64,000 bases of DNA from an uncultured Synergistaceae bacterium (lineage in GTDB: Bacteria; Synergistota; Synergistia; Synergistales; Synergistaceae): positions 2,790-66,789 of the forward strand of contig CAZNYN010000006.1 in NCBI GenBank assembly GCA_964577295.1, in the 5' to 3' direction. This document shows, piece after piece, positions 1 through 64,000 of this stretch; position 1 is the stretch's first letter, and the number at the start of each line of letters is the position of its first letter. Under the pieces are notes generated by a model. The model saw nothing but the letters and a program-made list of their open reading frames with translations. It ran no database searches and was not told the origin of the DNA. A program made the translations under genes and the position numbers.

Positions 1-185
1 TAAAACAAAATCAGGTCTCGCCGATTATGTCAGTTGAAAATGCTTTTACATTGTAATTTCAAAAGTTGAAAAATACAAACCGTATTTGTACAAAAAATAC
101 CATGATCAAATCTCTGCATTTTACGCTTCATACATGTTATACTTGACTTTTGTAAACACTTTATTTTCGGGAGGAGTCATCCTTT

Positions 186-563
186 ATGCTGAGTTTTTTG
201 GCTGTCGGCATGGGCGGCTTTATCGGAGCCTCAATGCGCTACGCAATGAACTTCATTCCGCTCTTTTCTCTTATCAACTTTCCGGCGGCAACATTACTGA
301 TAAATTTTTCCGGTGCTTTGATGATTGGTATGGTGACGGCATGGTCGGAACATTTTGATAACACAGGGGCTCTCACTGTATTGTTTTTAAAGACCGGGCT
401 CTGCGGCGGATTCACTACTTTTTCTACTTTCTCATTGGAGACCATGGATCTGATAGGAAGCGGACGTATCGTTGCCGGTGTCTCCTACGCACTGTTAAGC
501 GTTATTTTGTGCCTATTTGCCATATATATCAGCAGGCCGACATTTAATATGATGTTTGCGTAG
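186..563 (+). CDS. crcB: Fluoride ion channel CrcB/FluC
   Basis: 125-aa multi-TM ORF with the CrcB signature GGFTTFSTFS. A GGGAGGAG RBS lies about 9 nt upstream of the ATG. Confidence 0.85.
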   Translation: MLSFLAVGMGGFIGASMRYAMNFIPLFSLINFPAATLLINFSGALMIGMVTAWSEHFDNTGALTVLFLKTGLCGGFTTFSTFSLETMDLIGSGRIVAGVSYALLSVILCLFAIYISRPTFNMMFA

Positions 564-651
564 ATTTGCATAAATACCCTTGCACATTGCATTCCATGAC
601 GGGAAAATAACTAAAAAGCAACTATGTTTTTTAAAATTGGGAGGAACATAC

Positions 652-2496
652 ATGACAAATAATAAAGCAGATAAAAGCAGCGCCGAACTTGAACTTGGAA
701 GTGGGGCTGTGCTTCCCGAAAGAGAAAGTGTACCGGATGCGTACAAATGGAAGTTAAGTGATATTTACGAAACCGAAGAGTCCTGGGAAGAGGGATTTAA
801 ACTCCTCAAAAGCCGCACCTCGGAAATATCATCATACATGGGCAGGCTCGGTGAAGGCGCCGATGTGCTGCTGGAATGCCTCACACTGCGTGACAGCCTC
901 TCTATATTCCTCGGCAAGCTGATTGTCTATGCTCACATGAAGAGCCACGAAGATACGACAAAGTCAAAATATCAGGGACCGGCGAGCAAAGCCTCATCCC
1001 TGGCTGTGGAGTTTTCAGCGGCAGCCAGCTTTATAACTCCAGAATTGTTGGCTCTATCCGAAGAAACACTTGCAGACTATATAGCTAATCCCGCTCTTTC
1101 GGATCACGCCTTTGCCCTTAAAGAACTGTTACGTCAGCGTGCTCACATTCTCACACAGAAGGAAGAAGCTATACTTGCAAAGACTGGCGACATGGCAGGC
1201 ACTGCGGACAATGCTTTTTCAATGCTTACAAACGCCGACATGAAGTTTGAATCCATAAAGGATGAAAATGGACAGACTGTAGATATGTCCGAGGAAAGGG
1301 CCGTATCCTATCTGCGCTCACCAAAGAGAAAAGTGCGCAAGGCCGCGTTTGACTCTCTTTATAAACCCTATGCGGAGATGAAAAACACGCTTGGCGCAAC
1401 ATTTGACGGAATGCTGAAATCAGCCAAATTTTATGCCGAAGTAAGGAATTACTCTTCCCCTCTCGAAGCGGCACTGGACGGAGACAACATACCGACTTCC
1501 GTATATGACAGACTTGTTGATACACTTGAGAGCAGCTTGGAGCCTATGCACAGATACATGGCTATCCGCAAAAGAGTCTTAAAGGTAAAAGAGCTGCACA
1601 TGTATGACCTGTACACACCTCTTACATCAGACCCTTACAAGGATATTTCATGGACAGACGCTAAAGGCATGATGTATGAAGCTCTCGCACCTCTGGGAGA
1701 AAAATATATCGAACAGATAAAAAAGGGACTGGACGAAGGATGGGCAGACGTATTCCCCAATAAGGGCAAACGAAGCGGTGCATATTCATGGGGCAGCTAC
1801 GCCACACATCCTTACATATTTATGAATTACACAAACAGTTTAAACGATGTATCCACTCTCGTTCACGAAATGGGACACTCAATGCACAGCTTCTATTCAA
1901 GAGAAAATCAGCCCTATGCCACGGCGGACTACTGCATATTCACGGCGGAAGTGGCCTCCACAACGAACGAAGTGCTATTCCTGAACCACTTGATATCACA
2001 AACCGAGAACAAAAAGAAAAGACTCTATCTCCTCAACAGAAGGCTTGAAAATATCAGAACAACAGTCTACAGACAGACAATGTTCGCCTCGTTTGAAAGA
2101 GAAGTCCACAGGCGCGCGGCATCGGGAGAGGATACGACTCCTGACGCTCTCTGCACTCTCTGGTATGAACTGAACAGAAAGTATTACGGAGAAGATATCG
2201 TAATTGACGATGCTCTGAAAATGGAGTGGGCGAGGATTCCCCATTTTTACAGTCCGTTCTATGTCTACCAGTATGCAACCGGATTCTCGGCAGCGACGGC
2301 CCTTGCCTCGGGAATCTTGGAAAAAGGCGAGAGCGCCCGCGAAAAATATCTGCATTTCCTAACAAAGGGCGGCTCTGACTATCCGATAAATCTTTTGAGA
2401 GATGCCGGAGTCGATATGAGCACACCGGAGCCCGTCGAAAAAGTTATCCGCATATTCGAAGAAACATTGACCGAGACAGAAAAACTTTTGGCATAA
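652..2496 (+). CDS. pepF: Oligoendopeptidase F (M3B metallopeptidase)
   Basis: Zinc motif VHEMGHSMH and PepF-like length. I chose the internal ATG at 652, which is preceded by GGGAGGA, rather than the track start at 580. Confidence 0.88.
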   Translation: MTNNKADKSSAELELGSGAVLPERESVPDAYKWKLSDIYETEESWEEGFKLLKSRTSEISSYMGRLGEGADVLLECLTLRDSLSIFLGKLIVYAHMKSHEDTTKSKYQGPASKASSLAVEFSAAASFITPELLALSEETLADYIANPALSDHAFALKELLRQRAHILTQKEEAILAKTGDMAGTADNAFSMLTNADMKFESIKDENGQTVDMSEERAVSYLRSPKRKVRKAAFDSLYKPYAEMKNTLGATFDGMLKSAKFYAEVRNYSSPLEAALDGDNIPTSVYDRLVDTLESSLEPMHRYMAIRKRVLKVKELHMYDLYTPLTSDPYKDISWTDAKGMMYEALAPLGEKYIEQIKKGLDEGWADVFPNKGKRSGAYSWGSYATHPYIFMNYTNSLNDVSTLVHEMGHSMHSFYSRENQPYATADYCIFTAEVASTTNEVLFLNHLISQTENKKKRLYLLNRRLENIRTTVYRQTMFASFEREVHRRAASGEDTTPDALCTLWYELNRKYYGEDIVIDDALKMEWARIPHFYSPFYVYQYATGFSAATALASGILEKGESAREKYLHFLTKGGSDYPINLLRDAGVDMSTPEPVEKVIRIFEETLTETEKLLA

Positions 2497-2497
2497 A

Positions 2498-3091
2498 ATG
2501 CAGTGGGCCGCGTTTCTCACATTCGTCCTTACAGCCTGCTATACACCCGGCCCCAATATCATACTGGCGATGAATACGGCGAGGCTCTTCGGCTTTAAAA
2601 AAACTCTCCCTCTCATGGTCGGCATGACAGGCGGACTCTTTGTTGTAATGACGCTTAATGCTTTTGCAAATATCTTCATAGGAAAATATATACCGAGCCT
2701 TCTGCCAGCTCTTAGGACAATAGGCTCGGTGTACCTTCTCTATTTGGCGTGGAAGATGGCGTTCCCAAGCAAAAAAGCCGCAAATGAAACCTGCCTTGAC
2801 AGCAGAGTTCCAAAAATAGCAGACGGATTCACACTGCAATTTCTAAACCCCAAAGTCATATTATTCGGACTTACATCAATGTCGACTTTCATAGCCCCAT
2901 GGGCATCGTCACGCGCGCCCTTCTTTCTGTGCGGGCTATTCCTTACCGTAAACTGTGCCGTAGCCTTTACTTTATGGGCTCTCCTCGGCACAGCTCAGGG
3001 CCGTGCCCCAGGCGGACAGAGCAGAGCAATGGGCGTAGTTATGGGAATGGCTCTTGCATGGTGCGCACTTTCCGTATCCGGAATATTTTGA
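2498..3091 (+). CDS. LysE/RhtB-family amino-acid exporter
   Basis: 197-aa hydrophobic protein with the N-terminal YTPGPN motif typical of LysE-type translocators. Confidence 0.75.
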   Translation: MQWAAFLTFVLTACYTPGPNIILAMNTARLFGFKKTLPLMVGMTGGLFVVMTLNAFANIFIGKYIPSLLPALRTIGSVYLLYLAWKMAFPSKKAANETCLDSRVPKIADGFTLQFLNPKVILFGLTSMSTFIAPWASSRAPFFLCGLFLTVNCAVAFTLWALLGTAQGRAPGGQSRAMGVVMGMALAWCALSVSGIF

Positions 3092-3117
3092 TTTTACAAA
3101 ATTTTTAATTTTAGATA

Positions 3118-3147
3118 TTGAACTTTTCGCAGAGGATAGTTTATAAT
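3118..3147 (+). promoter_or_regulatory. Putative sigma70-type promoter for carbamate kinase
   Basis: TTGAAC (3118-3123), an 18-nt spacer, then TATAAT (3142-3147), about 60 nt upstream of the arcC ATG. Confidence 0.4.
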
Positions 3148-3207
3148 AGTAAAAGCTAATTTTGCCATTTTGTATGAAAATCAAAAATATAAGGAGAGTG
3201 CTTTCTC

Positions 3208-4170
3208 ATGGGTTCAAAGGACACAAAGGTTGTAGTGGCACTTGGAGGCAATGCGCTTCAGGAATCCGGATCACCGGCAACAGCGGAAGCTCAGCTTGAG
3301 GTTGTACGCAAGACATGCGAATTCCTTGCGGACATTAATTTAAAGGGATATGAAATGGCCATAGTCCACGGCAACGGCCCTCAGGTCGGACGCATTGCCC
3401 TTGGACAGGAGCTTGCAGCCAAACACGACCCCAAACTTCCGGCAATGCCGTTTGACGTCTGCGGAGCGATGAGCCAGGGATACATCGGCTACCAGATTCA
3501 GCAGTGTCTTCGCGACGCACTCAGAAACAGAAACCGCAATGTTCCGGTCGTAACTCTCGTTTCTCAGGTTGTTGTCGATGAAGACGACAGCGCTTTCAAG
3601 AATCCGACAAAGCCTATAGGCCCCTTCTACTCCGAAGAAGAAGCTAAGCAAATCGCAGAAGAAAAAGGCTATACAATGAAGGAAGATGCGGGCCGCGGAT
3701 GGCGCCGTGTCGTAGCCTCGCCGAAACCCAAAAGAATAGCAGAAATAGACTCCGTAAAACGTCTGTGGGATTCCACAATAGTCATAACAGCGGGCGGCGG
3801 CGGTATTCCTGTAATCGAAAATATGGACGGATCTCTGACCGGTGTGGCGGCTGTTATCGATAAAGACCTCGCAGCGGAGCGTTTGGCGGAAGACATGGAG
3901 ACCGATGTACTTCTCATTCTTACGGAAGTCGACAAAGTCTGCCTCAACTTCAACAAGCCCGACCAGAAAGTGCTCGACCATATCACGGTATCCGAAGCCA
4001 TACAGTATATAGAAGAGGGACACTTCGCCCCCGGGAGCATGCTTCCGAAGATTATGGCGGCAGTGAAATTTGCGCGCCGCTTCCCCGGCAAAAAAGCAAT
4101 CATCACATCGCTCTACAAAGCAGTGGACGCGCTTGAAGGAGATGCCGGAACAGTAATAACAATGGCATAG
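3208..4170 (+). CDS. arcC: Carbamate kinase
   Basis: N-terminal VVALGGNAL and HGNGPQVG motifs, 320 aa, AAGGAGAG RBS. Confidence 0.9.
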   Translation: MGSKDTKVVVALGGNALQESGSPATAEAQLEVVRKTCEFLADINLKGYEMAIVHGNGPQVGRIALGQELAAKHDPKLPAMPFDVCGAMSQGYIGYQIQQCLRDALRNRNRNVPVVTLVSQVVVDEDDSAFKNPTKPIGPFYSEEEAKQIAEEKGYTMKEDAGRGWRRVVASPKPKRIAEIDSVKRLWDSTIVITAGGGGIPVIENMDGSLTGVAAVIDKDLAAERLAEDMETDVLLILTEVDKVCLNFNKPDQKVLDHITVSEAIQYIEEGHFAPGSMLPKIMAAVKFARRFPGKKAIITSLYKAVDALEGDAGTVITMA

Positions 4171-4185
4171 AAAAAAACATAAAAT

Positions 4186-4239
4186 AAAAAATCGGCGGAA
4201 GAAAATCGCAGTTAAATGATTTTCTTCCGCCGATTTTTG
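4186..4239. terminator. Bidirectional intrinsic terminator between convergent arcC and the AEC transporter
   Basis: Perfect 17-bp stem ATCGGCGGAAGAAAATC / GATTTTCTTCCGCCGAT with a 10-nt loop. It is flanked by an A-run on the left and a T-run on the right. Confidence 0.8.
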
Positions 4240-4253
4240 TATAGCCGCAAAAT

Positions 4254-5201
4254 TTACGGAGCTATGCCGAGCACGTATGTCCAAAACGGTATGGATAAGA
4301 CTCCCAGAACCGTTGTCGCAGCGACAAGGTCAGCCGCATATTCGGCATCCATATCCATCTCTTTTGCCAAAATGAAGCAGTTGACGGCGGAAGGCATGGA
4401 GCTGAGCATGACAGTAGCCTGCATAAGAGGTCGAGGCACAGGGAAAATCATCAGCATAAAAAACATTATCGCTGGATGAACGAGCAGCTTTATGACAGAA
4501 TCGGCAAATGTGGACTTAAGCATTTTAAGCACCTTGCCTATCCTTGAAAGATCAAGTGTACCTCCCAAAGCAAGAAGGGCTACTGCCGTGGCGGCATTGC
4601 CCATAAGCTTCATGGCTTCATCTGCAAAACCCGGGAGCTTGTCAAGCCCGGTCAAAGCAAGTGCTATCCCTGCGCAGCATGAGATTATGAGGGGATTAAG
4701 CGCAAGTTTTTTCAGTATCTTCCTCAGAGCATCGCTGCTCAGTTTTCCAAAACTGGCAGTCTCTCCTGCCATTACGGAAAAGAGCTGAAATGATATCGTG
4801 CTGACTGCCAAGTAGACAGAGGCGTTGTGAAGCCCGGCATCTCCCATGGCAAGGTACATTACAGGAAACCCGAGATATATATTGTTTGAACGAATGCAGG
4901 CAAAGGCCGATACGGATATGCGCCTGCCGTCGCCTTTGTGAAAAAAGAACGCGGCTCCGGCCCAAGATGCGGCTATTGTCAATATGTAGCAGATATTCAG
5001 CGATAGCAGAAGGTTGGGCTGAGAGAGAACTTCCCTTCCCGATATGAAGGTCGTGCGGAAGAGCAGAGGGGGCAATATAACCCAATACAGAGTTTTTGTA
5101 AGAGTTTTTATATCATCCTTATTGTAAAAGCCAAACGCACGCAGCAGATTGCCTGCGGCAATAATGGACATCAAAGGCAGAACAAGAAAAAAGCCGAACA
5201 T
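4254..5201 (-). CDS. AEC (auxin efflux carrier) family transporter
   Basis: 315-aa polytopic membrane protein with an AEC-like N-terminus (LPLMSIIAAG...VILPPLLF). GAGGGTG RBS. Confidence 0.7.
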   Translation of the reverse strand: MFGFFLVLPLMSIIAAGNLLRAFGFYNKDDIKTLTKTLYWVILPPLLFRTTFISGREVLSQPNLLLSLNICYILTIAASWAGAAFFFHKGDGRRISVSAFACIRSNNIYLGFPVMYLAMGDAGLHNASVYLAVSTISFQLFSVMAGETASFGKLSSDALRKILKKLALNPLIISCCAGIALALTGLDKLPGFADEAMKLMGNAATAVALLALGGTLDLSRIGKVLKMLKSTFADSVIKLLVHPAIMFFMLMIFPVPRPLMQATVMLSSMPSAVNCFILAKEMDMDAEYAADLVAATTVLGVLSIPFWTYVLGIAP

Positions 5202-5224
5202 AAAAACACCCTCTCAAAATACTG

Positions 5225-5250
5225 ATAGCATGTATAATTATACATGCTAT
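5225..5250. promoter_or_regulatory. 26-nt perfect palindrome containing back-to-back TATAAT boxes (operator and/or divergent promoter core)
   Basis: ATAGCATGTATAATTATACATGCTAT is its own reverse complement. TATAAT reads on the plus strand at 5233-5238 and on the minus strand at 5242-5237. It lies between the divergent AEC and ComEC-like genes. Confidence 0.5.
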
Positions 5251-5276
5251 ATGAACAAAAATACGGAGGAGATCAT

Positions 5277-6167
5277 TTGAAAAAATATTCAAAAAACAGA
5301 CTGAAATATAAATCTCCTTACACAATCCTGATTATTCTTCTCTGCGCTGCTTTATTCAAGTTCGCAGCTCCCTATATTGAAAACACCGGAGAAATTGAGA
5401 AGGGAATTCTTACATTCCACGCCATTGATGTCGGACAGGGAGATTCCTTCCTCTTCACATTTCCCGAAGGTTCAACAATGCTTGTGGATGCCGGACCGGA
5501 AGATTCCGGTCCTAAAATAGTGCGTTACTTGAAAAAAACAGGTGTCAGGAAGATAGATATACTTGTAGCGTCCCATCCGCATTCGGATCACATTGGCGGA
5601 ATGCAGGAGGTTATGGATAATTTTTCCATAGGCAAAGTTTGGGATTCGGGCTATAACCACGGCTCAAAACTCCAGATAGATTTCTACAAACGGATAAAAG
5701 CCGAAAACATTCCTTTCGGAAGACCCAAAAGTGGCTTTCGCGAGAATATCGACGGGGCTGTAATAGAATTCATTGCTCCGCTGAGCGGAAAAAAGAGTAT
5801 CGGGAGCGATGCGAATAATAATTCTCTGGTTTTCCTCGTTAAATACGGCAATGTTAGCTTTCTGATGACGGGAGATATGGAGAAGGAAGAGAGAATGTCG
5901 GCGGGACGCTTTCCCAAATGTACGGTTCTCAAGCTGGCTCACCACGGAAGCTCAAACGGAACCGACAGACGTTTTTTGGGGCAGACAATGCCTGAATTTG
6001 CCGTTATAAGCTATGCAAAGGGCAACTCATACGGACATCCCCACAAAGAGACCGCAAGCACCGTTAAAAAGGCGGGAATCAGGCGCTTTGACACTGCGGA
6101 CGGGAGCTTCTGCTTCCGATCTGACGGCAAGACCGTCACATTCCCTAAAGATAGGCAGGTGTATTAG
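5277..6167 (+). CDS. ComEC/Rec2-related metallo-beta-lactamase-fold protein (MBL domain only, membrane-anchored)
   Basis: HAIDVGQGDS and ASHPHSDHIGG motifs plus one N-terminal TM segment. A TTG start at 5277 sits 5 nt after GGAGGAG; the track start at 5244 has no RBS. Confidence 0.75.
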   Translation: MKKYSKNRLKYKSPYTILIILLCAALFKFAAPYIENTGEIEKGILTFHAIDVGQGDSFLFTFPEGSTMLVDAGPEDSGPKIVRYLKKTGVRKIDILVASHPHSDHIGGMQEVMDNFSIGKVWDSGYNHGSKLQIDFYKRIKAENIPFGRPKSGFRENIDGAVIEFIAPLSGKKSIGSDANNNSLVFLVKYGNVSFLMTGDMEKEERMSAGRFPKCTVLKLAHHGSSNGTDRRFLGQTMPEFAVISYAKGNSYGHPHKETASTVKKAGIRRFDTADGSFCFRSDGKTVTFPKDRQVY

Positions 6168-6168
6168 T

Positions 6169-6393
6169 ATGGAAGAAAAATCTACTTCGGCATTTATAGA
6201 CTCCATGGAATTTGGAATGTGCACTCTGCTTCTGGGAGAAGAAAGTTTCCCAATAACTATTCCTTCTAAATTTATTCCTGCCAAGCTGCACGAGGGGGAC
6301 TATATGAGGCTCTGCTTTTCTCCTGCTCCCGACGCAAAACATAATGCCCTAGATGAAATTGAAAATTTATTGCGTTATTTTGATGAAAAATAA
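6169..6393 (+). CDS. DUF3006-like small protein
   Basis: 74-aa internal-start ORF beginning 1 nt after the upstream stop. The pattern IDSMEFG...LL...IPSKFIPAKLHEGDY matches my recollection of the DUF3006 profile, which commonly follows ComEC-type MBL genes. Confidence 0.55.
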   Translation: MEEKSTSAFIDSMEFGMCTLLLGEESFPITIPSKFIPAKLHEGDYMRLCFSPAPDAKHNALDEIENLLRYFDEK

Positions 6394-6495
6394 ATAATAA
6401 ATGCCGTAAAATAGTGTAAAATTTACAACAGGCGTTGCCGCCTCAAAATACGGTTATCTATTTTTCCCACATAGAATAACATCGAGGTTTTGTTG

Positions 6496-9400
6496 ATGAT
6501 AAAACGATTACCGACAAACATTAAAATATACATAGCCGCAATCATGGCTATTATTATACTTATGCTTTTCTTCTTCCAATATTTTTCCGAGACACTTCGT
6601 CTCACCGCAATTAAAGAGGAAGAGCGGCAGATGTTCTATGTTTCCAATTTTTCGGTTAATGTTGTTCGCAGCAGAATAGAACAGTACGGCCGATTTATGA
6701 GAACCACGGCAGGGCACATTGTTTCCATCGGCTTTAACAAAGAGAAATCGGCGAACTTTCTGCGCAATGTATCTCAAAGCACAGACTTCAAATATATGGA
6801 TATTATCTTCCCCGATGACAATCCAACACCTTCTGCGGATAATGTCTTTCCTTCCGGGAGTTCCAAAATATACGCCACGCCAAGAATAGGAACAATTACG
6901 ATAAAAGGCAAAGACTATTTGCACTTCTCATACCCTATCATTGAAAACGGCACAGTAAAGGCACAGATAAACGGTTATGTAGACGCTCATGAATCGCTTG
7001 ACACAAGCAGCAAGAACATCGTTCTCGGAAAAACAGAAATTATTTATTTTCGCTCAAACGGGGAGTATCTATTCGCGCAGAATAGCATAGCGAAACTTAG
7101 AAACGGCACAAATGTACTGGACTTTATACAGGGCAAAAAAAATGAAATGTCCGTGCCTTTAGAACATGTTTTGAACGCGATATCCAGCAGGCAGAGCCTC
7201 TCGCTCAAATTCAAAACAACCTCCGAGACGCGCCTTGCCCATATAGAGCCTGTAGGCGTGGAGGACTGGTATGTAGGTATTTTTCTTCCGGCGGGCATAT
7301 TAGAAAACAAAGTTAAATCTATAAAAGAAGATACTGTCAAACTGCTCAGCAACATAGGCATCATTCTGTTTTTATTTATTCTATATATCATATATATCGA
7401 AAGAAAGTCTCTCAAAGCAATACAAAACGCAAATAAAACGGCTGAGAATCTCATTGCCGGCATTCCCGGAGGAGTTTTCAAATGCAGAGCCGACAAGGAT
7501 TTTACCTATGAGCTTGTAAGCCAGGGGCTTGCCGATACAACGGGATACAGCACCCCCGCGGAACTTATAGAACAGCAGGGAAGCAGTTTTTGGAACAGCA
7601 TTCTAACGGAAGACAGAATACTGACACGCGCCACTATTATGAGCAGACTGCGCAGAGAGGGGCGTTTTGAGACAATCTACCGCATGAAAAAACATGACGG
7701 GGAGATTATCTATGTACTGTGCAAGGGAGGAACAATACAGGAGAACAGCGGAGATGAATCTGTATGCGCCGTAATCATAGATATAACAGAAACTCAGAAA
7801 ACTATCGAAAAGTTAATTATAAGCGAAGGCAAGTACAAAGCGGCGATAGCTCAGGCAGATATATATGTCTCTGAATACGACACTGCAACAGATGTACTGA
7901 TATCTTCCGACAAAGCTTCCGAGATGTTTGCAACACCGCATGTTATAAATAATTTTAAAAATTATCTGTCGGAAGTCATAAAAAAATATCCTGACTCCGA
8001 AGGTGTCAAAATATACGGGGACACTCTGTTCAAAGCTGTTCAGACAAAGGAGCAGACGGTTTGTTTCTACTCCCTGACATCTCTTGACGGCAAAAAACAC
8101 TATTTGAAGACAATATTTACTCACGTTGAGGACGACAGGGGCGGACTCTTAAAAATAATAGGAATATCGGAGGATATCACGGCATTAAAAAATGCGGAAT
8201 TAAAATATATAGAAACGCAGAAATACAAAGACACTATAGCAAAGCTGTATGAGCGCATATATGAGTATAATCTGACAAAAGGCACTGTGATACTTGGAGG
8301 AGAAAATTATTCAAACTATGCTGTGCCAAAGCAGATGGATTTGGATGATATCCGCGGCAGCTTCGTAAAACAGTATGTACACCCCGATGACAGACCTTTT
8401 ATCCTCAACATGCTTTCATTGCAGGGAGCGGAAGAGTATCTAAAAAAAGGCATGTCTGAATTTGATTACGATTATCGCTGCAAAGCGGCATTGGATTCGG
8501 AGATTTACACATGGAAAGCATCACATATTTCGATTTTTGTTGACCCATCCGACAAATCTGTCCATACAACATGGTTCGTAAAAGATATCACAGAGACAAT
8601 GACCCACAAAAAACAGCTTCTTTATCAGGCAGAGAGGGATCTGCTGACCGGTCTGTACAATAAAACCAGTACAGAGGAAAAAATAAGAGAAACAATCCGG
8701 AGCAACCCTGAAGGGCACTATGCACTGATAATGGCGGATATCGATAACTTCAAATCGGTGAACGATACGATGGGGCACTTGTACGGAGATACTGTCATCA
8801 TAGAATGCGCAAAAAAAATATCGGAAATTTTCAAAACAAACGATATTAAAGGAAGGACCGGAGGGGACGAATTTATAATATTTGCAGAAGAATGCAGCCT
8901 CTCTCAGAGCCAAATCAAGACGGCGGCTCTCTATGATGCGCTGAGAAAAGTTTATAACGATGAAGATTCACAGATAAATCTTTCCATAAGCTGCGGCATA
9001 TCATACTATCCTTCTGACGGACAAACTTTCGAGACACTTTACAACAAGGCCGACATCGCACTCTATCATTCCAAAGACTGCGGGAAAAACTGTGTAAGCA
9101 CCTATACGAAGTCCATGGGAGAGTCCATGGACGGGAGAAAAACATTCACACTGAAAAAAGAGAACAGACACCTAGCCGCGTATACATCACAGGATGTTTT
9201 TAAGACGCTTTGCAGAGCAAAAGACATAACGGCGGCTGTAGAATCATCTCTGAAGGCTCTTGCTGATAATTATGGATTTACAAGGTTACACGTCTTTTTG
9301 AAAGCAGAGAAAGACGGCACATGTACTAAAATTTTTGAATGGAATGCGCAGGGGCAACATAGCAGCGATGTGTACGGAAGTGCTTTGAAAAATGCTTCGA

Positions 9401-9993
9401 AACACCTTCTTGATGCAATGGGGCATACACATTCGCACATAGCAAGAGAGGACGACTTCCCTCCCAACTATGAAAACGCGGCATCAATTATTGGAAGTAT
9501 TATTACACCAATTAAGGACAACGGAGAGATAAAGGGCTTCATAAGCATAGGCGGAGGCGAGAACAAATCCCTCTGCACTTCGGACGAAATAAGGGATCTA
9601 ACTCTATCGGCTCAGACTATTGCCGTATTTCTGATTAAGGAAGACTATTATAAAAAACGAGATGCAAAGATCGACAGACTCAAAAAATCAATACAGAAGT
9701 CGAAGGAAAAGATTTATATAGTCGATGCAGACACACACGAAGTACTCTTCTCAAATATGCAGGAGACTGCGGAGAGTCAGGGGGAGAGAAAACATCTTCC
9801 GTGCTATCTTGCAATATATGGATTTGATTCACAATGCACCGACTGTATACTAAAAAAACGTCTTGATGAAACAGCCGCTTCATCGGAAAATATAGCTGTG
9901 TCAAAAGACGAAAAAGGTCTTCTTTTTGCTGTACCGTTCGAATTTTATAACGGAAAAAATACATATTTCATAACAATAATTGACGCTAAATAA
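6496..9993 (+). CDS. Membrane sensor diguanylate cyclase: TM, periplasmic domain, TM, PAS-like repeats, GGDEF, C-terminal GAF/PAS-like module (paralog 1)
   Basis: Two TM segments flank a roughly 270-aa extracytoplasmic region. An intact GGDEF lies at 8860-8874 (RTGGDEFIIF). About 330 aa follow it and end in a C-x10-C-x2-C motif. The ATG at 6496 is about 8 nt after GAGG. Confidence 0.85.
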   Translation: MIKRLPTNIKIYIAAIMAIIILMLFFFQYFSETLRLTAIKEEERQMFYVSNFSVNVVRSRIEQYGRFMRTTAGHIVSIGFNKEKSANFLRNVSQSTDFKYMDIIFPDDNPTPSADNVFPSGSSKIYATPRIGTITIKGKDYLHFSYPIIENGTVKAQINGYVDAHESLDTSSKNIVLGKTEIIYFRSNGEYLFAQNSIAKLRNGTNVLDFIQGKKNEMSVPLEHVLNAISSRQSLSLKFKTTSETRLAHIEPVGVEDWYVGIFLPAGILENKVKSIKEDTVKLLSNIGIILFLFILYIIYIERKSLKAIQNANKTAENLIAGIPGGVFKCRADKDFTYELVSQGLADTTGYSTPAELIEQQGSSFWNSILTEDRILTRATIMSRLRREGRFETIYRMKKHDGEIIYVLCKGGTIQENSGDESVCAVIIDITETQKTIEKLIISEGKYKAAIAQADIYVSEYDTATDVLISSDKASEMFATPHVINNFKNYLSEVIKKYPDSEGVKIYGDTLFKAVQTKEQTVCFYSLTSLDGKKHYLKTIFTHVEDDRGGLLKIIGISEDITALKNAELKYIETQKYKDTIAKLYERIYEYNLTKGTVILGGENYSNYAVPKQMDLDDIRGSFVKQYVHPDDRPFILNMLSLQGAEEYLKKGMSEFDYDYRCKAALDSEIYTWKASHISIFVDPSDKSVHTTWFVKDITETMTHKKQLLYQAERDLLTGLYNKTSTEEKIRETIRSNPEGHYALIMADIDNFKSVNDTMGHLYGDTVIIECAKKISEIFKTNDIKGRTGGDEFIIFAEECSLSQSQIKTAALYDALRKVYNDEDSQINLSISCGISYYPSDGQTFETLYNKADIALYHSKDCGKNCVSTYTKSMGESMDGRKTFTLKKENRHLAAYTSQDVFKTLCRAKDITAAVESSLKALADNYGFTRLHVFLKAEKDGTCTKIFEWNAQGQHSSDVYGSALKNASKHLLDAMGHTHSHIAREDDFPPNYENAASIIGSIITPIKDNGEIKGFISIGGGENKSLCTSDEIRDLTLSAQTIAVFLIKEDYYKKRDAKIDRLKKSIQKSKEKIYIVDADTHEVLFSNMQETAESQGERKHLPCYLAIYGFDSQCTDCILKKRLDETAASSENIAVSKDEKGLLFAVPFEFYNGKNTYFITIIDAK

Positions 9994-10012
9994 AACCCGA
10001 GAGGAAGATATT

Positions 10013-10507
10013 ATGACAGACACAACAGCCAGATACAACAAGAACTACCCGGTACCTTGGGAACAGCTCCAGCGCGACTGCAGAGCTCTGGCATGGAAGC
10101 TTTTGGACATAAGAAAAGATTGGAGCAGGCTCGTTGCCGTAGCGAGAGGAGGACTTGTTCCGGCCGCAATAATAGCAAGAGAGCTTGATATACATCTGGT
10201 CGACACTGTCTGCATCTCCAGCTACACAATAAGAGAGCAAAAAAACGCCAGCATACTTAAGAGACCGGACCTCGCCGGAGTAGACGACTCATGGCTTATA
10301 ATCGACGATCTCGTCGACACGGGAAAAACAGCTCAGATTGTAAGAGACATGTTTGTGGGAGCACACTTCGCCACAGTCTACGCCAAACCGGAAGGGCGCC
10401 CCATGGTTGACACGTTTGTTACGGAAGTAAGCCAGGACACTTGGGTCCTCTTCCCATGGGATACGGCATCCGCAACATCCTTTATTCCTCCTATTATCAA
10501 TATGTAG
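10013..10507 (+). CDS. gpt: Xanthine-guanine phosphoribosyltransferase
   Basis: Collinear by eye with E. coli Gpt as I recall it (AVARGGLVPAAIIARELDI..VDTVCISSY...IIDDLVDTGKTA...YAKPEGRP...QDTW). Internal ATG follows GAGGAAG. Confidence 0.88.
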   Translation: MTDTTARYNKNYPVPWEQLQRDCRALAWKLLDIRKDWSRLVAVARGGLVPAAIIARELDIHLVDTVCISSYTIREQKNASILKRPDLAGVDDSWLIIDDLVDTGKTAQIVRDMFVGAHFATVYAKPEGRPMVDTFVTEVSQDTWVLFPWDTASATSFIPPIINM

Positions 10508-10520
10508 AAAATATACATAA

Positions 10521-10570
10521 AGTCAAATCTCCGCAGCTATGATGACGGAGGTTTGACTTTATTCTTTTTT
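10521..10570 (+). terminator. Intrinsic terminator of gpt
   Basis: 13-bp stem AGTCAAATCTCCG / CGGAGGTTTGACT (one G-U pair), a 12-nt loop, then TTATTCTTTTTT. Confidence 0.8.
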
Positions 10571-10580
10571 CGTGTATAAT
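10553..10580 (+). promoter_or_regulatory. Near-consensus sigma70-type promoter
   Basis: TTGACT (10553-10558), a 16-nt spacer, then TATAAT (10575-10580) immediately preceded by TG. It lies 50 nt upstream of the small ORF at 10630. Confidence 0.5.
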
Positions 10581-10629
10581 GTTTTATTTGGCGGCGTAGG
10601 TTCGCAAATTTTTAAATGGAGGTGATTTA

Positions 10630-10758
10630 ATGAGCAATAAACTGGTTTATATTTCGGGAATTCCCTACTGGATGACTCCCGAAGGACGTTTCATGAACGT
10701 TGAAATCATGGACGGAATGCCCGTAGAACATGTCATTATGCGCGGCGAAACGAGATAG
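10630..10758 (+). CDS. Unannotated 42-aa small protein (MSNKLVYISGIPYWMTPEGRFMNVEIMDGMPVEHVIMRGETR)
   Basis: It is below the ORF-track size cutoff. The ATG sits 7 nt after GGAGGTG and has the near-consensus promoter above. I recognise no homolog. Confidence 0.4.
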   Translation: MSNKLVYISGIPYWMTPEGRFMNVEIMDGMPVEHVIMRGETR

Positions 10759-10816
10759 CATGACAAACAAGCACCACCGGGGTTTTTAAAAAGCAGTTTT
10801 AAAGATTCACATACAA

Positions 10817-10867
10817 GCACAGGTTCATGAGGAATAAAACAACCCAAACTTTCCTATGAACCGGTGC
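10817..10867. other. Long imperfect hairpin of unknown role
   Basis: GCACAGGTTCATGAGGAA pairs with TTCCTATGAACCGGTGC: 16 bp with one mismatch and one bulge, and a 16-nt loop. No U-run follows on the plus strand. Confidence 0.35.
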
Positions 10868-11067
10868 CGTGGGGCGACAACAACATATTACTTACACAAC
10901 TTCCCCAATTTTCCCTCTTGAATATAAATTTAAGTTCATAGCATTTATTCATTTATTCTCTTTTTGTTGTATAATATTACGTACTGACAAAAGTAATTTT
11001 ATACAGACGGAGGAATAGTTCAATTGTCATTTTTGAATTACCTGATCGGCTACAGAAGACTGCTGTC

Positions 11068-14000
11068 TTGAACAAAATTGCTTTATACCTAAAGACAAAA
11101 CCTCATATGAAAAAATATGCAGTGTACTTAATTACACTGCTGTTGGCTTTTGCTGTCGCTCTTAACTATATGAAGCTATTTACGGCAGATGTAAGAGAGA
11201 GCAAACTCAACTATGAGTATGACAGGATGTCGGAAATTGCGGATGTCTATGGAGATAATATAAAAAAATCCATTAAAATCTATATCGACTTCACATCATC
11301 AGCGGCCGCAGCCATCAGCACATCCGGGGGAATAAACCAAGAAACGGCACACAATTTCTTAGAGAATATGGTTGATAATACAGACTTCATCTCCGCATCA
11401 GTCACTTTTAGCGACGGTACATACATTATGGCTGTCGAAAATGGGTTAAAGATTCCTCCTCCGTCACCCTCCGTCCCCAATATATCCGGTACAGGCATGC
11501 ACATAAAGACCATCGACGGCAAGAAATATTTAGTGATAAACGCTGCCGTGACAAAAAACGGCAGAAGCACGGATATGAACATAAGAGGACTGCTTCCTGC
11601 CTCATACATCGAGAGGATAGTATCACGCACTGTCTTTGAAAAGGGCGCATCCGCCTGCCTGCTCAATAAGAACGGCGATGTTATGCTCTATCCGCCTTCC
11701 GAAAAAGGTACTCAGGAAAAGCTGCCGGCCAATATATTTGCATGGAACGAAAATAAAAAATGTCTTGACCACAAGAATGAATCCACTAAGGCAAAGAATA
11801 TGCTTGCACTCGGCAAGGATGTTTTATTCAAACCAAACTGTAAAAATTTACAAAGAATATTTTTTATAAAACCTCTGGACATCGGAGATTGGTGTGTCGC
11901 GGTAGTGCTGCCTCAGAGCTATATTGACGAAGCGGTATTCCCTGTGGTGAACAAGGCGGGCTACCTCGTGATTCAGATATTCCTGCTCTTCACGGCAATG
12001 CTCTCATGCATTATTTGGAGAGAGAGGTCTCTGGCCAAAAAGACAGCGGCCGCCGCTGCTGTTACGGAGAGCTTGATCCGCAGCACTCCGGGCGGTTTTG
12101 TTAAGTGTAGGATAAGCGGAGACTATCCTTTTGAATATATGAGCGACGGATTTGCAAAGCTTGCATCATGCGAATCTGTCAAAGATACTGTGGCTTTCTA
12201 CAAAAACAGTCTGTGGAACAGCATAGCGGAACAGGACAGGGAGACCGCTTCTGCCACCATAAAAGCCCAGCTCAATGAGAGTAAGAGCATAAATGTCACG
12301 TACAGAATGAACAGAAAGGACGGAGAGTCCATATACGTGATGAATAGGGGTGGTTTAGCCCATGAAGACAGCGGAGAGAAAGACACCGCATACGGGGTCA
12401 TTGTTGATGTGACCGATATGCAGAAAGCCATATCTGATCTCCGTGTCAGTGAAAAACGTTACAAGATAGCCACTTCCCAGGCAAATCTTTTGATATTTGA
12501 ATATAATCCCCAAGATGACACAGTTACTTTCAGTGAAAATACATCCAAGAAGTTCGGATATCCGCCTGTATTGCACAATGCCCTCAGCGGAGACCTTTCG
12601 GAATATCCGTTCCTTTATGCTATACACTCACTGACAGGCACAGAAAACACCTTCTCTGACGAATATGAACTCCGTTCCGCCGAAGGCGAAGTTGTTTACG
12701 TAAAGGCAACACTTACGGCGATTTTTGAGCATATTGACAAATTGCTCAATGTAATGGGAATTATCGAAGACATAACAGAGCATAAAAAAATACAGATGAA
12801 GTGCCAAGAGAGAGAACGGTACAAAAATACTCTTTCCAAGCTCTATGAACGCTATTACGAATTTGACATAACCAACGATGCCGTAATAGCCGGATATGAC
12901 ACAATGTCGGATGCTCAAAAAACTGTCAGCAAAGGTTATTTTGAGATGGAGGCGCAATTTATGGCGCACGACCTTCACCCCGATGACAGGATAACATATG
13001 CTCCTTTTGCCACACCATACGGTATAAAACAGCTATGGGCAGACGGCATCACAGATTCAAATATTAAATACAGAGTTATTGAGAAAGACGGCAGCTATAG
13101 ATGGAAGGATGCCCATATAACCATATTCAGAGAAGCGTCCGATTCGTCTTTAAGGACTATGTGGTTTACCAAGGATATTAATACTCTTATGATTAAAGAA
13201 GAAGAGCTGGAAAACAGGGCCAAGAGAGACAGGCTTACCCAGCTTTACAACAAAGTTACTGCGGAAACATTAATCAGTGAACACCTGAAAAATCACTCTG
13301 GCGACACTGAAAATACGAAAAGCGCTTTTATAATAATAGATTTGGATCACTTTAAAGATATAAATGATTCCATGGGGCACATGTTTGGTGATGCCGTAAT
13401 AACAGAATCGGCAAAAAAAATATCGGATACTTTCAAGACGACAGATATCATAGGCCGAATAGGCGGAGATGAGTTTGTAGTATTTATGAAAGACATACAG
13501 GACAGAGAACTCACTGTAAAGAAGGCCTATCAGCTTGCAAAGTCAATCGAGACAATGAGTAAGGGGGGCACGGAGGATATCCATATTTCTGCCTGCATAG
13601 GAATATCTTTTTCACACGGAGCGGATACAACTTTCAACGAGATGTACAATAAAGCCGACATCGCCCTCTATTATTCAAAAGACAAAGGCAAGGGCAAAGT
13701 GACAGTGTATGACGACAGCATGGGACTTTCTGTGCTCAAGAAAGACAATGCGATCATTCCCATAGAAAACAAAACTGAGGGCAGCTTCACTGATGAGCCG
13801 GCAAGGTATGTATTCCGTATGCTCTACGGCGCAAAGAATCTCTCTGTAGCTCTGACAGGAGTTTTTGAGCTTGTAATCAGTCATTTCAAATTGTCGCGCG
13901 GATATATTTTCGAGAATTCACTGGACAGGAAGAGATTTACCGAGATATTGGAAATATCTGTCTATGATGTTCCGACTATGATGGACAGGTTTAAGAACAA

Positions 14001-14601
14001 GGAATATGCTTACTGGCGCCCGAACTACGAGAAGAATTTTGACGACAACGGCCTGTTTATCATGGATATTAACAACGCCGACTATGAGCAAATTCGTATT
14101 TTCGAGCCTCAGTCGATACACTATATGCTCCAAACCGCCATATACGATGAGGGTATATTCCGTGGATTTATAGGCTTTGATATCTGTGATTCAGAAAGGC
14201 CTCTGAGTCCCGAGGATGTTGAAAATCTGTCACTCATAGCCAAAGTTATTGTGCTGTTTGTAAAAAGGGAGTTTCACCGTAACAGCAGAGACCTTAGGGT
14301 ATCTATATACAAAAACGCAATGGATTCCGTAACAGTCCCTATGTGCGCCGTTAAGTCGGATACATTTGAGCTGCTATACGCCAATAAAGAGGCCATTAAA
14401 ACAGCGGGCAGAGAACCGGAAGAGACGAAGTGCTTCTCTTATCTCTTCGGACGCTCTCTGCCTTGCCCTGAATGCCCCCTGCTCAACTCCGGAGATAATG
14501 ACAGAAAAGCATGCTCTATTCCTGCCGATTGGGACATAGAAAACGACGTGTGCATCGTAGCATGCCGCGGCTTTAAGAAATCTGCTGAAGAACTCTCCTG
14601 A
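11068..14601 (+). CDS. Membrane sensor diguanylate cyclase, paralog 2 (same architecture as 6496-9993)
   Basis: Collinear with paralog 1 along the whole length. GGDEF lies at 13462-13476 (RIGGDEFVVF) and the C-terminal motif is KCFSYLFGRSLPCPECP. The start is uncertain: TTG at 11068 or ATG at 11107, neither with its own SD. Confidence 0.85.
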   Translation: MNKIALYLKTKPHMKKYAVYLITLLLAFAVALNYMKLFTADVRESKLNYEYDRMSEIADVYGDNIKKSIKIYIDFTSSAAAAISTSGGINQETAHNFLENMVDNTDFISASVTFSDGTYIMAVENGLKIPPPSPSVPNISGTGMHIKTIDGKKYLVINAAVTKNGRSTDMNIRGLLPASYIERIVSRTVFEKGASACLLNKNGDVMLYPPSEKGTQEKLPANIFAWNENKKCLDHKNESTKAKNMLALGKDVLFKPNCKNLQRIFFIKPLDIGDWCVAVVLPQSYIDEAVFPVVNKAGYLVIQIFLLFTAMLSCIIWRERSLAKKTAAAAAVTESLIRSTPGGFVKCRISGDYPFEYMSDGFAKLASCESVKDTVAFYKNSLWNSIAEQDRETASATIKAQLNESKSINVTYRMNRKDGESIYVMNRGGLAHEDSGEKDTAYGVIVDVTDMQKAISDLRVSEKRYKIATSQANLLIFEYNPQDDTVTFSENTSKKFGYPPVLHNALSGDLSEYPFLYAIHSLTGTENTFSDEYELRSAEGEVVYVKATLTAIFEHIDKLLNVMGIIEDITEHKKIQMKCQERERYKNTLSKLYERYYEFDITNDAVIAGYDTMSDAQKTVSKGYFEMEAQFMAHDLHPDDRITYAPFATPYGIKQLWADGITDSNIKYRVIEKDGSYRWKDAHITIFREASDSSLRTMWFTKDINTLMIKEEELENRAKRDRLTQLYNKVTAETLISEHLKNHSGDTENTKSAFIIIDLDHFKDINDSMGHMFGDAVITESAKKISDTFKTTDIIGRIGGDEFVVFMKDIQDRELTVKKAYQLAKSIETMSKGGTEDIHISACIGISFSHGADTTFNEMYNKADIALYYSKDKGKGKVTVYDDSMGLSVLKKDNAIIPIENKTEGSFTDEPARYVFRMLYGAKNLSVALTGVFELVISHFKLSRGYIFENSLDRKRFTEILEISVYDVPTMMDRFKNKEYAYWRPNYEKNFDDNGLFIMDINNADYEQIRIFEPQSIHYMLQTAIYDEGIFRGFIGFDICDSERPLSPEDVENLSLIAKVIVLFVKREFHRNSRDLRVSIYKNAMDSVTVPMCAVKSDTFELLYANKEAIKTAGREPEETKCFSYLFGRSLPCPECPLLNSGDNDRKACSIPADWDIENDVCIVACRGFKKSAEELS

Positions 14602-15733
14602 TTCTCCTTGCCGCCTCTTCCATCTGCTTCTCCGAGACAGTGCAGGCTATTCTGACATAGCAGCCGCAGTGAGGGCCGAATGAGTCTCCGGGGATGAGCA
14701 CAACCTTCCCTTCATTCAGCATTTTTACGCCAAACTCTTCCCCGCTCATGCCTGTGCCAGATACATCCAAGAATAGGTAAAAACTGCCGCAGGGACGGGA
14801 GCACTTTATGCCGGGAATATCTGAGAAAAGCTCATAGCCTCTAGTCACTCTCTTCCTGAATATTGCCGATATTCTTTCCGCTTCGCAGTCACAGTTATTC
14901 AGGGCATACTCCGCAGCTCTCTGTACCATTGTGTTGACGCTCAACGTCTGCACGACACCGACATTCTGCATTGTTTTAAGCAAAGCGGCATCCGCCATTG
15001 CATAGCCTATTCTCCACCCTGTCATGGCATAGCTCTTTGAGAGCCCGCCTATTGTCACAGTTCTCTCCTTCATATCGGGAAGGGATGCGAAGGGAGTGTG
15101 AGGGACGGTGTAGGAAAAACCTTCGTAGAGTTCATCGGATATTACAAGAAGGTCGTGTCTCTTTACTGCCGATGCTATCTCCAGCAGCACATTCTTCGGA
15201 AAGACCGCTCCCGTAGGATTGCAGGGGGAGTTTATGATTACCGCCTTTGTCTTAGGGGTAATCAGTGATTCCAGCCGCTTGGGATTCGGTACAAACCCCT
15301 CTTCAAAAGTGCTCATACAGTAAATCGGCACACCGCCTGCCTGAAGTACCTGCTGTTCATAGAATGTAAAGAACGGCTCCGGTATTATGACCTCATCGCC
15401 GCGCTCGAGCGTAACCTGAAAGACAAGAGATGAAGCCTGACTGCCTCCGACTGTGACAAATATTTCGTCAGCTCCGTACATCAGACCGTATTTGCGTTTC
15501 CAATAATCAGATACTGCTTTGCGCAAGCCGGCAAGCCCCATACCGGGAGCGTAGTGAGTTTCGCCCCTCTCTGCACTCTGTGCCAGAGCTTCGCATATCA
15601 CCTCCGGAGTGGAAATATCAGGTTCTCCTAGAGTGAGGTCAATCGCTCCTTCGACAGACGAGGCAAGAGCCGCCATTCTCATCATCGATGAAGGAGTTAT
15701 ATTTTTGTACCGCTCCGAGATAAAGCGCTTCAA
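14573..15733 (-). CDS. Class I/II pyridoxal-phosphate aminotransferase (aspartate/aromatic-type)
   Basis: PLP-lysine motif GGLSKSYAMTGWRIGY; 386 aa. Confidence 0.85.
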   Translation of the reverse strand: MKRFISERYKNITPSSMMRMAALASSVEGAIDLTLGEPDISTPEVICEALAQSAERGETHYAPGMGLAGLRKAVSDYWKRKYGLMYGADEIFVTVGGSQASSLVFQVTLERGDEVIIPEPFFTFYEQQVLQAGGVPIYCMSTFEEGFVPNPKRLESLITPKTKAVIINSPCNPTGAVFPKNVLLEIASAVKRHDLLVISDELYEGFSYTVPHTPFASLPDMKERTVTIGGLSKSYAMTGWRIGYAMADAALLKTMQNVGVVQTLSVNTMVQRAAEYALNNCDCEAERISAIFRKRVTRGYELFSDIPGIKCSRPCGSFYLFLDVSGTGMSGEEFGVKMLNEGKVVLIPGDSFGPHCGCYVRIACTVSEKQMEEAARRIRRVLQQIS

Positions 15734-15737
15734 GATT

Positions 15738-16160
15738 CTACTGCTCCGCTCCGTTTTTCCGTGCAGCGCGCGCCTCTCTCATCACGGTTTTTTTAGCGTG
15801 GGGATCACCGCAGGACGGCACGATGCAGAAAAATTCGAGAGGTTCGTCTCCCGTGTTGCTGTAAACATGCTTCATGCCTCCGGGCACTCTTGTCCAATAT
15901 CCTTTTTTCATCTCATAAGGCTCGCCTTCGACAACAACAACGCCGTCTCCCGAAAGGGTGAACATTAGGTGATCCCACTCGTGCGAGTGTTCGGGTATTG
16001 TCTCATGGGCGGGAAGTATGAAGTGGCGCATTACATAGTCATCCCAGAAACGGCCCGGGCCGTATACCGTTCTCTTTTGAATGTTAGGGGCCAGAGCGGA
16101 AGCGTTCTGCAGAGGAAGCTCGTATATGCTTCCAAAGTTTTTTTCTTCACAGTTTGACAT
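15738..16160 (-). CDS. Cupin-domain protein
   Basis: Cupin metal motif PEHSHEWDHLMFTLSGDG...GGMKHVY. I chose the internal ATG preceded by AAGGAGGA. Its stop lies 4 nt before the aminotransferase start. Confidence 0.7.
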   Translation of the reverse strand: MSNCEEKNFGSIYELPLQNASALAPNIQKRTVYGPGRFWDDYVMRHFILPAHETIPEHSHEWDHLMFTLSGDGVVVVEGEPYEMKKGYWTRVPGGMKHVYSNTGDEPLEFFCIVPSCGDPHAKKTVMREARAARKNGAEQ

Positions 16161-16212
16161 TTTTATATCCTCCTTTATAAGCTCTTCTGTTTTCGTAAGA
16201 CGGTTCCCTGCC

Positions 16213-16242
16213 AAAAAACCTCTCTGCCGTAAGGAAGAGAGG
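16213..16242 (-). terminator. Intrinsic terminator after the Mo-oxidoreductase gene
   Basis: On the minus strand the stem CCTCTCT / AGAGAGG (10-nt loop) is followed by TTTTTT. A second GC hairpin, GGGGCGA...TCGCCCC, lies just upstream of it. Confidence 0.6.
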
Positions 16243-16304
16243 GAAAATAATTTTTATTTTATTTTTTGGGGCGAATGATGAGATATCGCTCGCCCCGTCA
16301 ATAC

Positions 16305-19130
16305 TTACTTCGTTTCTTTCAGCCCCGCAAGAATCTTTTCGGGTTTGGCCGGTATGGATGTTATGCGCACGCCGCAAGCGTCATGTATCGCATTGCAGAC
16401 TGCAACGTGAGGTGCGGAAAGCGGCATTTCACCCGTTCCCGAAGCACCGAACGGCCCGAGGGGACGCGGTGTCTCGACATGGATAAGCTTTATGTCATCG
16501 GGAATATCCTTAATGTAGGGGAAGCCCATTGTCACAAAGTTGTTGTACTTGCTTTCGTCAAGGAAGTCCTCTGTAAGAGCGAGGCCTATTCCCTGAGCGA
16601 CTCCGCCTATCTGCTGTCCGTCAACTACAAGGTAGTTGTTTATGACGCCCACATCTCCCACGAGCACGAACTTCTCGCAGTGAGCCTTGCCTGTTTCAAG
16701 GTTTACGGAGACCATGGCAAGGTTGACTGCGAACATGTGGAAGCCGAAAGGCTTTCCAAGTCCTGTGTCTTTGTCATTGCCCGAGCAGACTTCCGTGCTG
16801 CCGTCGGCATTCTGAACCATCGCTTGCGTATAGCCTTCGTAGAATGTCGGAATTCCTTCCGCTGTCATTTCATCGTATGTACGGTATGTGCCGTCTTCTT
16901 TGCGCATGGCATCAAGAAGTTTTTTGCAGCTGTCCACTATGGCGTTTCCAACCATTACCTGTGAACGGCTTGCCGCGGCCGCTCCGCTGTTGGGGGCTTT
17001 AGCCGTGTCGCTCAGCACAAGCTTAATCTGAGAGGGATGAAGCCCAAGCGGTTTTAACGCTTCGTGCGCTGTGCCGACACAGCCTATGTCCGCGCCCTGT
17101 CCGTGGTCTTCCCATGTGTTGTAGATTGTGACGCCCTCTTTTGTAAGCTCGACATTGCTTGCTGCTTCGTCCGCTCCGTCGTCGTTTGAGTTGTAAATGC
17201 TGACTGATACTCCGACTCCGAACTTAAACTTGTCATTGCTCTTCTCCGCCGCTTCTTTCTTCATTTCTTCGTAGTAGGGGCGGGCTTTCTTCATCATCTC
17301 GGGCAGGGGAAATACTTCGGGGGCGTAGCCTGAGGGGAATATTCCCTTGGGATCTGTTGTGAATGGCTTCCACTCAAGGAGGTTCATCTCACGGAAGTCA
17401 AACGGGTCAATGCCGCACTTATTCGCAAGCATGTCCATAGCTGTCTCGCATCCCCAATATGTCTGAGGCGCTCCGTATGCGCGGAAAGCGGCGCTCCAGC
17501 GGTGGTTGCTCCAGCATGTGTAGCCTACTGCTCTCATATTCTCGTAAGCATAGGGTGAGAAGAAGAACTGACCGCCCTTGTTGGTCAGGTCGTTTGCGGA
17601 TTCGCTGTAAGGTCCGTGGTCGACCCAGTATGTTTGGTCGAGGCCTACGAGCTTGCCATTCTTGTCAGCGGCCGCCTTTATGTGCATAAGGAAGGGCGAA
17701 CGCTTTGGTGTACGGACATTGTGCTCCTTCATATTTACTCTCATATAGACCGGACGCTGACATGCTATCAGTGCCAAGGCGAGGTATGGTTCGTTTGTGG
17801 GAGCAACCTTATATCCGAAAGAGGCGCCCATGTTGTTCTGAATAACTCTTATCTTTGAGGGGGCAACTCCGACTCCGCGCGCTATCATCATCTGATGGCG
17901 GTAGACGCAGCAGGACTTTGACGCTATTGTTAGAAGTCCGTTCTCGTCATAGTATGAATATCCGCAGTCTGCTTCAAGCACCATGTGTGGCTGACGTGAG
18001 CTTAAAAGCTCCACATCAATCGAGTATGGTGCGTTTTCAATATCCTCTTTGGGGTCTTTGCCTTTAATGAAGGAACGCTTGTTCCATGCGTTCGGCATTC
18101 CGTCGTAGCCTTCAAATTCGTCATAGACTTTGATTGCGTCGGGAGCCTTCGCCTGGTATATGTCGAGCAGTTCGGGCAGAGCCTCGTAATCAACTTTGAT
18201 TTTCTGCGATGCTGCGCGCGCGTGCTCTTCTGTATCGGCGCAGACAATGGCTATTACCTCGCCCCACTGGCGTATTTTGTCTCCCTCTTCTACCATTATG
18301 CGGCGGTCCCATCCGTCCGTAAGGGCGGAAGCACATCCCACCTGACCTCTGATTCGGTTTGTTCCCTTGTTCGCTTTAGCATCTTTGTATGTTACTACCT
18401 TGAATACACCTTCGCACTTCTCCGCCTCGCTTGTGTCAATCTTGTTGACCTTTGCGTGGCGTACTCCGTCAAGTGAGTACGGATATGCGAATAGGAATTC
18501 TTCGGGAAGCTTCACTCTGTCGTCATCGCCGAAGTCCCATGTTCCGGTTGCCTTATATACTGCATTGGGACGGGGATATTTTGAATTCCACACCGAGTCG
18601 CCCGGCTTGTACATCTTTGCCAAGTCCTCAATCTGCTCCTCGCCGCGCAAAATTGCGGCTGCTTTCATTACAGCGTCGACAATCTGCACATATCCCGTGC
18701 AGCGGCATGCCATCCAGTTCTTTGCAAACCAGTAGCGCGCCTCTTCTCTTGTCGGATTCGGATTTGAGTCAAGCAACGCTTTTGTGCAGACAACAAACCC
18801 CGGGGTGCAGAAACCGCACTGAATGGCTCCCGTAACGATAAAGGCCCACTGAATGGCGTGGATATTGTCGGGAGTTCCTATTCCTTCAACCGTAACTATT
18901 TCCGAAAATTCGGGAACATTCTTCCAGCGTGTGATACAGCCGCGGACAACCTTGCCGTTGAGGATAACATTGCACACTCCGCACTGCCCGCAGTCGCAGC
19001 CGCGTTTTGTGCCTGTCAGCTTAAGCTGGTCTCTTATTACGGTAAGGAGCGTTGTTTCGGGCTTGCCTATTACCCTGCGCGGCACCCCGTTGATTGTGAT
19101 ATTTTTTACATGGTACATTGATTCTGCCAT
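16305..19130 (-). CDS. Mop-type aldehyde oxidoreductase (N-terminal two [2Fe-2S] domains fused to a molybdopterin-binding xanthine-dehydrogenase-family domain, no FAD domain)
   Basis: Collinear by eye with my recollection of Desulfovibrio gigas MOP (about 907 aa): GCDCGQCGVCNV, CGFCTPGF, CRCTGY, WEDHGQGADIGCVGTAHEAL, GPFGASGTGE. The start at the MAESMY ATG is preceded by AAAGGGG. Confidence 0.85.
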   Translation of the reverse strand: MAESMYHVKNITINGVPRRVIGKPETTLLTVIRDQLKLTGTKRGCDCGQCGVCNVILNGKVVRGCITRWKNVPEFSEIVTVEGIGTPDNIHAIQWAFIVTGAIQCGFCTPGFVVCTKALLDSNPNPTREEARYWFAKNWMACRCTGYVQIVDAVMKAAAILRGEEQIEDLAKMYKPGDSVWNSKYPRPNAVYKATGTWDFGDDDRVKLPEEFLFAYPYSLDGVRHAKVNKIDTSEAEKCEGVFKVVTYKDAKANKGTNRIRGQVGCASALTDGWDRRIMVEEGDKIRQWGEVIAIVCADTEEHARAASQKIKVDYEALPELLDIYQAKAPDAIKVYDEFEGYDGMPNAWNKRSFIKGKDPKEDIENAPYSIDVELLSSRQPHMVLEADCGYSYYDENGLLTIASKSCCVYRHQMMIARGVGVAPSKIRVIQNNMGASFGYKVAPTNEPYLALALIACQRPVYMRVNMKEHNVRTPKRSPFLMHIKAAADKNGKLVGLDQTYWVDHGPYSESANDLTNKGGQFFFSPYAYENMRAVGYTCWSNHRWSAAFRAYGAPQTYWGCETAMDMLANKCGIDPFDFREMNLLEWKPFTTDPKGIFPSGYAPEVFPLPEMMKKARPYYEEMKKEAAEKSNDKFKFGVGVSVSIYNSNDDGADEAASNVELTKEGVTIYNTWEDHGQGADIGCVGTAHEALKPLGLHPSQIKLVLSDTAKAPNSGAAAASRSQVMVGNAIVDSCKKLLDAMRKEDGTYRTYDEMTAEGIPTFYEGYTQAMVQNADGSTEVCSGNDKDTGLGKPFGFHMFAVNLAMVSVNLETGKAHCEKFVLVGDVGVINNYLVVDGQQIGGVAQGIGLALTEDFLDESKYNNFVTMGFPYIKDIPDDIKLIHVETPRPLGPFGASGTGEMPLSAPHVAVCNAIHDACGVRITSIPAKPEKILAGLKETK

Positions 19131-19257
19131 TACAAAACATCCCCTTTCTCTTCTCGTCATCATGATGACAGCAATACCGCTCCCCTGTCTTGGATTCCGG
19201 ATTCAGCGAAAAGGAAAGATACAGAGCTACACTCGCACAACTGCGGCATAATCCTGT

Positions 19258-19391
19258 CCCCTTTCCAAGCTGAGCACTGTGAGTGCTCCGGGAGGTTTTC
19301 GCGTTTCCGCGAAAGCCCTTGCAGCTTCGAATGTGGCTCGAAACTGACAGGTCCTGTGCCTTAGAATCATCCTTAGGCTGCAGACTCGGGG
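19258..19391 (-). ncRNA. Moco (molybdenum/tungsten cofactor) riboswitch candidate in the 5' leader of the Mo-oxidoreductase gene
   Basis: The minus strand reads CCCCGAG...[hairpins CAGTTTCGA/TCGAAGCTG and TTTCGCG-GAAA-CGCGAAA]...ACCUCCC-[GAGCAC/GUGCUC hairpin]-AGC-UU-GGAAAGGGG. This matches the remembered Moco-motif core (CCGAG ... CCUCC ... AGC..GGAAAGG closed by P1). It is about 134 nt long and upstream of a Moco enzyme. Confidence 0.6.
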
Positions 19392-19433
19392 TTTTGCAAC
19401 TAAGTTGCAAATTGTAGTAAATTTTCTATACAA

Positions 19434-19462
19434 ATCATACATTTTACAGAGTGGCACATCAA
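19434..19462 (-). promoter_or_regulatory. Putative promoter for the riboswitch leader
   Basis: Minus strand: TTGATG, a 17-nt spacer, then TATGAT. It lies about 40 nt upstream of the aptamer. Confidence 0.35.
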
Positions 19463-19536
19463 GTTATTGCTCATATATAGAAGATAAAGTTCCCTTTTGT
19501 CACAGATATACACAGTAAAGTTTTTATTTTATCTTC

Positions 19537-19578
19537 AAAAAAAATAACCTCTTGTGAGTCCGTTTATCTCACAAGAGG
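19537..19578 (-). terminator. Intrinsic terminator of the threonine dehydratase gene
   Basis: Perfect 11-bp stem CCTCTTGTGAG / CTCACAAGAGG with a 9-nt loop, followed on the minus strand by TTATTTTTTTT. Confidence 0.8.
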
Positions 19579-19612
19579 CTGCGTACAAATTTTATAAAGT
19601 ATATATGTTAAT

Positions 19613-20860
19613 TTAATATATTCTGTTCACTGTAAAGTTGTTATCCTCAAGTTCTTCGATAACACGCTTAATGTGCTCATGTCCGTTTGTCTCGACAGTG
19701 ACTTCAAGCACCACTTTGTTTGAATACCTGTCTATGGCCTTGAACTGGTTGTGCTGAAGCTCTATGACATTTGCCATACTGCCTGCCAAAATCTGAGCTA
19801 CCTTCACAAGCTGCCCCGGTTTGTCAGGCAGTTCCACACTGAAACACATAATCCTTCCTCTGCTTATAAGCCCCTGATTTATTATTGACGATATAGTGAC
19901 AACATCGATGTTGCCTCCGCTCATAAGACAGACAATTTTTTTACCCTTGGCCGCGCGTTTCTTAACGCCGGCAAGAGGCACAACTCCCGCTGTTTCGGCT
20001 ATAAGCTTGTGTTTTTCGAGAACGACAAGCACCGCGTCCATAATATCCTTCTCTGTGACAGTGATAATCTCATCCACATACTTTCGGGTAAGGGCATAAG
20101 TCAGGTCTCCCGGCTGGCGCACGGCAACTCCTTCGGCGCTCGTCTTTATAGAGGAGAGCCTTGTTATGCACTTTTCGTCAAGAGATATCTTCATTGCCAT
20201 AGCTCCTATCGGTGAAACTCCTATGACTTTAATATCGGGGCGTACAGACTTCACAGCCATAGCTATGCCGCTTATAAGCCCTCCTCCGCCGATAGGAACA
20301 AGTATCTCGTCCACATCTTCAAGCTCGCTGAGTATCTCAAGTCCGATTGTTCCCTGTCCGCAAATGACATCATAATCGTCAAAGGGATGGACAAAAGTAT
20401 AATTGTTCTCGGCAGCAAGTTCCTGCGCCTTCAAATAAGCGTCATCATAGACATCTCCGTGAATAACGACATCCGCACCGTAAGCCTTAGTCGCATTAAC
20501 CTTCAGAAGGGGGGTAACATTGGGCATCACGATAGTAGCCTTTATGCCGCGTCTCTGAGCGGAGAAAGCGACACCTTGTGCATGATTTCCCGCAGAAGAA
20601 CAGATAACTCCCTTTGCGGCCTCCTCGTCGCTCAGATTGAAAATCTTATTGTACGCACCCCTGATTTTAAAAGAGCCTGTAACCTGCAAATTTTCCGGCT
20701 TTATGTAGATATCACAGCCATACTCATTGCTGTAAAAATCACTGCGTATAAGCGAAGTCTGTTTAATGACACCGCTTAAATTATCCAGAGCACTTCGGAC
20801 GTTCTTATAATTTTCTTCATCTGTGAGAGAAATATACTTCCTGACAGTTTCCTCATTCAT
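19613..20860 (-). CDS. ilvA: Threonine ammonia-lyase (threonine dehydratase) with C-terminal ACT-like regulatory domain
   Basis: PLP-lysine motif GSFKIRGAYNK and glycine loop GGGGLISG; 415 aa. Confidence 0.8.
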   Translation of the reverse strand: MNEETVRKYISLTDEENYKNVRSALDNLSGVIKQTSLIRSDFYSNEYGCDIYIKPENLQVTGSFKIRGAYNKIFNLSDEEAAKGVICSSAGNHAQGVAFSAQRRGIKATIVMPNVTPLLKVNATKAYGADVVIHGDVYDDAYLKAQELAAENNYTFVHPFDDYDVICGQGTIGLEILSELEDVDEILVPIGGGGLISGIAMAVKSVRPDIKVIGVSPIGAMAMKISLDEKCITRLSSIKTSAEGVAVRQPGDLTYALTRKYVDEIITVTEKDIMDAVLVVLEKHKLIAETAGVVPLAGVKKRAAKGKKIVCLMSGGNIDVVTISSIINQGLISRGRIMCFSVELPDKPGQLVKVAQILAGSMANVIELQHNQFKAIDRYSNKVVLEVTVETNGHEHIKRVIEELEDNNFTVNRIY

Positions 20861-21142
20861 AAAAACAGCCCTCCCTTAATATAAATATAGTATCAGACAA
20901 GGTTAGACACCAATTCTTATCCGCCGTAAAGCAGAACGAATGATATAGTATAGCGCGTTAAAGACATATAAGTAAGATGCCTTTTTCTTCTACTTTCCTG
21001 GAATATCTCCAAATATGCATTATGCACAAAGCAGGGCAAAGCGATCGGAAGTGTTTTGTGCTCTACTTACAGTGACACTCATTGAATAAATCGGTAATAT
21101 GTACATGCTTTATATCCGTTTCTCAGATAAGGAGAAAAAATC

Positions 21143-23029
21143 ATGACTTCAGCTTTTACACTCGGTATTGATGTCGGGGGCACAAACACAGATGCTGCTT
21201 TGTTTGATGTGACCTTACAATCTGTAATATCTTCCGCAAAGACAAGAACTTTGCACTGCGACTATAAAAAATCTATAGACAAAGTTCTGTCTATTCTCTT
21301 GGAAAACAATAAAAATATCTGTGAGAACATATTATCGTGCAATGTATCAACCACACTGTCTACAAATGCGATACTGGAACATAAAGGTTCTCCCGTAAAT
21401 ATGGTATTGATAGGATTTGAAAAATATCCTCACATTACAGAAGATATAAAAAAAATCATATCTCCGAAATCAATACTATATATCAAAGGAGGGCATACAT
21501 CGTGGGGGCGCGAAAGAGAAAGTCTTGATCTGCGCGCCTTGGAAGCTTTTGCTTTGGCACACAGGGGAGAGCTCTTTGCCGTATCGGCCATGTATTCGCC
21601 GCGAAACCCGGAACACGAAATTGCCGCTAAAAACATGCTTGAAGAAATTGGGGCTCACTCTGTCACATGCGGTTATGAACTTGCCCATGCGAAGCTCAAT
21701 TCCGTGAAAAGAAGCGTTACCGCCTACCTTAACGCATCTTTAATTCCTATTACGGAAAGGCTGATAGAGGACACTGCATCAGCGGTAAGAAATCACGGAG
21801 TAACATCTTCCATTATGTTTATAAGAAGCGACGGTTCTCTCGTATCTTCCGATTGGTGCAGGCAATTCCCGATAGAGACCATATTTTCAGGCCCTGCCGC
21901 AAGCATAAAGGGTGCGGCGCGTCTTGCAGACAGTCACAGTACTGCATCCATGACAGTCATAGACATGGGAGGCACTTCTACCGATTTCGGAACCATCATA
22001 AATGGAAAAACCGTGTTCTCGGACAAAGGCGCTTCAATAGCTTCATACAACACTATGATACCGTCGCTTGAGATACAATCTATAGCACTCGGCGGAGACA
22101 GTATGGTACAAATTGACTCACTCGGGCTCATCTCTGTAGGGCCGGAGCGTGTCTTGCCTATATGCAGGCTTTGCGAAGACAATTTGTACAGTCCCGGCTT
22201 GGTAGAAGAGAGAATCAGAAAAATTGAAGAAAATTATTGTGAGCTTATGTTTGTGGTTCCGTCTCTGTCGGCTGAGCCAAAGTCTGAAACAGACAAAGAT
22301 ATATACGAGAAAGCTCTTAAATACCCCCACACAAAAAACGAGCTCGTTGAATATATTACATTTGCTCATCCGGAAATTTTATCCGCAGAAAGTCACGTTA
22401 AAGAGCTCTTAATGAGTAACCTTCTGACTATATCTTCATGCACCCCTACGGATTCTCTGAATGTAATCGGAGTGACGAAGGTGGGCGGTCCCGACCTGTC
22501 AAAGACGGCCCTGAGCGTTTGGGCAGCACGTCTTAATACATCACCTCATGATTTAGCAGAGATTATCAACTTAAAAACATGTGAATCGCTGAATGCGGAA
22601 TTTGTAAAAATTAATAAAAAGCATAAAACGGAAATGTCGGTGTACGTCGGAAATCCTTCAAGGCACTTCGTACCTAGGGAACCTATATCAGGAGAAATTC
22701 TTATACCGCGTGACGGCGGTGTTGCGGGAGCTATTGGGGCCGCGGTAAGTTCTCTTGAGCTTGAATGCACCATATTAGCGGCTCACTCCTTCAGTAATGA
22801 GACATACACAGCATTTCTTCCCGATTCTGCTGTTGCTGATGAGAGTCTGGATAAGTGCCTGGAAATGGCTGAAGCAAAAATTATTCCTTACCTGCAAAGT
22901 CAGGCAAAAAAAATGGGCGCCGATAAAATAACTGTTTCCATAAGAAAAGAGTTCACATATATCGGCAAAAATAACGAAAAGGATCATATATTGAGTGTGC
23001 TTCTTATTTGCTCCGCAAAATCATACTGA
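21143..23029 (+). CDS. Hydantoinase-A/oxoprolinase-family ASKHA ATPase-like protein (no HyuB partner)
   Basis: Two ASKHA phosphate-binding motifs, LGIDVGGTNTDAAL (N-terminus) and MTVIDMGGTSTDFG; 628 aa; AAGGAGAAAA RBS. Confidence 0.7.
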   Translation: MTSAFTLGIDVGGTNTDAALFDVTLQSVISSAKTRTLHCDYKKSIDKVLSILLENNKNICENILSCNVSTTLSTNAILEHKGSPVNMVLIGFEKYPHITEDIKKIISPKSILYIKGGHTSWGRERESLDLRALEAFALAHRGELFAVSAMYSPRNPEHEIAAKNMLEEIGAHSVTCGYELAHAKLNSVKRSVTAYLNASLIPITERLIEDTASAVRNHGVTSSIMFIRSDGSLVSSDWCRQFPIETIFSGPAASIKGAARLADSHSTASMTVIDMGGTSTDFGTIINGKTVFSDKGASIASYNTMIPSLEIQSIALGGDSMVQIDSLGLISVGPERVLPICRLCEDNLYSPGLVEERIRKIEENYCELMFVVPSLSAEPKSETDKDIYEKALKYPHTKNELVEYITFAHPEILSAESHVKELLMSNLLTISSCTPTDSLNVIGVTKVGGPDLSKTALSVWAARLNTSPHDLAEIINLKTCESLNAEFVKINKKHKTEMSVYVGNPSRHFVPREPISGEILIPRDGGVAGAIGAAVSSLELECTILAAHSFSNETYTAFLPDSAVADESLDKCLEMAEAKIIPYLQSQAKKMGADKITVSIRKEFTYIGKNNEKDHILSVLLICSAKSY

Positions 23030-23208
23030 TACGCAGCTTCGCGCCCTTTATGCATATTGCATAAAAAATCACCCTGTAAACAAAATTTTTTATATATTGC
23101 AAACAATGACTATTCTATATTTTTAAACTATTATCTTAGCAAATAGTAAGAAGATACAAAAAAGAACAAAACTATATTCAGCATTGCCATTCATCGGAGG
23201 CGTTAAAG

Positions 23209-24978
23209 ATGGAACACATTTTAAGAGACAAAATTACGGAGATTCTCCGCGGCGCAAGCCTGCCAAAGATGGCTGATGTGCTCAATGAGTCGAATGATAT
23301 AGCAAAGTCTATCACGATAACCCCTTCGTCTTTTATGAAAAAATATGATGTCACTTCAGAACTTGAATACAAAAAGAGGTGCGTAAAAGAAGGACGCATA
23401 ATGTACCACGCCCACATCGGCATGAACACGTGGCAGGAAACAGCCTGCGCCTTAAATGAAGTATACAAATTTGCCGAAGCAAATTCTTTCCGCCTCGACC
23501 GAGCGGGAATATGTCTGGACAGAAGAATGTCCTTGCCTCTCAGCATGAGAAAGTCTGTCCCTCAGGAGAGCGGCCCATACCTTGAAACAGAAGCGGATTG
23601 GATGCAGGTCGGGCAGAGTGCCCCGATACAGCCCCACATGGGAGACTTTATCATCGGATTTCCAGCATCGACAGAAAATGCTGTCTCCGCACTGAGAGCC
23701 GGGGTTACAACAGTAGGAAATCTTTCCCAGTTCTTTGCTCACGAGGCGCCTATGTGGAAAAGAAGAGATATAACTACAGTGGAAACAGTTAGAGCCATAG
23801 GCATTATGGGTTGTCTGCGCGACAAAGGAACCTTAATGCATTCATACCTTGACGACGGTTTTGGTGCTTTATTCCTGGACTGCAGTACAAGTGCCGCATG
23901 GGCTTACATGGAAAAATATATCGTCGAAAATCTGTTGGGAGCAAAACTGGCACACTGTGTCGGCGGTCTCGTCTCGGATCCGATCAAACGCTCCGGCTGG
24001 ATTTTCGCTCTTGACGAAATACACGAGCATGACTGCGTTGGTTCAATGTTCTACGGAGATACGATATCATCGGATATGAACCCTGAGAAAAATAGAGCTC
24101 TTACTGCAGAATACCTTATGTGGGACATAATGACACAGATAGAGTGCCCAACGGGGCACGCCCTTCTCCCGGTGCCTTTTACGGAAGCACAGAGAGCTCC
24201 TTCCCTTGACGAAATATGCGAAGTGCAGCTATGGGGACGAGAAATAGAAAAAATCGCAAGAAGGATGCACCCGCACTTTGATTTTACTGAGCCCAGAAAA
24301 TTTGCTTCCTTAATCTGCGCCAGGGGCAAAGAAGTTTTCAATAAAGCGATTGAATATTTTGCAGACTGTGGAGTAAATACCAAAGATGCCGTTGAAATGC
24401 TCTATCTTCTTAAGTGCATAGGGCCCAGAGCCTTTGAGGACGCTTTCAATCCTTCTGCAAAAGACGAAATCAGTACCAATAAAGAAACAAAGCCAATTCC
24501 GAATGATATTTTTACAAAGACACTTGATCAAGTGAAAATTTGGGCTCCTTTTTACAAAAGCAAGGAAGTTACAGACAAGCTCTCTGGACGCAGAGTGCTT
24601 ACAGCATCAACAGATGTACACGAACATGGACTGCTTCTTATCAATAAACTGCTGCAGCAGGCGGGATGCCATGTTTCAACAATCGGAGCAGAACGCAACC
24701 CTGATGAGGTCATACTTGAAGCTGCCTCTTCAAGTGCGGAGGCCGTATTCATAAGCACCCATAACGGAATGGCTCTTGAGTATGCACGAAATCTCATTGA
24801 TGAGATGGAAGAGCAGAACTTTAATGTCCCTGTCTGCATGGGCGGCGTTCTAAACCAGAACACCGAAGAAGGGACAGTGCCCGTTGATGTAAGTTCACTT
24901 CTTGAAGATATGGGCATAGCCATTGTAACAGATTTATCTATGCTGCCAGAACGCGCGGCAAAATTGTTTTCACACTGA
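23209..24978 (+). CDS. Cobalamin-dependent mutase-like enzyme (about 450-aa catalytic region fused to a C-terminal B12-binding domain)
   Basis: Canonical base-off/His-on signature DVHEHG (24613-24630), then 41 aa, STH, 26 aa, GG. This fits DxHxxG-x41-SxL-x26-28-GG. The N-terminal region loosely resembles my recollection of the glutamate mutase E / 2-methyleneglutarate mutase barrel (by eye only). Confidence 0.65.
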   Translation: MEHILRDKITEILRGASLPKMADVLNESNDIAKSITITPSSFMKKYDVTSELEYKKRCVKEGRIMYHAHIGMNTWQETACALNEVYKFAEANSFRLDRAGICLDRRMSLPLSMRKSVPQESGPYLETEADWMQVGQSAPIQPHMGDFIIGFPASTENAVSALRAGVTTVGNLSQFFAHEAPMWKRRDITTVETVRAIGIMGCLRDKGTLMHSYLDDGFGALFLDCSTSAAWAYMEKYIVENLLGAKLAHCVGGLVSDPIKRSGWIFALDEIHEHDCVGSMFYGDTISSDMNPEKNRALTAEYLMWDIMTQIECPTGHALLPVPFTEAQRAPSLDEICEVQLWGREIEKIARRMHPHFDFTEPRKFASLICARGKEVFNKAIEYFADCGVNTKDAVEMLYLLKCIGPRAFEDAFNPSAKDEISTNKETKPIPNDIFTKTLDQVKIWAPFYKSKEVTDKLSGRRVLTASTDVHEHGLLLINKLLQQAGCHVSTIGAERNPDEVILEAASSSAEAVFISTHNGMALEYARNLIDEMEEQNFNVPVCMGGVLNQNTEEGTVPVDVSSLLEDMGIAIVTDLSMLPERAAKLFSH

Positions 24979-25015
24979 TTCTATTAAAATATTAAAAGAG
25001 ACGGAGTGGTAGGTC

Positions 25016-26068
25016 ATGTTTAAAAAAGGAATGAATCATTGCTTTTCAGGCATATCGGCTGTATTTGCGGCTATTTTGCTTCTAACTGCGGTACAGTGCG
25101 CCGACGCAGCCCCGGTCGTGCTGAAATTTGCTGGACAAAATCCACCGGATCACTTTGCAACAGAATCAATGAGACAGATAGCAAAAGAAGTAAAACAGAA
25201 AACCAACGGCAGAGTGGAAATTAAAGTCTATCCCGCAAATCAGCTTGGAGACTACTCTCTTGTCTATGAAGAACTTATCCGCGGAACAATAGAAATGGCG
25301 TGTATATCTTTTCCAAGCCAGTTTGACAACAGAATGGACCTCATCTACGTTCAGGGATATACAAGCAGCTACGAACAAGTAGCCAAAGTTTACAACCCGA
25401 ATGGTTGGTTCTTCAAAAAAATGAATGAATTTAACTCAAGGCTCGGAGTCAAACTTCTCGGAATGTACCTTGAAGGAATGGTCGGAACATGCACAGTTAA
25501 AGAGATGAAAAACCCTCTTGACCCCAAAAAGGATAAAGGGATTCTGCTCCGCATACCAAATATGGACGTATTCAAAACCGCTCTTGAAGGAGCAAAGTTC
25601 AGAACTATATCCATACCTTTCGCCGATGTCTACCAGTCCCTTCAAACAGGTGTCTGTGACGGTGACACAGGCTACTCCATCGTAGCGGCCTACACTGCCC
25701 TCAGTGATGTAATAAAGCATTGGTACAATTTCAACAAAAATACAGAATGCCTTGGAATCATGATAAGCAACAAAACATGGGAGAAGCTGACACCTGAGGA
25801 TAGAAAAATTCTTCAGGCAGCTGTAAGCAAACAGGCGGCTCTCAGCATAACCAACGCAAAAGCCAATGACCGCAAATATCTTGAGCTTATGAAGAAGAAA
25901 GGCGTAAAAGTTCATATGTATACGACAGAAGAACTCCAGCCTCTGATGGACGCTTTTGCAGCCACATGGAGCCAGCTTGATGAAAGCAAAGGCAAAGAGC
26001 TCATGGATGAATTTAAGAAAGAGATGAAGAAAATTTCTCAGGAAGTAGCAAAAGAAAAGAAAAAATAG
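25016..26068 (+). CDS. TRAP transporter solute-binding protein (DctP family), secreted
   Basis: Signal peptide, then VVLKFAGQNPPDHFATESMRQIAKEVKQKTNGRVEIKVYPANQLG, which is typical of DctP-type receptors. No DctQ/DctM genes are adjacent. Confidence 0.8.
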   Translation: MFKKGMNHCFSGISAVFAAILLLTAVQCADAAPVVLKFAGQNPPDHFATESMRQIAKEVKQKTNGRVEIKVYPANQLGDYSLVYEELIRGTIEMACISFPSQFDNRMDLIYVQGYTSSYEQVAKVYNPNGWFFKKMNEFNSRLGVKLLGMYLEGMVGTCTVKEMKNPLDPKKDKGILLRIPNMDVFKTALEGAKFRTISIPFADVYQSLQTGVCDGDTGYSIVAAYTALSDVIKHWYNFNKNTECLGIMISNKTWEKLTPEDRKILQAAVSKQAALSITNAKANDRKYLELMKKKGVKVHMYTTEELQPLMDAFAATWSQLDESKGKELMDEFKKEMKKISQEVAKEKKK

Positions 26069-26098
26069 CTTAACGCAATCCAATTCTAAAATATCTGT

Positions 26099-26144
26099 CC
26101 TCCCGTTTGATGCTTTTGAGTTACCATCAATCGGGAGGATTTTA
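26099..26144 (+). terminator. Intrinsic terminator after the TRAP binding-protein gene
   Basis: Stem CCTCCCGTTTGATG / CATCAATCGGGAGG (one mismatch) followed by ATTTTAT. Confidence 0.65.
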
Positions 26145-26296
26145 TCATGTGAAAAAGCATCCAAAATCGAGAAATATCAGACATGCAGTCGAATATCCCG
26201 CGCAAACCGCCGCTTAACATTGCATTGATTATATTCGGCTATATAAACCATCAATCTATTAATACATAAATTTAAATCGGAGTATCGTATATAAAA

Positions 26297-27739
26297 CTAC
26301 ACTTTCTTTTTCTCCAGAGGTTTGCTTTCGGCTACAAATTTTTCCAGCCTTTCTTTGGCTGATTTGTCGTGGCAGTAGACTCCGGCACCGTGTGAGCAGC
26401 CTCCGGGGCAGGTCATTACTTCTATTAGGTCGAATGGCGCTCCGTTTCTGGCGTAGGCTCTCATTTTTGCTATTTCCGCTTTGCTTGTACCGTTTATGCA
26501 GGAAGTGCGTATCTCTTTGCCTGCCGATACGGATACGACCGCTTTTGCCACTCCTCCGCTTGAGCCGAAGCCTCTTCCTTCTGCGGATGCTTCATTTTTG
26601 ATTTTGGCTTCTTCGCAGTTTTCGGGGTCTATGCCTGCCGCTATCAGTATGGAATGCAGCTCTTCAAATGTCATTATGAAGTCCACGCAGGAATCTTCCA
26701 GCGCTTCTTTTCTCTTTGCCACGCACGGGCCTATAAAGACGGTAAGTATTGCCGGATTTTTTGACTTTATCATCTCAGCCGTGTAGTGCATCGGAGTAGG
26801 AGTGTCAGAGACGTGCGGAAGCATTTCAGGGATGTGCCGTCTGACTGTCTGTATATATGCAGGGCAGCAAGAAGTTGTCATGAAGGGTTCGTTTTTTGCC
26901 ATGCGTTCGAGCAACTCTTCTGATTCTTCCTTGGCCGTTCTCTCCGCGCCGAGGGCTACTTCCACAACTTCGGCAAATCCGAGTTTTTTGATTGCAGTGA
27001 TTAGTTTGCCGTGTGATACGTCAAACTGCCCCGCAAATGCGGGAGCGGTCATTGCGTACACCGGGACAGAACCTTTGAGGGCACGAAGTATGTCCACAAC
27101 CTGGCTTCTTTCAAGTACAGCTCCAAAGGGACACGCCATTACACAGCATCCACAGCTTATGCATTTGTCGTAGTTTATTTTTGCGGCTCCGTGCTCGTCT
27201 TTGGATATGGCATCTACGGGGCAGTTTTCCTCGCACGGAACGGATATCTTTGCTATCGCCCCATAGGGGCATACTGTTTTGCATTTGCCGCAGTTTTTGC
27301 ATTTCGCTTTGTTTATATGTGAGCAGCCGTTTATTACATTTATCGCACCGAAGGGGCATGTCGTTTCGCATGGACGTGCGAGGCAGCCCTGGCAGAGTTC
27401 CGTGACATAGTACCTGGTATTGGCACAGCCTTTGCAGGCTATGTCTATTATTGTGAGGGGCGGCCCCTGTATTGTTTCTCTTTCGAGAGCTGCATCGGCG
27501 TATTCGAGAAGCGATGTCATTTCGTCATCTTCTTCCACGCTGAAGCCGAGGCCGGCGAGGACTCTGTTTCTGATTATGGCTCTTTCTTTATATACGCAGC
27601 AGCGATATTTAGCATCAGAACCCACGGGAATGCGTTTAAATGGCAGTTTTTTTACTCCCTGCCTGAAATTATCGCTCCAAAAAGCCCCTGCAATGTTTTC
27701 TATTATCCACCGCTTTGTGTTCATCAGGTGATTATCCAT
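26297..27739 (-). CDS. [FeFe] hydrogenase catalytic subunit with N-terminal Cys-rich extension and ferredoxin-like 4Fe-4S domains (possibly group B)
   Basis: The three H-cluster motifs are present: TSCCPAY, GPCVAKRKE and EVMTCPGGCSHGAG. Several CxxCxxCxxxCP clusters precede them. I chose the internal ATG (MDNHLMN) after GAGAGG. Confidence 0.8.
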   Translation of the reverse strand: MDNHLMNTKRWIIENIAGAFWSDNFRQGVKKLPFKRIPVGSDAKYRCCVYKERAIIRNRVLAGLGFSVEEDDEMTSLLEYADAALERETIQGPPLTIIDIACKGCANTRYYVTELCQGCLARPCETTCPFGAINVINGCSHINKAKCKNCGKCKTVCPYGAIAKISVPCEENCPVDAISKDEHGAAKINYDKCISCGCCVMACPFGAVLERSQVVDILRALKGSVPVYAMTAPAFAGQFDVSHGKLITAIKKLGFAEVVEVALGAERTAKEESEELLERMAKNEPFMTTSCCPAYIQTVRRHIPEMLPHVSDTPTPMHYTAEMIKSKNPAILTVFIGPCVAKRKEALEDSCVDFIMTFEELHSILIAAGIDPENCEEAKIKNEASAEGRGFGSSGGVAKAVVSVSAGKEIRTSCINGTSKAEIAKMRAYARNGAPFDLIEVMTCPGGCSHGAGVYCHDKSAKERLEKFVAESKPLEKKKV

Positions 27740-27887
27740 TTCAGCCCGCCTCTCTTTTTCCTGAAGCGGATAATATACCATTTGTGATTTGAATACAATA
27801 GACACACAATTTTTCGCAAGAGATGAAATTTAACAAATACTCTGTCGTGTTGTCTTTCACAAGGATATCGCCGATATATATGTCAAA

Positions 27888-28793
27888 TCAGCTGTGATTT
27901 GACGGAGATGTGTCCTTTCTGTATTCCTTGGGAGTTATTCCCAGCTCTTTTTTGAAGCAGACTGTGAAGTAGCTGCTGTTGCCGAAACCGGTACGCTGTG
28001 CAATTTCGGATATGCTCATATCCGCCGTTGTAAGAAGTTTTATGCTCTTTGATATGCGGTATCCGGTGAGGTATCTGAAAGGTGTTGTGCGCAGTATTCT
28101 CGAAAATATGCGGCAGCACTCCCCTTTGCTGATATGGGCCGACTCGGCAATATTTTCGAGAGTTATTTTTTCCGTATAGTTCTCAGATATGTATTCCAGC
28201 AGAGTTTTCATGCGCTTTTTGTCCGCACGTGATATTCTTGAAATATCTTTTAGTATTTCTTCGTTGTTTTTAACGATAATGAGCCATATTCTGCTTATAA
28301 TAACTTTGAGCTCAAGCTCATACCCATAGGAATGTTCATCCATTATCCGCGCCATCTCAAGAAGCGCCGAGCATATTTCTTTGTGCCACGGCTCTTGTTT
28401 TAGGAAGACTATCTGCAAACGGTCCGAAAGCAGCAGAGGGTCTATATACTCTCTTCTTACAAGGCTGCTGCTGTATCCCGATATCACTTTGGGGTCGAAA
28501 TTGACGCAGACGTATTCTCCCTCGCTGTCGTCAGTAGGCTCCGCCTCATGAAGGCAGCCTGAATTTATAAATACGCCCTCTCCTTCGAGGATGCGGCATT
28601 CATGTTCGGGAGAGCGAAAGACTACGGATCCTTTGGTGACAACTCCAATTTGTACTTCGTAGTGCCAGTGCAGAACGTATTTGCAGTGTTCGTTCGCGAC
28701 ACACTGTCTGTCCATCGAGAGGGGAAAGTCATCTTTTCCATGTTCCGTTAGCTCTTGAAGTGTAGAGTCCGTATATATGGGGCGAAATATCAT
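27888..28793 (-). CDS. AraC-family transcriptional regulator (N-terminal cupin-like sensor, C-terminal HTH)
   Basis: C-terminal AraC HTH (ENIAESAHISKGECCRIFSR...IAQRTGFGNSSYFTVCFKKELGITPKEYR). Start at the ATG after AAGGTGA. Confidence 0.85.
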   Translation of the reverse strand: MIFRPIYTDSTLQELTEHGKDDFPLSMDRQCVANEHCKYVLHWHYEVQIGVVTKGSVVFRSPEHECRILEGEGVFINSGCLHEAEPTDDSEGEYVCVNFDPKVISGYSSSLVRREYIDPLLLSDRLQIVFLKQEPWHKEICSALLEMARIMDEHSYGYELELKVIISRIWLIIVKNNEEILKDISRISRADKKRMKTLLEYISENYTEKITLENIAESAHISKGECCRIFSRILRTTPFRYLTGYRISKSIKLLTTADMSISEIAQRTGFGNSSYFTVCFKKELGITPKEYRKDTSPSNHS

Positions 28794-28855
28794 TATTATC
28801 ACCTTGGCACAGCTCATATATGTTAAATGTTCCGTCAATCTTACCACATCAGAAC

Positions 28856-28893
28856 AAATTTAGAGCCGAACATGAGAGTTCGGCTCTAAATTT
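28856..28893 (-). terminator. Hairpin terminator after the YfcC-family transporter gene
   Basis: 15-bp perfect stem AATTTAGAGCCGAAC / GTTCGGCTCTAAATT with a 6-nt loop. The U-tract is weak. Confidence 0.45.
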
Positions 28894-28927
28894 TACGTAA
28901 AATTTCTTAATTTTTGTTCAGATATTT

Positions 28928-30325
28928 TTAGAACGGGCCATATCCTATTGCCACGGATATCATTATGAACACGAGAGCGATAAGGCTCCAGAGCGAGAAG
29001 AGAGGGAGGAACCATTTCGCCCATGTCGTCCAGGGAATTTTTGCCATTGCGATAGCTGCCATTATCTCTGTTGATGTAACTGTCATGTTGTTTGAGAAGG
29101 CGTCGGCAAACTGGAAGCAGAGAACGGCTGTCTGCCTTGTAACTCCGACAACGTCCGCAAGAGGCGCCATTATCGGCATTGTTAGGGCGGCCTGTCCCGA
29201 GCCGGAGCTTACTATGAAGCTGATTATTGTCTGTACGACAAACATGCCTGCAGCGGCAAACGACGGAGGAAGAATTTTGACCATATAGGAGAGCCCGTTA
29301 ATTATTGTATCCATTACGTGGCCGGCATCAAGAATTACAACTATGACTCTGGCAAATCCGACTATAAGAGCGGCTCCGACAAAGTTTCCCGCGCCTTTTG
29401 TGAATTCCTGTGCTATCTCGTCGGGATAGAGTCCGCCAAGAACTCCCGCCACGACTGTCAGTATGATAAAGATTGCACCAAGCTCTTCAATATAGAAGCC
29501 AAGCTTGACAACTCCGAATACTATTGAGACTATAGCGGCTGTGAAAGCAAGGAGCACAAGCTTGTGCCTTGTTGTCATTTCGGGAATATTGTCTATGTCT
29601 ATGCGGAATTCGAGAGTCTTGTCAATTTCGTAAGTCGGGCTTTTTGTCGGATCTTTTTTAATTTTATTTGCGTAGAACCATACATACGCAATGCCGACCG
29701 CAACGATGACTACGTATATTATCGCTCTGAATTCTATTCCGGAGAAAAGGGGAAGACCGGCTATGCCCTGTGCGACTCCTATCGTGAAGGGGTTTGTAAG
29801 AGTTCCGGCAAAGCCCGCGCCTGCTCCGAGCATACATATCGCGACGGCGGTTATTGAGTCAAATCCCATTGTAAGACATATTGCCAGCACCATGGGCAGG
29901 AATACCAGCATCTCTTCTGCCATGCCTATGAAGCAGCCTCCGAGGGAGAATATGAACATCAGAACAGGAATCATTAAAGTTTCCCGTCCCGCCATTCGCT
30001 TTATCACAGACCCCATAGCAACCGTTATTGCGCCTGTAGCTTCCAAAACACTGAAAGCACCGCCTATAATAAGGAGGAAGAACATAATATATCCGGCTTC
30101 TTCCATACCTTTGGGGAATGACTTAAAGACACTGAAAAGATCTACGGGGGACTGTTCGATTGTGTGGAATGAATCAGCAACAACTACCATTCTTCCCGTC
30201 TCCGCGTTTTCCACCCTGTTAAATTCTCCCGCAGGCAGAACGTATGTGCAGACCGCTGCAATAAGGATTAGGGCGAACAACAGTGAAAGTGGTTCAAGCA
30301 TTGAAAACTTTCTTGTCTTTTGCAT
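28928..30325 (-). CDS. YfcC/DcuC-type anaerobic carrier family transporter
   Basis: 465-aa polytopic protein with a YfcC-like N-terminus (LSLLFALILIAAVCTYVLPAGEF...). Internal ATG follows GGAGGG. Confidence 0.7.
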   Translation of the reverse strand: MQKTRKFSMLEPLSLLFALILIAAVCTYVLPAGEFNRVENAETGRMVVVADSFHTIEQSPVDLFSVFKSFPKGMEEAGYIMFFLLIIGGAFSVLEATGAITVAMGSVIKRMAGRETLMIPVLMFIFSLGGCFIGMAEEMLVFLPMVLAICLTMGFDSITAVAICMLGAGAGFAGTLTNPFTIGVAQGIAGLPLFSGIEFRAIIYVVIVAVGIAYVWFYANKIKKDPTKSPTYEIDKTLEFRIDIDNIPEMTTRHKLVLLAFTAAIVSIVFGVVKLGFYIEELGAIFIILTVVAGVLGGLYPDEIAQEFTKGAGNFVGAALIVGFARVIVVILDAGHVMDTIINGLSYMVKILPPSFAAAGMFVVQTIISFIVSSGSGQAALTMPIMAPLADVVGVTRQTAVLCFQFADAFSNNMTVTSTEIMAAIAMAKIPWTTWAKWFLPLFSLWSLIALVFIMISVAIGYGPF

Positions 30326-30452
30326 GGTGACCCTCCTATGTATATTTAATGAAGCTGTTTTTGGAAGCATGATAAGTATTACTATTTTTGTGGAATTTTT
30401 CTATTCGGAGATTGACCGATTTTATAAAAATATTAACATAACATAAATTATC

Positions 30453-30515
30453 TATCTATTTAAGCTTAACCATGTTAAAATCACAAACCAGAATCTCGTA
30501 TATATCTATTTAAGC
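30453..30515. repeat. Two copies of the 13-mer TATCTATTTAAGC exactly 50 bp apart in a divergent promoter region
   Basis: Copies at 30453-30465 and 30503-30515 are identical and in direct orientation, between the YfcC-type transporter gene and pepD. Confidence 0.6.
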
Positions 30516-30540
30516 CGGATGGCTGAAAGGACTGAATTTT

Positions 30541-32019
30541 ATGACACGTTCATTTTCAAACACCGATGAACTTCTAACTCATACCGTTTTCCGCAACTTC
30601 GCAAAGATATGCGAAATACCTCATCCGAGCTTTCACGAAGAAAAAATAAGCGAATACCTTTATAACTGGGCAAAGGAGCGCTCACTTGATGTCACAAGAG
30701 ACAAGAGCAACAATATCTTTATACGCAAAGCAGCGACAAAAGGCTATGAAGACGCTCCCGCAATTCTGCTTCAGGCTCATATGGACATGGTATGTGTAAA
30801 GAGCGCCGACTCTGACCACGATTTTATTAATGACCCTATAACAATGGTACTGGACGGGGACATACTCTCCACAGGAGGCAAGACTACATTGGGCGCGGAT
30901 GACGGCATAGGCATGTCATACGCCCTCTCGGTTCTTGAGTCAGATACTCTTGAACATCCACCCATCGAAGCTCTCTTCACCACATCGGAAGAGGAAGATA
31001 TGGGAGGAGCTCTTAATTTCGACACATCACTGCTTAAGGCTAAGTACCTGATAAACCTTGACCACGCAGTTGACAGCGAAATTCTTACAGGAAGCTGCGG
31101 GGGCATAGGCATTAAAACTTTCCACAAATTAGAGAAAACAGTTGTTCCCTCAGATTGGAGCACCTTTGACATAAGCATAAGAGGCCTTAAGGGAGGACAC
31201 TCGGGAGAGGACATCCACAGAGGACACGGAAACGCGAGCATCCTTCTCGGCAGATTTATGGCTGAGTGCGTTTCAAAATTTCCCGTGCTTCTTTCATACA
31301 TTAAAGGCGGCACATTCAGGCTTGCAATCCCAAGCTATGCCGATGCGACAATATCTGCCGCACCTTCGGATATTCCGGCTTTAAAAGATATCGCTAGGGA
31401 AATGTCGGAAATCTTCGCAAAAGAGTATGAGGCTACCGCTCCCGATTTTACATTGACTCTTAAAGAAGCCGACAGAGCGGAAAGTGCCGTCTCCTATGAG
31501 GATACAAAAAAACTTATAACGACAATTATATTATCGCCGGACGGTATTTCGGAGATGAACGGCGGCGTTCCCGGAACAGTCGAAAGCTCCGACAACATGG
31601 GAGAAATGTACATGGAAGGAGACACTTTGATCATTATATATGAGATCAGAGCGTCTTTTAAATCGACACAGGAATACCTTGTGCGAAAGATAACAACTCT
31701 GACAAAAATGATGGGAGCTGAATACGAAACCTTCTCTGCATATCCAGGATGGGCTTTCTCGCCCGTCTCACCATTAAGAGAGACAGCTCTGCGAATCTAC
31801 AAGGAAAAGTACGGCTCAGACATGACAGTCACAGTTGTCCATGCCGGACTTGAAGTGGGATGCTTCATAGAAGGCAAAAGAGATCTGGATGCAATATCCA
31901 TCGGGCCGAACTGCTGGTATTTCCACTCTCCGTCAGAGTGCACAAGCGTATCTTCGGTCTGCAAAACATGGGATTTCCTATGTGCACTGCTTGCCGAAGG
32001 GAGAAGCCTGCCCAAATGA
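30541..32019 (+). CDS. pepD: Aminoacyl-histidine (Xaa-His) dipeptidase, M20 family
   Basis: PepD-like N-terminus (FRNFAKICEIPHPSFHEEKISEYL), LQAHMDMVC and GADDGIG motifs; 492 aa. Confidence 0.85.
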   Translation: MTRSFSNTDELLTHTVFRNFAKICEIPHPSFHEEKISEYLYNWAKERSLDVTRDKSNNIFIRKAATKGYEDAPAILLQAHMDMVCVKSADSDHDFINDPITMVLDGDILSTGGKTTLGADDGIGMSYALSVLESDTLEHPPIEALFTTSEEEDMGGALNFDTSLLKAKYLINLDHAVDSEILTGSCGGIGIKTFHKLEKTVVPSDWSTFDISIRGLKGGHSGEDIHRGHGNASILLGRFMAECVSKFPVLLSYIKGGTFRLAIPSYADATISAAPSDIPALKDIAREMSEIFAKEYEATAPDFTLTLKEADRAESAVSYEDTKKLITTIILSPDGISEMNGGVPGTVESSDNMGEMYMEGDTLIIIYEIRASFKSTQEYLVRKITTLTKMMGAEYETFSAYPGWAFSPVSPLRETALRIYKEKYGSDMTVTVVHAGLEVGCFIEGKRDLDAISIGPNCWYFHSPSECTSVSSVCKTWDFLCALLAEGRSLPK

Positions 32020-33158
32020 TTCTGCTGGTCTTCCTTGCCTATTACGGCATAAATTGCTTTATTAACGTATACTTTATATTCGGCCCTCTCTATGAGAAAT
32101 TTGGAGCATCTCCCGGCGAGGTGGGGCTTTTTCTGAGTATATTCTATATGGCAATGATTGCATGCCGCCCGCTCGGAAGTCTCACAATGGAAAGAGCCGG
32201 CATCAGAAAAACTCTGATGGGGAGTTCTCTGATATCCGCTGCTGCTGCGGCCGGGATGGCGATATCGCTGGCTTTGTCTCTCTCCTCTCCTCTGCTCTTT
32301 TTCCGTGCTGTCTCGGGAGTAAGCGCCAGCATATTTATTGTGGCGACAGTAGCATATCAGTCCATGATACTGGACGAAAAGAACCGCGGCTGGGGATTCG
32401 CCCTTTTTACAACAGGCTCTATGTTTCCTCTGGCCACAGTCATTCCTCTGTCGGAATGGATTCTGAAGCAGGGATACAACTATGTTTACATGTGGCTTCC
32501 GGTAGTTGTGGCGGCAATCTGCTTCGGCATAAGCTGCATTATGAAGGAGACAGCCCAAGTAGAGAAAAAAGAGAAGGCATGGGGTACATATTCGGAGCTG
32601 TTTAAAATTAAAGGAGTCCCGACACTTTACCTATCCGGGATATTAATGTCCGTAGCAGACAGCATGACACTCTGCGTGGCAATGCTCGCAGTAGACAGAG
32701 GCGTATCTGTCTCATACTTCATGATATCTGTCTCCGTAGCCGCAGTCTGCATACGCACACTCGGCTTTAAGGTGATGAACAGCATACCCAGGCTTCTGCT
32801 CGCCGCACCGTCTGCCGCTCTCATGGGACTTTCCGTGCTATTCCTCTCTTTCAGTTCTACTCCGTTCTTCTTCGTAATCTTCGGTCTGCTCTTCGGGCTA
32901 GGCATCGGCATGGGATATCCTACACACCTTTCGCTGATCGGCGACATTGTGCCTATTAAGCTCCACCCAAAAGCCACAGGCGGATTTCTGCTCTTTTATG
33001 ATTTCGGCTGGGTAGCGACTCCCCTGCTCTTCGGTGCCATAGCGCCGCTCTTCGGTGCAAGCGGAGCATTCCGCGCTATAGGAATAGTCGCCTTTGCATG
33101 CTCCGCGGCAATACAGTATTTTCTCTGGATGCCGATGTGGAGAGAGCGCAAAGCTTAG
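32016..33158 (+). CDS. MFS transporter
   Basis: 380-aa polytopic protein. Its ATG overlaps the pepD stop (ATGA), which suggests translational coupling. The longer track ORF from 31860 overlaps pepD and was trimmed. Confidence 0.7.
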   Translation: MILLVFLAYYGINCFINVYFIFGPLYEKFGASPGEVGLFLSIFYMAMIACRPLGSLTMERAGIRKTLMGSSLISAAAAAGMAISLALSLSSPLLFFRAVSGVSASIFIVATVAYQSMILDEKNRGWGFALFTTGSMFPLATVIPLSEWILKQGYNYVYMWLPVVVAAICFGISCIMKETAQVEKKEKAWGTYSELFKIKGVPTLYLSGILMSVADSMTLCVAMLAVDRGVSVSYFMISVSVAAVCIRTLGFKVMNSIPRLLLAAPSAALMGLSVLFLSFSSTPFFFVIFGLLFGLGIGMGYPTHLSLIGDIVPIKLHPKATGGFLLFYDFGWVATPLLFGAIAPLFGASGAFRAIGIVAFACSAAIQYFLWMPMWRERKA

Positions 33159-33183
33159 CATTCATTTAACACAGATACAGACA

Positions 33184-33234
33184 AAAAAGCCGTGCCGCGT
33201 TAGTAAAAAACGTGACACGGCTTTTCACGTTTTT
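33184..33234 (+). terminator. Intrinsic terminator after the pepD-MFS operon
   Basis: Stem AAAAGCCGTG / CACGGCTTTT followed by a T-rich tract. Confidence 0.65.
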
Positions 33235-33357
33235 GGGAATTGTTCTCTAATGACGTTTTAGAGTTAAATGTTAGTAAAGTTACGAGGGATGAGCAGAGCA
33301 ATCCCTGTTTTGCTTACACAAATTTTTTTAAAATATATATTTAAAGGAGGAGAAATA

Positions 33358-34665
33358 ATGAGACTTGAAATCGGCAGCTTCAAAGTGAAAGACATCGTCT
33401 TCGGAGACAAGACCGCATATTGCGGAGGAATCCTGACGGTGGATAAGGAAGACGCCCTTCGCGTTGTACGCGAAGACAGTCACATTACGGAGGCGGAGCT
33501 TCTTATAGTTCGCCCGGGAGATATGGTAAGACTTTGCCCAGTTAAGGAATCCGTTGAATTCAGATGTAAGGTGAGCGGCGGAATCGGCGCATATCCGGGA
33601 GCCACAAGCCCCTTGGGTCAGGCCGGAATGGGCAGAACCCACGTACTCGCCGATGCAACGCTGCTTTCCGTAGGCAAGCATTGGGGAGGATTCCAGGACG
33701 GACTTATCGACATGGGAGGCCCCTACCAGCACCACACGATCTGGGGAGACATGGTTAACCTCGTTCTCGTAGCAGATACTGACGAGCTTTTCGAGCAGAG
33801 AGAGCAGCAGAAGAAAAACCATGCAATCAGATGGGCTTCAATGCGCCTTGCAGAACATATAGCTCAGTGCGTGCGCGACATGGAGCCGGAGATTCTTGAC
33901 GTTTACGACCTTCCCGCAATCCCCGACCGCGACGAAAAGACAAAGGCCCTTCCCGGCGTAGTCTACGTTCTTCAGCCTCAGACACAGATGGAAGCATTGG
34001 GCTACAACACTCTCATCTACGGATGGGACGGCAACAGAATGCTCCCGACCTTTATGCACCCCAACGAACTTCTTGACGGCTGCATGGTTTCCGGCAGCTT
34101 CATGCCCAGCTCATCAAAGATGTCAACCTACGAATTCTCCACAAACCCGATGGTGAAGCGTCTCTATGCCGAGCACGGCAAGACGATAAACTTCCTCGGA
34201 GTAATCATGTCTACTCTGAACCCCAAGATGGACGAAAAGACACGCTGCGTCCAGATGGCCGGTCAGATGGCTGTAAGCCTCGGAGCTTCCGCGGCAGTAG
34301 TGGCCGAAGAGGGCTACGGCAACCCTGACGTAGACTACACGGCAATGCTTGTGGAGCTTGAAAGGCTCGGGATAAAGACTGTCGGTATCTCGGACGAAGC
34401 GACAGGCAGAGACGGAGCGTCACAGCCCCTCGTTTCTATGAACCCCGCGACAAACGCACTCGTATCCACGGGCAACGTATCACAGTTCTACGACATGCCT
34501 GCAATGGAAGTTATAGGCGAGCTTGAAGCTCTCGCACGCGACGGAAACTCCGGCGGCTGGGAAGGCTGCATCAACCCGGACGGCTCCTGCGTCATGGAGA
34601 ACAACGGAATGTTCTGCGCAAACCACATCAGCGGCTACTCAAAGAGAACCTGCGCTGATTTCTAA
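33358..34665 (+). CDS. grdI: Glycine/sarcosine/betaine reductase protein-B large subunit homolog, GrdI-like (apparently non-cleaved type)
   Basis: N-terminus MRLEIGSFKVKDIVFG and collinearity with my recollection of GrdE/GrdG/GrdI. Where I remember the GrdE Asn-Cys self-cleavage site, this protein reads SGSF (by-eye alignment). AAGGAGGAG RBS. Confidence 0.75.
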   Translation: MRLEIGSFKVKDIVFGDKTAYCGGILTVDKEDALRVVREDSHITEAELLIVRPGDMVRLCPVKESVEFRCKVSGGIGAYPGATSPLGQAGMGRTHVLADATLLSVGKHWGGFQDGLIDMGGPYQHHTIWGDMVNLVLVADTDELFEQREQQKKNHAIRWASMRLAEHIAQCVRDMEPEILDVYDLPAIPDRDEKTKALPGVVYVLQPQTQMEALGYNTLIYGWDGNRMLPTFMHPNELLDGCMVSGSFMPSSSKMSTYEFSTNPMVKRLYAEHGKTINFLGVIMSTLNPKMDEKTRCVQMAGQMAVSLGASAAVVAEEGYGNPDVDYTAMLVELERLGIKTVGISDEATGRDGASQPLVSMNPATNALVSTGNVSQFYDMPAMEVIGELEALARDGNSGGWEGCINPDGSCVMENNGMFCANHISGYSKRTCADF

Positions 34666-34684
34666 ATCTTGGGAGGTGAAATTC

Positions 34685-35995
34685 ATGAAAGCTGTTCATT
34701 ATATAAATCAGTTCTTCGGCCAGGTCGGCGGTGAAGATGCCGCAGACAGTAAGCCCATCTTCCATGAGGGACTTATAGGCTGTTCGATTATGCTCAACGA
34801 TATGATGCCGAGTATCGAAGTCACAAATACTTTCGTATGCGGCGACAACTACATAACAAACCATACGGAAGAAGCTCTGGCTGAAATTTTCGCATGGCTT
34901 GACAAGAAAGAGTTTGACATTTTCTTCGCAGGCCCCGCCTTCATGGCAGGACGCTACGGGGTCGGATGCGGACTTCTCTGCAAGGCCATAGCCGACCGCT
35001 ACAACGTACCGGTCATCACTTCCATGAACGAAGAGAACCCCGGCGTTGACGAATACAAAGCTAACTGCTACATCTTTAAAGGCGGCAGAAAAGCAACCTT
35101 TATGAAGGAAGACCTAACTCTTATGGCGGCCTTCGCAGAGAAAATCGCGGCAAAAGCCGAGCTTCGCCCCGCTGCCGAGGAAGGCTACTTCCCGCGCGGC
35201 ATTCGCTACGAGTTGCCCGAACCCAGCGGAGTAATGGCCGCGGACAGAGTTATAGACATGCTCCTTAAGAAACTCAACGGCGAACCATACCAGACGGAAC
35301 TTGTAATTCCGAAGATGGACAGAATTCCGCCCGCAACACCTGTAAAAGACCTTAGCAAATGCACGATAGCCCTTGTAACGTCAAGCGGTGTCGTTCCCTT
35401 CGACAACCCAGACAGGATTCAGAGCGCGTCGGCTCAGAAGTGGGGCAAGTACAATATAGCCGGCAAAGACGGCCTGCCCGAAGGCGAGTACAAGACAATT
35501 CACGCAGGATTTGACCCCGAAGCGATGTGCAAAGTTCCCGACAGAGGCGTACCTGTCGATGCAATGCGCGCTTATGAGAAAGAGGGTAAATTCGCCAAGC
35601 TTCACGATTACTTCTATACAACGGTAGGAACAGGCACGACACAGAACTATGCCGCAAAGTTCGGACGCGAAATCGCGGCGGAGCTGAAACAGGCAAATGT
35701 TGATGCCGTGGTTCTGACAGCCACTTGAGGAACCTGTACTCGTTGCGGTGCAACGATGGCAAAAGAAATTGAGCGCACAGGAATCCCCGTTGTCGTAATG
35801 TGCAACCTTATAGACGTCGCGAAGACAGTCGGTTCAAACAGAATGGTTCAGACAGTCTCCGTACCTTATCCGCTGGGCGACCCGCAGATGTCAAAAGAGG
35901 CGGAATGGACTCTCCGCTACCACAGAGTCGGTGTGGCTCTTGACTCGCTGGCAGTTGAACTGAGCGAGCCCAAAGTTTTCCCCACAAAATTCTAA
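34685..35995 (+). CDS. grdH: Betaine/glycine reductase protein-B selenoprotein subunit (GrdH/GrdB family), read through an in-frame UGA (Sec, codon 348)
   Basis: Track ORFs 34523-35728 and 35756-35995 are in the same frame. The junction reads VLTAT-U-GTCTRCGATMAKEIERTGIPVV, which is the GrdB/GrdH selenocysteine motif. GGGAGGTG RBS. Confidence 0.85.
35726..35757 (+). promoter_or_regulatory. Selenocysteine UGA codon plus SECIS-like hairpin
   Basis: UGA lies at 35726-35728. The hairpin CGUUGC-GGU-GCAACG lies at 35741-35755, 12 nt downstream, with GGU in the apical loop. Confidence 0.65.
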
Positions 35996-36010
35996 ACCGG
36001 TTCTAAAATA

Positions 36011-36066
36011 GGGGGAGGGCAAGGTTAGGAGTATCTCTGTTTCAGCCTTAGCCTTCCCTCTTTTAG
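36011..36066 (+). terminator. Terminator or attenuator between grdH and the BCCT gene
   Basis: GGGAGGGCAAGGTTAGG pairs with CCTTAGCCTTCCCTC (bulged) and is followed by TTTTAGG. Confidence 0.55.
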
Positions 36067-36123
36067 GCAAGATTCGGGCACAAATGTATCTGTGCTGCCT
36101 CAGCACGAAAGGAGCAGTTTGCA

Positions 36124-37644
36124 ATGACGAAGGATAATGCTGCACAAAGCAAATACAACCCCGTCTATATAATTTCCATAGCAATAACATTCGCACTCGT
36201 CTTCTGGGGACTTATCTCTCCGGACTCTTTCGGAAACTTTGCAAAGATACTCAACGGCGGTCTCACAAAATATTTTGGGTGGGGCTACATGCTCACTATG
36301 AATATCTTTGTCGTGTTCTGCATATTCGCGGCATTAAGCCGCTTTGGCTCCGTGCGTCTCGGCCCTTCGGACTCACGCCCCGAATACAGCAATATGTCAT
36401 GGTTTGCAATGCTCTTCTCCGCAGGAATGGGAGTAGGCCTTGTATTCTACGGCGCGGCTGAGCCTCTCTTCCACTTCGGCTCTGTGCCTTTCGGCGCTCA
36501 GGCAGGCTCGGTACAGGCGGCACGCGATGCAATGCAGATATCCTTCTTCCACTGGGGACTTCACCCATGGGCTGGATATGCAGTAATAGCGATGCCTCTT
36601 GCCTATTACCAGTTCCGCCACAATACACCGGGACTCATCAGCTCCGTCTTTATACCTCTGGTGGGAGAAGAGAAGGTACGCGGAACTTTCGGCAAGACAG
36701 TCGACATCCTTGCAATATTCGCGACCTTAGCAGGCATCACAACATCTCTCGGACTCGGCACACTGCAGCTTAACAGCGGACTTAACGCCATATTCGGAAT
36801 ACCCAAGACTACCTTCGTACAGATAGCGATTATAGGTGTTCTGGCTCTGCTCTACACAGGCTCGGCTATATTGGGAATAGAAAAAGGCATTAAAAAAGTC
36901 GCAGACTTTAACCTCTGGATATGCTTAGGCCTCATGCTCGCACTCTTCCTCGTAGGGCCAAGTCTTCCCATAGTAAACTCCCTTATGACCGGAATAGGCG
37001 ACTACACAAGCGGACTGATCAAAGAAAGCTTCTCTCTCGCCCCATACGGCGGAGATTACGAATCATTCCTCAACGGCTGGACTCTCTACTACTGGGCATG
37101 GTGGATTTCATGGGCGCCCTTCGTCGGTTCATTCGTGGCACGCATTTCACGCGGACGCACTGTACGCGAATTTGTAAGCGGAGTTCTCATCGTACCGGCA
37201 CTCGGAAGCTTCACGTGGTTTGCAATCTTCGGAACTTCTGCCCTGCACCTCGAACTCGTGCGCCACATCAATGTATCGGCGGAAGTTCTTAAGGATGTCT
37301 CCGTCGGAATCTTTGAAATGTACAAGTACTACACATTCGGAACAATAATGTCCACTGTTATGATTATCCTCATCATAACCTTCTTTGTAACTTCGGCGAA
37401 CTCGGGAACCTTCGTCCTTTCCATGCTGTCCACACACGGCGACCTAAACCCGCCAAAGGGCAAGATGGGAATCTGGGGAATCCTTATGGCGGCTCTTGCC
37501 ATAGTGCTCCTTATCTCCGGCGGACTTCAGAATCTCCAGACTGTATCCCTTGCAGCAGCCGCTCCCTTCTCACTCATAATGGTCTGCGCATGCGTAGCTT
37601 TCTGGAAAGCTCTCACCTCGGACGAGCGTGAAGGCAAGCTTTAG
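36124..37644 (+). CDS. BCCT-family (betaine/carnitine/choline) transporter
   Basis: BCCT tryptophan-rich signature WTLYYWAWWISWAPFVGSFVARISRGRT; 506 aa. Confidence 0.88.
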   Translation: MTKDNAAQSKYNPVYIISIAITFALVFWGLISPDSFGNFAKILNGGLTKYFGWGYMLTMNIFVVFCIFAALSRFGSVRLGPSDSRPEYSNMSWFAMLFSAGMGVGLVFYGAAEPLFHFGSVPFGAQAGSVQAARDAMQISFFHWGLHPWAGYAVIAMPLAYYQFRHNTPGLISSVFIPLVGEEKVRGTFGKTVDILAIFATLAGITTSLGLGTLQLNSGLNAIFGIPKTTFVQIAIIGVLALLYTGSAILGIEKGIKKVADFNLWICLGLMLALFLVGPSLPIVNSLMTGIGDYTSGLIKESFSLAPYGGDYESFLNGWTLYYWAWWISWAPFVGSFVARISRGRTVREFVSGVLIVPALGSFTWFAIFGTSALHLELVRHINVSAEVLKDVSVGIFEMYKYYTFGTIMSTVMIILIITFFVTSANSGTFVLSMLSTHGDLNPPKGKMGIWGILMAALAIVLLISGGLQNLQTVSLAAAAPFSLIMVCACVAFWKALTSDEREGKL

Positions 37645-37653
37645 GTAATATTA

Positions 37654-38631
37654 ATGGAGAGATCAATTCTCCTGTTTGAGCCGGACTTTCCCTGCTGGGA
37701 CGAAGAAACTTTCGCCCTGGCGGGGGAAGATCCCTCCTCCATAAGAGAACTTTGCGGCAACGGCTTTCTCGTACCTGCCGAAGCAGGTTATGTGCTTTCG
37801 GAAAAGGGAGAGAACTTCAGGCAGGAGCAGGCGAAAGAAAATTATATCTCCGCTCTTCCTATACCAAAGTTCGACCCGCTCCTTTCTTTGTGGAACAACA
37901 GGCTCTATCTGCTCATGGAGCACGCCTTTATCGGACAATTCGGCATTAAGGAATACTCTCTTAATGAAGCACTTCCCGTCGTGCCGCAGCTTTCCGAGAG
38001 AGAAATTCTCACAATAGAGGACGGAAAAGTAAAATATATTTGGAACAGCAGCGCTTTAATAAAAGACTTTATATCGGAATTTCCGAACAGCGGCGTAGGG
38101 TCAAGGCACTTAACTCCCCCGGGCGAGAACGCTCTGAATATGTGGATGGAGAAAAACGGCGCAAAGCGCTCCTACGTTTGCCCCAACCTTTTGCTGAGAA
38201 GCAGATACGATTTTGAATTATACAGAAAGACAAAGGTCTGTGACTCTGATAAATACAAGATGAAAGACGCTGACAGGCTCTTCTTTTTTCATGTCACGGA
38301 AGAGAGCATTAAAGATTTTTACATAAATCTGGGTAAGTTACACATTTTTCTGCTGGGACAGAAAAGAGTCTATATTCCCGGCTACGCCGATATAGACAGC
38401 CATGATCAGGAGAATTGGACTATGGCAGTGGCAGTTGCCGATACAGAGAGTTCTCTTGAAAAAATAGCGTCAATAATCTCCGCTCAGGGCAAAGCCACCA
38501 TAGATCCAATGCCGCCGCTTTTTATCATAGGTACCAGCATTGAGCGTCTTAGAGAGCAGGAAAAACCTGAAGACACAGTATATGACTGGTTTTGCGATAG
38601 GACAATTCACATTGCGAGACCGGATATATAA
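37654..38631 (+). CDS. Hypothetical protein with no recognised family
   Basis: 325-aa ORF starting 9 nt after the BCCT stop. I could match no motif with confidence. Confidence 0.6.
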   Translation: MERSILLFEPDFPCWDEETFALAGEDPSSIRELCGNGFLVPAEAGYVLSEKGENFRQEQAKENYISALPIPKFDPLLSLWNNRLYLLMEHAFIGQFGIKEYSLNEALPVVPQLSEREILTIEDGKVKYIWNSSALIKDFISEFPNSGVGSRHLTPPGENALNMWMEKNGAKRSYVCPNLLLRSRYDFELYRKTKVCDSDKYKMKDADRLFFFHVTEESIKDFYINLGKLHIFLLGQKRVYIPGYADIDSHDQENWTMAVAVADTESSLEKIASIISAQGKATIDPMPPLFIIGTSIERLREQEKPEDTVYDWFCDRTIHIARPDI

Positions 38632-38685
38632 ATAAAAAGCTCACAACTGTCGTGCAGCAGTAAGTGATAAATCCATCCTTCTATT

Positions 38686-38732
38686 AAACAACAAAGCAGA
38701 CCTCCGGGACGTGGTCTGCTTTGTTGTTTTTA

Positions 38733-38740
<8 letters not shown>
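38686..38740. terminator. Bidirectional terminator between the hypothetical gene and convergent tsaC
   Basis: Perfect 17-bp stem AAACAACAAAGCAGACC / GGTCTGCTTTGTTGTTT followed by TTATTATTTT. It overlaps the 3' end of tsaC. Confidence 0.75.
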
Positions 38741-41653
<2,913 letters not shown>

Positions 41654-41658
41654 CCCTC

Positions 41659-41685
41659 CAAAAAGGGGCGGGCTATGCCCGCCCC
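41659..41685 (-). terminator. Intrinsic terminator after metG
   Basis: The GC-rich stem GGGGCGGGC / GCCCGCCCC with a 3-nt loop is followed on the minus strand by TTTTT, immediately before the tatD RBS. Confidence 0.7.
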
Positions 41686-41716
41686 TCGCCTATACGCTCT
41701 TTTATTTGTCTTTTTT

Positions 41717-43675
41717 CTAGCTTATTCTGCTGCCGACAGGTATTGAATCGTCTATTACGGTAAGCAGAGTCAAGATTTCCTGTCTTGTCTCGGGGCTTTC
41801 TGCGGCAAGCAGCATTCCGTTGCTCTGGACTCCGCGGAATTTCGCCGGCTTTAGGTTGACAAGGACAATTATCTTTTTGCCTTCAAGCTCTTCGGGCTTG
41901 TAGAATTCTCTTATGCTTGAAACTATTACTCTCTTTTCATAGCCGAGGTCAAGATTGAGAATGTAAAGTTTGTCAGCCTTAGGCACAACTTCGATTTTCT
42001 CTACGAGAGCCACGCGCAGGTCGAGTTTCGCAAAATCGTCGTACTCTATCTGAGGCTTGGGCTCAAGGTACTTGAAGAATGCTGTAGGATCAGCCTTAGC
42101 GCGCTTTTCCAAATCGCGTTCGCTCTTTTCCGCCTTCCATTTTTCGACGTCGATGCGAGGGAAGAGTATTGCTCCCTTTTTAACTGTTACAGGGCCGTCA
42201 ATCTTGCCCCATGCCCAATTTTCGCGTCCTCCGTCAAGAGGAGTGCCTGAAAGTCCGAGCTGTTCCCATATCCTTGCAGATGTCTCCGGCATGAAAGGAG
42301 CGAGCAGGACTGCGGAGAGTCTTAGGGATTCCCAGAGAGTTCTCAAAACAGCGTCAAGTCTTTCGACTTCGCCCTCTTTGCCTAGCTTCCAAGGCTGGGT
42401 CTCGTCAATATATTTGTTTGAACGGCTGATGAATGCCCAGAGAACTTTAAGAGCGTCGTCAAATGCAAAGCGATCCATAAGCTCGGTCATTTCCGCAACT
42501 GTCTTGTTTGCCATATCTTCTATTTCCTTGTCAAGCTCTGTCGCGGTGTAGGTCTCGGGCAGTTTGCTTGAGCGGAATTTGTCTATCATCTGGAGACTTC
42601 TTGACAAGAGGTTTCCTAGGTCGTTGGCAAGGTCGGAATTTATGCGCTGTACGAGTGCAAGCTCGGAGAAGTCTCCGTCATGTCCGAAGGGAACTTCGCG
42701 CAGTACGAAGTAGCGGAAAGCGTCAACTCCGTAGAGGTCGGCCATTTCAAACGGGTCTACAACGTTGCCGACAGACTTTGACATCTTTTCGCCTTCGACA
42801 GTCCACCAGCCGTGAGCAAATACGCGGACGGGGGGATTGACTCCGAGAGCCATAAGCATAGCGGGCCATATTACGCAGTGGAATCTGATGATATCTTTGC
42901 CTACAAGGTGGCGCACAGAGGGCCAATAGGTCTGCCAGAGTCCGCCCTCTTCGGGGAAGTTCATGGCAGAGAGGTAGTTTATCAGAGCGTCAAACCAGAC
43001 ATATATTACGTGTTTGTCGTCTCCCGGCAGAGGAATGCCCCATTTGAGAGTTGTTCTCGACACAGACTGGTCGCGCAGGCCGCCCTTTATGAAGCTCACT
43101 ATCTCGTTATAGCGGGACTTCGGCATAATAGCGTCTTGGTTGTCCTCGTAGAATTTGAGGAGCTGATCCGTGTACTTAGAGAGCTTGAAGAAGTATGTCT
43201 CTTCCGTCATCTTTGTAAGAGGACGGTGGCAGTCGGGGCATGTCTGTCCCTCTCCCATCTGAGCTTCGGGCACGTATGTCTCGCAGGGCACGCAGTACCA
43301 GCCTTCGTATTCACCTTTGTAAATATCGCCCTGCTCTATAAGACGGCGGAATACTTCCTGAACGACCTTCTCATGGCGCTCGTCAGTCGTTCTGATAAAG
43401 TCATCGTTGGATATGTTGAGAACTCCCCACAGTTTCTGAAAGTTCTGGACGACTTCATCGCAAAGTTCTTTGGGAGTGATTCCCTTTTTTTCGGCTACGG
43501 TCTGAATCTTCTGTCCGTGCTCGTCTGTGCCTGTCAGAAACCAGGACTTTTCTCCGCCCGATTTGTGCCAGCGCGCGAGTACATCAGCCGCTATTGTCGT
43601 GTAGGCGTGCCCGATATGGGGAACGTCATTGACATAGTAAATAGGTGTAGTAATGTAAAAATTTTCTTTTGACAT
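41717..43675 (-). CDS. metG: Methionine--tRNA ligase with C-terminal tRNA-binding domain
   Basis: HIGH-type motif PHIGHAYT, the KMSKS motif, and zinc-knuckle cysteines. Confidence 0.92.
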   Translation of the reverse strand: MSKENFYITTPIYYVNDVPHIGHAYTTIAADVLARWHKSGGEKSWFLTGTDEHGQKIQTVAEKKGITPKELCDEVVQNFQKLWGVLNISNDDFIRTTDERHEKVVQEVFRRLIEQGDIYKGEYEGWYCVPCETYVPEAQMGEGQTCPDCHRPLTKMTEETYFFKLSKYTDQLLKFYEDNQDAIMPKSRYNEIVSFIKGGLRDQSVSRTTLKWGIPLPGDDKHVIYVWFDALINYLSAMNFPEEGGLWQTYWPSVRHLVGKDIIRFHCVIWPAMLMALGVNPPVRVFAHGWWTVEGEKMSKSVGNVVDPFEMADLYGVDAFRYFVLREVPFGHDGDFSELALVQRINSDLANDLGNLLSRSLQMIDKFRSSKLPETYTATELDKEIEDMANKTVAEMTELMDRFAFDDALKVLWAFISRSNKYIDETQPWKLGKEGEVERLDAVLRTLWESLRLSAVLLAPFMPETSARIWEQLGLSGTPLDGGRENWAWGKIDGPVTVKKGAILFPRIDVEKWKAEKSERDLEKRAKADPTAFFKYLEPKPQIEYDDFAKLDLRVALVEKIEVVPKADKLYILNLDLGYEKRVIVSSIREFYKPEELEGKKIIVLVNLKPAKFRGVQSNGMLLAAESPETRQEILTLLTVIDDSIPVGSRIS

Positions 43676-44512
43676 TTATTTAACCTCCTCGGTACAATTC
43701 TCAAGAATGTACCGTTTTATTCTGTTCCGTTGGATACAATACTTGATAGAGAGCAAGTTTGCAACATTTTTTGTGGATTCTCCCGCGGAAGTCATTTTTT
43801 CAGCCTCTTCCATCCAGACAGAATCATCCGGCACATCGGGATTTTCCGTACTGCCTGAGACAACACATACAAACTCGCCTCTTATTTTATCATCGGTCAA
43901 TATATCTTTAAAGGATAGGAGCGTTCCGCGCACCGTTTCCTGATGTATCTTGCTTATCTCCCTGACCAGCGAGGCCTTTCTGTCTCCGAGTACGGAGCCC
44001 ATAAGTTCAAGCTCTTTTAATATCCTGTGCGGCGACATATAAAATACAAGGACTTCTTTTACATCCTTTATCTCTTTTAGGCGGCTTTTCTTCTCTTCCG
44101 TCTTTCCTTTCAGAAAGCCTATGAACATAAAACTTTCCATTTCCATTCCGGACATCAGAAGGGCGGGCAGAAGGGCATTCGCACCGGGCAGTACGTCATA
44201 AGGAAGCCCCTGTTCCATCGCCGCTCTTATTATGACTCCGCCGGGATCTGAAAGTCCCGGAGTTCCCGCGTCTGACACAAGAGCTATATTTTCTCCGTTT
44301 TTGAGCCTCTGCATTATGGAGGAGACTCTCTCCGCCTCATTGTGTTCATGGCATGAAAGGAGCGGTTTTTTTATCTCAAAGTGGTTGAGAAGCTTCAATG
44401 TGTGCCTTGTGTCCTCGCACGCTATAACATCGGCCTCTCTGAGCGCTCTGAGCCCTCTCAATGTCATATCTTCCAGATTGCCTATGGGCGTCGGTACTAT
44501 TATGAGGGGCAT
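43676..44512 (-). CDS. rsmI: 16S rRNA (cytidine1402-2'-O)-methyltransferase
   Basis: N-terminus LIIVPTPIGNLEDMTLRGLRALREADVIACEDTR is typical of RsmI. Confidence 0.88.
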   Translation of the reverse strand: MPLIIVPTPIGNLEDMTLRGLRALREADVIACEDTRHTLKLLNHFEIKKPLLSCHEHNEAERVSSIMQRLKNGENIALVSDAGTPGLSDPGGVIIRAAMEQGLPYDVLPGANALLPALLMSGMEMESFMFIGFLKGKTEEKKSRLKEIKDVKEVLVFYMSPHRILKELELMGSVLGDRKASLVREISKIHQETVRGTLLSFKDILTDDKIRGEFVCVVSGSTENPDVPDDSVWMEEAEKMTSAGESTKNVANLLSIKYCIQRNRIKRYILENCTEEVK

Positions 44513-45240
44513 TTTTCATTCTCCTCTATTTTATAAGCTTCTAAAAGTTCCTTTGTCTCGCGCCCGTCCGTACCGAGCACAAATATGGGGGCTTCTATTC
44601 TTAGTCCGTGAGAAGCAGCTCTCATAGCCTCCACAAGCACAACAGTGGATTCACTGCCAGGCTTCGGATATATGGGCATCATAATTTTCGGAGGCATCTT
44701 ATGTTTGTCAAGCAAAGCGAAAAGTTCTCCCGTTCTGTTTGTCCTTATAACCAAATCAAGCCGTCCTCTGTTTTTCAGCAGATATTTTGACGCCGTTATT
44801 ACATCCTCAAGTGTGCATTCCGTCCCGTGCATTGCCGCCGCCAGTGCATCTGACGGGCTTCTCCTGCTGTCGGAAAGCTCATCGTAGGGCGGGTTCATCA
44901 CAACTCTGTCAAAGCTCTGAGCGCTCCAATATTTTTTATAATTTCTAAGGTCACGGACAAAAAATTCCGTTCTCTCCTCAAGAGAGTTTATCGCGGCATT
45001 TTCTTTAGCCATCTCTATTAAGTGCGGCTGAATGTCCGCACCTTCGACGCAAAAACCCCTTTTAGCCAATATGAGAGAGACGGCCCCGTGAGCGCATCCA
45101 AGCTCCAATATCTTCTCGCGTCTGCGCGGCTTTGTGAAATGCGCCAAAAGTATGGTGTCGAGGTTCACACGCGGCCCCATCTTCTCGTCGGGCTGTTTTA
45201 TTTTCAATGCGCCGTAAAGAAGGTCTTCCATTACGCCCAC
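44500..45240 (-). CDS. SAM-dependent N6-adenine methyltransferase, TrmN6/YfiC-like
   Basis: SAM motif ILELGCAHG and catalytic NPPY (VVMNPPYD). Its position next to rsmI matches Firmicutes. Confidence 0.7.
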   Translation of the reverse strand: MGVMEDLLYGALKIKQPDEKMGPRVNLDTILLAHFTKPRRREKILELGCAHGAVSLILAKRGFCVEGADIQPHLIEMAKENAAINSLEERTEFFVRDLRNYKKYWSAQSFDRVVMNPPYDELSDSRRSPSDALAAAMHGTECTLEDVITASKYLLKNRGRLDLVIRTNRTGELFALLDKHKMPPKIMMPIYPKPGSESTVVLVEAMRAASHGLRIEAPIFVLGTDGRETKELLEAYKIEENEKCPS

Positions 45241-48200
45241 TCGTCCATTTTGACGCCTATGACCTGAGAAAGGCCCGGCTCGGAGAGAGTAACTCCGTAC
45301 AGTACGTCGGCGCGTTCCATTGTGAGGCGTCTGTGGGTCATGGCTAAAATCTGTCTGTTCTTTGCATACTCCTTGGTAAGCTCTGAAAATCTGCGGAGGT
45401 TCACTTCGTCAAGAGCCGCGTCTACCTCATCCAGAACAGCCAAAGGACAGCCTGCAACCTCCATGGAGGCAAATAACATCGAGATTGCGGCAAGAGACTG
45501 CTCTCCGCCAGAGAGCTGCTGTATGCTCTGGGGGTGCTTTCCGGGCGGACGCGCGACAAAGTCTACACCGGTGTCCCATATAGTCTCTCCCTCTGTCATT
45601 ACAAGATGAGCCTCTCCCCCTCCAAAGAGACGCTTGAAGAGGAAGCAGAACCTCTCGTCCACCTCTTTCAGGGCATCCGTAAATATCTTGTGTGCCTGCA
45701 TATCCGCATCGGATATCAGCTTTTCCAGTTCGGCGGCGCTTGCTCTTACATCGTCAAGGTGTTCGCCCAGAAATGCAAGCCTGTCTCTTAAACTTTGGTC
45801 TTCGGAGAGAACTCCCATGTTTACTGAGCCAAATGCCTTTATCTTTCTGTCTCCGTCTCTAATCTTTCTGCGCAGTTCGTCTATGTCCTCATCTTCGGGC
45901 AGAACTTCGCTCCCCGGATATGGATACTGCTCCTCCCAAGTATTTATGAGCTCTTCGAGCTCGCGCTCTGTCTCGCCTTTTTTTGCCTCTATCTGAGAAA
46001 TATTCTCCATGCCCAAACGGGATTTGACCTCTGCCGCGGACAAGCGAACCCTCTGGTAATCTCGTCTTTTTTCAAGAGATGAGTAGCCCGCAACATACTG
46101 CTCCACTTCGGCCATAAGCTCCTTGCGGCGAAGATGTATCTCCAAGCAGTTTTTGCCTACTCTTGCAAGGTTCGCTCTCTCTTTTACACAGCTTTGGTCA
46201 AGAGAGGAAAGTTCCTCGTCAAAGTCCCAAACTTTGCGTTCTTCCGTACGTATCTCCGCACTCACGCGCTCCATGAGGGCAAATTTTGAACGCATACGCT
46301 CCGCCGCAACTGCGGATTCGGCTCTTAGGCGTTCTCTTTCTTCTATAATCGCATGGTCGTCTTCCGCGTCCGAAGGGTTGTCCCACTTTTCCTCAAGTTC
46401 CGCCAGAGACTTTAATATCCTCTGCCAGTGTACGCCCTCTTCTTTTATTGACATGAGGACGCGGCCCCGCTCACCCTCCATACGCTTCTGTTCCTTGCTG
46501 TAAGACTCTTTCTGGTCAGAGATAACTGCTATTCTGCCGTCAAGTTCTCTTATCTGTCTCGTATATGCTTCTTTCTGCTCCGATACCGCAAGTTCCTCGG
46601 ATTCTGTCTTCTTAAAGTCTTTGCCCAGTTTTTCCGCGGCTGTCTGAGTTTCAGCGGCTTCCCGCTCGAGTCTGGCTATTTGAGCTTTGAGTTCGAGTGC
46701 CTTGCCCGCTTTTTGGGTTTTTCCGCCCGATACTGTGCCGCCGGGCTGAAATACGTCGCCTTCCATCGTTACTACAGGGCCTTTAAAACCGCCTCTGACT
46801 ATCTCCTGTCCCACAGAGTAGCTTTTGACAATGAGCAAATCTCCCATTATCTGCTGTATGGCGGGAAGCCAGTGAGTTTCAACTTTGACGAGGTCTATCG
46901 CCCATCCCACTATGCCGTTCATGGGAAGTCTGTAAGACTTGTCGGGGAATCTAGGGCGACAGCGTTCCAACGGAAGGAATGTCGCTCTTCCCGCGGAATT
47001 TGTCTTTAATTTATCTATACAGCGCCCCGCCTCTTCCAAATCTTCCACAAGAAGCTGGAATTGACGGCCGCCCAAATACGCTTCAAGAGCGGTGCCCAAA
47101 GAAGCATCGCATGTGAAAACATCTATAACTGCTCGCGGTGCGGCGTCAAGCCTGTTGAGCTTCGCCGACGAGAGCAGATATTGAACGGGTCGAGGATATA
47201 TCTCCGCCTGCATCGCATCGGAAACTTCGTTAAGCCTTGAACGGGACTGAGCCGCCTCTCTTTTTGCACGCTGAAGCTCCGATGCCAGAGTCTGAACCCT
47301 GGTGTATAGTTCTCCGTGGCGGGAGACTAACACTCCCTGCTCCGTCAGCAGTCTGTCGCGTTCCTTCTCATATTCTTTTATTTGAGAATCAAAGTCTTTT
47401 CTCGGATCCCGCTCCTGCATCTTTTTATCGCGCATGTCGAGAAGGTCTTTTCCCAGAAACTCCAGCTTCGCCTTTACCTGCTGAAGCTCCGCTTCCAGAT
47501 TGCCCTTCTCCTTGTTCCATGATTCGCGCTGAGCTTTTTCAAGCTCCATCTTTTCATTAAATTCCTGCCATTTTTTTTCTACTTCTTTTAGGGCGTTCTG
47601 AGCTGCTTCGAGAGCCTCACGCGCCTTTTTATTCTCCGCCGAAGATTCCGACTGCTCTTTCAGCAATTTTTCAAGATGTTCTTTTGCCTTTGTTCTGTCT
47701 TCCTTCGCCTGAGCCAGCCGCGCATTTGATGAACGAAGAGCCGCAGCGGAAGCGAAGCCCGATTTTGTAAGAGCATCGAACCTGCTTCTGCACTGCTCAA
47801 GTTCCCATGTCTGCTGCTGTCTTGCCTGAGCGGATTTTGAGATTTCGTTTTCCGTATTTTGCAGAGCGTTCTTCCACAGGGATAAAAACCATGTGATATT
47901 TGACCTTTTCGCATAGAGAGCTGCTGCTTCCGCTGTCAAGCTCTCTATGGCATTTTCCGCCCCGGCGCGTCTCAGCCAGTAGAGGAGCTTTCGCTCTTCT
48001 TCGATGCTGTCCAGTATCTCGCGAAGCTGAGCCGCCCTTTTTACTTCCGGAGCTATTTCGTCCCTGCGCACACCGAGTTCCGCCATAATATTGCGAAGCT
48101 GGTCATACTCTTCTTTTACTGTCAGCAGCCTGTCGGATGCATCTTTTCTTCTTTTCCTGTAGACATCTATTCCGAACAGTGTCTCCAGCCTTGTTCTGCG

Positions 48201-48650
48201 TTCGGCGGGGCGCTGCTGAATAACTTCAGTGACTTCGCCCTGCCCTATAAAGGCAAATCTGTCACCTTCGAGCTTCCATTCGCGCTTCACTTCATCAAGT
48301 TCGGTCAAGGTTTTTTTCATATTATCGACAAACGCGACTGTAGCCCCGTCGGGCGCAGTTACCCTGCGCTTGACGGAACATACTCTGTTCTCCTCGCGAA
48401 GCTGAAGTATGACTTCTGCCTCTTTTGCGGGCGGAAGGCTTACCGAGCCTTGAAACAGAAGTTCGCTTTGACGTGATATGCGAAGTCGGGACGCACTGCT
48501 GTCACCCAAAGACCACCTAAGAGCGTCAAGAAGGTTGCTCTTGCCGCTGCCGTTTGGCCCTACTATTGCGGTAAAACCCGAGGAGAGAAGGAGGTCGTGC
48601 GAACCTCCGAAACTCTTAAATCCCTTAAGCTGAAGACGACCTATGTACAA
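45231..48650 (-). CDS. smc: Chromosome partition protein Smc
   Basis: Walker A GPNGSGKSN, long coiled coils, signature LSGGEQS and Walker B LAVLDEVDAALD. I prefer the TTG start at 48650 (YIGRLQLKGFKSF), which follows GAGAGGG. Confidence 0.9.
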   Translation of the reverse strand: MYIGRLQLKGFKSFGGSHDLLLSSGFTAIVGPNGSGKSNLLDALRWSLGDSSASRLRISRQSELLFQGSVSLPPAKEAEVILQLREENRVCSVKRRVTAPDGATVAFVDNMKKTLTELDEVKREWKLEGDRFAFIGQGEVTEVIQQRPAERRTRLETLFGIDVYRKRRKDASDRLLTVKEEYDQLRNIMAELGVRRDEIAPEVKRAAQLREILDSIEEERKLLYWLRRAGAENAIESLTAEAAALYAKRSNITWFLSLWKNALQNTENEISKSAQARQQQTWELEQCRSRFDALTKSGFASAAALRSSNARLAQAKEDRTKAKEHLEKLLKEQSESSAENKKAREALEAAQNALKEVEKKWQEFNEKMELEKAQRESWNKEKGNLEAELQQVKAKLEFLGKDLLDMRDKKMQERDPRKDFDSQIKEYEKERDRLLTEQGVLVSRHGELYTRVQTLASELQRAKREAAQSRSRLNEVSDAMQAEIYPRPVQYLLSSAKLNRLDAAPRAVIDVFTCDASLGTALEAYLGGRQFQLLVEDLEEAGRCIDKLKTNSAGRATFLPLERCRPRFPDKSYRLPMNGIVGWAIDLVKVETHWLPAIQQIMGDLLIVKSYSVGQEIVRGGFKGPVVTMEGDVFQPGGTVSGGKTQKAGKALELKAQIARLEREAAETQTAAEKLGKDFKKTESEELAVSEQKEAYTRQIRELDGRIAVISDQKESYSKEQKRMEGERGRVLMSIKEEGVHWQRILKSLAELEEKWDNPSDAEDDHAIIEERERLRAESAVAAERMRSKFALMERVSAEIRTEERKVWDFDEELSSLDQSCVKERANLARVGKNCLEIHLRRKELMAEVEQYVAGYSSLEKRRDYQRVRLSAAEVKSRLGMENISQIEAKKGETERELEELINTWEEQYPYPGSEVLPEDEDIDELRRKIRDGDRKIKAFGSVNMGVLSEDQSLRDRLAFLGEHLDDVRASAAELEKLISDADMQAHKIFTDALKEVDERFCFLFKRLFGGGEAHLVMTEGETIWDTGVDFVARPPGKHPQSIQQLSGGEQSLAAISMLFASMEVAGCPLAVLDEVDAALDEVNLRRFSELTKEYAKNRQILAMTHRRLTMERADVLYGVTLSEPGLSQVIGVKMDEWA

Positions 48651-50130
48651 TTGCCCAGCCCTCTCTTTTTTGCAGCGCACTTATTCTGTGTTCCACCTGA
48701 GCAAGTCCGCCCTGGCTTTCAAGTCTGTATTTGCCCCATGAAAAATCGGGACAGCCTCTTATGAATATCTTTCTGTCAAATTCCTCTTCCCACAGTGCGA
48801 GGAAGGTCTCCGCGATATATTCAGCAACGGCAGTATGAGCCTCTACAAGCAGAGCTTCGGTGTTTGAGGAGGAGACTATTTTGCGGATAAAACGTTTTAT
48901 CTGCATAGCAACACCCTCTTCGCGCGTCACCCAGCCCAGCCCGCCGCAGAAGGGACAGCCGCGATTCAATGCGGCTCTTATATCAGTCCTTGCGCGTTTT
49001 CTCGTAATCTCCACAAGCCCAAGCCCCGTTACGCCATACACTCTGGCTTTGCACCTGTCTGTCTTGAAGAGCTCCTGAAGCTGAGATACAAGGTTATTTT
49101 TGTCCTCTTCCGTGTCCATATCTATAAAGTCAACGACCACTATTCCGCCGAGAGCCCTCAGTCTGAGCTGGCGCGCTATTTCCACGGACGCTTCCATATT
49201 TGTCTTGAGCACTGTGTCGTTGAGATTCTTTGAACCTACAAATTTGCCCGTATTGACATCTATTACGGTAAGAGCCTCCGTCTGATCTATTACGAGGTAT
49301 GCCCCCGAAGAGAGCCACACTTTCCTATCCTGAAGCTCTGCAAGCTGATTTTCTATGTTATAGATATCAAAGAGCGGCGTTTTGCCCTTGTAGAGATTTA
49401 CCTCTATCTTCTGTTCGGCAAAGAATTTTTTCACAAAAAGCTCTATATTGGCTTTGTCTTCTTCTGTATCGACAACTATCTCGTCAATATCATCGGTAAG
49501 TTCGTCGCGCAGAACTCTCTCCAAAAGTCCCAAATCCCTGTGTATGAGGCATGGAGCGCTGTTCTGGTTCGCCTTTTTCTGTATGGATTCCCACTGGGCG
49601 ACAAGCTCCTGAGCGTCATCCGAGAGACTTTCCAAGTCACAGTGTTCCGCAACTGTTCTTATAATTATTCCGAACCCCTGCGGTCGTATCTCTTTTGCTA
49701 TATTTCTGAGGCGCTGGCGCTCGTCCTCATCCTCTATGCGCTTTGAGACTCCGGTCTCGTGCCCTCCCGGGATAAGCACCATGTAGCGCCCCGCGAGAGA
49801 GACTCGCGGAGAGACTCGTGCGCCTTTGCCCTTACGCGCGTTCTTTACAACTTGAACCAGCATCTCTATGCCCGGTTTGACATCTATTCCGCGGACATCG
49901 TCAAGGTATAAAAAGCCGTTGCGCCCGTCCCCTAAATTGAGGAATGCCGAGTGCATTCCGGGAAGTACGCTGTCGACCCTTGCTTTGTATATCTCGCCTG
50001 TTCTCTGATGTTCGAGCATTCTTTCGAGGAAAAAGTCGTAGAGCTTTCCTTTTTCATCTAAAATTGCGATTCTGACCTCTTCGGGATCTATTAAATTTGC
50101 GACAATCTTTTTTGTCCAGCCATCTGCCAT
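48625..50130 (-). CDS. rng: Ribonuclease G/E-family endoribonuclease
   Basis: S1 domain (GEIYKARVDSVLPGMHSAFLNLG) plus an RNase E/G catalytic core. Start at the ATG after AAGGGGAGG. Confidence 0.85.
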   Translation of the reverse strand: MADGWTKKIVANLIDPEEVRIAILDEKGKLYDFFLERMLEHQRTGEIYKARVDSVLPGMHSAFLNLGDGRNGFLYLDDVRGIDVKPGIEMLVQVVKNARKGKGARVSPRVSLAGRYMVLIPGGHETGVSKRIEDEDERQRLRNIAKEIRPQGFGIIIRTVAEHCDLESLSDDAQELVAQWESIQKKANQNSAPCLIHRDLGLLERVLRDELTDDIDEIVVDTEEDKANIELFVKKFFAEQKIEVNLYKGKTPLFDIYNIENQLAELQDRKVWLSSGAYLVIDQTEALTVIDVNTGKFVGSKNLNDTVLKTNMEASVEIARQLRLRALGGIVVVDFIDMDTEEDKNNLVSQLQELFKTDRCKARVYGVTGLGLVEITRKRARTDIRAALNRGCPFCGGLGWVTREEGVAMQIKRFIRKIVSSSNTEALLVEAHTAVAEYIAETFLALWEEEFDRKIFIRGCPDFSWGKYRLESQGGLAQVEHRISALQKREGWAIVHRSSSA

Positions 50131-50144
50131 GTTAAGACCTCCCC

Positions 50145-50747
50145 TTAAATGAGCGGACGCATTGCTGCCGATTGAGAATCCCATCTTCCGACTCTCTCTC
50201 TGACAATACGCAGGTCTGTCCATCCTTCGCATATGCCCGCCTCTTTAAGAGCCTTTACAAGACTTCCGGCGCTGCAGTGCTCAAGATCTCCGACTGTTAG
50301 TGTCACTGTGCCGTTCTCTATGGCCGATGCAAAGAGCTCGCCCTTTGCCTTGGCCTCTTCCTCAAGTATTTCGAGCGCTCTGCCGTCAAGTTCGAAACCA
50401 CAGCCGTTCAGCGTGTATGTTCCCGCCGTGGCCAGCTTTGCAAGCGCAGGGCCGTCAACTTCCGCACACTTTAATATTTTTATACCGTGCGGCATATTTT
50501 TATTCCACTCTTCCAGATTGGAGTCATTCCACTCCTTAAACCAGAAGTCGGCAGGCTCTTCCTTGCCCTCTACCCCTATCGCAAGAGGAGGCCCAAGGCT
50601 TATGTGGGGATGAGGAGAGAAACCTTCCGTAAATTCCTGGATAAGCCCCGTGCGCCTTGCCGCACGCGAAAACATTGTCGGAAGATCCATGTGATTCACA
50701 AATGTGATCCACTCTTTTTTTTCAAATATTATTCTAATTCTCGGCAT
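50145..50747 (-). CDS. DUF2344 / TIGR03936-like radical-SAM-associated protein
   Basis: N-terminus RIRIIFEKKEWITFVNHMDLPTMFSRAARRTGL is characteristic as I recall it. It overlaps the upstream radical SAM gene by 14 nt. Confidence 0.7.
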   Translation of the reverse strand: MPRIRIIFEKKEWITFVNHMDLPTMFSRAARRTGLIQEFTEGFSPHPHISLGPPLAIGVEGKEEPADFWFKEWNDSNLEEWNKNMPHGIKILKCAEVDGPALAKLATAGTYTLNGCGFELDGRALEILEEEAKAKGELFASAIENGTVTLTVGDLEHCSAGSLVKALKEAGICEGWTDLRIVRERVGRWDSQSAAMRPLI

Positions 50748-52521
50748 AATTGCAGCCCCTCACGCTTGTCTTTCCCTGCCAGCCGCATCCGTTACATCCT
50801 TCGCGGCAGTCCTTCGTACAATCGGCGGAAAGAGCCTTCGCCCTTTCTCTCAGCAGATATGATTTTGTAACACCGGAATCGATATGATCCCAAGGAAGCT
50901 TTTCATCAAGAGACCTTGCGCGGCATGCGTAGCTGTCAGTGTCTATCTCAAGGTCGCGGAATACTTCCATCCATCTGTCAAAATTGAAGCACTCCGTCCA
51001 TCCGTCAAATCGTTCCCCGCGTCTCCATGCCTCTTCTATGGCATCGGCAAGACGAGCGTCTCCGCGTGCAAAAACTCCCTCAAGGTATGTCTGCTCCGGT
51101 TCATGGTAGGCAAGGCTCACCTTTCTGTTGCGTATGCTGTTTTTGACCCACCGTCCTCTTTCCTTAAGAGAAGCTCTGTCGAGCTGAGGTTCCCACTGGA
51201 AAGGCGTGTGAGCCTTCGGCACAAAGCCCGCAAGAGATGCATTCACATCTCCGCGTCTTTTGTGTTTTTTCGCTATGGAGACTGCTTTATTGCATATATC
51301 CAAAATTCCCGCGAGATCCTCGTCAGTCTCTGTAGGCAGCCCCATCATAAAGTAGAGCTTCACTCTGTCCCATCCGTGCGAGAATGTTGCTTCGAGAGCT
51401 GATTCTATATCCGCGTCACTGACACCTTTGTTTATAACATTGCGCAGCCTTTGAGTGCCTGCCTCGGGCGCAAAAGTCAGTCCACCCTTGCGTATGCTCT
51501 CGAGCCCTGCCGCCATATTGACGGAAAAGGCGTCTACGCGCAGACTGGGCAGGCTCAGCTTTATCTGGTTCTTCGCAAGCAGAGGCGCAAACCGCTTGAA
51601 TGTTTCGTCCAAAGGAGACCAGTCGCATGTAGCAAGAGAAAGCAGACCTACTTCCTCCCAGCCCGTATTGTCCAGAAGCTGAGAAACCTGCGAAACCACA
51701 GAATCGGCACTTCTTTCGCGCACAGGTCTGTCTATCATCCCGGCCTGACAGAAGCGGCAGCCTCTCGTGCAGCCTTTGAATACCTGAACGGCTATTCTGT
51801 CGTGAACTATGCCCGTATTCGGCACTATCATATCCGTGGGGTAGAACGAATTGTCCAAGTCCTCCGCTATTCTGCGCCTTACAGGCTTCGAAGGCGGAAG
51901 CTGAGGAACATAGACTCCCTCTATTTTTGACAGAGCTTCTAATTTTTCCGCTCTCGAACGTCCCTTCAGCGAGTGAAGCAGCTCATAGACTTCGGGAAGC
52001 AGAACTTCTCCGTCTCCTATGCAGAAAGCGTCTATAAAAGGCGCAACGGGTTCGGGAGAGAGAGCGCCGGGGCCTCCCGCAAGCACTATCGGATCGTTGT
52101 CGCCCCTGTGTTCGGAGCGGAAAGGTATTCCGCCCAGGTCGAGAATTGTGAGTATATTCGTGTAGGAAAGCTCATACTGCAATGTAAAGCCCACTACGTC
52201 AAATTCTGAGATAGGCCTTTTGCTCTCAAGAGACCACAGAGGTGTCTTTGAGGAGCGAAGCAGCTCCTCAAGGTCGAGCCACGGAGCATAGACACGCTCC
52301 GCATCGGCGTAAGGGAGTTTCTTTGTAAGAGAGTAGAGAATCTGAAAGCCCAGATAGCTCATACCCACTTCGTAAAGGTCGGGGAATGCGTAACAGACAC
52401 GCAGAATATCGGAGCCCTCTTTGACCGCGCCAGTCCCCCATTCGCCTCCGACGTACCTTGACGGACGTTTGACGCCGCCTAAGAGTCTGCGTCGGTTATC
52501 TGCCTCAAATTGCATCGGCAT
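50734..52521 (-). CDS. B12-binding-domain radical SAM protein (TIGR03960-like)
   Basis: Radical SAM cluster motif CTRGCRFCQAG. Start at the ATG after CAGGAGGA. Confidence 0.8.
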   Translation of the reverse strand: MPMQFEADNRRRLLGGVKRPSRYVGGEWGTGAVKEGSDILRVCYAFPDLYEVGMSYLGFQILYSLTKKLPYADAERVYAPWLDLEELLRSSKTPLWSLESKRPISEFDVVGFTLQYELSYTNILTILDLGGIPFRSEHRGDNDPIVLAGGPGALSPEPVAPFIDAFCIGDGEVLLPEVYELLHSLKGRSRAEKLEALSKIEGVYVPQLPPSKPVRRRIAEDLDNSFYPTDMIVPNTGIVHDRIAVQVFKGCTRGCRFCQAGMIDRPVRERSADSVVSQVSQLLDNTGWEEVGLLSLATCDWSPLDETFKRFAPLLAKNQIKLSLPSLRVDAFSVNMAAGLESIRKGGLTFAPEAGTQRLRNVINKGVSDADIESALEATFSHGWDRVKLYFMMGLPTETDEDLAGILDICNKAVSIAKKHKRRGDVNASLAGFVPKAHTPFQWEPQLDRASLKERGRWVKNSIRNRKVSLAYHEPEQTYLEGVFARGDARLADAIEEAWRRGERFDGWTECFNFDRWMEVFRDLEIDTDSYACRARSLDEKLPWDHIDSGVTKSYLLRERAKALSADCTKDCREGCNGCGWQGKTSVRGCNYAEN

Positions 52522-52624
52522 TTTTATAATCCTCCTGAAACACAGTTTTGCCCTGATATGAACAAACACCGTATCTAAATTTTACCGTCCTCCGTGTTCT
52601 GGCGGACGAGGTAATTTCTTTGTG

Positions 52625-53740
52625 TTAAAATCTATTTTCCTTTGACACTATGACAACGCTCTGCACAAGAGCCAGAGCGACTGCTACGGCAAGCAGTGCG
52701 CTTCCTCCGTAGCTGAAAAGAGGCAGAGGAAGTCCCGTGACCGGAGCAAGTCCCATGCTCATTGCGACGCTTTCAGTTATCTGAAACCATAGCCACGCCG
52801 CTATGGCCGTAACCATTATCTTCGCCTGCATATCCTTTGTATATTGAGCGGCAGCCAATATGCGCCACAGCAAAAGTCCGAAAAGCAGAAGAACTATGGA
52901 GCTTCCTATAAATCCAAATTCTTCCGAAAATACACTGAATATGAAATCTGTATGCGGCTCAGGCAGGAAGTGAAGCTTTCCCTGAGTTCCCTGCATAAAG
53001 CCCTTTCCCCAAAAACCGCCTGAACCTACCGCGATTCTTGACTGTATTACGTTGTAGCCCGCTCCTTGCGGGTCTATAGTCGGGTCTATAAATACCATCA
53101 TGCGCATTCTCTGGTACGGTTTAAGCACCAGCCACCCTACAGGCAGAAGTGCCAGTCCCGAAATAACCATGCCCGCCAAAAATTTTACCGGCGTACCTGC
53201 CACTATAAGCACGGCAAATAGCATAACAGAGTATACCAGAGCGCTTCCAAGGTCCGGCTGAAGCAGTATCAGCCCTATCAAAAAACCTGCCAAAAGCAGG
53301 GATGCGAATATGCCCTTAGCGTTTGTGGGAGGCAGCTTTGCACACAGCACGCTGAGTGCCATCGCAAGCACAACCTTCCCCATCTCAGAGGGCTGAAAGC
53401 GTATAAAGCCCAAGTTAAACCAGCTTTGAGCCCCTTTTGAGGTATGTCCCACTATCAGCAGGAGCACAAGCATTAAAGACAGAACACCAAACAACGGCAC
53501 GGTCAGAGACAGAATCCTTCTGTATCCGACCTTTAAGATTAACAAATATATGACGGCGCTCACTCCGCCCCAGATAAGCTGGCGGAGTGCATAGCCGGAA
53601 AGCCCCTTGTCCGCCGACGCGGGGCTGGCACTGTATATAGCCGCAACTCCAAGAAGAAAGAGCAGAACGACCAAGATAAGCATTACATAATCCGTATATG
53701 CTTTTATGTCGCTCCATCGGCTCGAAAGTCTTTCTGACAT
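52625..53740 (-). CDS. rodA: Peptidoglycan glycosyltransferase RodA (SEDS family)
   Basis: SEDS-type polytopic protein (QPSEMGK, PEPHTDFIFS motifs) in the mre/min context. Confidence 0.88.
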   Translation of the reverse strand: MSERLSSRWSDIKAYTDYVMLILVVLLFLLGVAAIYSASPASADKGLSGYALRQLIWGGVSAVIYLLILKVGYRRILSLTVPLFGVLSLMLVLLLIVGHTSKGAQSWFNLGFIRFQPSEMGKVVLAMALSVLCAKLPPTNAKGIFASLLLAGFLIGLILLQPDLGSALVYSVMLFAVLIVAGTPVKFLAGMVISGLALLPVGWLVLKPYQRMRMMVFIDPTIDPQGAGYNVIQSRIAVGSGGFWGKGFMQGTQGKLHFLPEPHTDFIFSVFSEEFGFIGSSIVLLLFGLLLWRILAAAQYTKDMQAKIMVTAIAAWLWFQITESVAMSMGLAPVTGLPLPLFSYGGSALLAVAVALALVQSVVIVSKENRF

Positions 53741-54010
53741 TTATTTACCTCTGGTGCGGCGCTCCATGTTCTTAAGAGGTATGCTTGCAACCAGAGCAAC
53801 GGAGCGATCCTCTCTGTTAAGTTCTATCTCTATTCCGCCCTCGTCTATCTCCAGGTACTTTTTGATTGTCTGAATCATCTCCTCGCGAAGCGCATTCAGC
53901 GTTTCGGGCGCTATGTCGTTTCTGTCGTGGATAAGGACAAGCTGCAGACGTTCCTTTGCGACAGATCCGCTCTTTTCTTTATTAAACATTTTGGACAGGA
54001 AATCAAACAT
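53741..54010 (-). CDS. minE: Cell division topological specificity factor MinE
   Basis: 89 aa with an N-terminal membrane-targeting/MinD-binding sequence (FLSKMFNKEKSGSVAKERLQLVL). It follows minD. Confidence 0.88.
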   Translation of the reverse strand: MFDFLSKMFNKEKSGSVAKERLQLVLIHDRNDIAPETLNALREEMIQTIKKYLEIDEGGIEIELNREDRSVALVASIPLKNMERRTRGK

Positions 54011-54018
54011 ACAATCAC

Positions 54019-54816
54019 CTACTTCAATCCAAATATTCTGGCGAAGAAACCTTTTCGTTCAGGCGTTAAATCAAGGAACGGAACATTTTCTCCGCAAATT
54101 CTCTTTGCGATATTGGAATAAGCCATGGCTGCCTTGGATGTTCCCGAAAGAGTCAGGGGCTCTCCTCTGTTTGACGATGTGACAATGCTCTCGTCGTCCG
54201 GGATAACTCCTATGAGGTCTATTGCCAAGATATCAAGGACATCCTGCACATCCAGCATCTCGCCGCGCTGTACCATGTCAGGTCTGATTCTGTTGACAAT
54301 AAGGCGGATCGGGGATTTGTTCATAGATTCAAGCAGTCCTATTATTCTGTCCGCGTCTCTTACTGCGGAGACCTCGGGAGTTGCTATCACAAGAGCCTCG
54401 TCCGCACCTGCCGCCGAGTTGCGGAATCCTGACTCTATGCCTGCGGGGCTGTCAACAAGGACAAAATCAAATTCTTTTCTGAGCTCCTCGCAAAGAATCA
54501 TCATCTGCTCCGCCGTAACCGCATCCTTCGTTCTTGACTGAGCTGTAGGTATCATATAAAGATTTTCAAGCCTCTTGTCCTTTATCAAGGCCTGATTCAA
54601 ACGGCAATTACCTTCGACTATATCAACAAGTGTGTAGACAATACGATTCTCAAGACCCATTATTACATCAAGATTCCTAAGGCCGACGTCTCCGTCGATA
54701 GCGACAACCTTGTGGCCGGCAGCGGCAAGCGCCACCGCCAAGTTGGCAGTGGTTGTGGTCTTTCCTACTCCGCCCTTACCGGAAGTTATGACGATTATCC
54801 TGCAGCTCAACTTCAA
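54019..54816 (-). CDS. minD: Septum site-determining ATPase MinD
   Basis: Deviant Walker A SGKGGVGKTT and a C-terminal amphipathic helix. TTG start follows AAGGAG. Confidence 0.92.
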   Translation of the reverse strand: MKLSCRIIVITSGKGGVGKTTTTANLAVALAAAGHKVVAIDGDVGLRNLDVIMGLENRIVYTLVDIVEGNCRLNQALIKDKRLENLYMIPTAQSRTKDAVTAEQMMILCEELRKEFDFVLVDSPAGIESGFRNSAAGADEALVIATPEVSAVRDADRIIGLLESMNKSPIRLIVNRIRPDMVQRGEMLDVQDVLDILAIDLIGVIPDDESIVTSSNRGEPLTLSGTSKAAMAYSNIAKRICGENVPFLDLTPERKGFFARIFGLK

Positions 54817-54825
54817 TCACGCTCC

Positions 54826-55506
54826 TTATATAATTGGCCAGTCTGTGACTGTTACTTCATCGTTAATGACAGTCACGACCGTTGGCTTACCCCAAAAATC
54901 AGAGGAAGATTCTATTATTCCTACCTTGCTTCCAATGCGAATCTGTCCTGCTTCCATAGCACATGCCGATACAGACATGCTGTTATCGCCGCCGCATCCG
55001 GCATGAACAAGACCGCTGAGGCGTCCGAGAACAACAATATGTCCTCCTGCCTTTACTTCCGCGCCCCTGTTTACATGACCTGCAACTATTATATCTCCGC
55101 TGTGAGAAAGGCTCTGTCCGCTGCGCAGATTTCCGCTGTATAAAAATCCTTTTTCTGCGGCATTATCGGAATTTGACACATTCGCCGACGAATGAGAAGA
55201 GATATCCGCATCGTCTTCGATAATAGAAAGCCCCAGGCGTTTGAGAACATTTTTTGAATCTTCGTCGTCCACAATCCACCCTGCCACATTGCACCCCGAA
55301 GGGGCTATAAAAATCTCCCATATTTTAAGCACAAGAGAAGGTGAAACCTGACGCGACTGCATATCGATAACAACGCGGAAGCTCTCTAAAAAATTCTGGC
55401 CTCTGTCGCTTACCGAGATAAATTCCTTTAACATCTCCTCCTCGCCTATATCATCAGGGACGATACATTTGAGAAATCCTGCCTGCCTGCCTTTAAGCTG
55501 AATCAC
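54826..55506 (-). CDS. minC: Septum site-determining protein MinC
   Basis: C-terminal beta-helix repeat region (GDIIVAGHVNRGAEVKAGGHIVVLGRLSGLVHAG), immediately upstream of minD. Confidence 0.85.
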   Translation of the reverse strand: MIQLKGRQAGFLKCIVPDDIGEEEMLKEFISVSDRGQNFLESFRVVIDMQSRQVSPSLVLKIWEIFIAPSGCNVAGWIVDDEDSKNVLKRLGLSIIEDDADISSHSSANVSNSDNAAEKGFLYSGNLRSGQSLSHSGDIIVAGHVNRGAEVKAGGHIVVLGRLSGLVHAGCGGDNSMSVSACAMEAGQIRIGSKVGIIESSSDFWGKPTVVTVINDEVTVTDWPII

Positions 55507-55530
55507 GGCATGCCCTCCTAACCTGCTCTA

Positions 55531-57303
55531 TTAGTTCACCGCTTTTTCCGGCTGTGGTTCCGTAAATTTTGTACCGTTAACAAGATAATTCAGCATCTTT
55601 CCTACAATAGGCCCTGTCACGGACGAACCGGCCTTGCCCGCTTCGGCTATGGCAACAACCACGTAGCGCGGCTTTTCCGCGGGAGCGTATCCTGCAAACC
55701 ATGCGTGGTCGTCTCCCTGAGTATTCTGAGCAGTTCCTGTCTTTCCAGCGACACTGACTCCGAAATTGTTTGATTTGCGCCCAGTTCCGCTCGTGGTGAC
55801 TTCAAGAAGCCCCGACCGCAGAATGTTTATTATCCCTTTATCAACGTCCAAAGGACTATATTGAACAGGAGCCGCAGAATTGAGTCTCGGCGTTAATAGT
55901 TTACCACCATTGGCGACGGCGGCATACGCCCTCAGCACTTGAAGAGGAGTCATAAGCACATAGCCCTGCCCTATGGAATAGTTTACAGTATCACCGCCGT
56001 ACCAGCTCTCTTTTATTCTCTTCTTCTTCCACTCGGGACCGGCTGTTGTTCCGGTTATCTCCCCCGGGATATCTATGCCAGTCTTGCTGCCCGCTCCGTA
56101 CTTTTTAGCCATTGCGGATAGTTTGTCAATCCCAAGCCAGACTGCGGTCTGGTAAAAAAAGACGTCACATGAGTCTCTCAAGGCGGCTTCCACATTTTCC
56201 GTACCGTGCCCCGACCGTTTCCAGCAGCGGAAGCGTCTGTCTCCAAGTTCAAAATAACCGGGGCATCTTACTGTCGTTCTTGTGTTGATAATGTGATTTT
56301 CCAACACGGCAGAGGCCGTAATTATCTTAAACGTAGAGGCTGGCGGATAGCCGCCGGATATAGCCCTGTTCATCATCGGACGTTCTTTGTGATCAGTGAG
56401 AGCCGCCCATTCCTTGCTTGAAATTCCCCATGTCAGCGGGTTGGGATCGTAACTGGGGGATGAGTAGAGACATTTTACGGAGCCGTCGTTGACATCCATG
56501 GCGATAATAGCACCCCTAAAATTTCCCATAAGCTCGGCTGCATAGCGCTGAGCGGCAAGATCCACGGTAAGAACTATATCTTTGCCGCGCTTTGACTCCA
56601 TGTAGCTCATATCTCTGAGTTTGCGCCCTCTGGAGTCAACTTCTATGACTTCTTCTCCCGCATCTCCGCGAAGCTCATCCTCATACGAATATTCTATACC
56701 ATTTTTGCCGATAGTGTCTCCGCCTCTGTATGGCGAACCCTTTCTGGACTCCAGTTCATCTTTTGTTATCTCGGAGACGTAGCCTACTATATGAGCGGTA
56801 TATTCAGCGGCAGGGTACGTCCGCCTCCAGACCGGGGAAAGAAAGAGAGCTTCCTTGAAATCTTTGTCCGCGACAAATTCTATTACCTGAGTAAAGGTAA
56901 GATTGGACGCTACTGTTATGGCCCTGTACGGAGCTGAGTACTGCTTTTCTATCAGAGCTTTGAGTTTTTCCTCGTCCATCGGTATTCCGTTGCGGCTAAG
57001 AAGATTTGCAACAAGCTTAAGATTTTTGTCCTTTTGCAAATCAATCGGGTAGCCATTTATGTTAAAAGTCCTTACATTAACTGCCAAAGGAGCACCGTAG
57101 GCATCGGTTATATTGCCGCGCGGCGGTATGATTCTGAGTATTCGAAGTCTGTTCTGCGAAGCGAGGCCGATATATTCGTCAGACCGTATTATCTGAAAGA
57201 AGACAAGAGCCGTTATAAGCAGAAAAACTGTGCATAATACGAGGAACTGCAGTGACATTATCCTCTTTTCCGCATTATAACGCTCGTACTGTGCGTTAGA
57301 CAT
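55531..57303 (-). CDS. mrdA: Penicillin-binding protein 2 (elongasome transpeptidase)
   Basis: Transpeptidase motifs STFK and KTGTA, an N-terminal TM anchor, and the mreD-rodA context. Confidence 0.88.
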   Translation of the reverse strand: MSNAQYERYNAEKRIMSLQFLVLCTVFLLITALVFFQIIRSDEYIGLASQNRLRILRIIPPRGNITDAYGAPLAVNVRTFNINGYPIDLQKDKNLKLVANLLSRNGIPMDEEKLKALIEKQYSAPYRAITVASNLTFTQVIEFVADKDFKEALFLSPVWRRTYPAAEYTAHIVGYVSEITKDELESRKGSPYRGGDTIGKNGIEYSYEDELRGDAGEEVIEVDSRGRKLRDMSYMESKRGKDIVLTVDLAAQRYAAELMGNFRGAIIAMDVNDGSVKCLYSSPSYDPNPLTWGISSKEWAALTDHKERPMMNRAISGGYPPASTFKIITASAVLENHIINTRTTVRCPGYFELGDRRFRCWKRSGHGTENVEAALRDSCDVFFYQTAVWLGIDKLSAMAKKYGAGSKTGIDIPGEITGTTAGPEWKKKRIKESWYGGDTVNYSIGQGYVLMTPLQVLRAYAAVANGGKLLTPRLNSAAPVQYSPLDVDKGIINILRSGLLEVTTSGTGRKSNNFGVSVAGKTGTAQNTQGDDHAWFAGYAPAEKPRYVVVAIAEAGKAGSSVTGPIVGKMLNYLVNGTKFTEPQPEKAVN

Positions 57304-57763
57304 GCTTGTCTGAAGCCTTCCAGTAAAGGAGGGAAATTATTATAATAACGGGCACTGCGAGAAGGGACTGCACAGTAATCTGTCTTACCGCGGCCTGGCT
57401 CGGTATCATCCAGAATATATAGTGGACTATGCCCGAAACAAGCTGAGCTGCCATAGATATTACGGTAAATAAGGTAACGGTTCTTCCCTGCGCGGGTGTT
57501 ATCTGCCACACAAAACATGCGGCAGAGACAACGGCTGCATTCACGGCGGCGGAGAGCCCCGTAAGATTTGTCCACCGAAGATCCCAAAGCAGACCGCCGA
57601 AAAACGCAGCCCAAATAAGTATTATCTGCCTGTCTTTCCTGTTGTTTGAAAGAAGAGCGCTCAAGATTATGCCGAGAAGGAATATATCCGGAACCATACT
57701 GAGCCCCATCATCAAAACCTGAGCGAAGTCCTGTATAAGCCAAAGTGCGGCAAGAGCAATCAT
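57296..57763 (-). CDS. mreD: Rod shape-determining protein MreD
   Basis: 155-aa polytopic protein between mreC and mrdA. Confidence 0.8.
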   Translation of the reverse strand: MIALAALWLIQDFAQVLMMGLSMVPDIFLLGIILSALLSNNRKDRQIILIWAAFFGGLLWDLRWTNLTGLSAAVNAAVVSAACFVWQITPAQGRTVTLFTVISMAAQLVSGIVHYIFWMIPSQAAVRQITVQSLLAVPVIIIISLLYWKASDKHV

Positions 57764-58551
57764 TTCACACCGGCCTCATATGCCACAAACACCTCTACAC
57801 TGTAAAGCTGTGTAAGGTGTGCGCCTGCTTGTAAATTCATCTGAATAAACCCTTCTCTCGACTCTCCGACAGAGAGAATTGTCCCTATCGGTATTCCCGG
57901 CGGGATAAGCTCGCTCATAAGCGATGTTGTAAGCTTCATTCCCCTTTTGAGCTGCCTGCTTTCGGGAATATAAAGAAGCTTCAGGTTGCCTTTATCATCT
58001 CCGTTGACGACACCGAGGTCACGCGTTTCATCCACAGCGGCGGCAATCATAAACGAAGACGAAGTTATAAGCTCCACCCACGAGTAATTGCTTCCGACTC
58101 TTACGACGCGCCCTATGAGAAAACCTTCCGACATCACGGCCGAACCTTCCTTGATGCCGTCCTCTGCGCCTTTGTCGATTCTGAGCTCCTGCCACCACTC
58201 TTCCGGGTAGCGCAGTGTCACCTGAGAGTAAACATAGCCTCCATGCATCTCCTTGGGTTTTGTCTTCGCCTTTTCAAGAGCTTCATACATAGCCATGTTC
58301 TTTTTTTCAAGTGCGGCAACTCTGTCTCTCAGCGATGAACGCTCCAATATCCAGTTGCCGCTCAGTTTTATCACATTGCGCAGCTCCATAACAGGCCTTT
58401 CGGGGTAGTAGAGCACTGTGTTGACTGCATCCACAAAAAACAATTGCCCTTTGGGGAAGGCAAACATCAGAAGCAACACGACAACCCCGAGTATAAACGC
58501 GACAGCACCGTGATACCATGGTTTTAACTCTCTGTTAGCAATCTGCATCAC
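57760..58551 (-). CDS. mreC: Rod shape-determining protein MreC
   Basis: N-terminal TM segment, a coiled coil, then a beta-rich domain. It lies downstream of mreB. Confidence 0.85.
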   Translation of the reverse strand: MMQIANRELKPWYHGAVAFILGVVVLLLMFAFPKGQLFFVDAVNTVLYYPERPVMELRNVIKLSGNWILERSSLRDRVAALEKKNMAMYEALEKAKTKPKEMHGGYVYSQVTLRYPEEWWQELRIDKGAEDGIKEGSAVMSEGFLIGRVVRVGSNYSWVELITSSSFMIAAAVDETRDLGVVNGDDKGNLKLLYIPESRQLKRGMKLTTSLMSELIPPGIPIGTILSVGESREGFIQMNLQAGAHLTQLYSVEVFVAYEAGVK

Positions 58552-58589
58552 TGCGTCTCCAAGTCAAAAAAGCACAGACGGACAGAGCT

Positions 58590-59654
58590 CTATCCGTTCT
58601 GTCTTTCGATTGTTATAGATACCTTGCGCTTTTCTTCCGGCGCCTCGAGTATTTTGCCAAGTCCCATAGCGACCGAGAAGAGCGGCTGTTCCGCTACATG
58701 GACGGGTACATTAAGAGCATCTGCGAAGCGCAGATTCAGACCGCGAAGCTGTGACGTGCCTCCCGTCAAGACTATGCCTTGGTCGACAATGTCTCTTACC
58801 AGTTCGGGCGGAGTCTGTTCCAAAGCGGAGCGAATAGTGTCCTCTATCTGGGCTACTACAGGTTCGATGGCTTCTCTGACCTCTGTGGAGGTTATCCTGA
58901 CAACCTTTGGAAGACCGTCTACAAGATCTCTGCCTTTGACATCAATCTTAAGTTCCTGATCGATGGGCATTGCGGAGCCCACTGCGATTTTAATCTCTTC
59001 CGCGGTGCTTTCTCCTATCGCAAGAGTGTAATTCTGGCGCATCATAGCTATAATATTTTCATCCAAAGAGTTGCCTGCCACACGCACCGCATGATTCAGA
59101 ACTATTCCTCCGAGGGAGAGAACGGCAACTTCGCATGTTCCGCCTCCCATATTTACAACCATACTGCCCTGCGGTTCGTATATGGGAAGTCCTATGCCGA
59201 CTGCTGCGGCAAACGGTTCTTCCACGACAAAAGCTTCCTTTGCCCCCGCTGCCAAAGTTACTTCGACAACGGCACGCTTTTCCACTTCTGTAACACTTGC
59301 GGGCACACAGACTGCGACTCTCGGATATGAGAACATACCGTTTGAACCTATGGCGCTCTTCATATAATGGCGAATCATGTGCTCCGTCATCTCAAAATCA
59401 GCTATGACTCCGTGAGAGAGAGGGCGTATTGTAGAAACACCCACAGGGGTGCGTCCTATCATCTTTTTGGCATCGGAGCCAAAAGCTATTATCTCTTTAT
59501 TACCCTTCCTTCCGAGACTGCGCACCGCTATGACGGAAGGCTCGTTTATGACGACACCCTTTGACTTGACATATATAACAGTGTTTACGGTTCCTATATC
59601 AATACCTATTTCATGGTTAAAAAAGTTAGGTTTAAAATTAAACAAACACGCCAC
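58590..59654 (-). CDS. mreB: Rod shape-determining actin homolog MreB
   Basis: IGIDIGTVNTVIYV and GGGTCEVAVLSLGG ASKHA motifs. The start is uncertain: GTG at 59654 or TTG at 59645. Confidence 0.92.
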   Translation of the reverse strand: MACLFNFKPNFFNHEIGIDIGTVNTVIYVKSKGVVINEPSVIAVRSLGRKGNKEIIAFGSDAKKMIGRTPVGVSTIRPLSHGVIADFEMTEHMIRHYMKSAIGSNGMFSYPRVAVCVPASVTEVEKRAVVEVTLAAGAKEAFVVEEPFAAAVGIGLPIYEPQGSMVVNMGGGTCEVAVLSLGGIVLNHAVRVAGNSLDENIIAMMRQNYTLAIGESTAEEIKIAVGSAMPIDQELKIDVKGRDLVDGLPKVVRITSTEVREAIEPVVAQIEDTIRSALEQTPPELVRDIVDQGIVLTGGTSQLRGLNLRFADALNVPVHVAEQPLFSVAMGLGKILEAPEEKRKVSITIERQNG

Positions 59655-59726
59655 CCGCTTTCAAAAATTTCCATTCGGCAAGCAAGCCGCCGAAAGATAA
59701 TTATCTCATATTTGCGGCATTTTACA

Positions 59727-60377
59727 TCACCGGACTTGCGCAAGAGCTCCGTCCGCCGCTATATAATGCCCTATCAATTTTATTCCGAGCACAGCCAAAG
59801 CACCTCTCACTTTATCCGTGAGAGCAATGTCTTCCACACTCGGGTACAGACTCCCGTCAGGGTGGTTATGGAGCAAAACCACGGAGAAAGCTCCGACTCT
59901 GACCGCTTTTCTGTAAAAAACAGGCAAATCCATATAAGCTCCGCTGAGCCCTCCGTAGGATATTATATCCTCCTCTATAACTTTTTCCCTGCTGTCGAGA
60001 AAAATTGCGTATATATTTTCTCTCTCCTCATATTTTGAATCAAGAGCAATTGCCTCAGCTCTTGCCTGCCACGTGCCTTTATCGGTTCTTTCCAAGGCTG
60101 ATATTCTCTTGCCAAGCTCCAGAACAGCCAAAAGAGTGGCACATTTCGCTCCTTTGAGTCCCTTTTCCTGCATGAGTTCGGCAGGAAGAGCATTTGAAAG
60201 TCCTGAAAGGCCTCCGAACTTTTCAAGCAGAGATGCCGAAAACGAGAGAACATCATTTCCGTTTGTCCCTGTACGCAGCAAAACAGCGATGAGCTCTACT
60301 ACGGAGAGAGAGTTCGGCCCTTTTGAGAGCAGTTTCTCCCTCGGGCGATCCTCATCGGAAAGCTGATCCAGTCTCAT
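59727..60377 (-). CDS. radC: RadC-like JAB-domain protein (UPF0758)
   Basis: N-terminal HhH-like region and a C-terminal JAMM motif (VVLLHNHPDGSLYPSVEDIALT). Confidence 0.85.
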   Translation of the reverse strand: MRLDQLSDEDRPREKLLSKGPNSLSVVELIAVLLRTGTNGNDVLSFSASLLEKFGGLSGLSNALPAELMQEKGLKGAKCATLLAVLELGKRISALERTDKGTWQARAEAIALDSKYEERENIYAIFLDSREKVIEEDIISYGGLSGAYMDLPVFYRKAVRVGAFSVVLLHNHPDGSLYPSVEDIALTDKVRGALAVLGIKLIGHYIAADGALAQVR

Positions 60378-60385
60378 GTCACAAA

Positions 60386-61024
60386 TCAGCGAGGCCAGTA
60401 GGGATTATACATCTTCTCCGCACCGATTGTCGTCTCAGGCCCGTGTCCTGGAAACACTCTGAGCTTATCGGGGAAGCCGTCAAGCTTCTGAAGCGATTCT
60501 ATAAGGGTGTCCTCGTCTCCGCCCGGAAGGTCACTCCTGCCTATCGACCTTGCAAAGAGTGTGTCCCCCGAAATGAGGAACTGCTCGTCGGCATCGGTAA
60601 CAAATAGGCAAATACCGCCTCTTGTATGGCCGGGGGTGTGAATGACCTTTATTGTCATTGTTCCTACCTTTATGACATCATTGTCCTTCAGCTCCTTATC
60701 GGGAGCGGAAAGCTCTATGGTGGACCCCAGCATCGCGGACAGGTTCTTGTTCGCATTGGAGAGAGCCTCTGCATCTTCATAGTGCACCGCGACGCCGTTT
60801 TCGGATATGTTCTTGAGATCCGGAATTCCGCCTATGTGGTCACTGTGCCCGTGTGTCAAAATTATCCAGTGCAGATGTATGTCATTTTCTCTTATAAAAT
60901 TTTCGACTTCCTCCGCAGGGCCTCCCGGATCAACCACAAAACCGTCTCCGTCACTGTTCCATACAAGATAGCAGTTTGTCCAAAGTGTGCCAAGCGCAAA
61001 CCTTTTAATTTTCATTGTTTTCAC
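60386..61024 (-). CDS. MBL-fold metallo-hydrolase (glyoxalase II-like)
   Basis: THGHSDHIGG metal motif; 212 aa. Confidence 0.8.
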   Translation of the reverse strand: MKTMKIKRFALGTLWTNCYLVWNSDGDGFVVDPGGPAEEVENFIRENDIHLHWIILTHGHSDHIGGIPDLKNISENGVAVHYEDAEALSNANKNLSAMLGSTIELSAPDKELKDNDVIKVGTMTIKVIHTPGHTRGGICLFVTDADEQFLISGDTLFARSIGRSDLPGGDEDTLIESLQKLDGFPDKLRVFPGHGPETTIGAEKMYNPYWPR

Positions 61025-61464
61025 TCCTTACTGTCTATCATAAGTGTAACGGGACCGTCGTTACAAATATTAACCTGCATATTAGCCTGAAAAACTCCCG
61101 TAGCCGTTACAATACCGCGTTTTACCGTCTCTGCGGCAAACTTCTCATACATGGCGTTTGCGAAAACAGGTTCAGCCGCCTTCACCCATGAGGGTCTTCT
61201 GCCTCTTTTGCAGTCACCGCAAAGCGTAAACTGAGATACAAGCAGAAGCTCACCGCTCTTATCAACAAGAGAGAGGTTCATCTTTCCGTCATCATCGTCA
61301 AAAATTCTCAGATTTATAATTTTTTCAACAAGCCAGGCGATATCCTTTTCAGTATCATCCGCTACAACTCCGAGAAATACACAGAGCCCTTTTGATATTT
61401 CTCCGACAGTCTCTCCCTCTACTGTGACTTTTGCATGTGTCACACGCTGTAAGAGTGCTTTCAA
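61021..61464 (-). CDS. dtd: D-aminoacyl-tRNA deacylase
   Basis: MKALLQRVTHAKVTV...SQFTL...GRRPSW...NDGPVT motifs; 147 aa. Confidence 0.9.
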   Translation of the reverse strand: MKALLQRVTHAKVTVEGETVGEISKGLCVFLGVVADDTEKDIAWLVEKIINLRIFDDDDGKMNLSLVDKSGELLLVSQFTLCGDCKRGRRPSWVKAAEPVFANAMYEKFAAETVKRGIVTATGVFQANMQVNICNDGPVTLMIDSKE

Positions 61465-61469
61465 ATCTT

Positions 61470-63791
61470 TTACCCCCTGATTATCTCTATGATGCCCGAT
61501 ATAGTATTCAATTTTGCTATTATCCTGTATAAATGCTCCAAATCACGGACTTGGACTTCCGCAACAATGCGCGTTCTCGTATTATTGACAATGTTAGCGG
61601 ATATAGCCCCTATACCTCCGTCCATGTTTGTAATATTCTGCACTACGTCGGCAAGCAAAGTCGCCTTCACCGTACCCTCAACCTTTATCCTTGCGGTATA
61701 CTTGGTCGATTTCGGCTTGCCCCATGATACGGCAACTTTCTTGGCAGGATCGGTCTTCTGAGTATTCGGGCAATCGGCTCTGTGTACCGTGATTCCTCTG
61801 TTAAGAGTAACACAGCCTACAATAGGATCCCCCGGTATGGGGCGGCAGCACTGAGCCAGAGAAACCAGCACTCCCTGAGCTCCCTCGACTATTATTTCGG
61901 AGTCAACCTCTTTGCGCGAAGGCGCGGATTGCGCCGGTATCGGCTCGGGAGTTGTCCTTGCATCAATCGAGGCTATTCTTCCCAATATACTCGCGGGAGT
62001 ATGGCTTCCGTTGCCTACAGACACTATAAGCTCTTCAAGGCTGAGGTAGCCCATCTCTCTCGCAATATGGCTGAGCTGTGACGACAACGCATCCAGAGGA
62101 TTCTCCACCCCGGGATTTCTGCGTCCGGCCTCTTTTTCCAGCAGCTCCCTGCCGCGCTTAATCTTTTCCTCGCGTTCCTGCCTATCCTGCTGACGGAACC
62201 ATGATTTTATCTTGCTTCGCGTCCTTGTGGACTTTACAATTTTGAGCCAGTCGCGCGACGGTTTGCCCTGAGGAGAGGTTAGTATCCTTACTATGTCACC
62301 GTTGTGCAGCTCCTGATCCATCGGGGCTATTCTGCCGTTAACCATTGCTCCGACACATTTATGACCTATCTCAGTGTGAATGGCATAGGCGAAGTCTATT
62401 GGATTTGAGCCGTTGGGAATTGATATTACGCTGCCCTTAGGAGTAAAGACAAATACTTCGGTGGAGAGAACATCCGTCTTTAGATTATCCAGGAAGTTTG
62501 CCCCTTTGCTCTCGTCCTCCTGGTTATCGGACGGAGCTTCAAGAGCTTTTCTTATCCACGTCAATCCCTTGTCGAGATTGTTAATCTTCTTTGCTCCCTC
62601 TTTGTAGTTCCAGTGGGCGGCAATACCGTACTCGGCGAGAGAGTTCATCTCTCCCGTCCTTATCTGAACTTCAAGAGGTTCTCCTGCAGGGCCGACAACA
62701 GTCGTGTGCAGAGACTGGTACAGATTACTCTTCGGATTTGCAATATAATCGTCAAACTGTCCCGGAATAGGCTTCCATATTGTGTGAACTATGCCAAGAA
62801 CCTGATAGCACTCAGCCACGCTCTTTACTATCACACGAAGAGCCAGAAGGTCATAAAGCTGCTCCAGCGACAGATTCTTTCTGCGCATTTTCTCATATAT
62901 GCTGTAGAAATGTTTCGGACGTCCTTTGATAGTTACTTCCAGACCGTCTTCGGCAACTTTTTGGGAAATTATGTCCATTGCCTCTTTGATTATCATTTCA
63001 CGCTCTGGGAGCTTCTTGCGCACGCGCCTTTTGATATCATAGTACATCTCGGGGTCAAGGATGCGGAACGAAAGATCTTCAAGCTCCCTTTTAACTTGGT
63101 ATATACCAAGCCTGTGGGCGAGGGGAGCATAAATTTCCAATGTTTCATGAGCGATGGAAAGCTGCTTCTCTCTTCTGTGGGAAGAAATAGTCCTCATATT
63201 GTGCAGTCTGTCGGCGAGCTTTATAAGAACAACTCTTATATCTTTTGCCATAACCACAAACATCTTGCGCAAATTTTCCGCCTGATAATCTTCGACGGTC
63301 TTAAATGGCAATTTGCCGAGCTTTGTGACTCCGTCTACAAGAGTGACAACGGATTCTCCAAACTTTTCTTTCAATACTTCGGGGGTAACGGGAGTATCCT
63401 CAAGCACATCGTGGAGCAGAGCCGCGGCCAGTGTCTCCACGTCTATCTCCATCGCGGCCAATATAGAGGCCACGCTGACAGTGTGTATTACATACGGATC
63501 TCCGCTGTAGCGGCGCTGTTCTCCGTGCGACTCCGCGGCAAAGACAAAGGCCTCTCCCACACACTTCATATCATCGCGCGGAAGGTACCTTTGAGCTTTT
63601 GCCCAGAGATCCTGCCATGCAAGGCGCAGTGACGTCACTCTCTGAGCTTCGGGAATACGCCCCCAATAGCCCTCCATGAGAGCTTGATGCTCCTTGCGGG
63701 ACATCTCCCCAGAATCTTTTTTCGCCACCTCGGAAAGATGTGCGGAACGAACATTTGTCGGGGCCTTGATATTATTATTAGCGTCATTCAT
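61470..63791 (-). CDS. rel: Bifunctional (p)ppGpp synthetase/hydrolase Rel (RelA/SpoT homolog)
   Basis: HD hydrolase domain (HDVLEDT), synthetase domain, and TGS and ACT domains. The start is ATG at 63791, or GTG at 63800. Confidence 0.92.
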   Translation of the reverse strand: MNDANNNIKAPTNVRSAHLSEVAKKDSGEMSRKEHQALMEGYWGRIPEAQRVTSLRLAWQDLWAKAQRYLPRDDMKCVGEAFVFAAESHGEQRRYSGDPYVIHTVSVASILAAMEIDVETLAAALLHDVLEDTPVTPEVLKEKFGESVVTLVDGVTKLGKLPFKTVEDYQAENLRKMFVVMAKDIRVVLIKLADRLHNMRTISSHRREKQLSIAHETLEIYAPLAHRLGIYQVKRELEDLSFRILDPEMYYDIKRRVRKKLPEREMIIKEAMDIISQKVAEDGLEVTIKGRPKHFYSIYEKMRRKNLSLEQLYDLLALRVIVKSVAECYQVLGIVHTIWKPIPGQFDDYIANPKSNLYQSLHTTVVGPAGEPLEVQIRTGEMNSLAEYGIAAHWNYKEGAKKINNLDKGLTWIRKALEAPSDNQEDESKGANFLDNLKTDVLSTEVFVFTPKGSVISIPNGSNPIDFAYAIHTEIGHKCVGAMVNGRIAPMDQELHNGDIVRILTSPQGKPSRDWLKIVKSTRTRSKIKSWFRQQDRQEREEKIKRGRELLEKEAGRRNPGVENPLDALSSQLSHIAREMGYLSLEELIVSVGNGSHTPASILGRIASIDARTTPEPIPAQSAPSRKEVDSEIIVEGAQGVLVSLAQCCRPIPGDPIVGCVTLNRGITVHRADCPNTQKTDPAKKVAVSWGKPKSTKYTARIKVEGTVKATLLADVVQNITNMDGGIGAISANIVNNTRTRIVAEVQVRDLEHLYRIIAKLNTISGIIEIIRG

Positions 63792-63815
63792 CCGTATCAC
63801 CGCCAGTTTGACGTA

Positions 63816-64000
63816 TCAGTCAATAACCATTTTCTCAAGTATGAGCTGCAGAGTTGTAATGTTTCTCCATGTATCCGGTCTTGGTTTGTAAACCCAGCCG
63901 GCAAGAGAATCTATATCCTGTATCATCTCGGCCGCGCCGAAACCCAGCAATGTCGGCCCTCCGAGATCTATCTTCACATGTTTGCCGTTTTTCCCGAGCG
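63816..64000 (-). CDS. recJ: C-terminal fragment of a probable single-stranded-DNA exonuclease RecJ (gene continues beyond the window)
   Basis: The translated tail ...GKNGKHVKIDLGGPTLLGFGAAEMI...WVYKPRPDTWRNITTLQLILEKMVID resembles the RecJ C-terminal OB-like region. It occupies the classic position upstream of rel. Confidence 0.5.
   Translation of the reverse strand, partial: LGKNGKHVKIDLGGPTLLGFGAAEMIQDIDSLAGWVYKPRPDTWRNITTLQLILEKMVID

What the first reader, a model, noticed from the sequence alone, without database searches (positions are those of the whole stretch)
21143..26068. B12-dependent mutase-like enzyme, hydantoinase-A-type ASKHA partner and orphan TRAP binding protein: a candidate uncharacterised cobalamin radical-enzyme module
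Seen in the sequence: the 589-aa protein (23209-24978) ends in a textbook base-off/His-on cobalamin domain. It reads DVHEHG at 24613-24630, then 41 aa, S-T-H, 26 aa, G-G. Its N-terminal ~450 aa look only loosely like the glutamate mutase E / 2-methyleneglutarate mutase barrel. Where I remember the glutamate-binding arginines of GlmE (AQPRAG, ARHGTP), this protein reads MYHAHIG and IQPHMG, so the substrate is probably different. Directly upstream is a 628-aa protein with two ASKHA phosphate loops (GIDVGGTNTD, VIDMGGTSTD). It belongs to the hydantoinase-A family but has no HyuB partner. Established knowledge: carbon-skeleton mutase operons carry ASKHA-type chaperone/reactivase genes, for example MutL/GlmL with glutamate mutase. 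Inference: this ATPase may be the reactivase of the mutase. Directly downstream is a DctP-type TRAP solute receptor without DctQ/DctM, which hints at an organic-acid substrate. Spot GC counts on single 60-nt lines in this cluster (20/60, 22/60, 26/60) are lower than in the housekeeping block (33/60 in smc).
Basis: partly seen in the sequence, partly recalled or inferred. Interest (0 to 1): 0.7.

Follow-up and report, generated by a model that had tools for sequence, protein, structure and literature searches.

The report
Uncharacterised B12 mutase-like enzyme module
Three adjacent genes in a Synergistaceae genome encode an unstudied vitamin-B12 enzyme that resembles the radical "mutases", an ATPase that probably services it, and a nutrient-binding protein; the enzyme belongs to a large, widespread family whose reaction nobody has identified.

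Summary
Only the low-GC remark is weak.

The 589-aa protein matches nothing by sequence except its B12-binding domain. An AlphaFold model (pLDDT 89) shows a TIM barrel, a helical linker and a Rossmann domain. The nearest solved structures are methylmalonyl-CoA mutase, glutamate mutase GlmE and lysine/ornithine aminomutases.

It belongs to an isolated family of about 590-aa proteins found in more than ten bacterial lineages, none with a specific name.

Gene linkage depends on the clade:
- The HyuA-like/B12/DctP trio is present in 7 of 7 fully flanked loci of the window's Synergistaceae clade.
- A second Synergistota clade has the order B12 then HyuA-like.
- Other phyla have a pyrroline-5-carboxylate-reductase-like gene instead, often with a GGACT-like gene.
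- A 31%-identical Solirubrobacterales subfamily is followed by a true MutL/GlmL gene.

Best reading: a new family of adenosylcobalamin radical isomerase with an ASKHA accessory ATPase. The substrate is unknown, probably an amino-acid-derived carboxylate. It is a new variant of a known kind. A methyltransferase role and a metabolic role for the ATPase are not excluded.

The parts
21143..23029 (+). Stand-alone hydantoinase-A-type ASKHA ATPase (628 aa), the putative accessory or reactivating ATPase of the B12 enzyme. The ASKHA core is aa 7-335. The C-terminal ~290 aa have no Pfam match but carry conserved positions shared by both Synergistota clades.
   Evidence: Pfam PF05378 E 1.1e-23, PF01968 E 1.5e-31; MutL PF13941 only 19 bits, below cut-off. 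PDB 6yra 5-oxoprolinase E 3e-22 over aa 4-336. Phosphate-1, phosphate-2 and GGDS motifs are invariant, only two Cys are invariant, and there is no Fe-S motif. Adjacent to the B12 gene in all fully flanked Synergistota loci. No HyuB nearby.
23209..24978 (+). 589-aa cobalamin enzyme of an uncharacterised family. Predicted (beta/alpha)8 barrel (about aa 60-330), helical linker (about aa 333-458) and Rossmann B12-binding domain (aa 462-589).
   Evidence: AlphaFold2 pLDDT 89.4, pTM 0.90. Foldseek: MCM E 1e-10, GlmE 1e-9, OraE 3e-8. Barrel alone: GlmE 7e-9, KamD 3e-8, OraE 2e-4. More than 800 homologues of about 590 aa. 503 representative clusters.
24613..24630 (+). DVHEHG, the DxHxxG base-off/His-on motif. 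H471 is the predicted lower axial cobalt ligand.
   Evidence: D469 and H471 are invariant in the subfamily and at least 90% conserved across the superfamily. They lie inside the PF02310 match.
25016..26068 (+). DctP-type TRAP solute-binding protein with a signal peptide. It is an orphan: no DctQ or DctM in the window.
   Evidence: PF03480 E 6.9e-43; NF037995 139 bits, cut-off 50. 37 nt downstream of the B12 gene. Adjacent in 12 of 13 loci of the window's clade. No DctQ/DctM hit in the window. Best solved relative only 74 bits, so no ligand can be inferred.
20861..21142 (.). 282-nt divergent intergenic region between the threonine ammonia-lyase gene (-) and the HyuA-like gene (+). Likely promoter region of the three-gene unit.
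   Evidence: One weak sigma-70-like match at 21072-21100, 9 of 12 positions, and the whole scan found no more sites than shuffled sequence. No riboswitch was found between 19 and 27 kb apart from the Moco element at 19242-19403. The operon boundary is inferred only from gene spacing of 179 nt and 37 nt.

Best explanation
The 589-aa protein is a member of a previously uncharacterised family of adenosylcobalamin-dependent radical isomerases. A single chain carries both the substrate barrel and the B12 domain, as in methylmalonyl-CoA mutase.

Proposed mechanism, all inferred:
- H471 of DVHEHG replaces the dimethylbenzimidazole base as the lower cobalt ligand.
- Substrate binding in the barrel, which is lined with His, Arg and Asp residues, triggers Co-C homolysis.
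- The 5'-deoxyadenosyl radical abstracts a hydrogen atom and a 1,2-rearrangement follows. A rearrangement followed by elimination is also possible.
- The substrate is a carboxylate, probably derived from an amino acid.

The upstream stand-alone HyuA-type ASKHA ATPase is its accessory protein. It would use ATP to release damaged cofactor or reload the enzyme, the role assigned to MutL/GlmL for glutamate mutase.

The downstream DctP protein would capture the substrate in the periplasm for TRAP membrane subunits encoded elsewhere.

What is shown: the motif, the predicted fold, the family, and the conserved linkage.
What is inferred: adenosylcobalamin use, radical chemistry, the chaperone role, and the substrate class.
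For: B12 domain motif and Pfam match.

Confident model with barrel, linker and Rossmann domain. Whole-protein Foldseek hits are led by MCM, GlmE and OraE. For the barrel alone the top hits are only AdoCbl isomerase barrels, GlmE, KamD and OraE, followed by KDO8P synthase and ThiC. No methyltransferase or amidohydrolase barrel ranks among the 50 listed hits.

No B12-binding_2 cap domain was detected.

HyuA-like and B12 genes are adjacent in 7 of 7 and 5 of 5 fully flanked loci of two Synergistota clades, with opposite gene orders.

The HyuA-like protein evolves much faster than the enzyme (41-45% against about 75% identity), as expected of an accessory protein.

A sister subfamily (31% identity, E 2e-92, collinear) is followed directly by a full-length MutL/GlmL gene (PF13941, E 1e-125 to 1e-138) in at least 52 of 77 loci. 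[quoted passage not shown]

ASKHA nucleotide motifs are intact and invariant.

Transport genes for carboxylates, peptides or amino acids accompany the family in several phyla: TRAP, SBP5-type ABC, AA_permease.
Against: Nothing was tested biochemically, and no solved or characterised relative is closer than TM about 0.5 and 10-14% identity.

By sequence, the best PDB hit of the B12 domain is methionine synthase, a methyltransferase.

The HyuA-like protein fails the MutL model cut-off (19 against 27 bits) and shows no BLAST similarity to the true MutL of the sister subfamily.

Most family members outside Synergistota have no adjacent ASKHA gene. Distant stand-alone HyuA-like proteins occur without any B12 neighbour.

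One locus (L085) places the enzyme next to a complete fused 5-oxoprolinase-type gene (HyuA plus HyuB domains), which hints at a metabolic rather than a chaperone link.

The subfamily-specific cluster of His and Cys residues at the barrel strand ends (H67, H69, H143, H211, H249, C250, H317) could be a metal site. That is unusual for class I mutases.
Confidence: 0.55

Rival explanations
1. The HyuA-like ATPase is a metabolic enzyme, not a chaperone. It would use ATP to activate or open a lactam-type compound (5-oxoproline or a related ring), as the A subunits of oxoprolinase, hydantoinase and caprolactamase do. Its product, or an activated intermediate, would be the substrate of the B12 enzyme.
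For: Its best named relatives are the caprolactamase alpha subunit (NCBIfam E 9e-34) and 5-oxoprolinase 6yra (E 3e-22).

Family members in other phyla sit beside GGACT/AIG2-like genes, a fold that includes enzymes releasing 5-oxoproline. One sits beside an M19 dipeptidase::GGACT fusion and one beside a fused HyuA+HyuB oxoprolinase-type gene.

Distant stand-alone HyuA-like proteins occur with OCD/mu-crystallin and DAO genes and no B12 gene.
Against: No HyuB partner exists in the window or in 30 related Synergistota loci. The C-terminal Hydant_A_C domain is not detected.

The pairing is restricted to Synergistota, while the enzyme works without it elsewhere. The protein diverges rapidly.

A true MutL occupies the equivalent position in the sister subfamily.
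Confidence: 0.22
2. The 589-aa protein is a fused corrinoid methyltransferase: a substrate-activating barrel joined to a methyl-carrying B12 domain. The ASKHA protein would be an ATP-dependent activator analogous to RACo/RamA.
For: The top PDB sequence hit of the B12 domain is MetH 1bmt (E 3.5e-5), and MtaC and MtmC also match. MetH Fol+Cob structures match the full model at E 6e-8. URO-D (MtaA-type) genes lie near two family members. The subfamily-specific His/Cys cluster could bind zinc, as MtaB and MetE do.
Against: With the B12 domain removed, the best structural matches are AdoCbl isomerase barrels only. No MtaB, MeTr or MttB barrel appears among the 50 listed hits.

No cap domain PF02607 was detected. 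The ASKHA protein has no Fe-S or ferredoxin domain and only two invariant Cys.

There is no methyl-acceptor methyltransferase in the window. URO-D was seen near only two family members (L008/L009 and L011/L012) and is not among the recurrent neighbour clusters of the 78-locus survey. MutL linkage in the sister subfamily points to mutase-type biology.
Confidence: 0.12
3. The enzyme is a PLP- and AdoCbl-dependent aminomutase of a new type. It would shift an amino group of a basic or omega-amino acid. A dehydrogenase encoded elsewhere (P5CR-like or SDR in other genomes) would then process the product, as Ord and Kdd follow OAM and 5,6-LAM.
For: The KamD and OraE barrels are nearly as close as GlmE (E 3e-8 to 2e-4; OraE rmsd 4.5 A over about 350 columns). 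A dehydrogenase-type gene (P5CR-like or SDR) is the most conserved neighbour. Amino-acid permease or peptide ABC genes are present. GGACT-like neighbours could release an amine such as lysine from gamma-glutamyl isopeptides (enzyme specificity from general knowledge).
Against: No lysine is invariant across the superfamily. The position corresponding, from my memory, to the PLP lysine of KamE/OraE (11 residues after the His ligand) is Leu here, and the nearby K480 is variable. There is no small S-type subunit. The KamE/OraE B12 domains were not among the sequence hits.
Confidence: 0.1

Closest known systems
Glutamate mutase GlmE/GlmS with MutL/GlmL (Clostridium cochlearium, C. tetanomorphum; PDB 1cb7, 1i9c)
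   Same: Base-off/His-on DxHxxG...SxL...GG Rossmann domain. GlmE is the closest solved barrel (Foldseek E 7e-9, TM 0.50-0.53). An ASKHA-fold accessory gene lies in the operon. A sister subfamily is followed by a true MutL.
   Different: The two domains are fused in one 589-aa chain instead of separate E and S subunits. Identity to GlmE is 14%. PF06368 and the NCBIfam methylaspartate mutase E models do not match. The accessory protein here is hydantoinase-A type, not PF13941. No methylaspartase or mesaconase genes are nearby.
Methylmalonyl-CoA mutase (PDB 1req, 3bic, 8dyl)
   Same: Same domain order in one chain: barrel, linker, C-terminal B12 Rossmann domain. It is the best whole-protein Foldseek hit (E 1e-10, TMq up to 0.56).
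   Different: 12-14% identity. The protein is about 130 aa shorter. No MeaB/MMAA G-protein chaperone is present. No CoA-ester genes lie in the window, and profile HMMs align only the B12 domain.
Lysine 5,6-aminomutase KamDE and ornithine 4,5-aminomutase OraSE (PDB 1xrs, 8t0v, 3kp1)
   Same: Barrel similarity close to that of GlmE (E 3e-8 and 2e-4). Base-off/His-on Rossmann domain. Amino-acid-type genomic context.
   Different: No conserved PLP lysine, no S or beta subunit, and no detectable sequence relationship.
2-Methyleneglutarate mutase Mgm of Eubacterium barkeri
   Same: From memory: a single chain of about 614 aa with a C-terminal DxHxxG domain, an N-terminal part that is not obviously GlmE-like, and a dicarboxylate substrate. 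In 2009 it had no homologue in sequenced genomes (PMC2667541).
   Different: No Mgm sequence was available to compare. None of the nicotinate-fermentation genes (methylitaconate isomerase, enamidase, dimethylmalate lyase) is in the window. The family-wide partners (P5CR-like, GGACT-like) do not fit that pathway.
Hydantoinase/oxoprolinase A subunits (HyuA, OplA, caprolactamase alpha, acetone carboxylase beta)
   Same: The N-terminal 335 aa match PF05378 and PF01968, and the ASKHA ATP motifs are intact.
   Different: No HyuB partner anywhere nearby. The score is far below the curated NCBIfam cut-offs (117 against 1000). The C-terminal 290 aa are unrelated to Hydant_A_C.

Membership tests
AdoCbl-dependent base-off/His-on isomerases (class I mutases: GlmES, MCM, Mgm) | Rossmann B12 domain with DxHxxG...SxL...GG | tested here: met
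   D469-V-H471-E-H-G474, 41 aa, S516-T-H518, 26 aa, G545-G546. PF02310 E 1.4e-12. D/H/GG conserved across the superfamily.
AdoCbl-dependent base-off/His-on isomerases (class I mutases: GlmES, MCM, Mgm) | (beta/alpha)8 substrate barrel of the cobalamin-dependent-enzyme type packed against the corrin | tested here: met
   Predicted structure only. Eight-stranded barrel. Barrel-alone Foldseek: GlmE 7e-9, KamD 3e-8, OraE 2e-4, TM about 0.5. Full-length: MCM 1e-10.
AdoCbl-dependent base-off/His-on isomerases (class I mutases: GlmES, MCM, Mgm) | Binds adenosylcobalamin and catalyses a radical 1,2-rearrangement | not testable with these tools
   Requires purified protein, UV-vis/EPR and substrate screening.
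Glutamate mutase E subunit (PF06368, NCBIfam methylaspartate mutase E) | Sequence match to the GlmE family model | tested here: not met
   No PF06368 or GlmE NCBIfam hit at E <= 0.01. The family profile does not reach GlmE chains in PDB. It is not a GlmE orthologue.
2-Methyleneglutarate mutase | Sequence orthology to E. barkeri Mgm and nicotinate-fermentation context | tested here: inconclusive
The context genes are absent from the window. No source name mentions it.
PLP/AdoCbl aminomutases (KamDE, OraSE) | Conserved PLP-binding lysine in the Rossmann domain, and a two-subunit architecture | tested here: not met
   No lysine is invariant across the superfamily. K480 near the expected position is variable. 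The position of the PLP lysine is recalled from memory. No second subunit gene is present.
MutL/GlmL accessory proteins (PF13941) | Score above the PF13941 gathering threshold | tested here: not met
   19.1 bits against a cut-off of 27, local match aa 245-290 only. No BLAST similarity to the true MutL of L105. It may work like GlmL but is not a member.
Hydantoinase/oxoprolinase (HyuA+HyuB) | HyuA ASKHA domains | tested here: met
   PF05378 E 1.1e-23 and PF01968 E 1.5e-31.
Hydantoinase/oxoprolinase (HyuA+HyuB) | Co-encoded HyuB catalytic partner, and the Hydant_A_C domain | tested here: not met
   tblastn with a HyuB domain finds nothing in the window or in 30 Synergistota loci. No PF19278 or PF02538.
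TRAP transporter | DctP family solute-binding protein | tested here: met
   PF03480 147 bits. NF037995 139 bits against a cut-off of 50.
TRAP transporter | Adjacent DctQ and DctM membrane subunits | tested here: not met
   No DctQ or DctM homologue in the 64-kb window. Also absent next to the trio in L002, L003, L094 and L095.
Corrinoid methyltransferase systems (MtaBC, MetH, MttBC with RamA/RACo) | B12-binding_2 cap, a methyltransferase barrel (MtaB, MeTr or MttB), and an Fe-S-containing ASKHA activator | tested here: not met
   No PF02607, PF06253 or Fer2/Fer4 domain in either protein. The barrel's structural neighbours are isomerases. The ASKHA protein has only two invariant Cys.

The most novel reading that the evidence does not exclude
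The family catalyses a reaction type not yet known for base-off/His-on B12 enzymes. Its subfamily-specific His/Cys-rich barrel face (H67, H69, H143, H211, H249, C250, H317) might be a metal site.

In most phyla a P5C-reductase-like gene is tightly, often translationally, coupled to it, commonly with a GGACT-like gene and a peptide ABC transporter. This suggests a radical rearrangement or elimination on a proline-ring or gamma-glutamyl-derived metabolite that yields a cyclic imine. One possibility is a B12 counterpart of the glycyl-radical 4-hydroxyproline dehydratase paired with ProC. Another is a lysine-, DAP- or 5-oxoproline-type ring rearrangement.

Synergistota would then have added an ATP-driven HyuA-type repair protein and a dedicated periplasmic receptor.
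Probability: 0.2. Interest if true: 0.85.

Novelty: new variant of a known kind. Interest (0 to 1): 0.62.

Why it matters
Only about a dozen adenosylcobalamin-dependent isomerase or eliminase reactions are known, and new ones are found rarely.

This family is large: 503 clusters at 50% identity. It is spread over Synergistota, Desulfobacterales, Chloroflexota, Alpha- and Gammaproteobacteria, Solirubrobacterales and other lineages. No source gives it a specific functional name.

Finding its substrate would add a B12-dependent step to amino-acid or peptide catabolism in gut, sludge, marine and soil bacteria. It would also give a use for B12 in organisms where its demand is not fully explained.

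Two different ASKHA proteins accompany two subfamilies: HyuA-type here, true MutL/GlmL in the sister subfamily. This offers a natural comparison for working out what MutL/GlmL-type 'reactivases' actually do, which has been little studied as far as I know.

Cultured carriers make experiments possible: Cloacibacillus evryensis, Sulfitobacter sp. F26204, Rhizobium setariae and Maritalea porphyrae.

Tried and rejected
- Sequence searches for the N-terminal 450 aa found nothing outside the family: Pfam, NCBIfam, PDB phmmer, and PDB hmmsearch with a 46-sequence profile.

- Amidohydrolase-type metal barrel. I considered this because of HxH on strand 1 and His on strands 5 and 6. I rejected it as a classification because no amidohydrolase appears among the 50 listed structural neighbours and because the His set is subfamily-specific. 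A metal site is still possible.

- P0255 as a B12-MutL fusion (Rosetta-stone evidence). The locus is a long-read contig with a frameshifted MutL gene, so I use it only as evidence of adjacency.

- Ligand inference for DctP from solved TRAP receptors. The best hit is only 74 bits, and the pyroglutamate-binding Bordetella receptor 2pfy is among the weakest hits.

- Cobalamin riboswitch or other RNA element upstream: none found. Only a Moco riboswitch belonging to the neighbouring gene.

- Promoter and terminator scan: uninformative, with counts near those of shuffled sequence.

- Horizontal-transfer reading of the low GC: rejected.

- Literature. Nine full-text searches found no paper on this family. 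The E. barkeri nicotinate paper was not held.

- A metagenome scan with the broad alignment A4 failed for lack of conserved stretches. It succeeded with the narrower A5.

- My first neighbour table printed wrong offsets (about 2.6 kb or 3.7 kb) for genes that overlap the stop codon of the B12 gene. This was corrected.

Full report
**1. Observation**

The three co-directional ORFs are real: 21143-23029 (628 aa), 23209-24978 (589 aa) and 25016-26068 (350 aa). The gaps between them are 179 and 37 nt.

The 589-aa protein carries D469-V-H471-E-H-G474 at nt 24613-24630. Pfam B12-binding (PF02310) matches aa 463-555 at E 1.4e-12. The first ~450 residues match nothing in Pfam, NCBIfam or PDB sequences, even with a 46-sequence profile.

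The 628-aa protein matches Hydant_A_N and Hydantoinase_A over aa 7-335 only (E 1e-23 and 1.5e-31). The rest is unassigned. MutL/GlmL (PF13941) gives a sub-threshold local hit of 19 bits.

The 350-aa protein is a DctP-family TRAP receptor (E 7e-43) with a signal peptide.

The window contains no HyuB, DctQ or DctM.

The GC remark is weak. The cluster is 0.435 against a window mean of 0.472 (sd 0.028), and 13% of equal-sized windows are as low.

**2. What the B12 protein is**

More than 800 homologues were found, almost all about 590 aa. The only names given are generic, such as 'cobalamin-dependent protein' and 'hypothetical protein'. The window is about 95% identical to an uncultured Synergistaceae MAG.

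An AlphaFold2 model built on 46 homologues is confident (pLDDT 89.4, pTM 0.90). It shows an eight-stranded beta/alpha barrel (about aa 60-330), a helical region (333-458) and a Rossmann domain (462-589).

Foldseek against PDB gave these results:
- Whole protein: methylmalonyl-CoA mutase over the full length (E 1e-10, TMq up to 0.56), then GlmE (1e-9), ornithine 4,5-aminomutase (3e-8), then MetH Fol+Cob fragments.
- N-terminal 452 residues modelled alone (pLDDT 83.9): GlmE (7e-9), lysine 5,6-aminomutase KamD (3e-8 to 1e-6) and OraE (2e-4, rmsd 4.5 A), followed by KDO8P synthase and ThiC.
- No methyltransferase or amidohydrolase barrel ranks among the 50 listed hits.

By sequence the family is isolated. 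A profile of the barrel finds 503 representative clusters in 1.8 billion proteins. The full-length ones are about 580-620 aa.

**3. Family anatomy**

Within the window's subfamily many residues are invariant: H67, H69, D97, R98, D104, R105, R106, E120, Q141, H143, D146, N171, S173, Q174, H178, H211, S212, Y213, D216, H249, C250, K260, R261, H272, E301, D306, C313, T315, E326 and R329.

Across divergent subfamilies (23-41% identity) a smaller core survives. It includes R114, D146, D216, D224, E235, K/R261, T285, N295, E326 and E410, together with the D-x-H and GG motifs of the B12 domain.

The residues H67, H69, H143, H211, H249 and C250 lie at or just after predicted barrel strands, and H317 lies just before the last strand. 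This cluster is specific to the window's subfamily. It probably determines substrate or chemistry and could be a metal site. That is inference, because I could not inspect the model coordinates.

No lysine is invariant across the superfamily. This argues against a KamE/OraE-style PLP aldimine, although the position of that lysine is recalled from memory.

**4. Gene linkage**

I clustered the ORFs around 78 loci from species-representative genomes.

| Group | Identity to window protein | Neighbours in fully flanked loci |
|---|---|---|
| Window's Synergistaceae clade | at least 70% | HyuA-like directly upstream and DctP directly downstream in 7 of 7 |
| Second Synergistota clade | about 54% | HyuA-like directly downstream in 5 of 5, often with GntR and a P5CR-like gene |
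| Other phyla (Desulfobacterales, Vecturithrix, Anaerolineae, Aminicenantes, Alpha- and Gammaproteobacteria) | about 46-55% | No HyuA-like; P5CR-like gene (PF03807+PF14748) adjacent in 22 of 29, often overlapping the stop codon; GGACT/AIG2-like gene within 5 kb in 13 of 29 |
| Gammaproteobacterial clade next to glnD | about 46-49% | None of these partners |

More detail on each group:
- In the window's clade the flanking genes differ between genomes. Here they are threonine ammonia-lyase and an [FeFe] hydrogenase; elsewhere they are patatin and CdaR. The trio therefore behaves as a unit. Cultured Cloacibacillus evryensis has it. One member of the clade (L021) has the order P5CR-like, HyuA-like, B12, DctP.
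- In the other phyla the family often sits with an SBP5-type peptide ABC transporter, a TRAP system and a GntR regulator.
- Sulfitobacter has a compact operon: SBP5, two permeases, two ATPases, P5CR-like, B12 and GGACT-like, with a GntR gene on the opposite strand just downstream.
- Single loci add an M19 dipeptidase::GGACT fusion or a fused HyuA+HyuB oxoprolinase-type gene.

The window has no P5CR-like or GGACT-like gene.

**5. The ASKHA partner**

The HyuA-like protein keeps invariant phosphate-1, phosphate-2 and GGDS nucleotide motifs. It has only two invariant cysteines, so it is not an Fe-S activase.

It diverges much faster than the enzyme. Among Synergistaceae it is 41-45% identical where the enzyme is about 75% identical. 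Cloacibacillus has a shorter 545-aa form.

The key new evidence comes from a sister subfamily in Solirubrobacterales:
- It is 31% identical and collinear with the window protein (E 2e-92).
- It sits in an operon ordered SDR, B12, MutL, metallophosphoesterase-like, amino-acid permease, TetR.
- The gene directly downstream is a full-length MutL/GlmL (PF13941, E 1e-125 to 1e-138) in at least 52 of 77 loci.

[quoted passage not shown] So two subfamilies of one enzyme family are each paired with an ASKHA ATPase of a different family.

It does not prove it:
- The HyuA-like protein is not a MutL member.
- Most family members have no adjacent ASKHA gene.
- Distant stand-alone HyuA-like proteins occur away from any B12 gene.

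**6. Mechanism and rivals**

Best explanation (confidence 0.55): a new family of AdoCbl-dependent, base-off/His-on radical isomerase. It acts on an amino-acid-derived carboxylate, is serviced by an ATP-driven ASKHA accessory protein, and is fed through a DctP receptor whose membrane partners are encoded elsewhere.

Rivals:
- The HyuA-like protein activates a lactam metabolically (0.22). The 5-oxoproline-related theme of GGACT and oxoprolinase-type neighbours favours this. The complete lack of HyuB argues against it.
- A fused corrinoid methyltransferase (0.12). The MetH-like sequence hits of the B12 domain and the possible metal site favour this. The barrel's structural neighbours, the missing cap domain, the missing Fe-S activator and the MutL linkage argue against it.
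- A PLP-dependent aminomutase (0.10).

The substrate cannot be named from these data. DctP is too distant from any solved receptor to infer a ligand.

**7. Comparison and novelty**

The protein works like, and is built like, the class I mutases. It fails the sequence-membership tests for GlmE, and profile searches of PDB align only its B12 domain to MCM, not the barrel.

2-Methyleneglutarate mutase is the one characterised enzyme I could not compare, because no sequence was available. Its context genes are absent here.

No paper describing the family was found in nine full-text searches.

I rate it a new variant of a known kind, with interest 0.62. It is a sizeable, phylogenetically broad B12 enzyme family with conserved partners, cultured carriers and an open reaction. 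There is no evidence yet of unprecedented chemistry.

Noticed in passing
window 19242-19403 (-): Molybdenum-cofactor (Moco) riboswitch, RF01055, 42.2 bits (gathering score 36), E 1.4e-7. It lies in the 5' leader of the Mo-dependent aldehyde oxidoreductase gene 16305-19163 (-) (NF045668, 1363 bits).
   Followed up: partly
window 33268-37644 (+): Glycine/sarcosine/betaine reductase component B genes: PF09338 at 33268-34665, and a GRDB selenoprotein from about 34685 to about 35990. The GRDB gene has an in-frame TGA at 35726-35728 followed by GTCTRCGATM, which is a likely selenocysteine. A BCCT betaine/carnitine/choline transporter follows at 36124-37644. This is a candidate betaine reductase locus in a Synergistaceae genome.
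   Followed up: partly
window 6490-9993 (+) and 11068-14601 (+): Two paralogous PAS/GGDEF proteins of about 1170 aa. They lie in the lowest-GC stretch of the window (0.41-0.43). Neither matches SMC domains in Pfam.
   Followed up: no
window 26297-27805 (-): Monomeric group B1 [FeFe] hydrogenase (TIGR04105, 529 bits), convergent with the DctP gene. An AraC regulator, a YfcC/DcuC-type carrier and a beta-Ala-His-type dipeptidase follow (27888-32019).
   Followed up: no
L176:897-8773: A metagenomic contig carries three paralogues of the B12 enzyme family close together (897-2684, 5203-6984, 6803-8773). This suggests local expansion and diversification of the family.
   Followed up: no
L063:9998-14212: In an Aminicenantes MAG the order is B12 enzyme, P5CR-like, then a single 550-aa protein that fuses an M19 membrane dipeptidase with a GGACT/AIG2 domain. 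This hints that the family's substrate derives from a gamma-glutamyl or unusual dipeptide.
   Followed up: partly
L096:4734-10002: A distant stand-alone HyuA/MutL-like protein (685 aa) sits between a GntR regulator and a DAO-family oxidase. An ornithine cyclodeaminase/mu-crystallin gene, a branched-chain-type ABC transporter and an MttB-family gene lie upstream on the same strand, and there is no B12 enzyme. The wider HyuA-like family may have a role in cyclic imino-acid metabolism.
   Followed up: no
L097:2692-5726: The 857-aa 'protein' P0255 in the public collection is a B12 family gene run together with a frameshifted MutL gene on a long-read contig. It is an assembly or gene-calling artefact rather than a true fusion.
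   Followed up: yes
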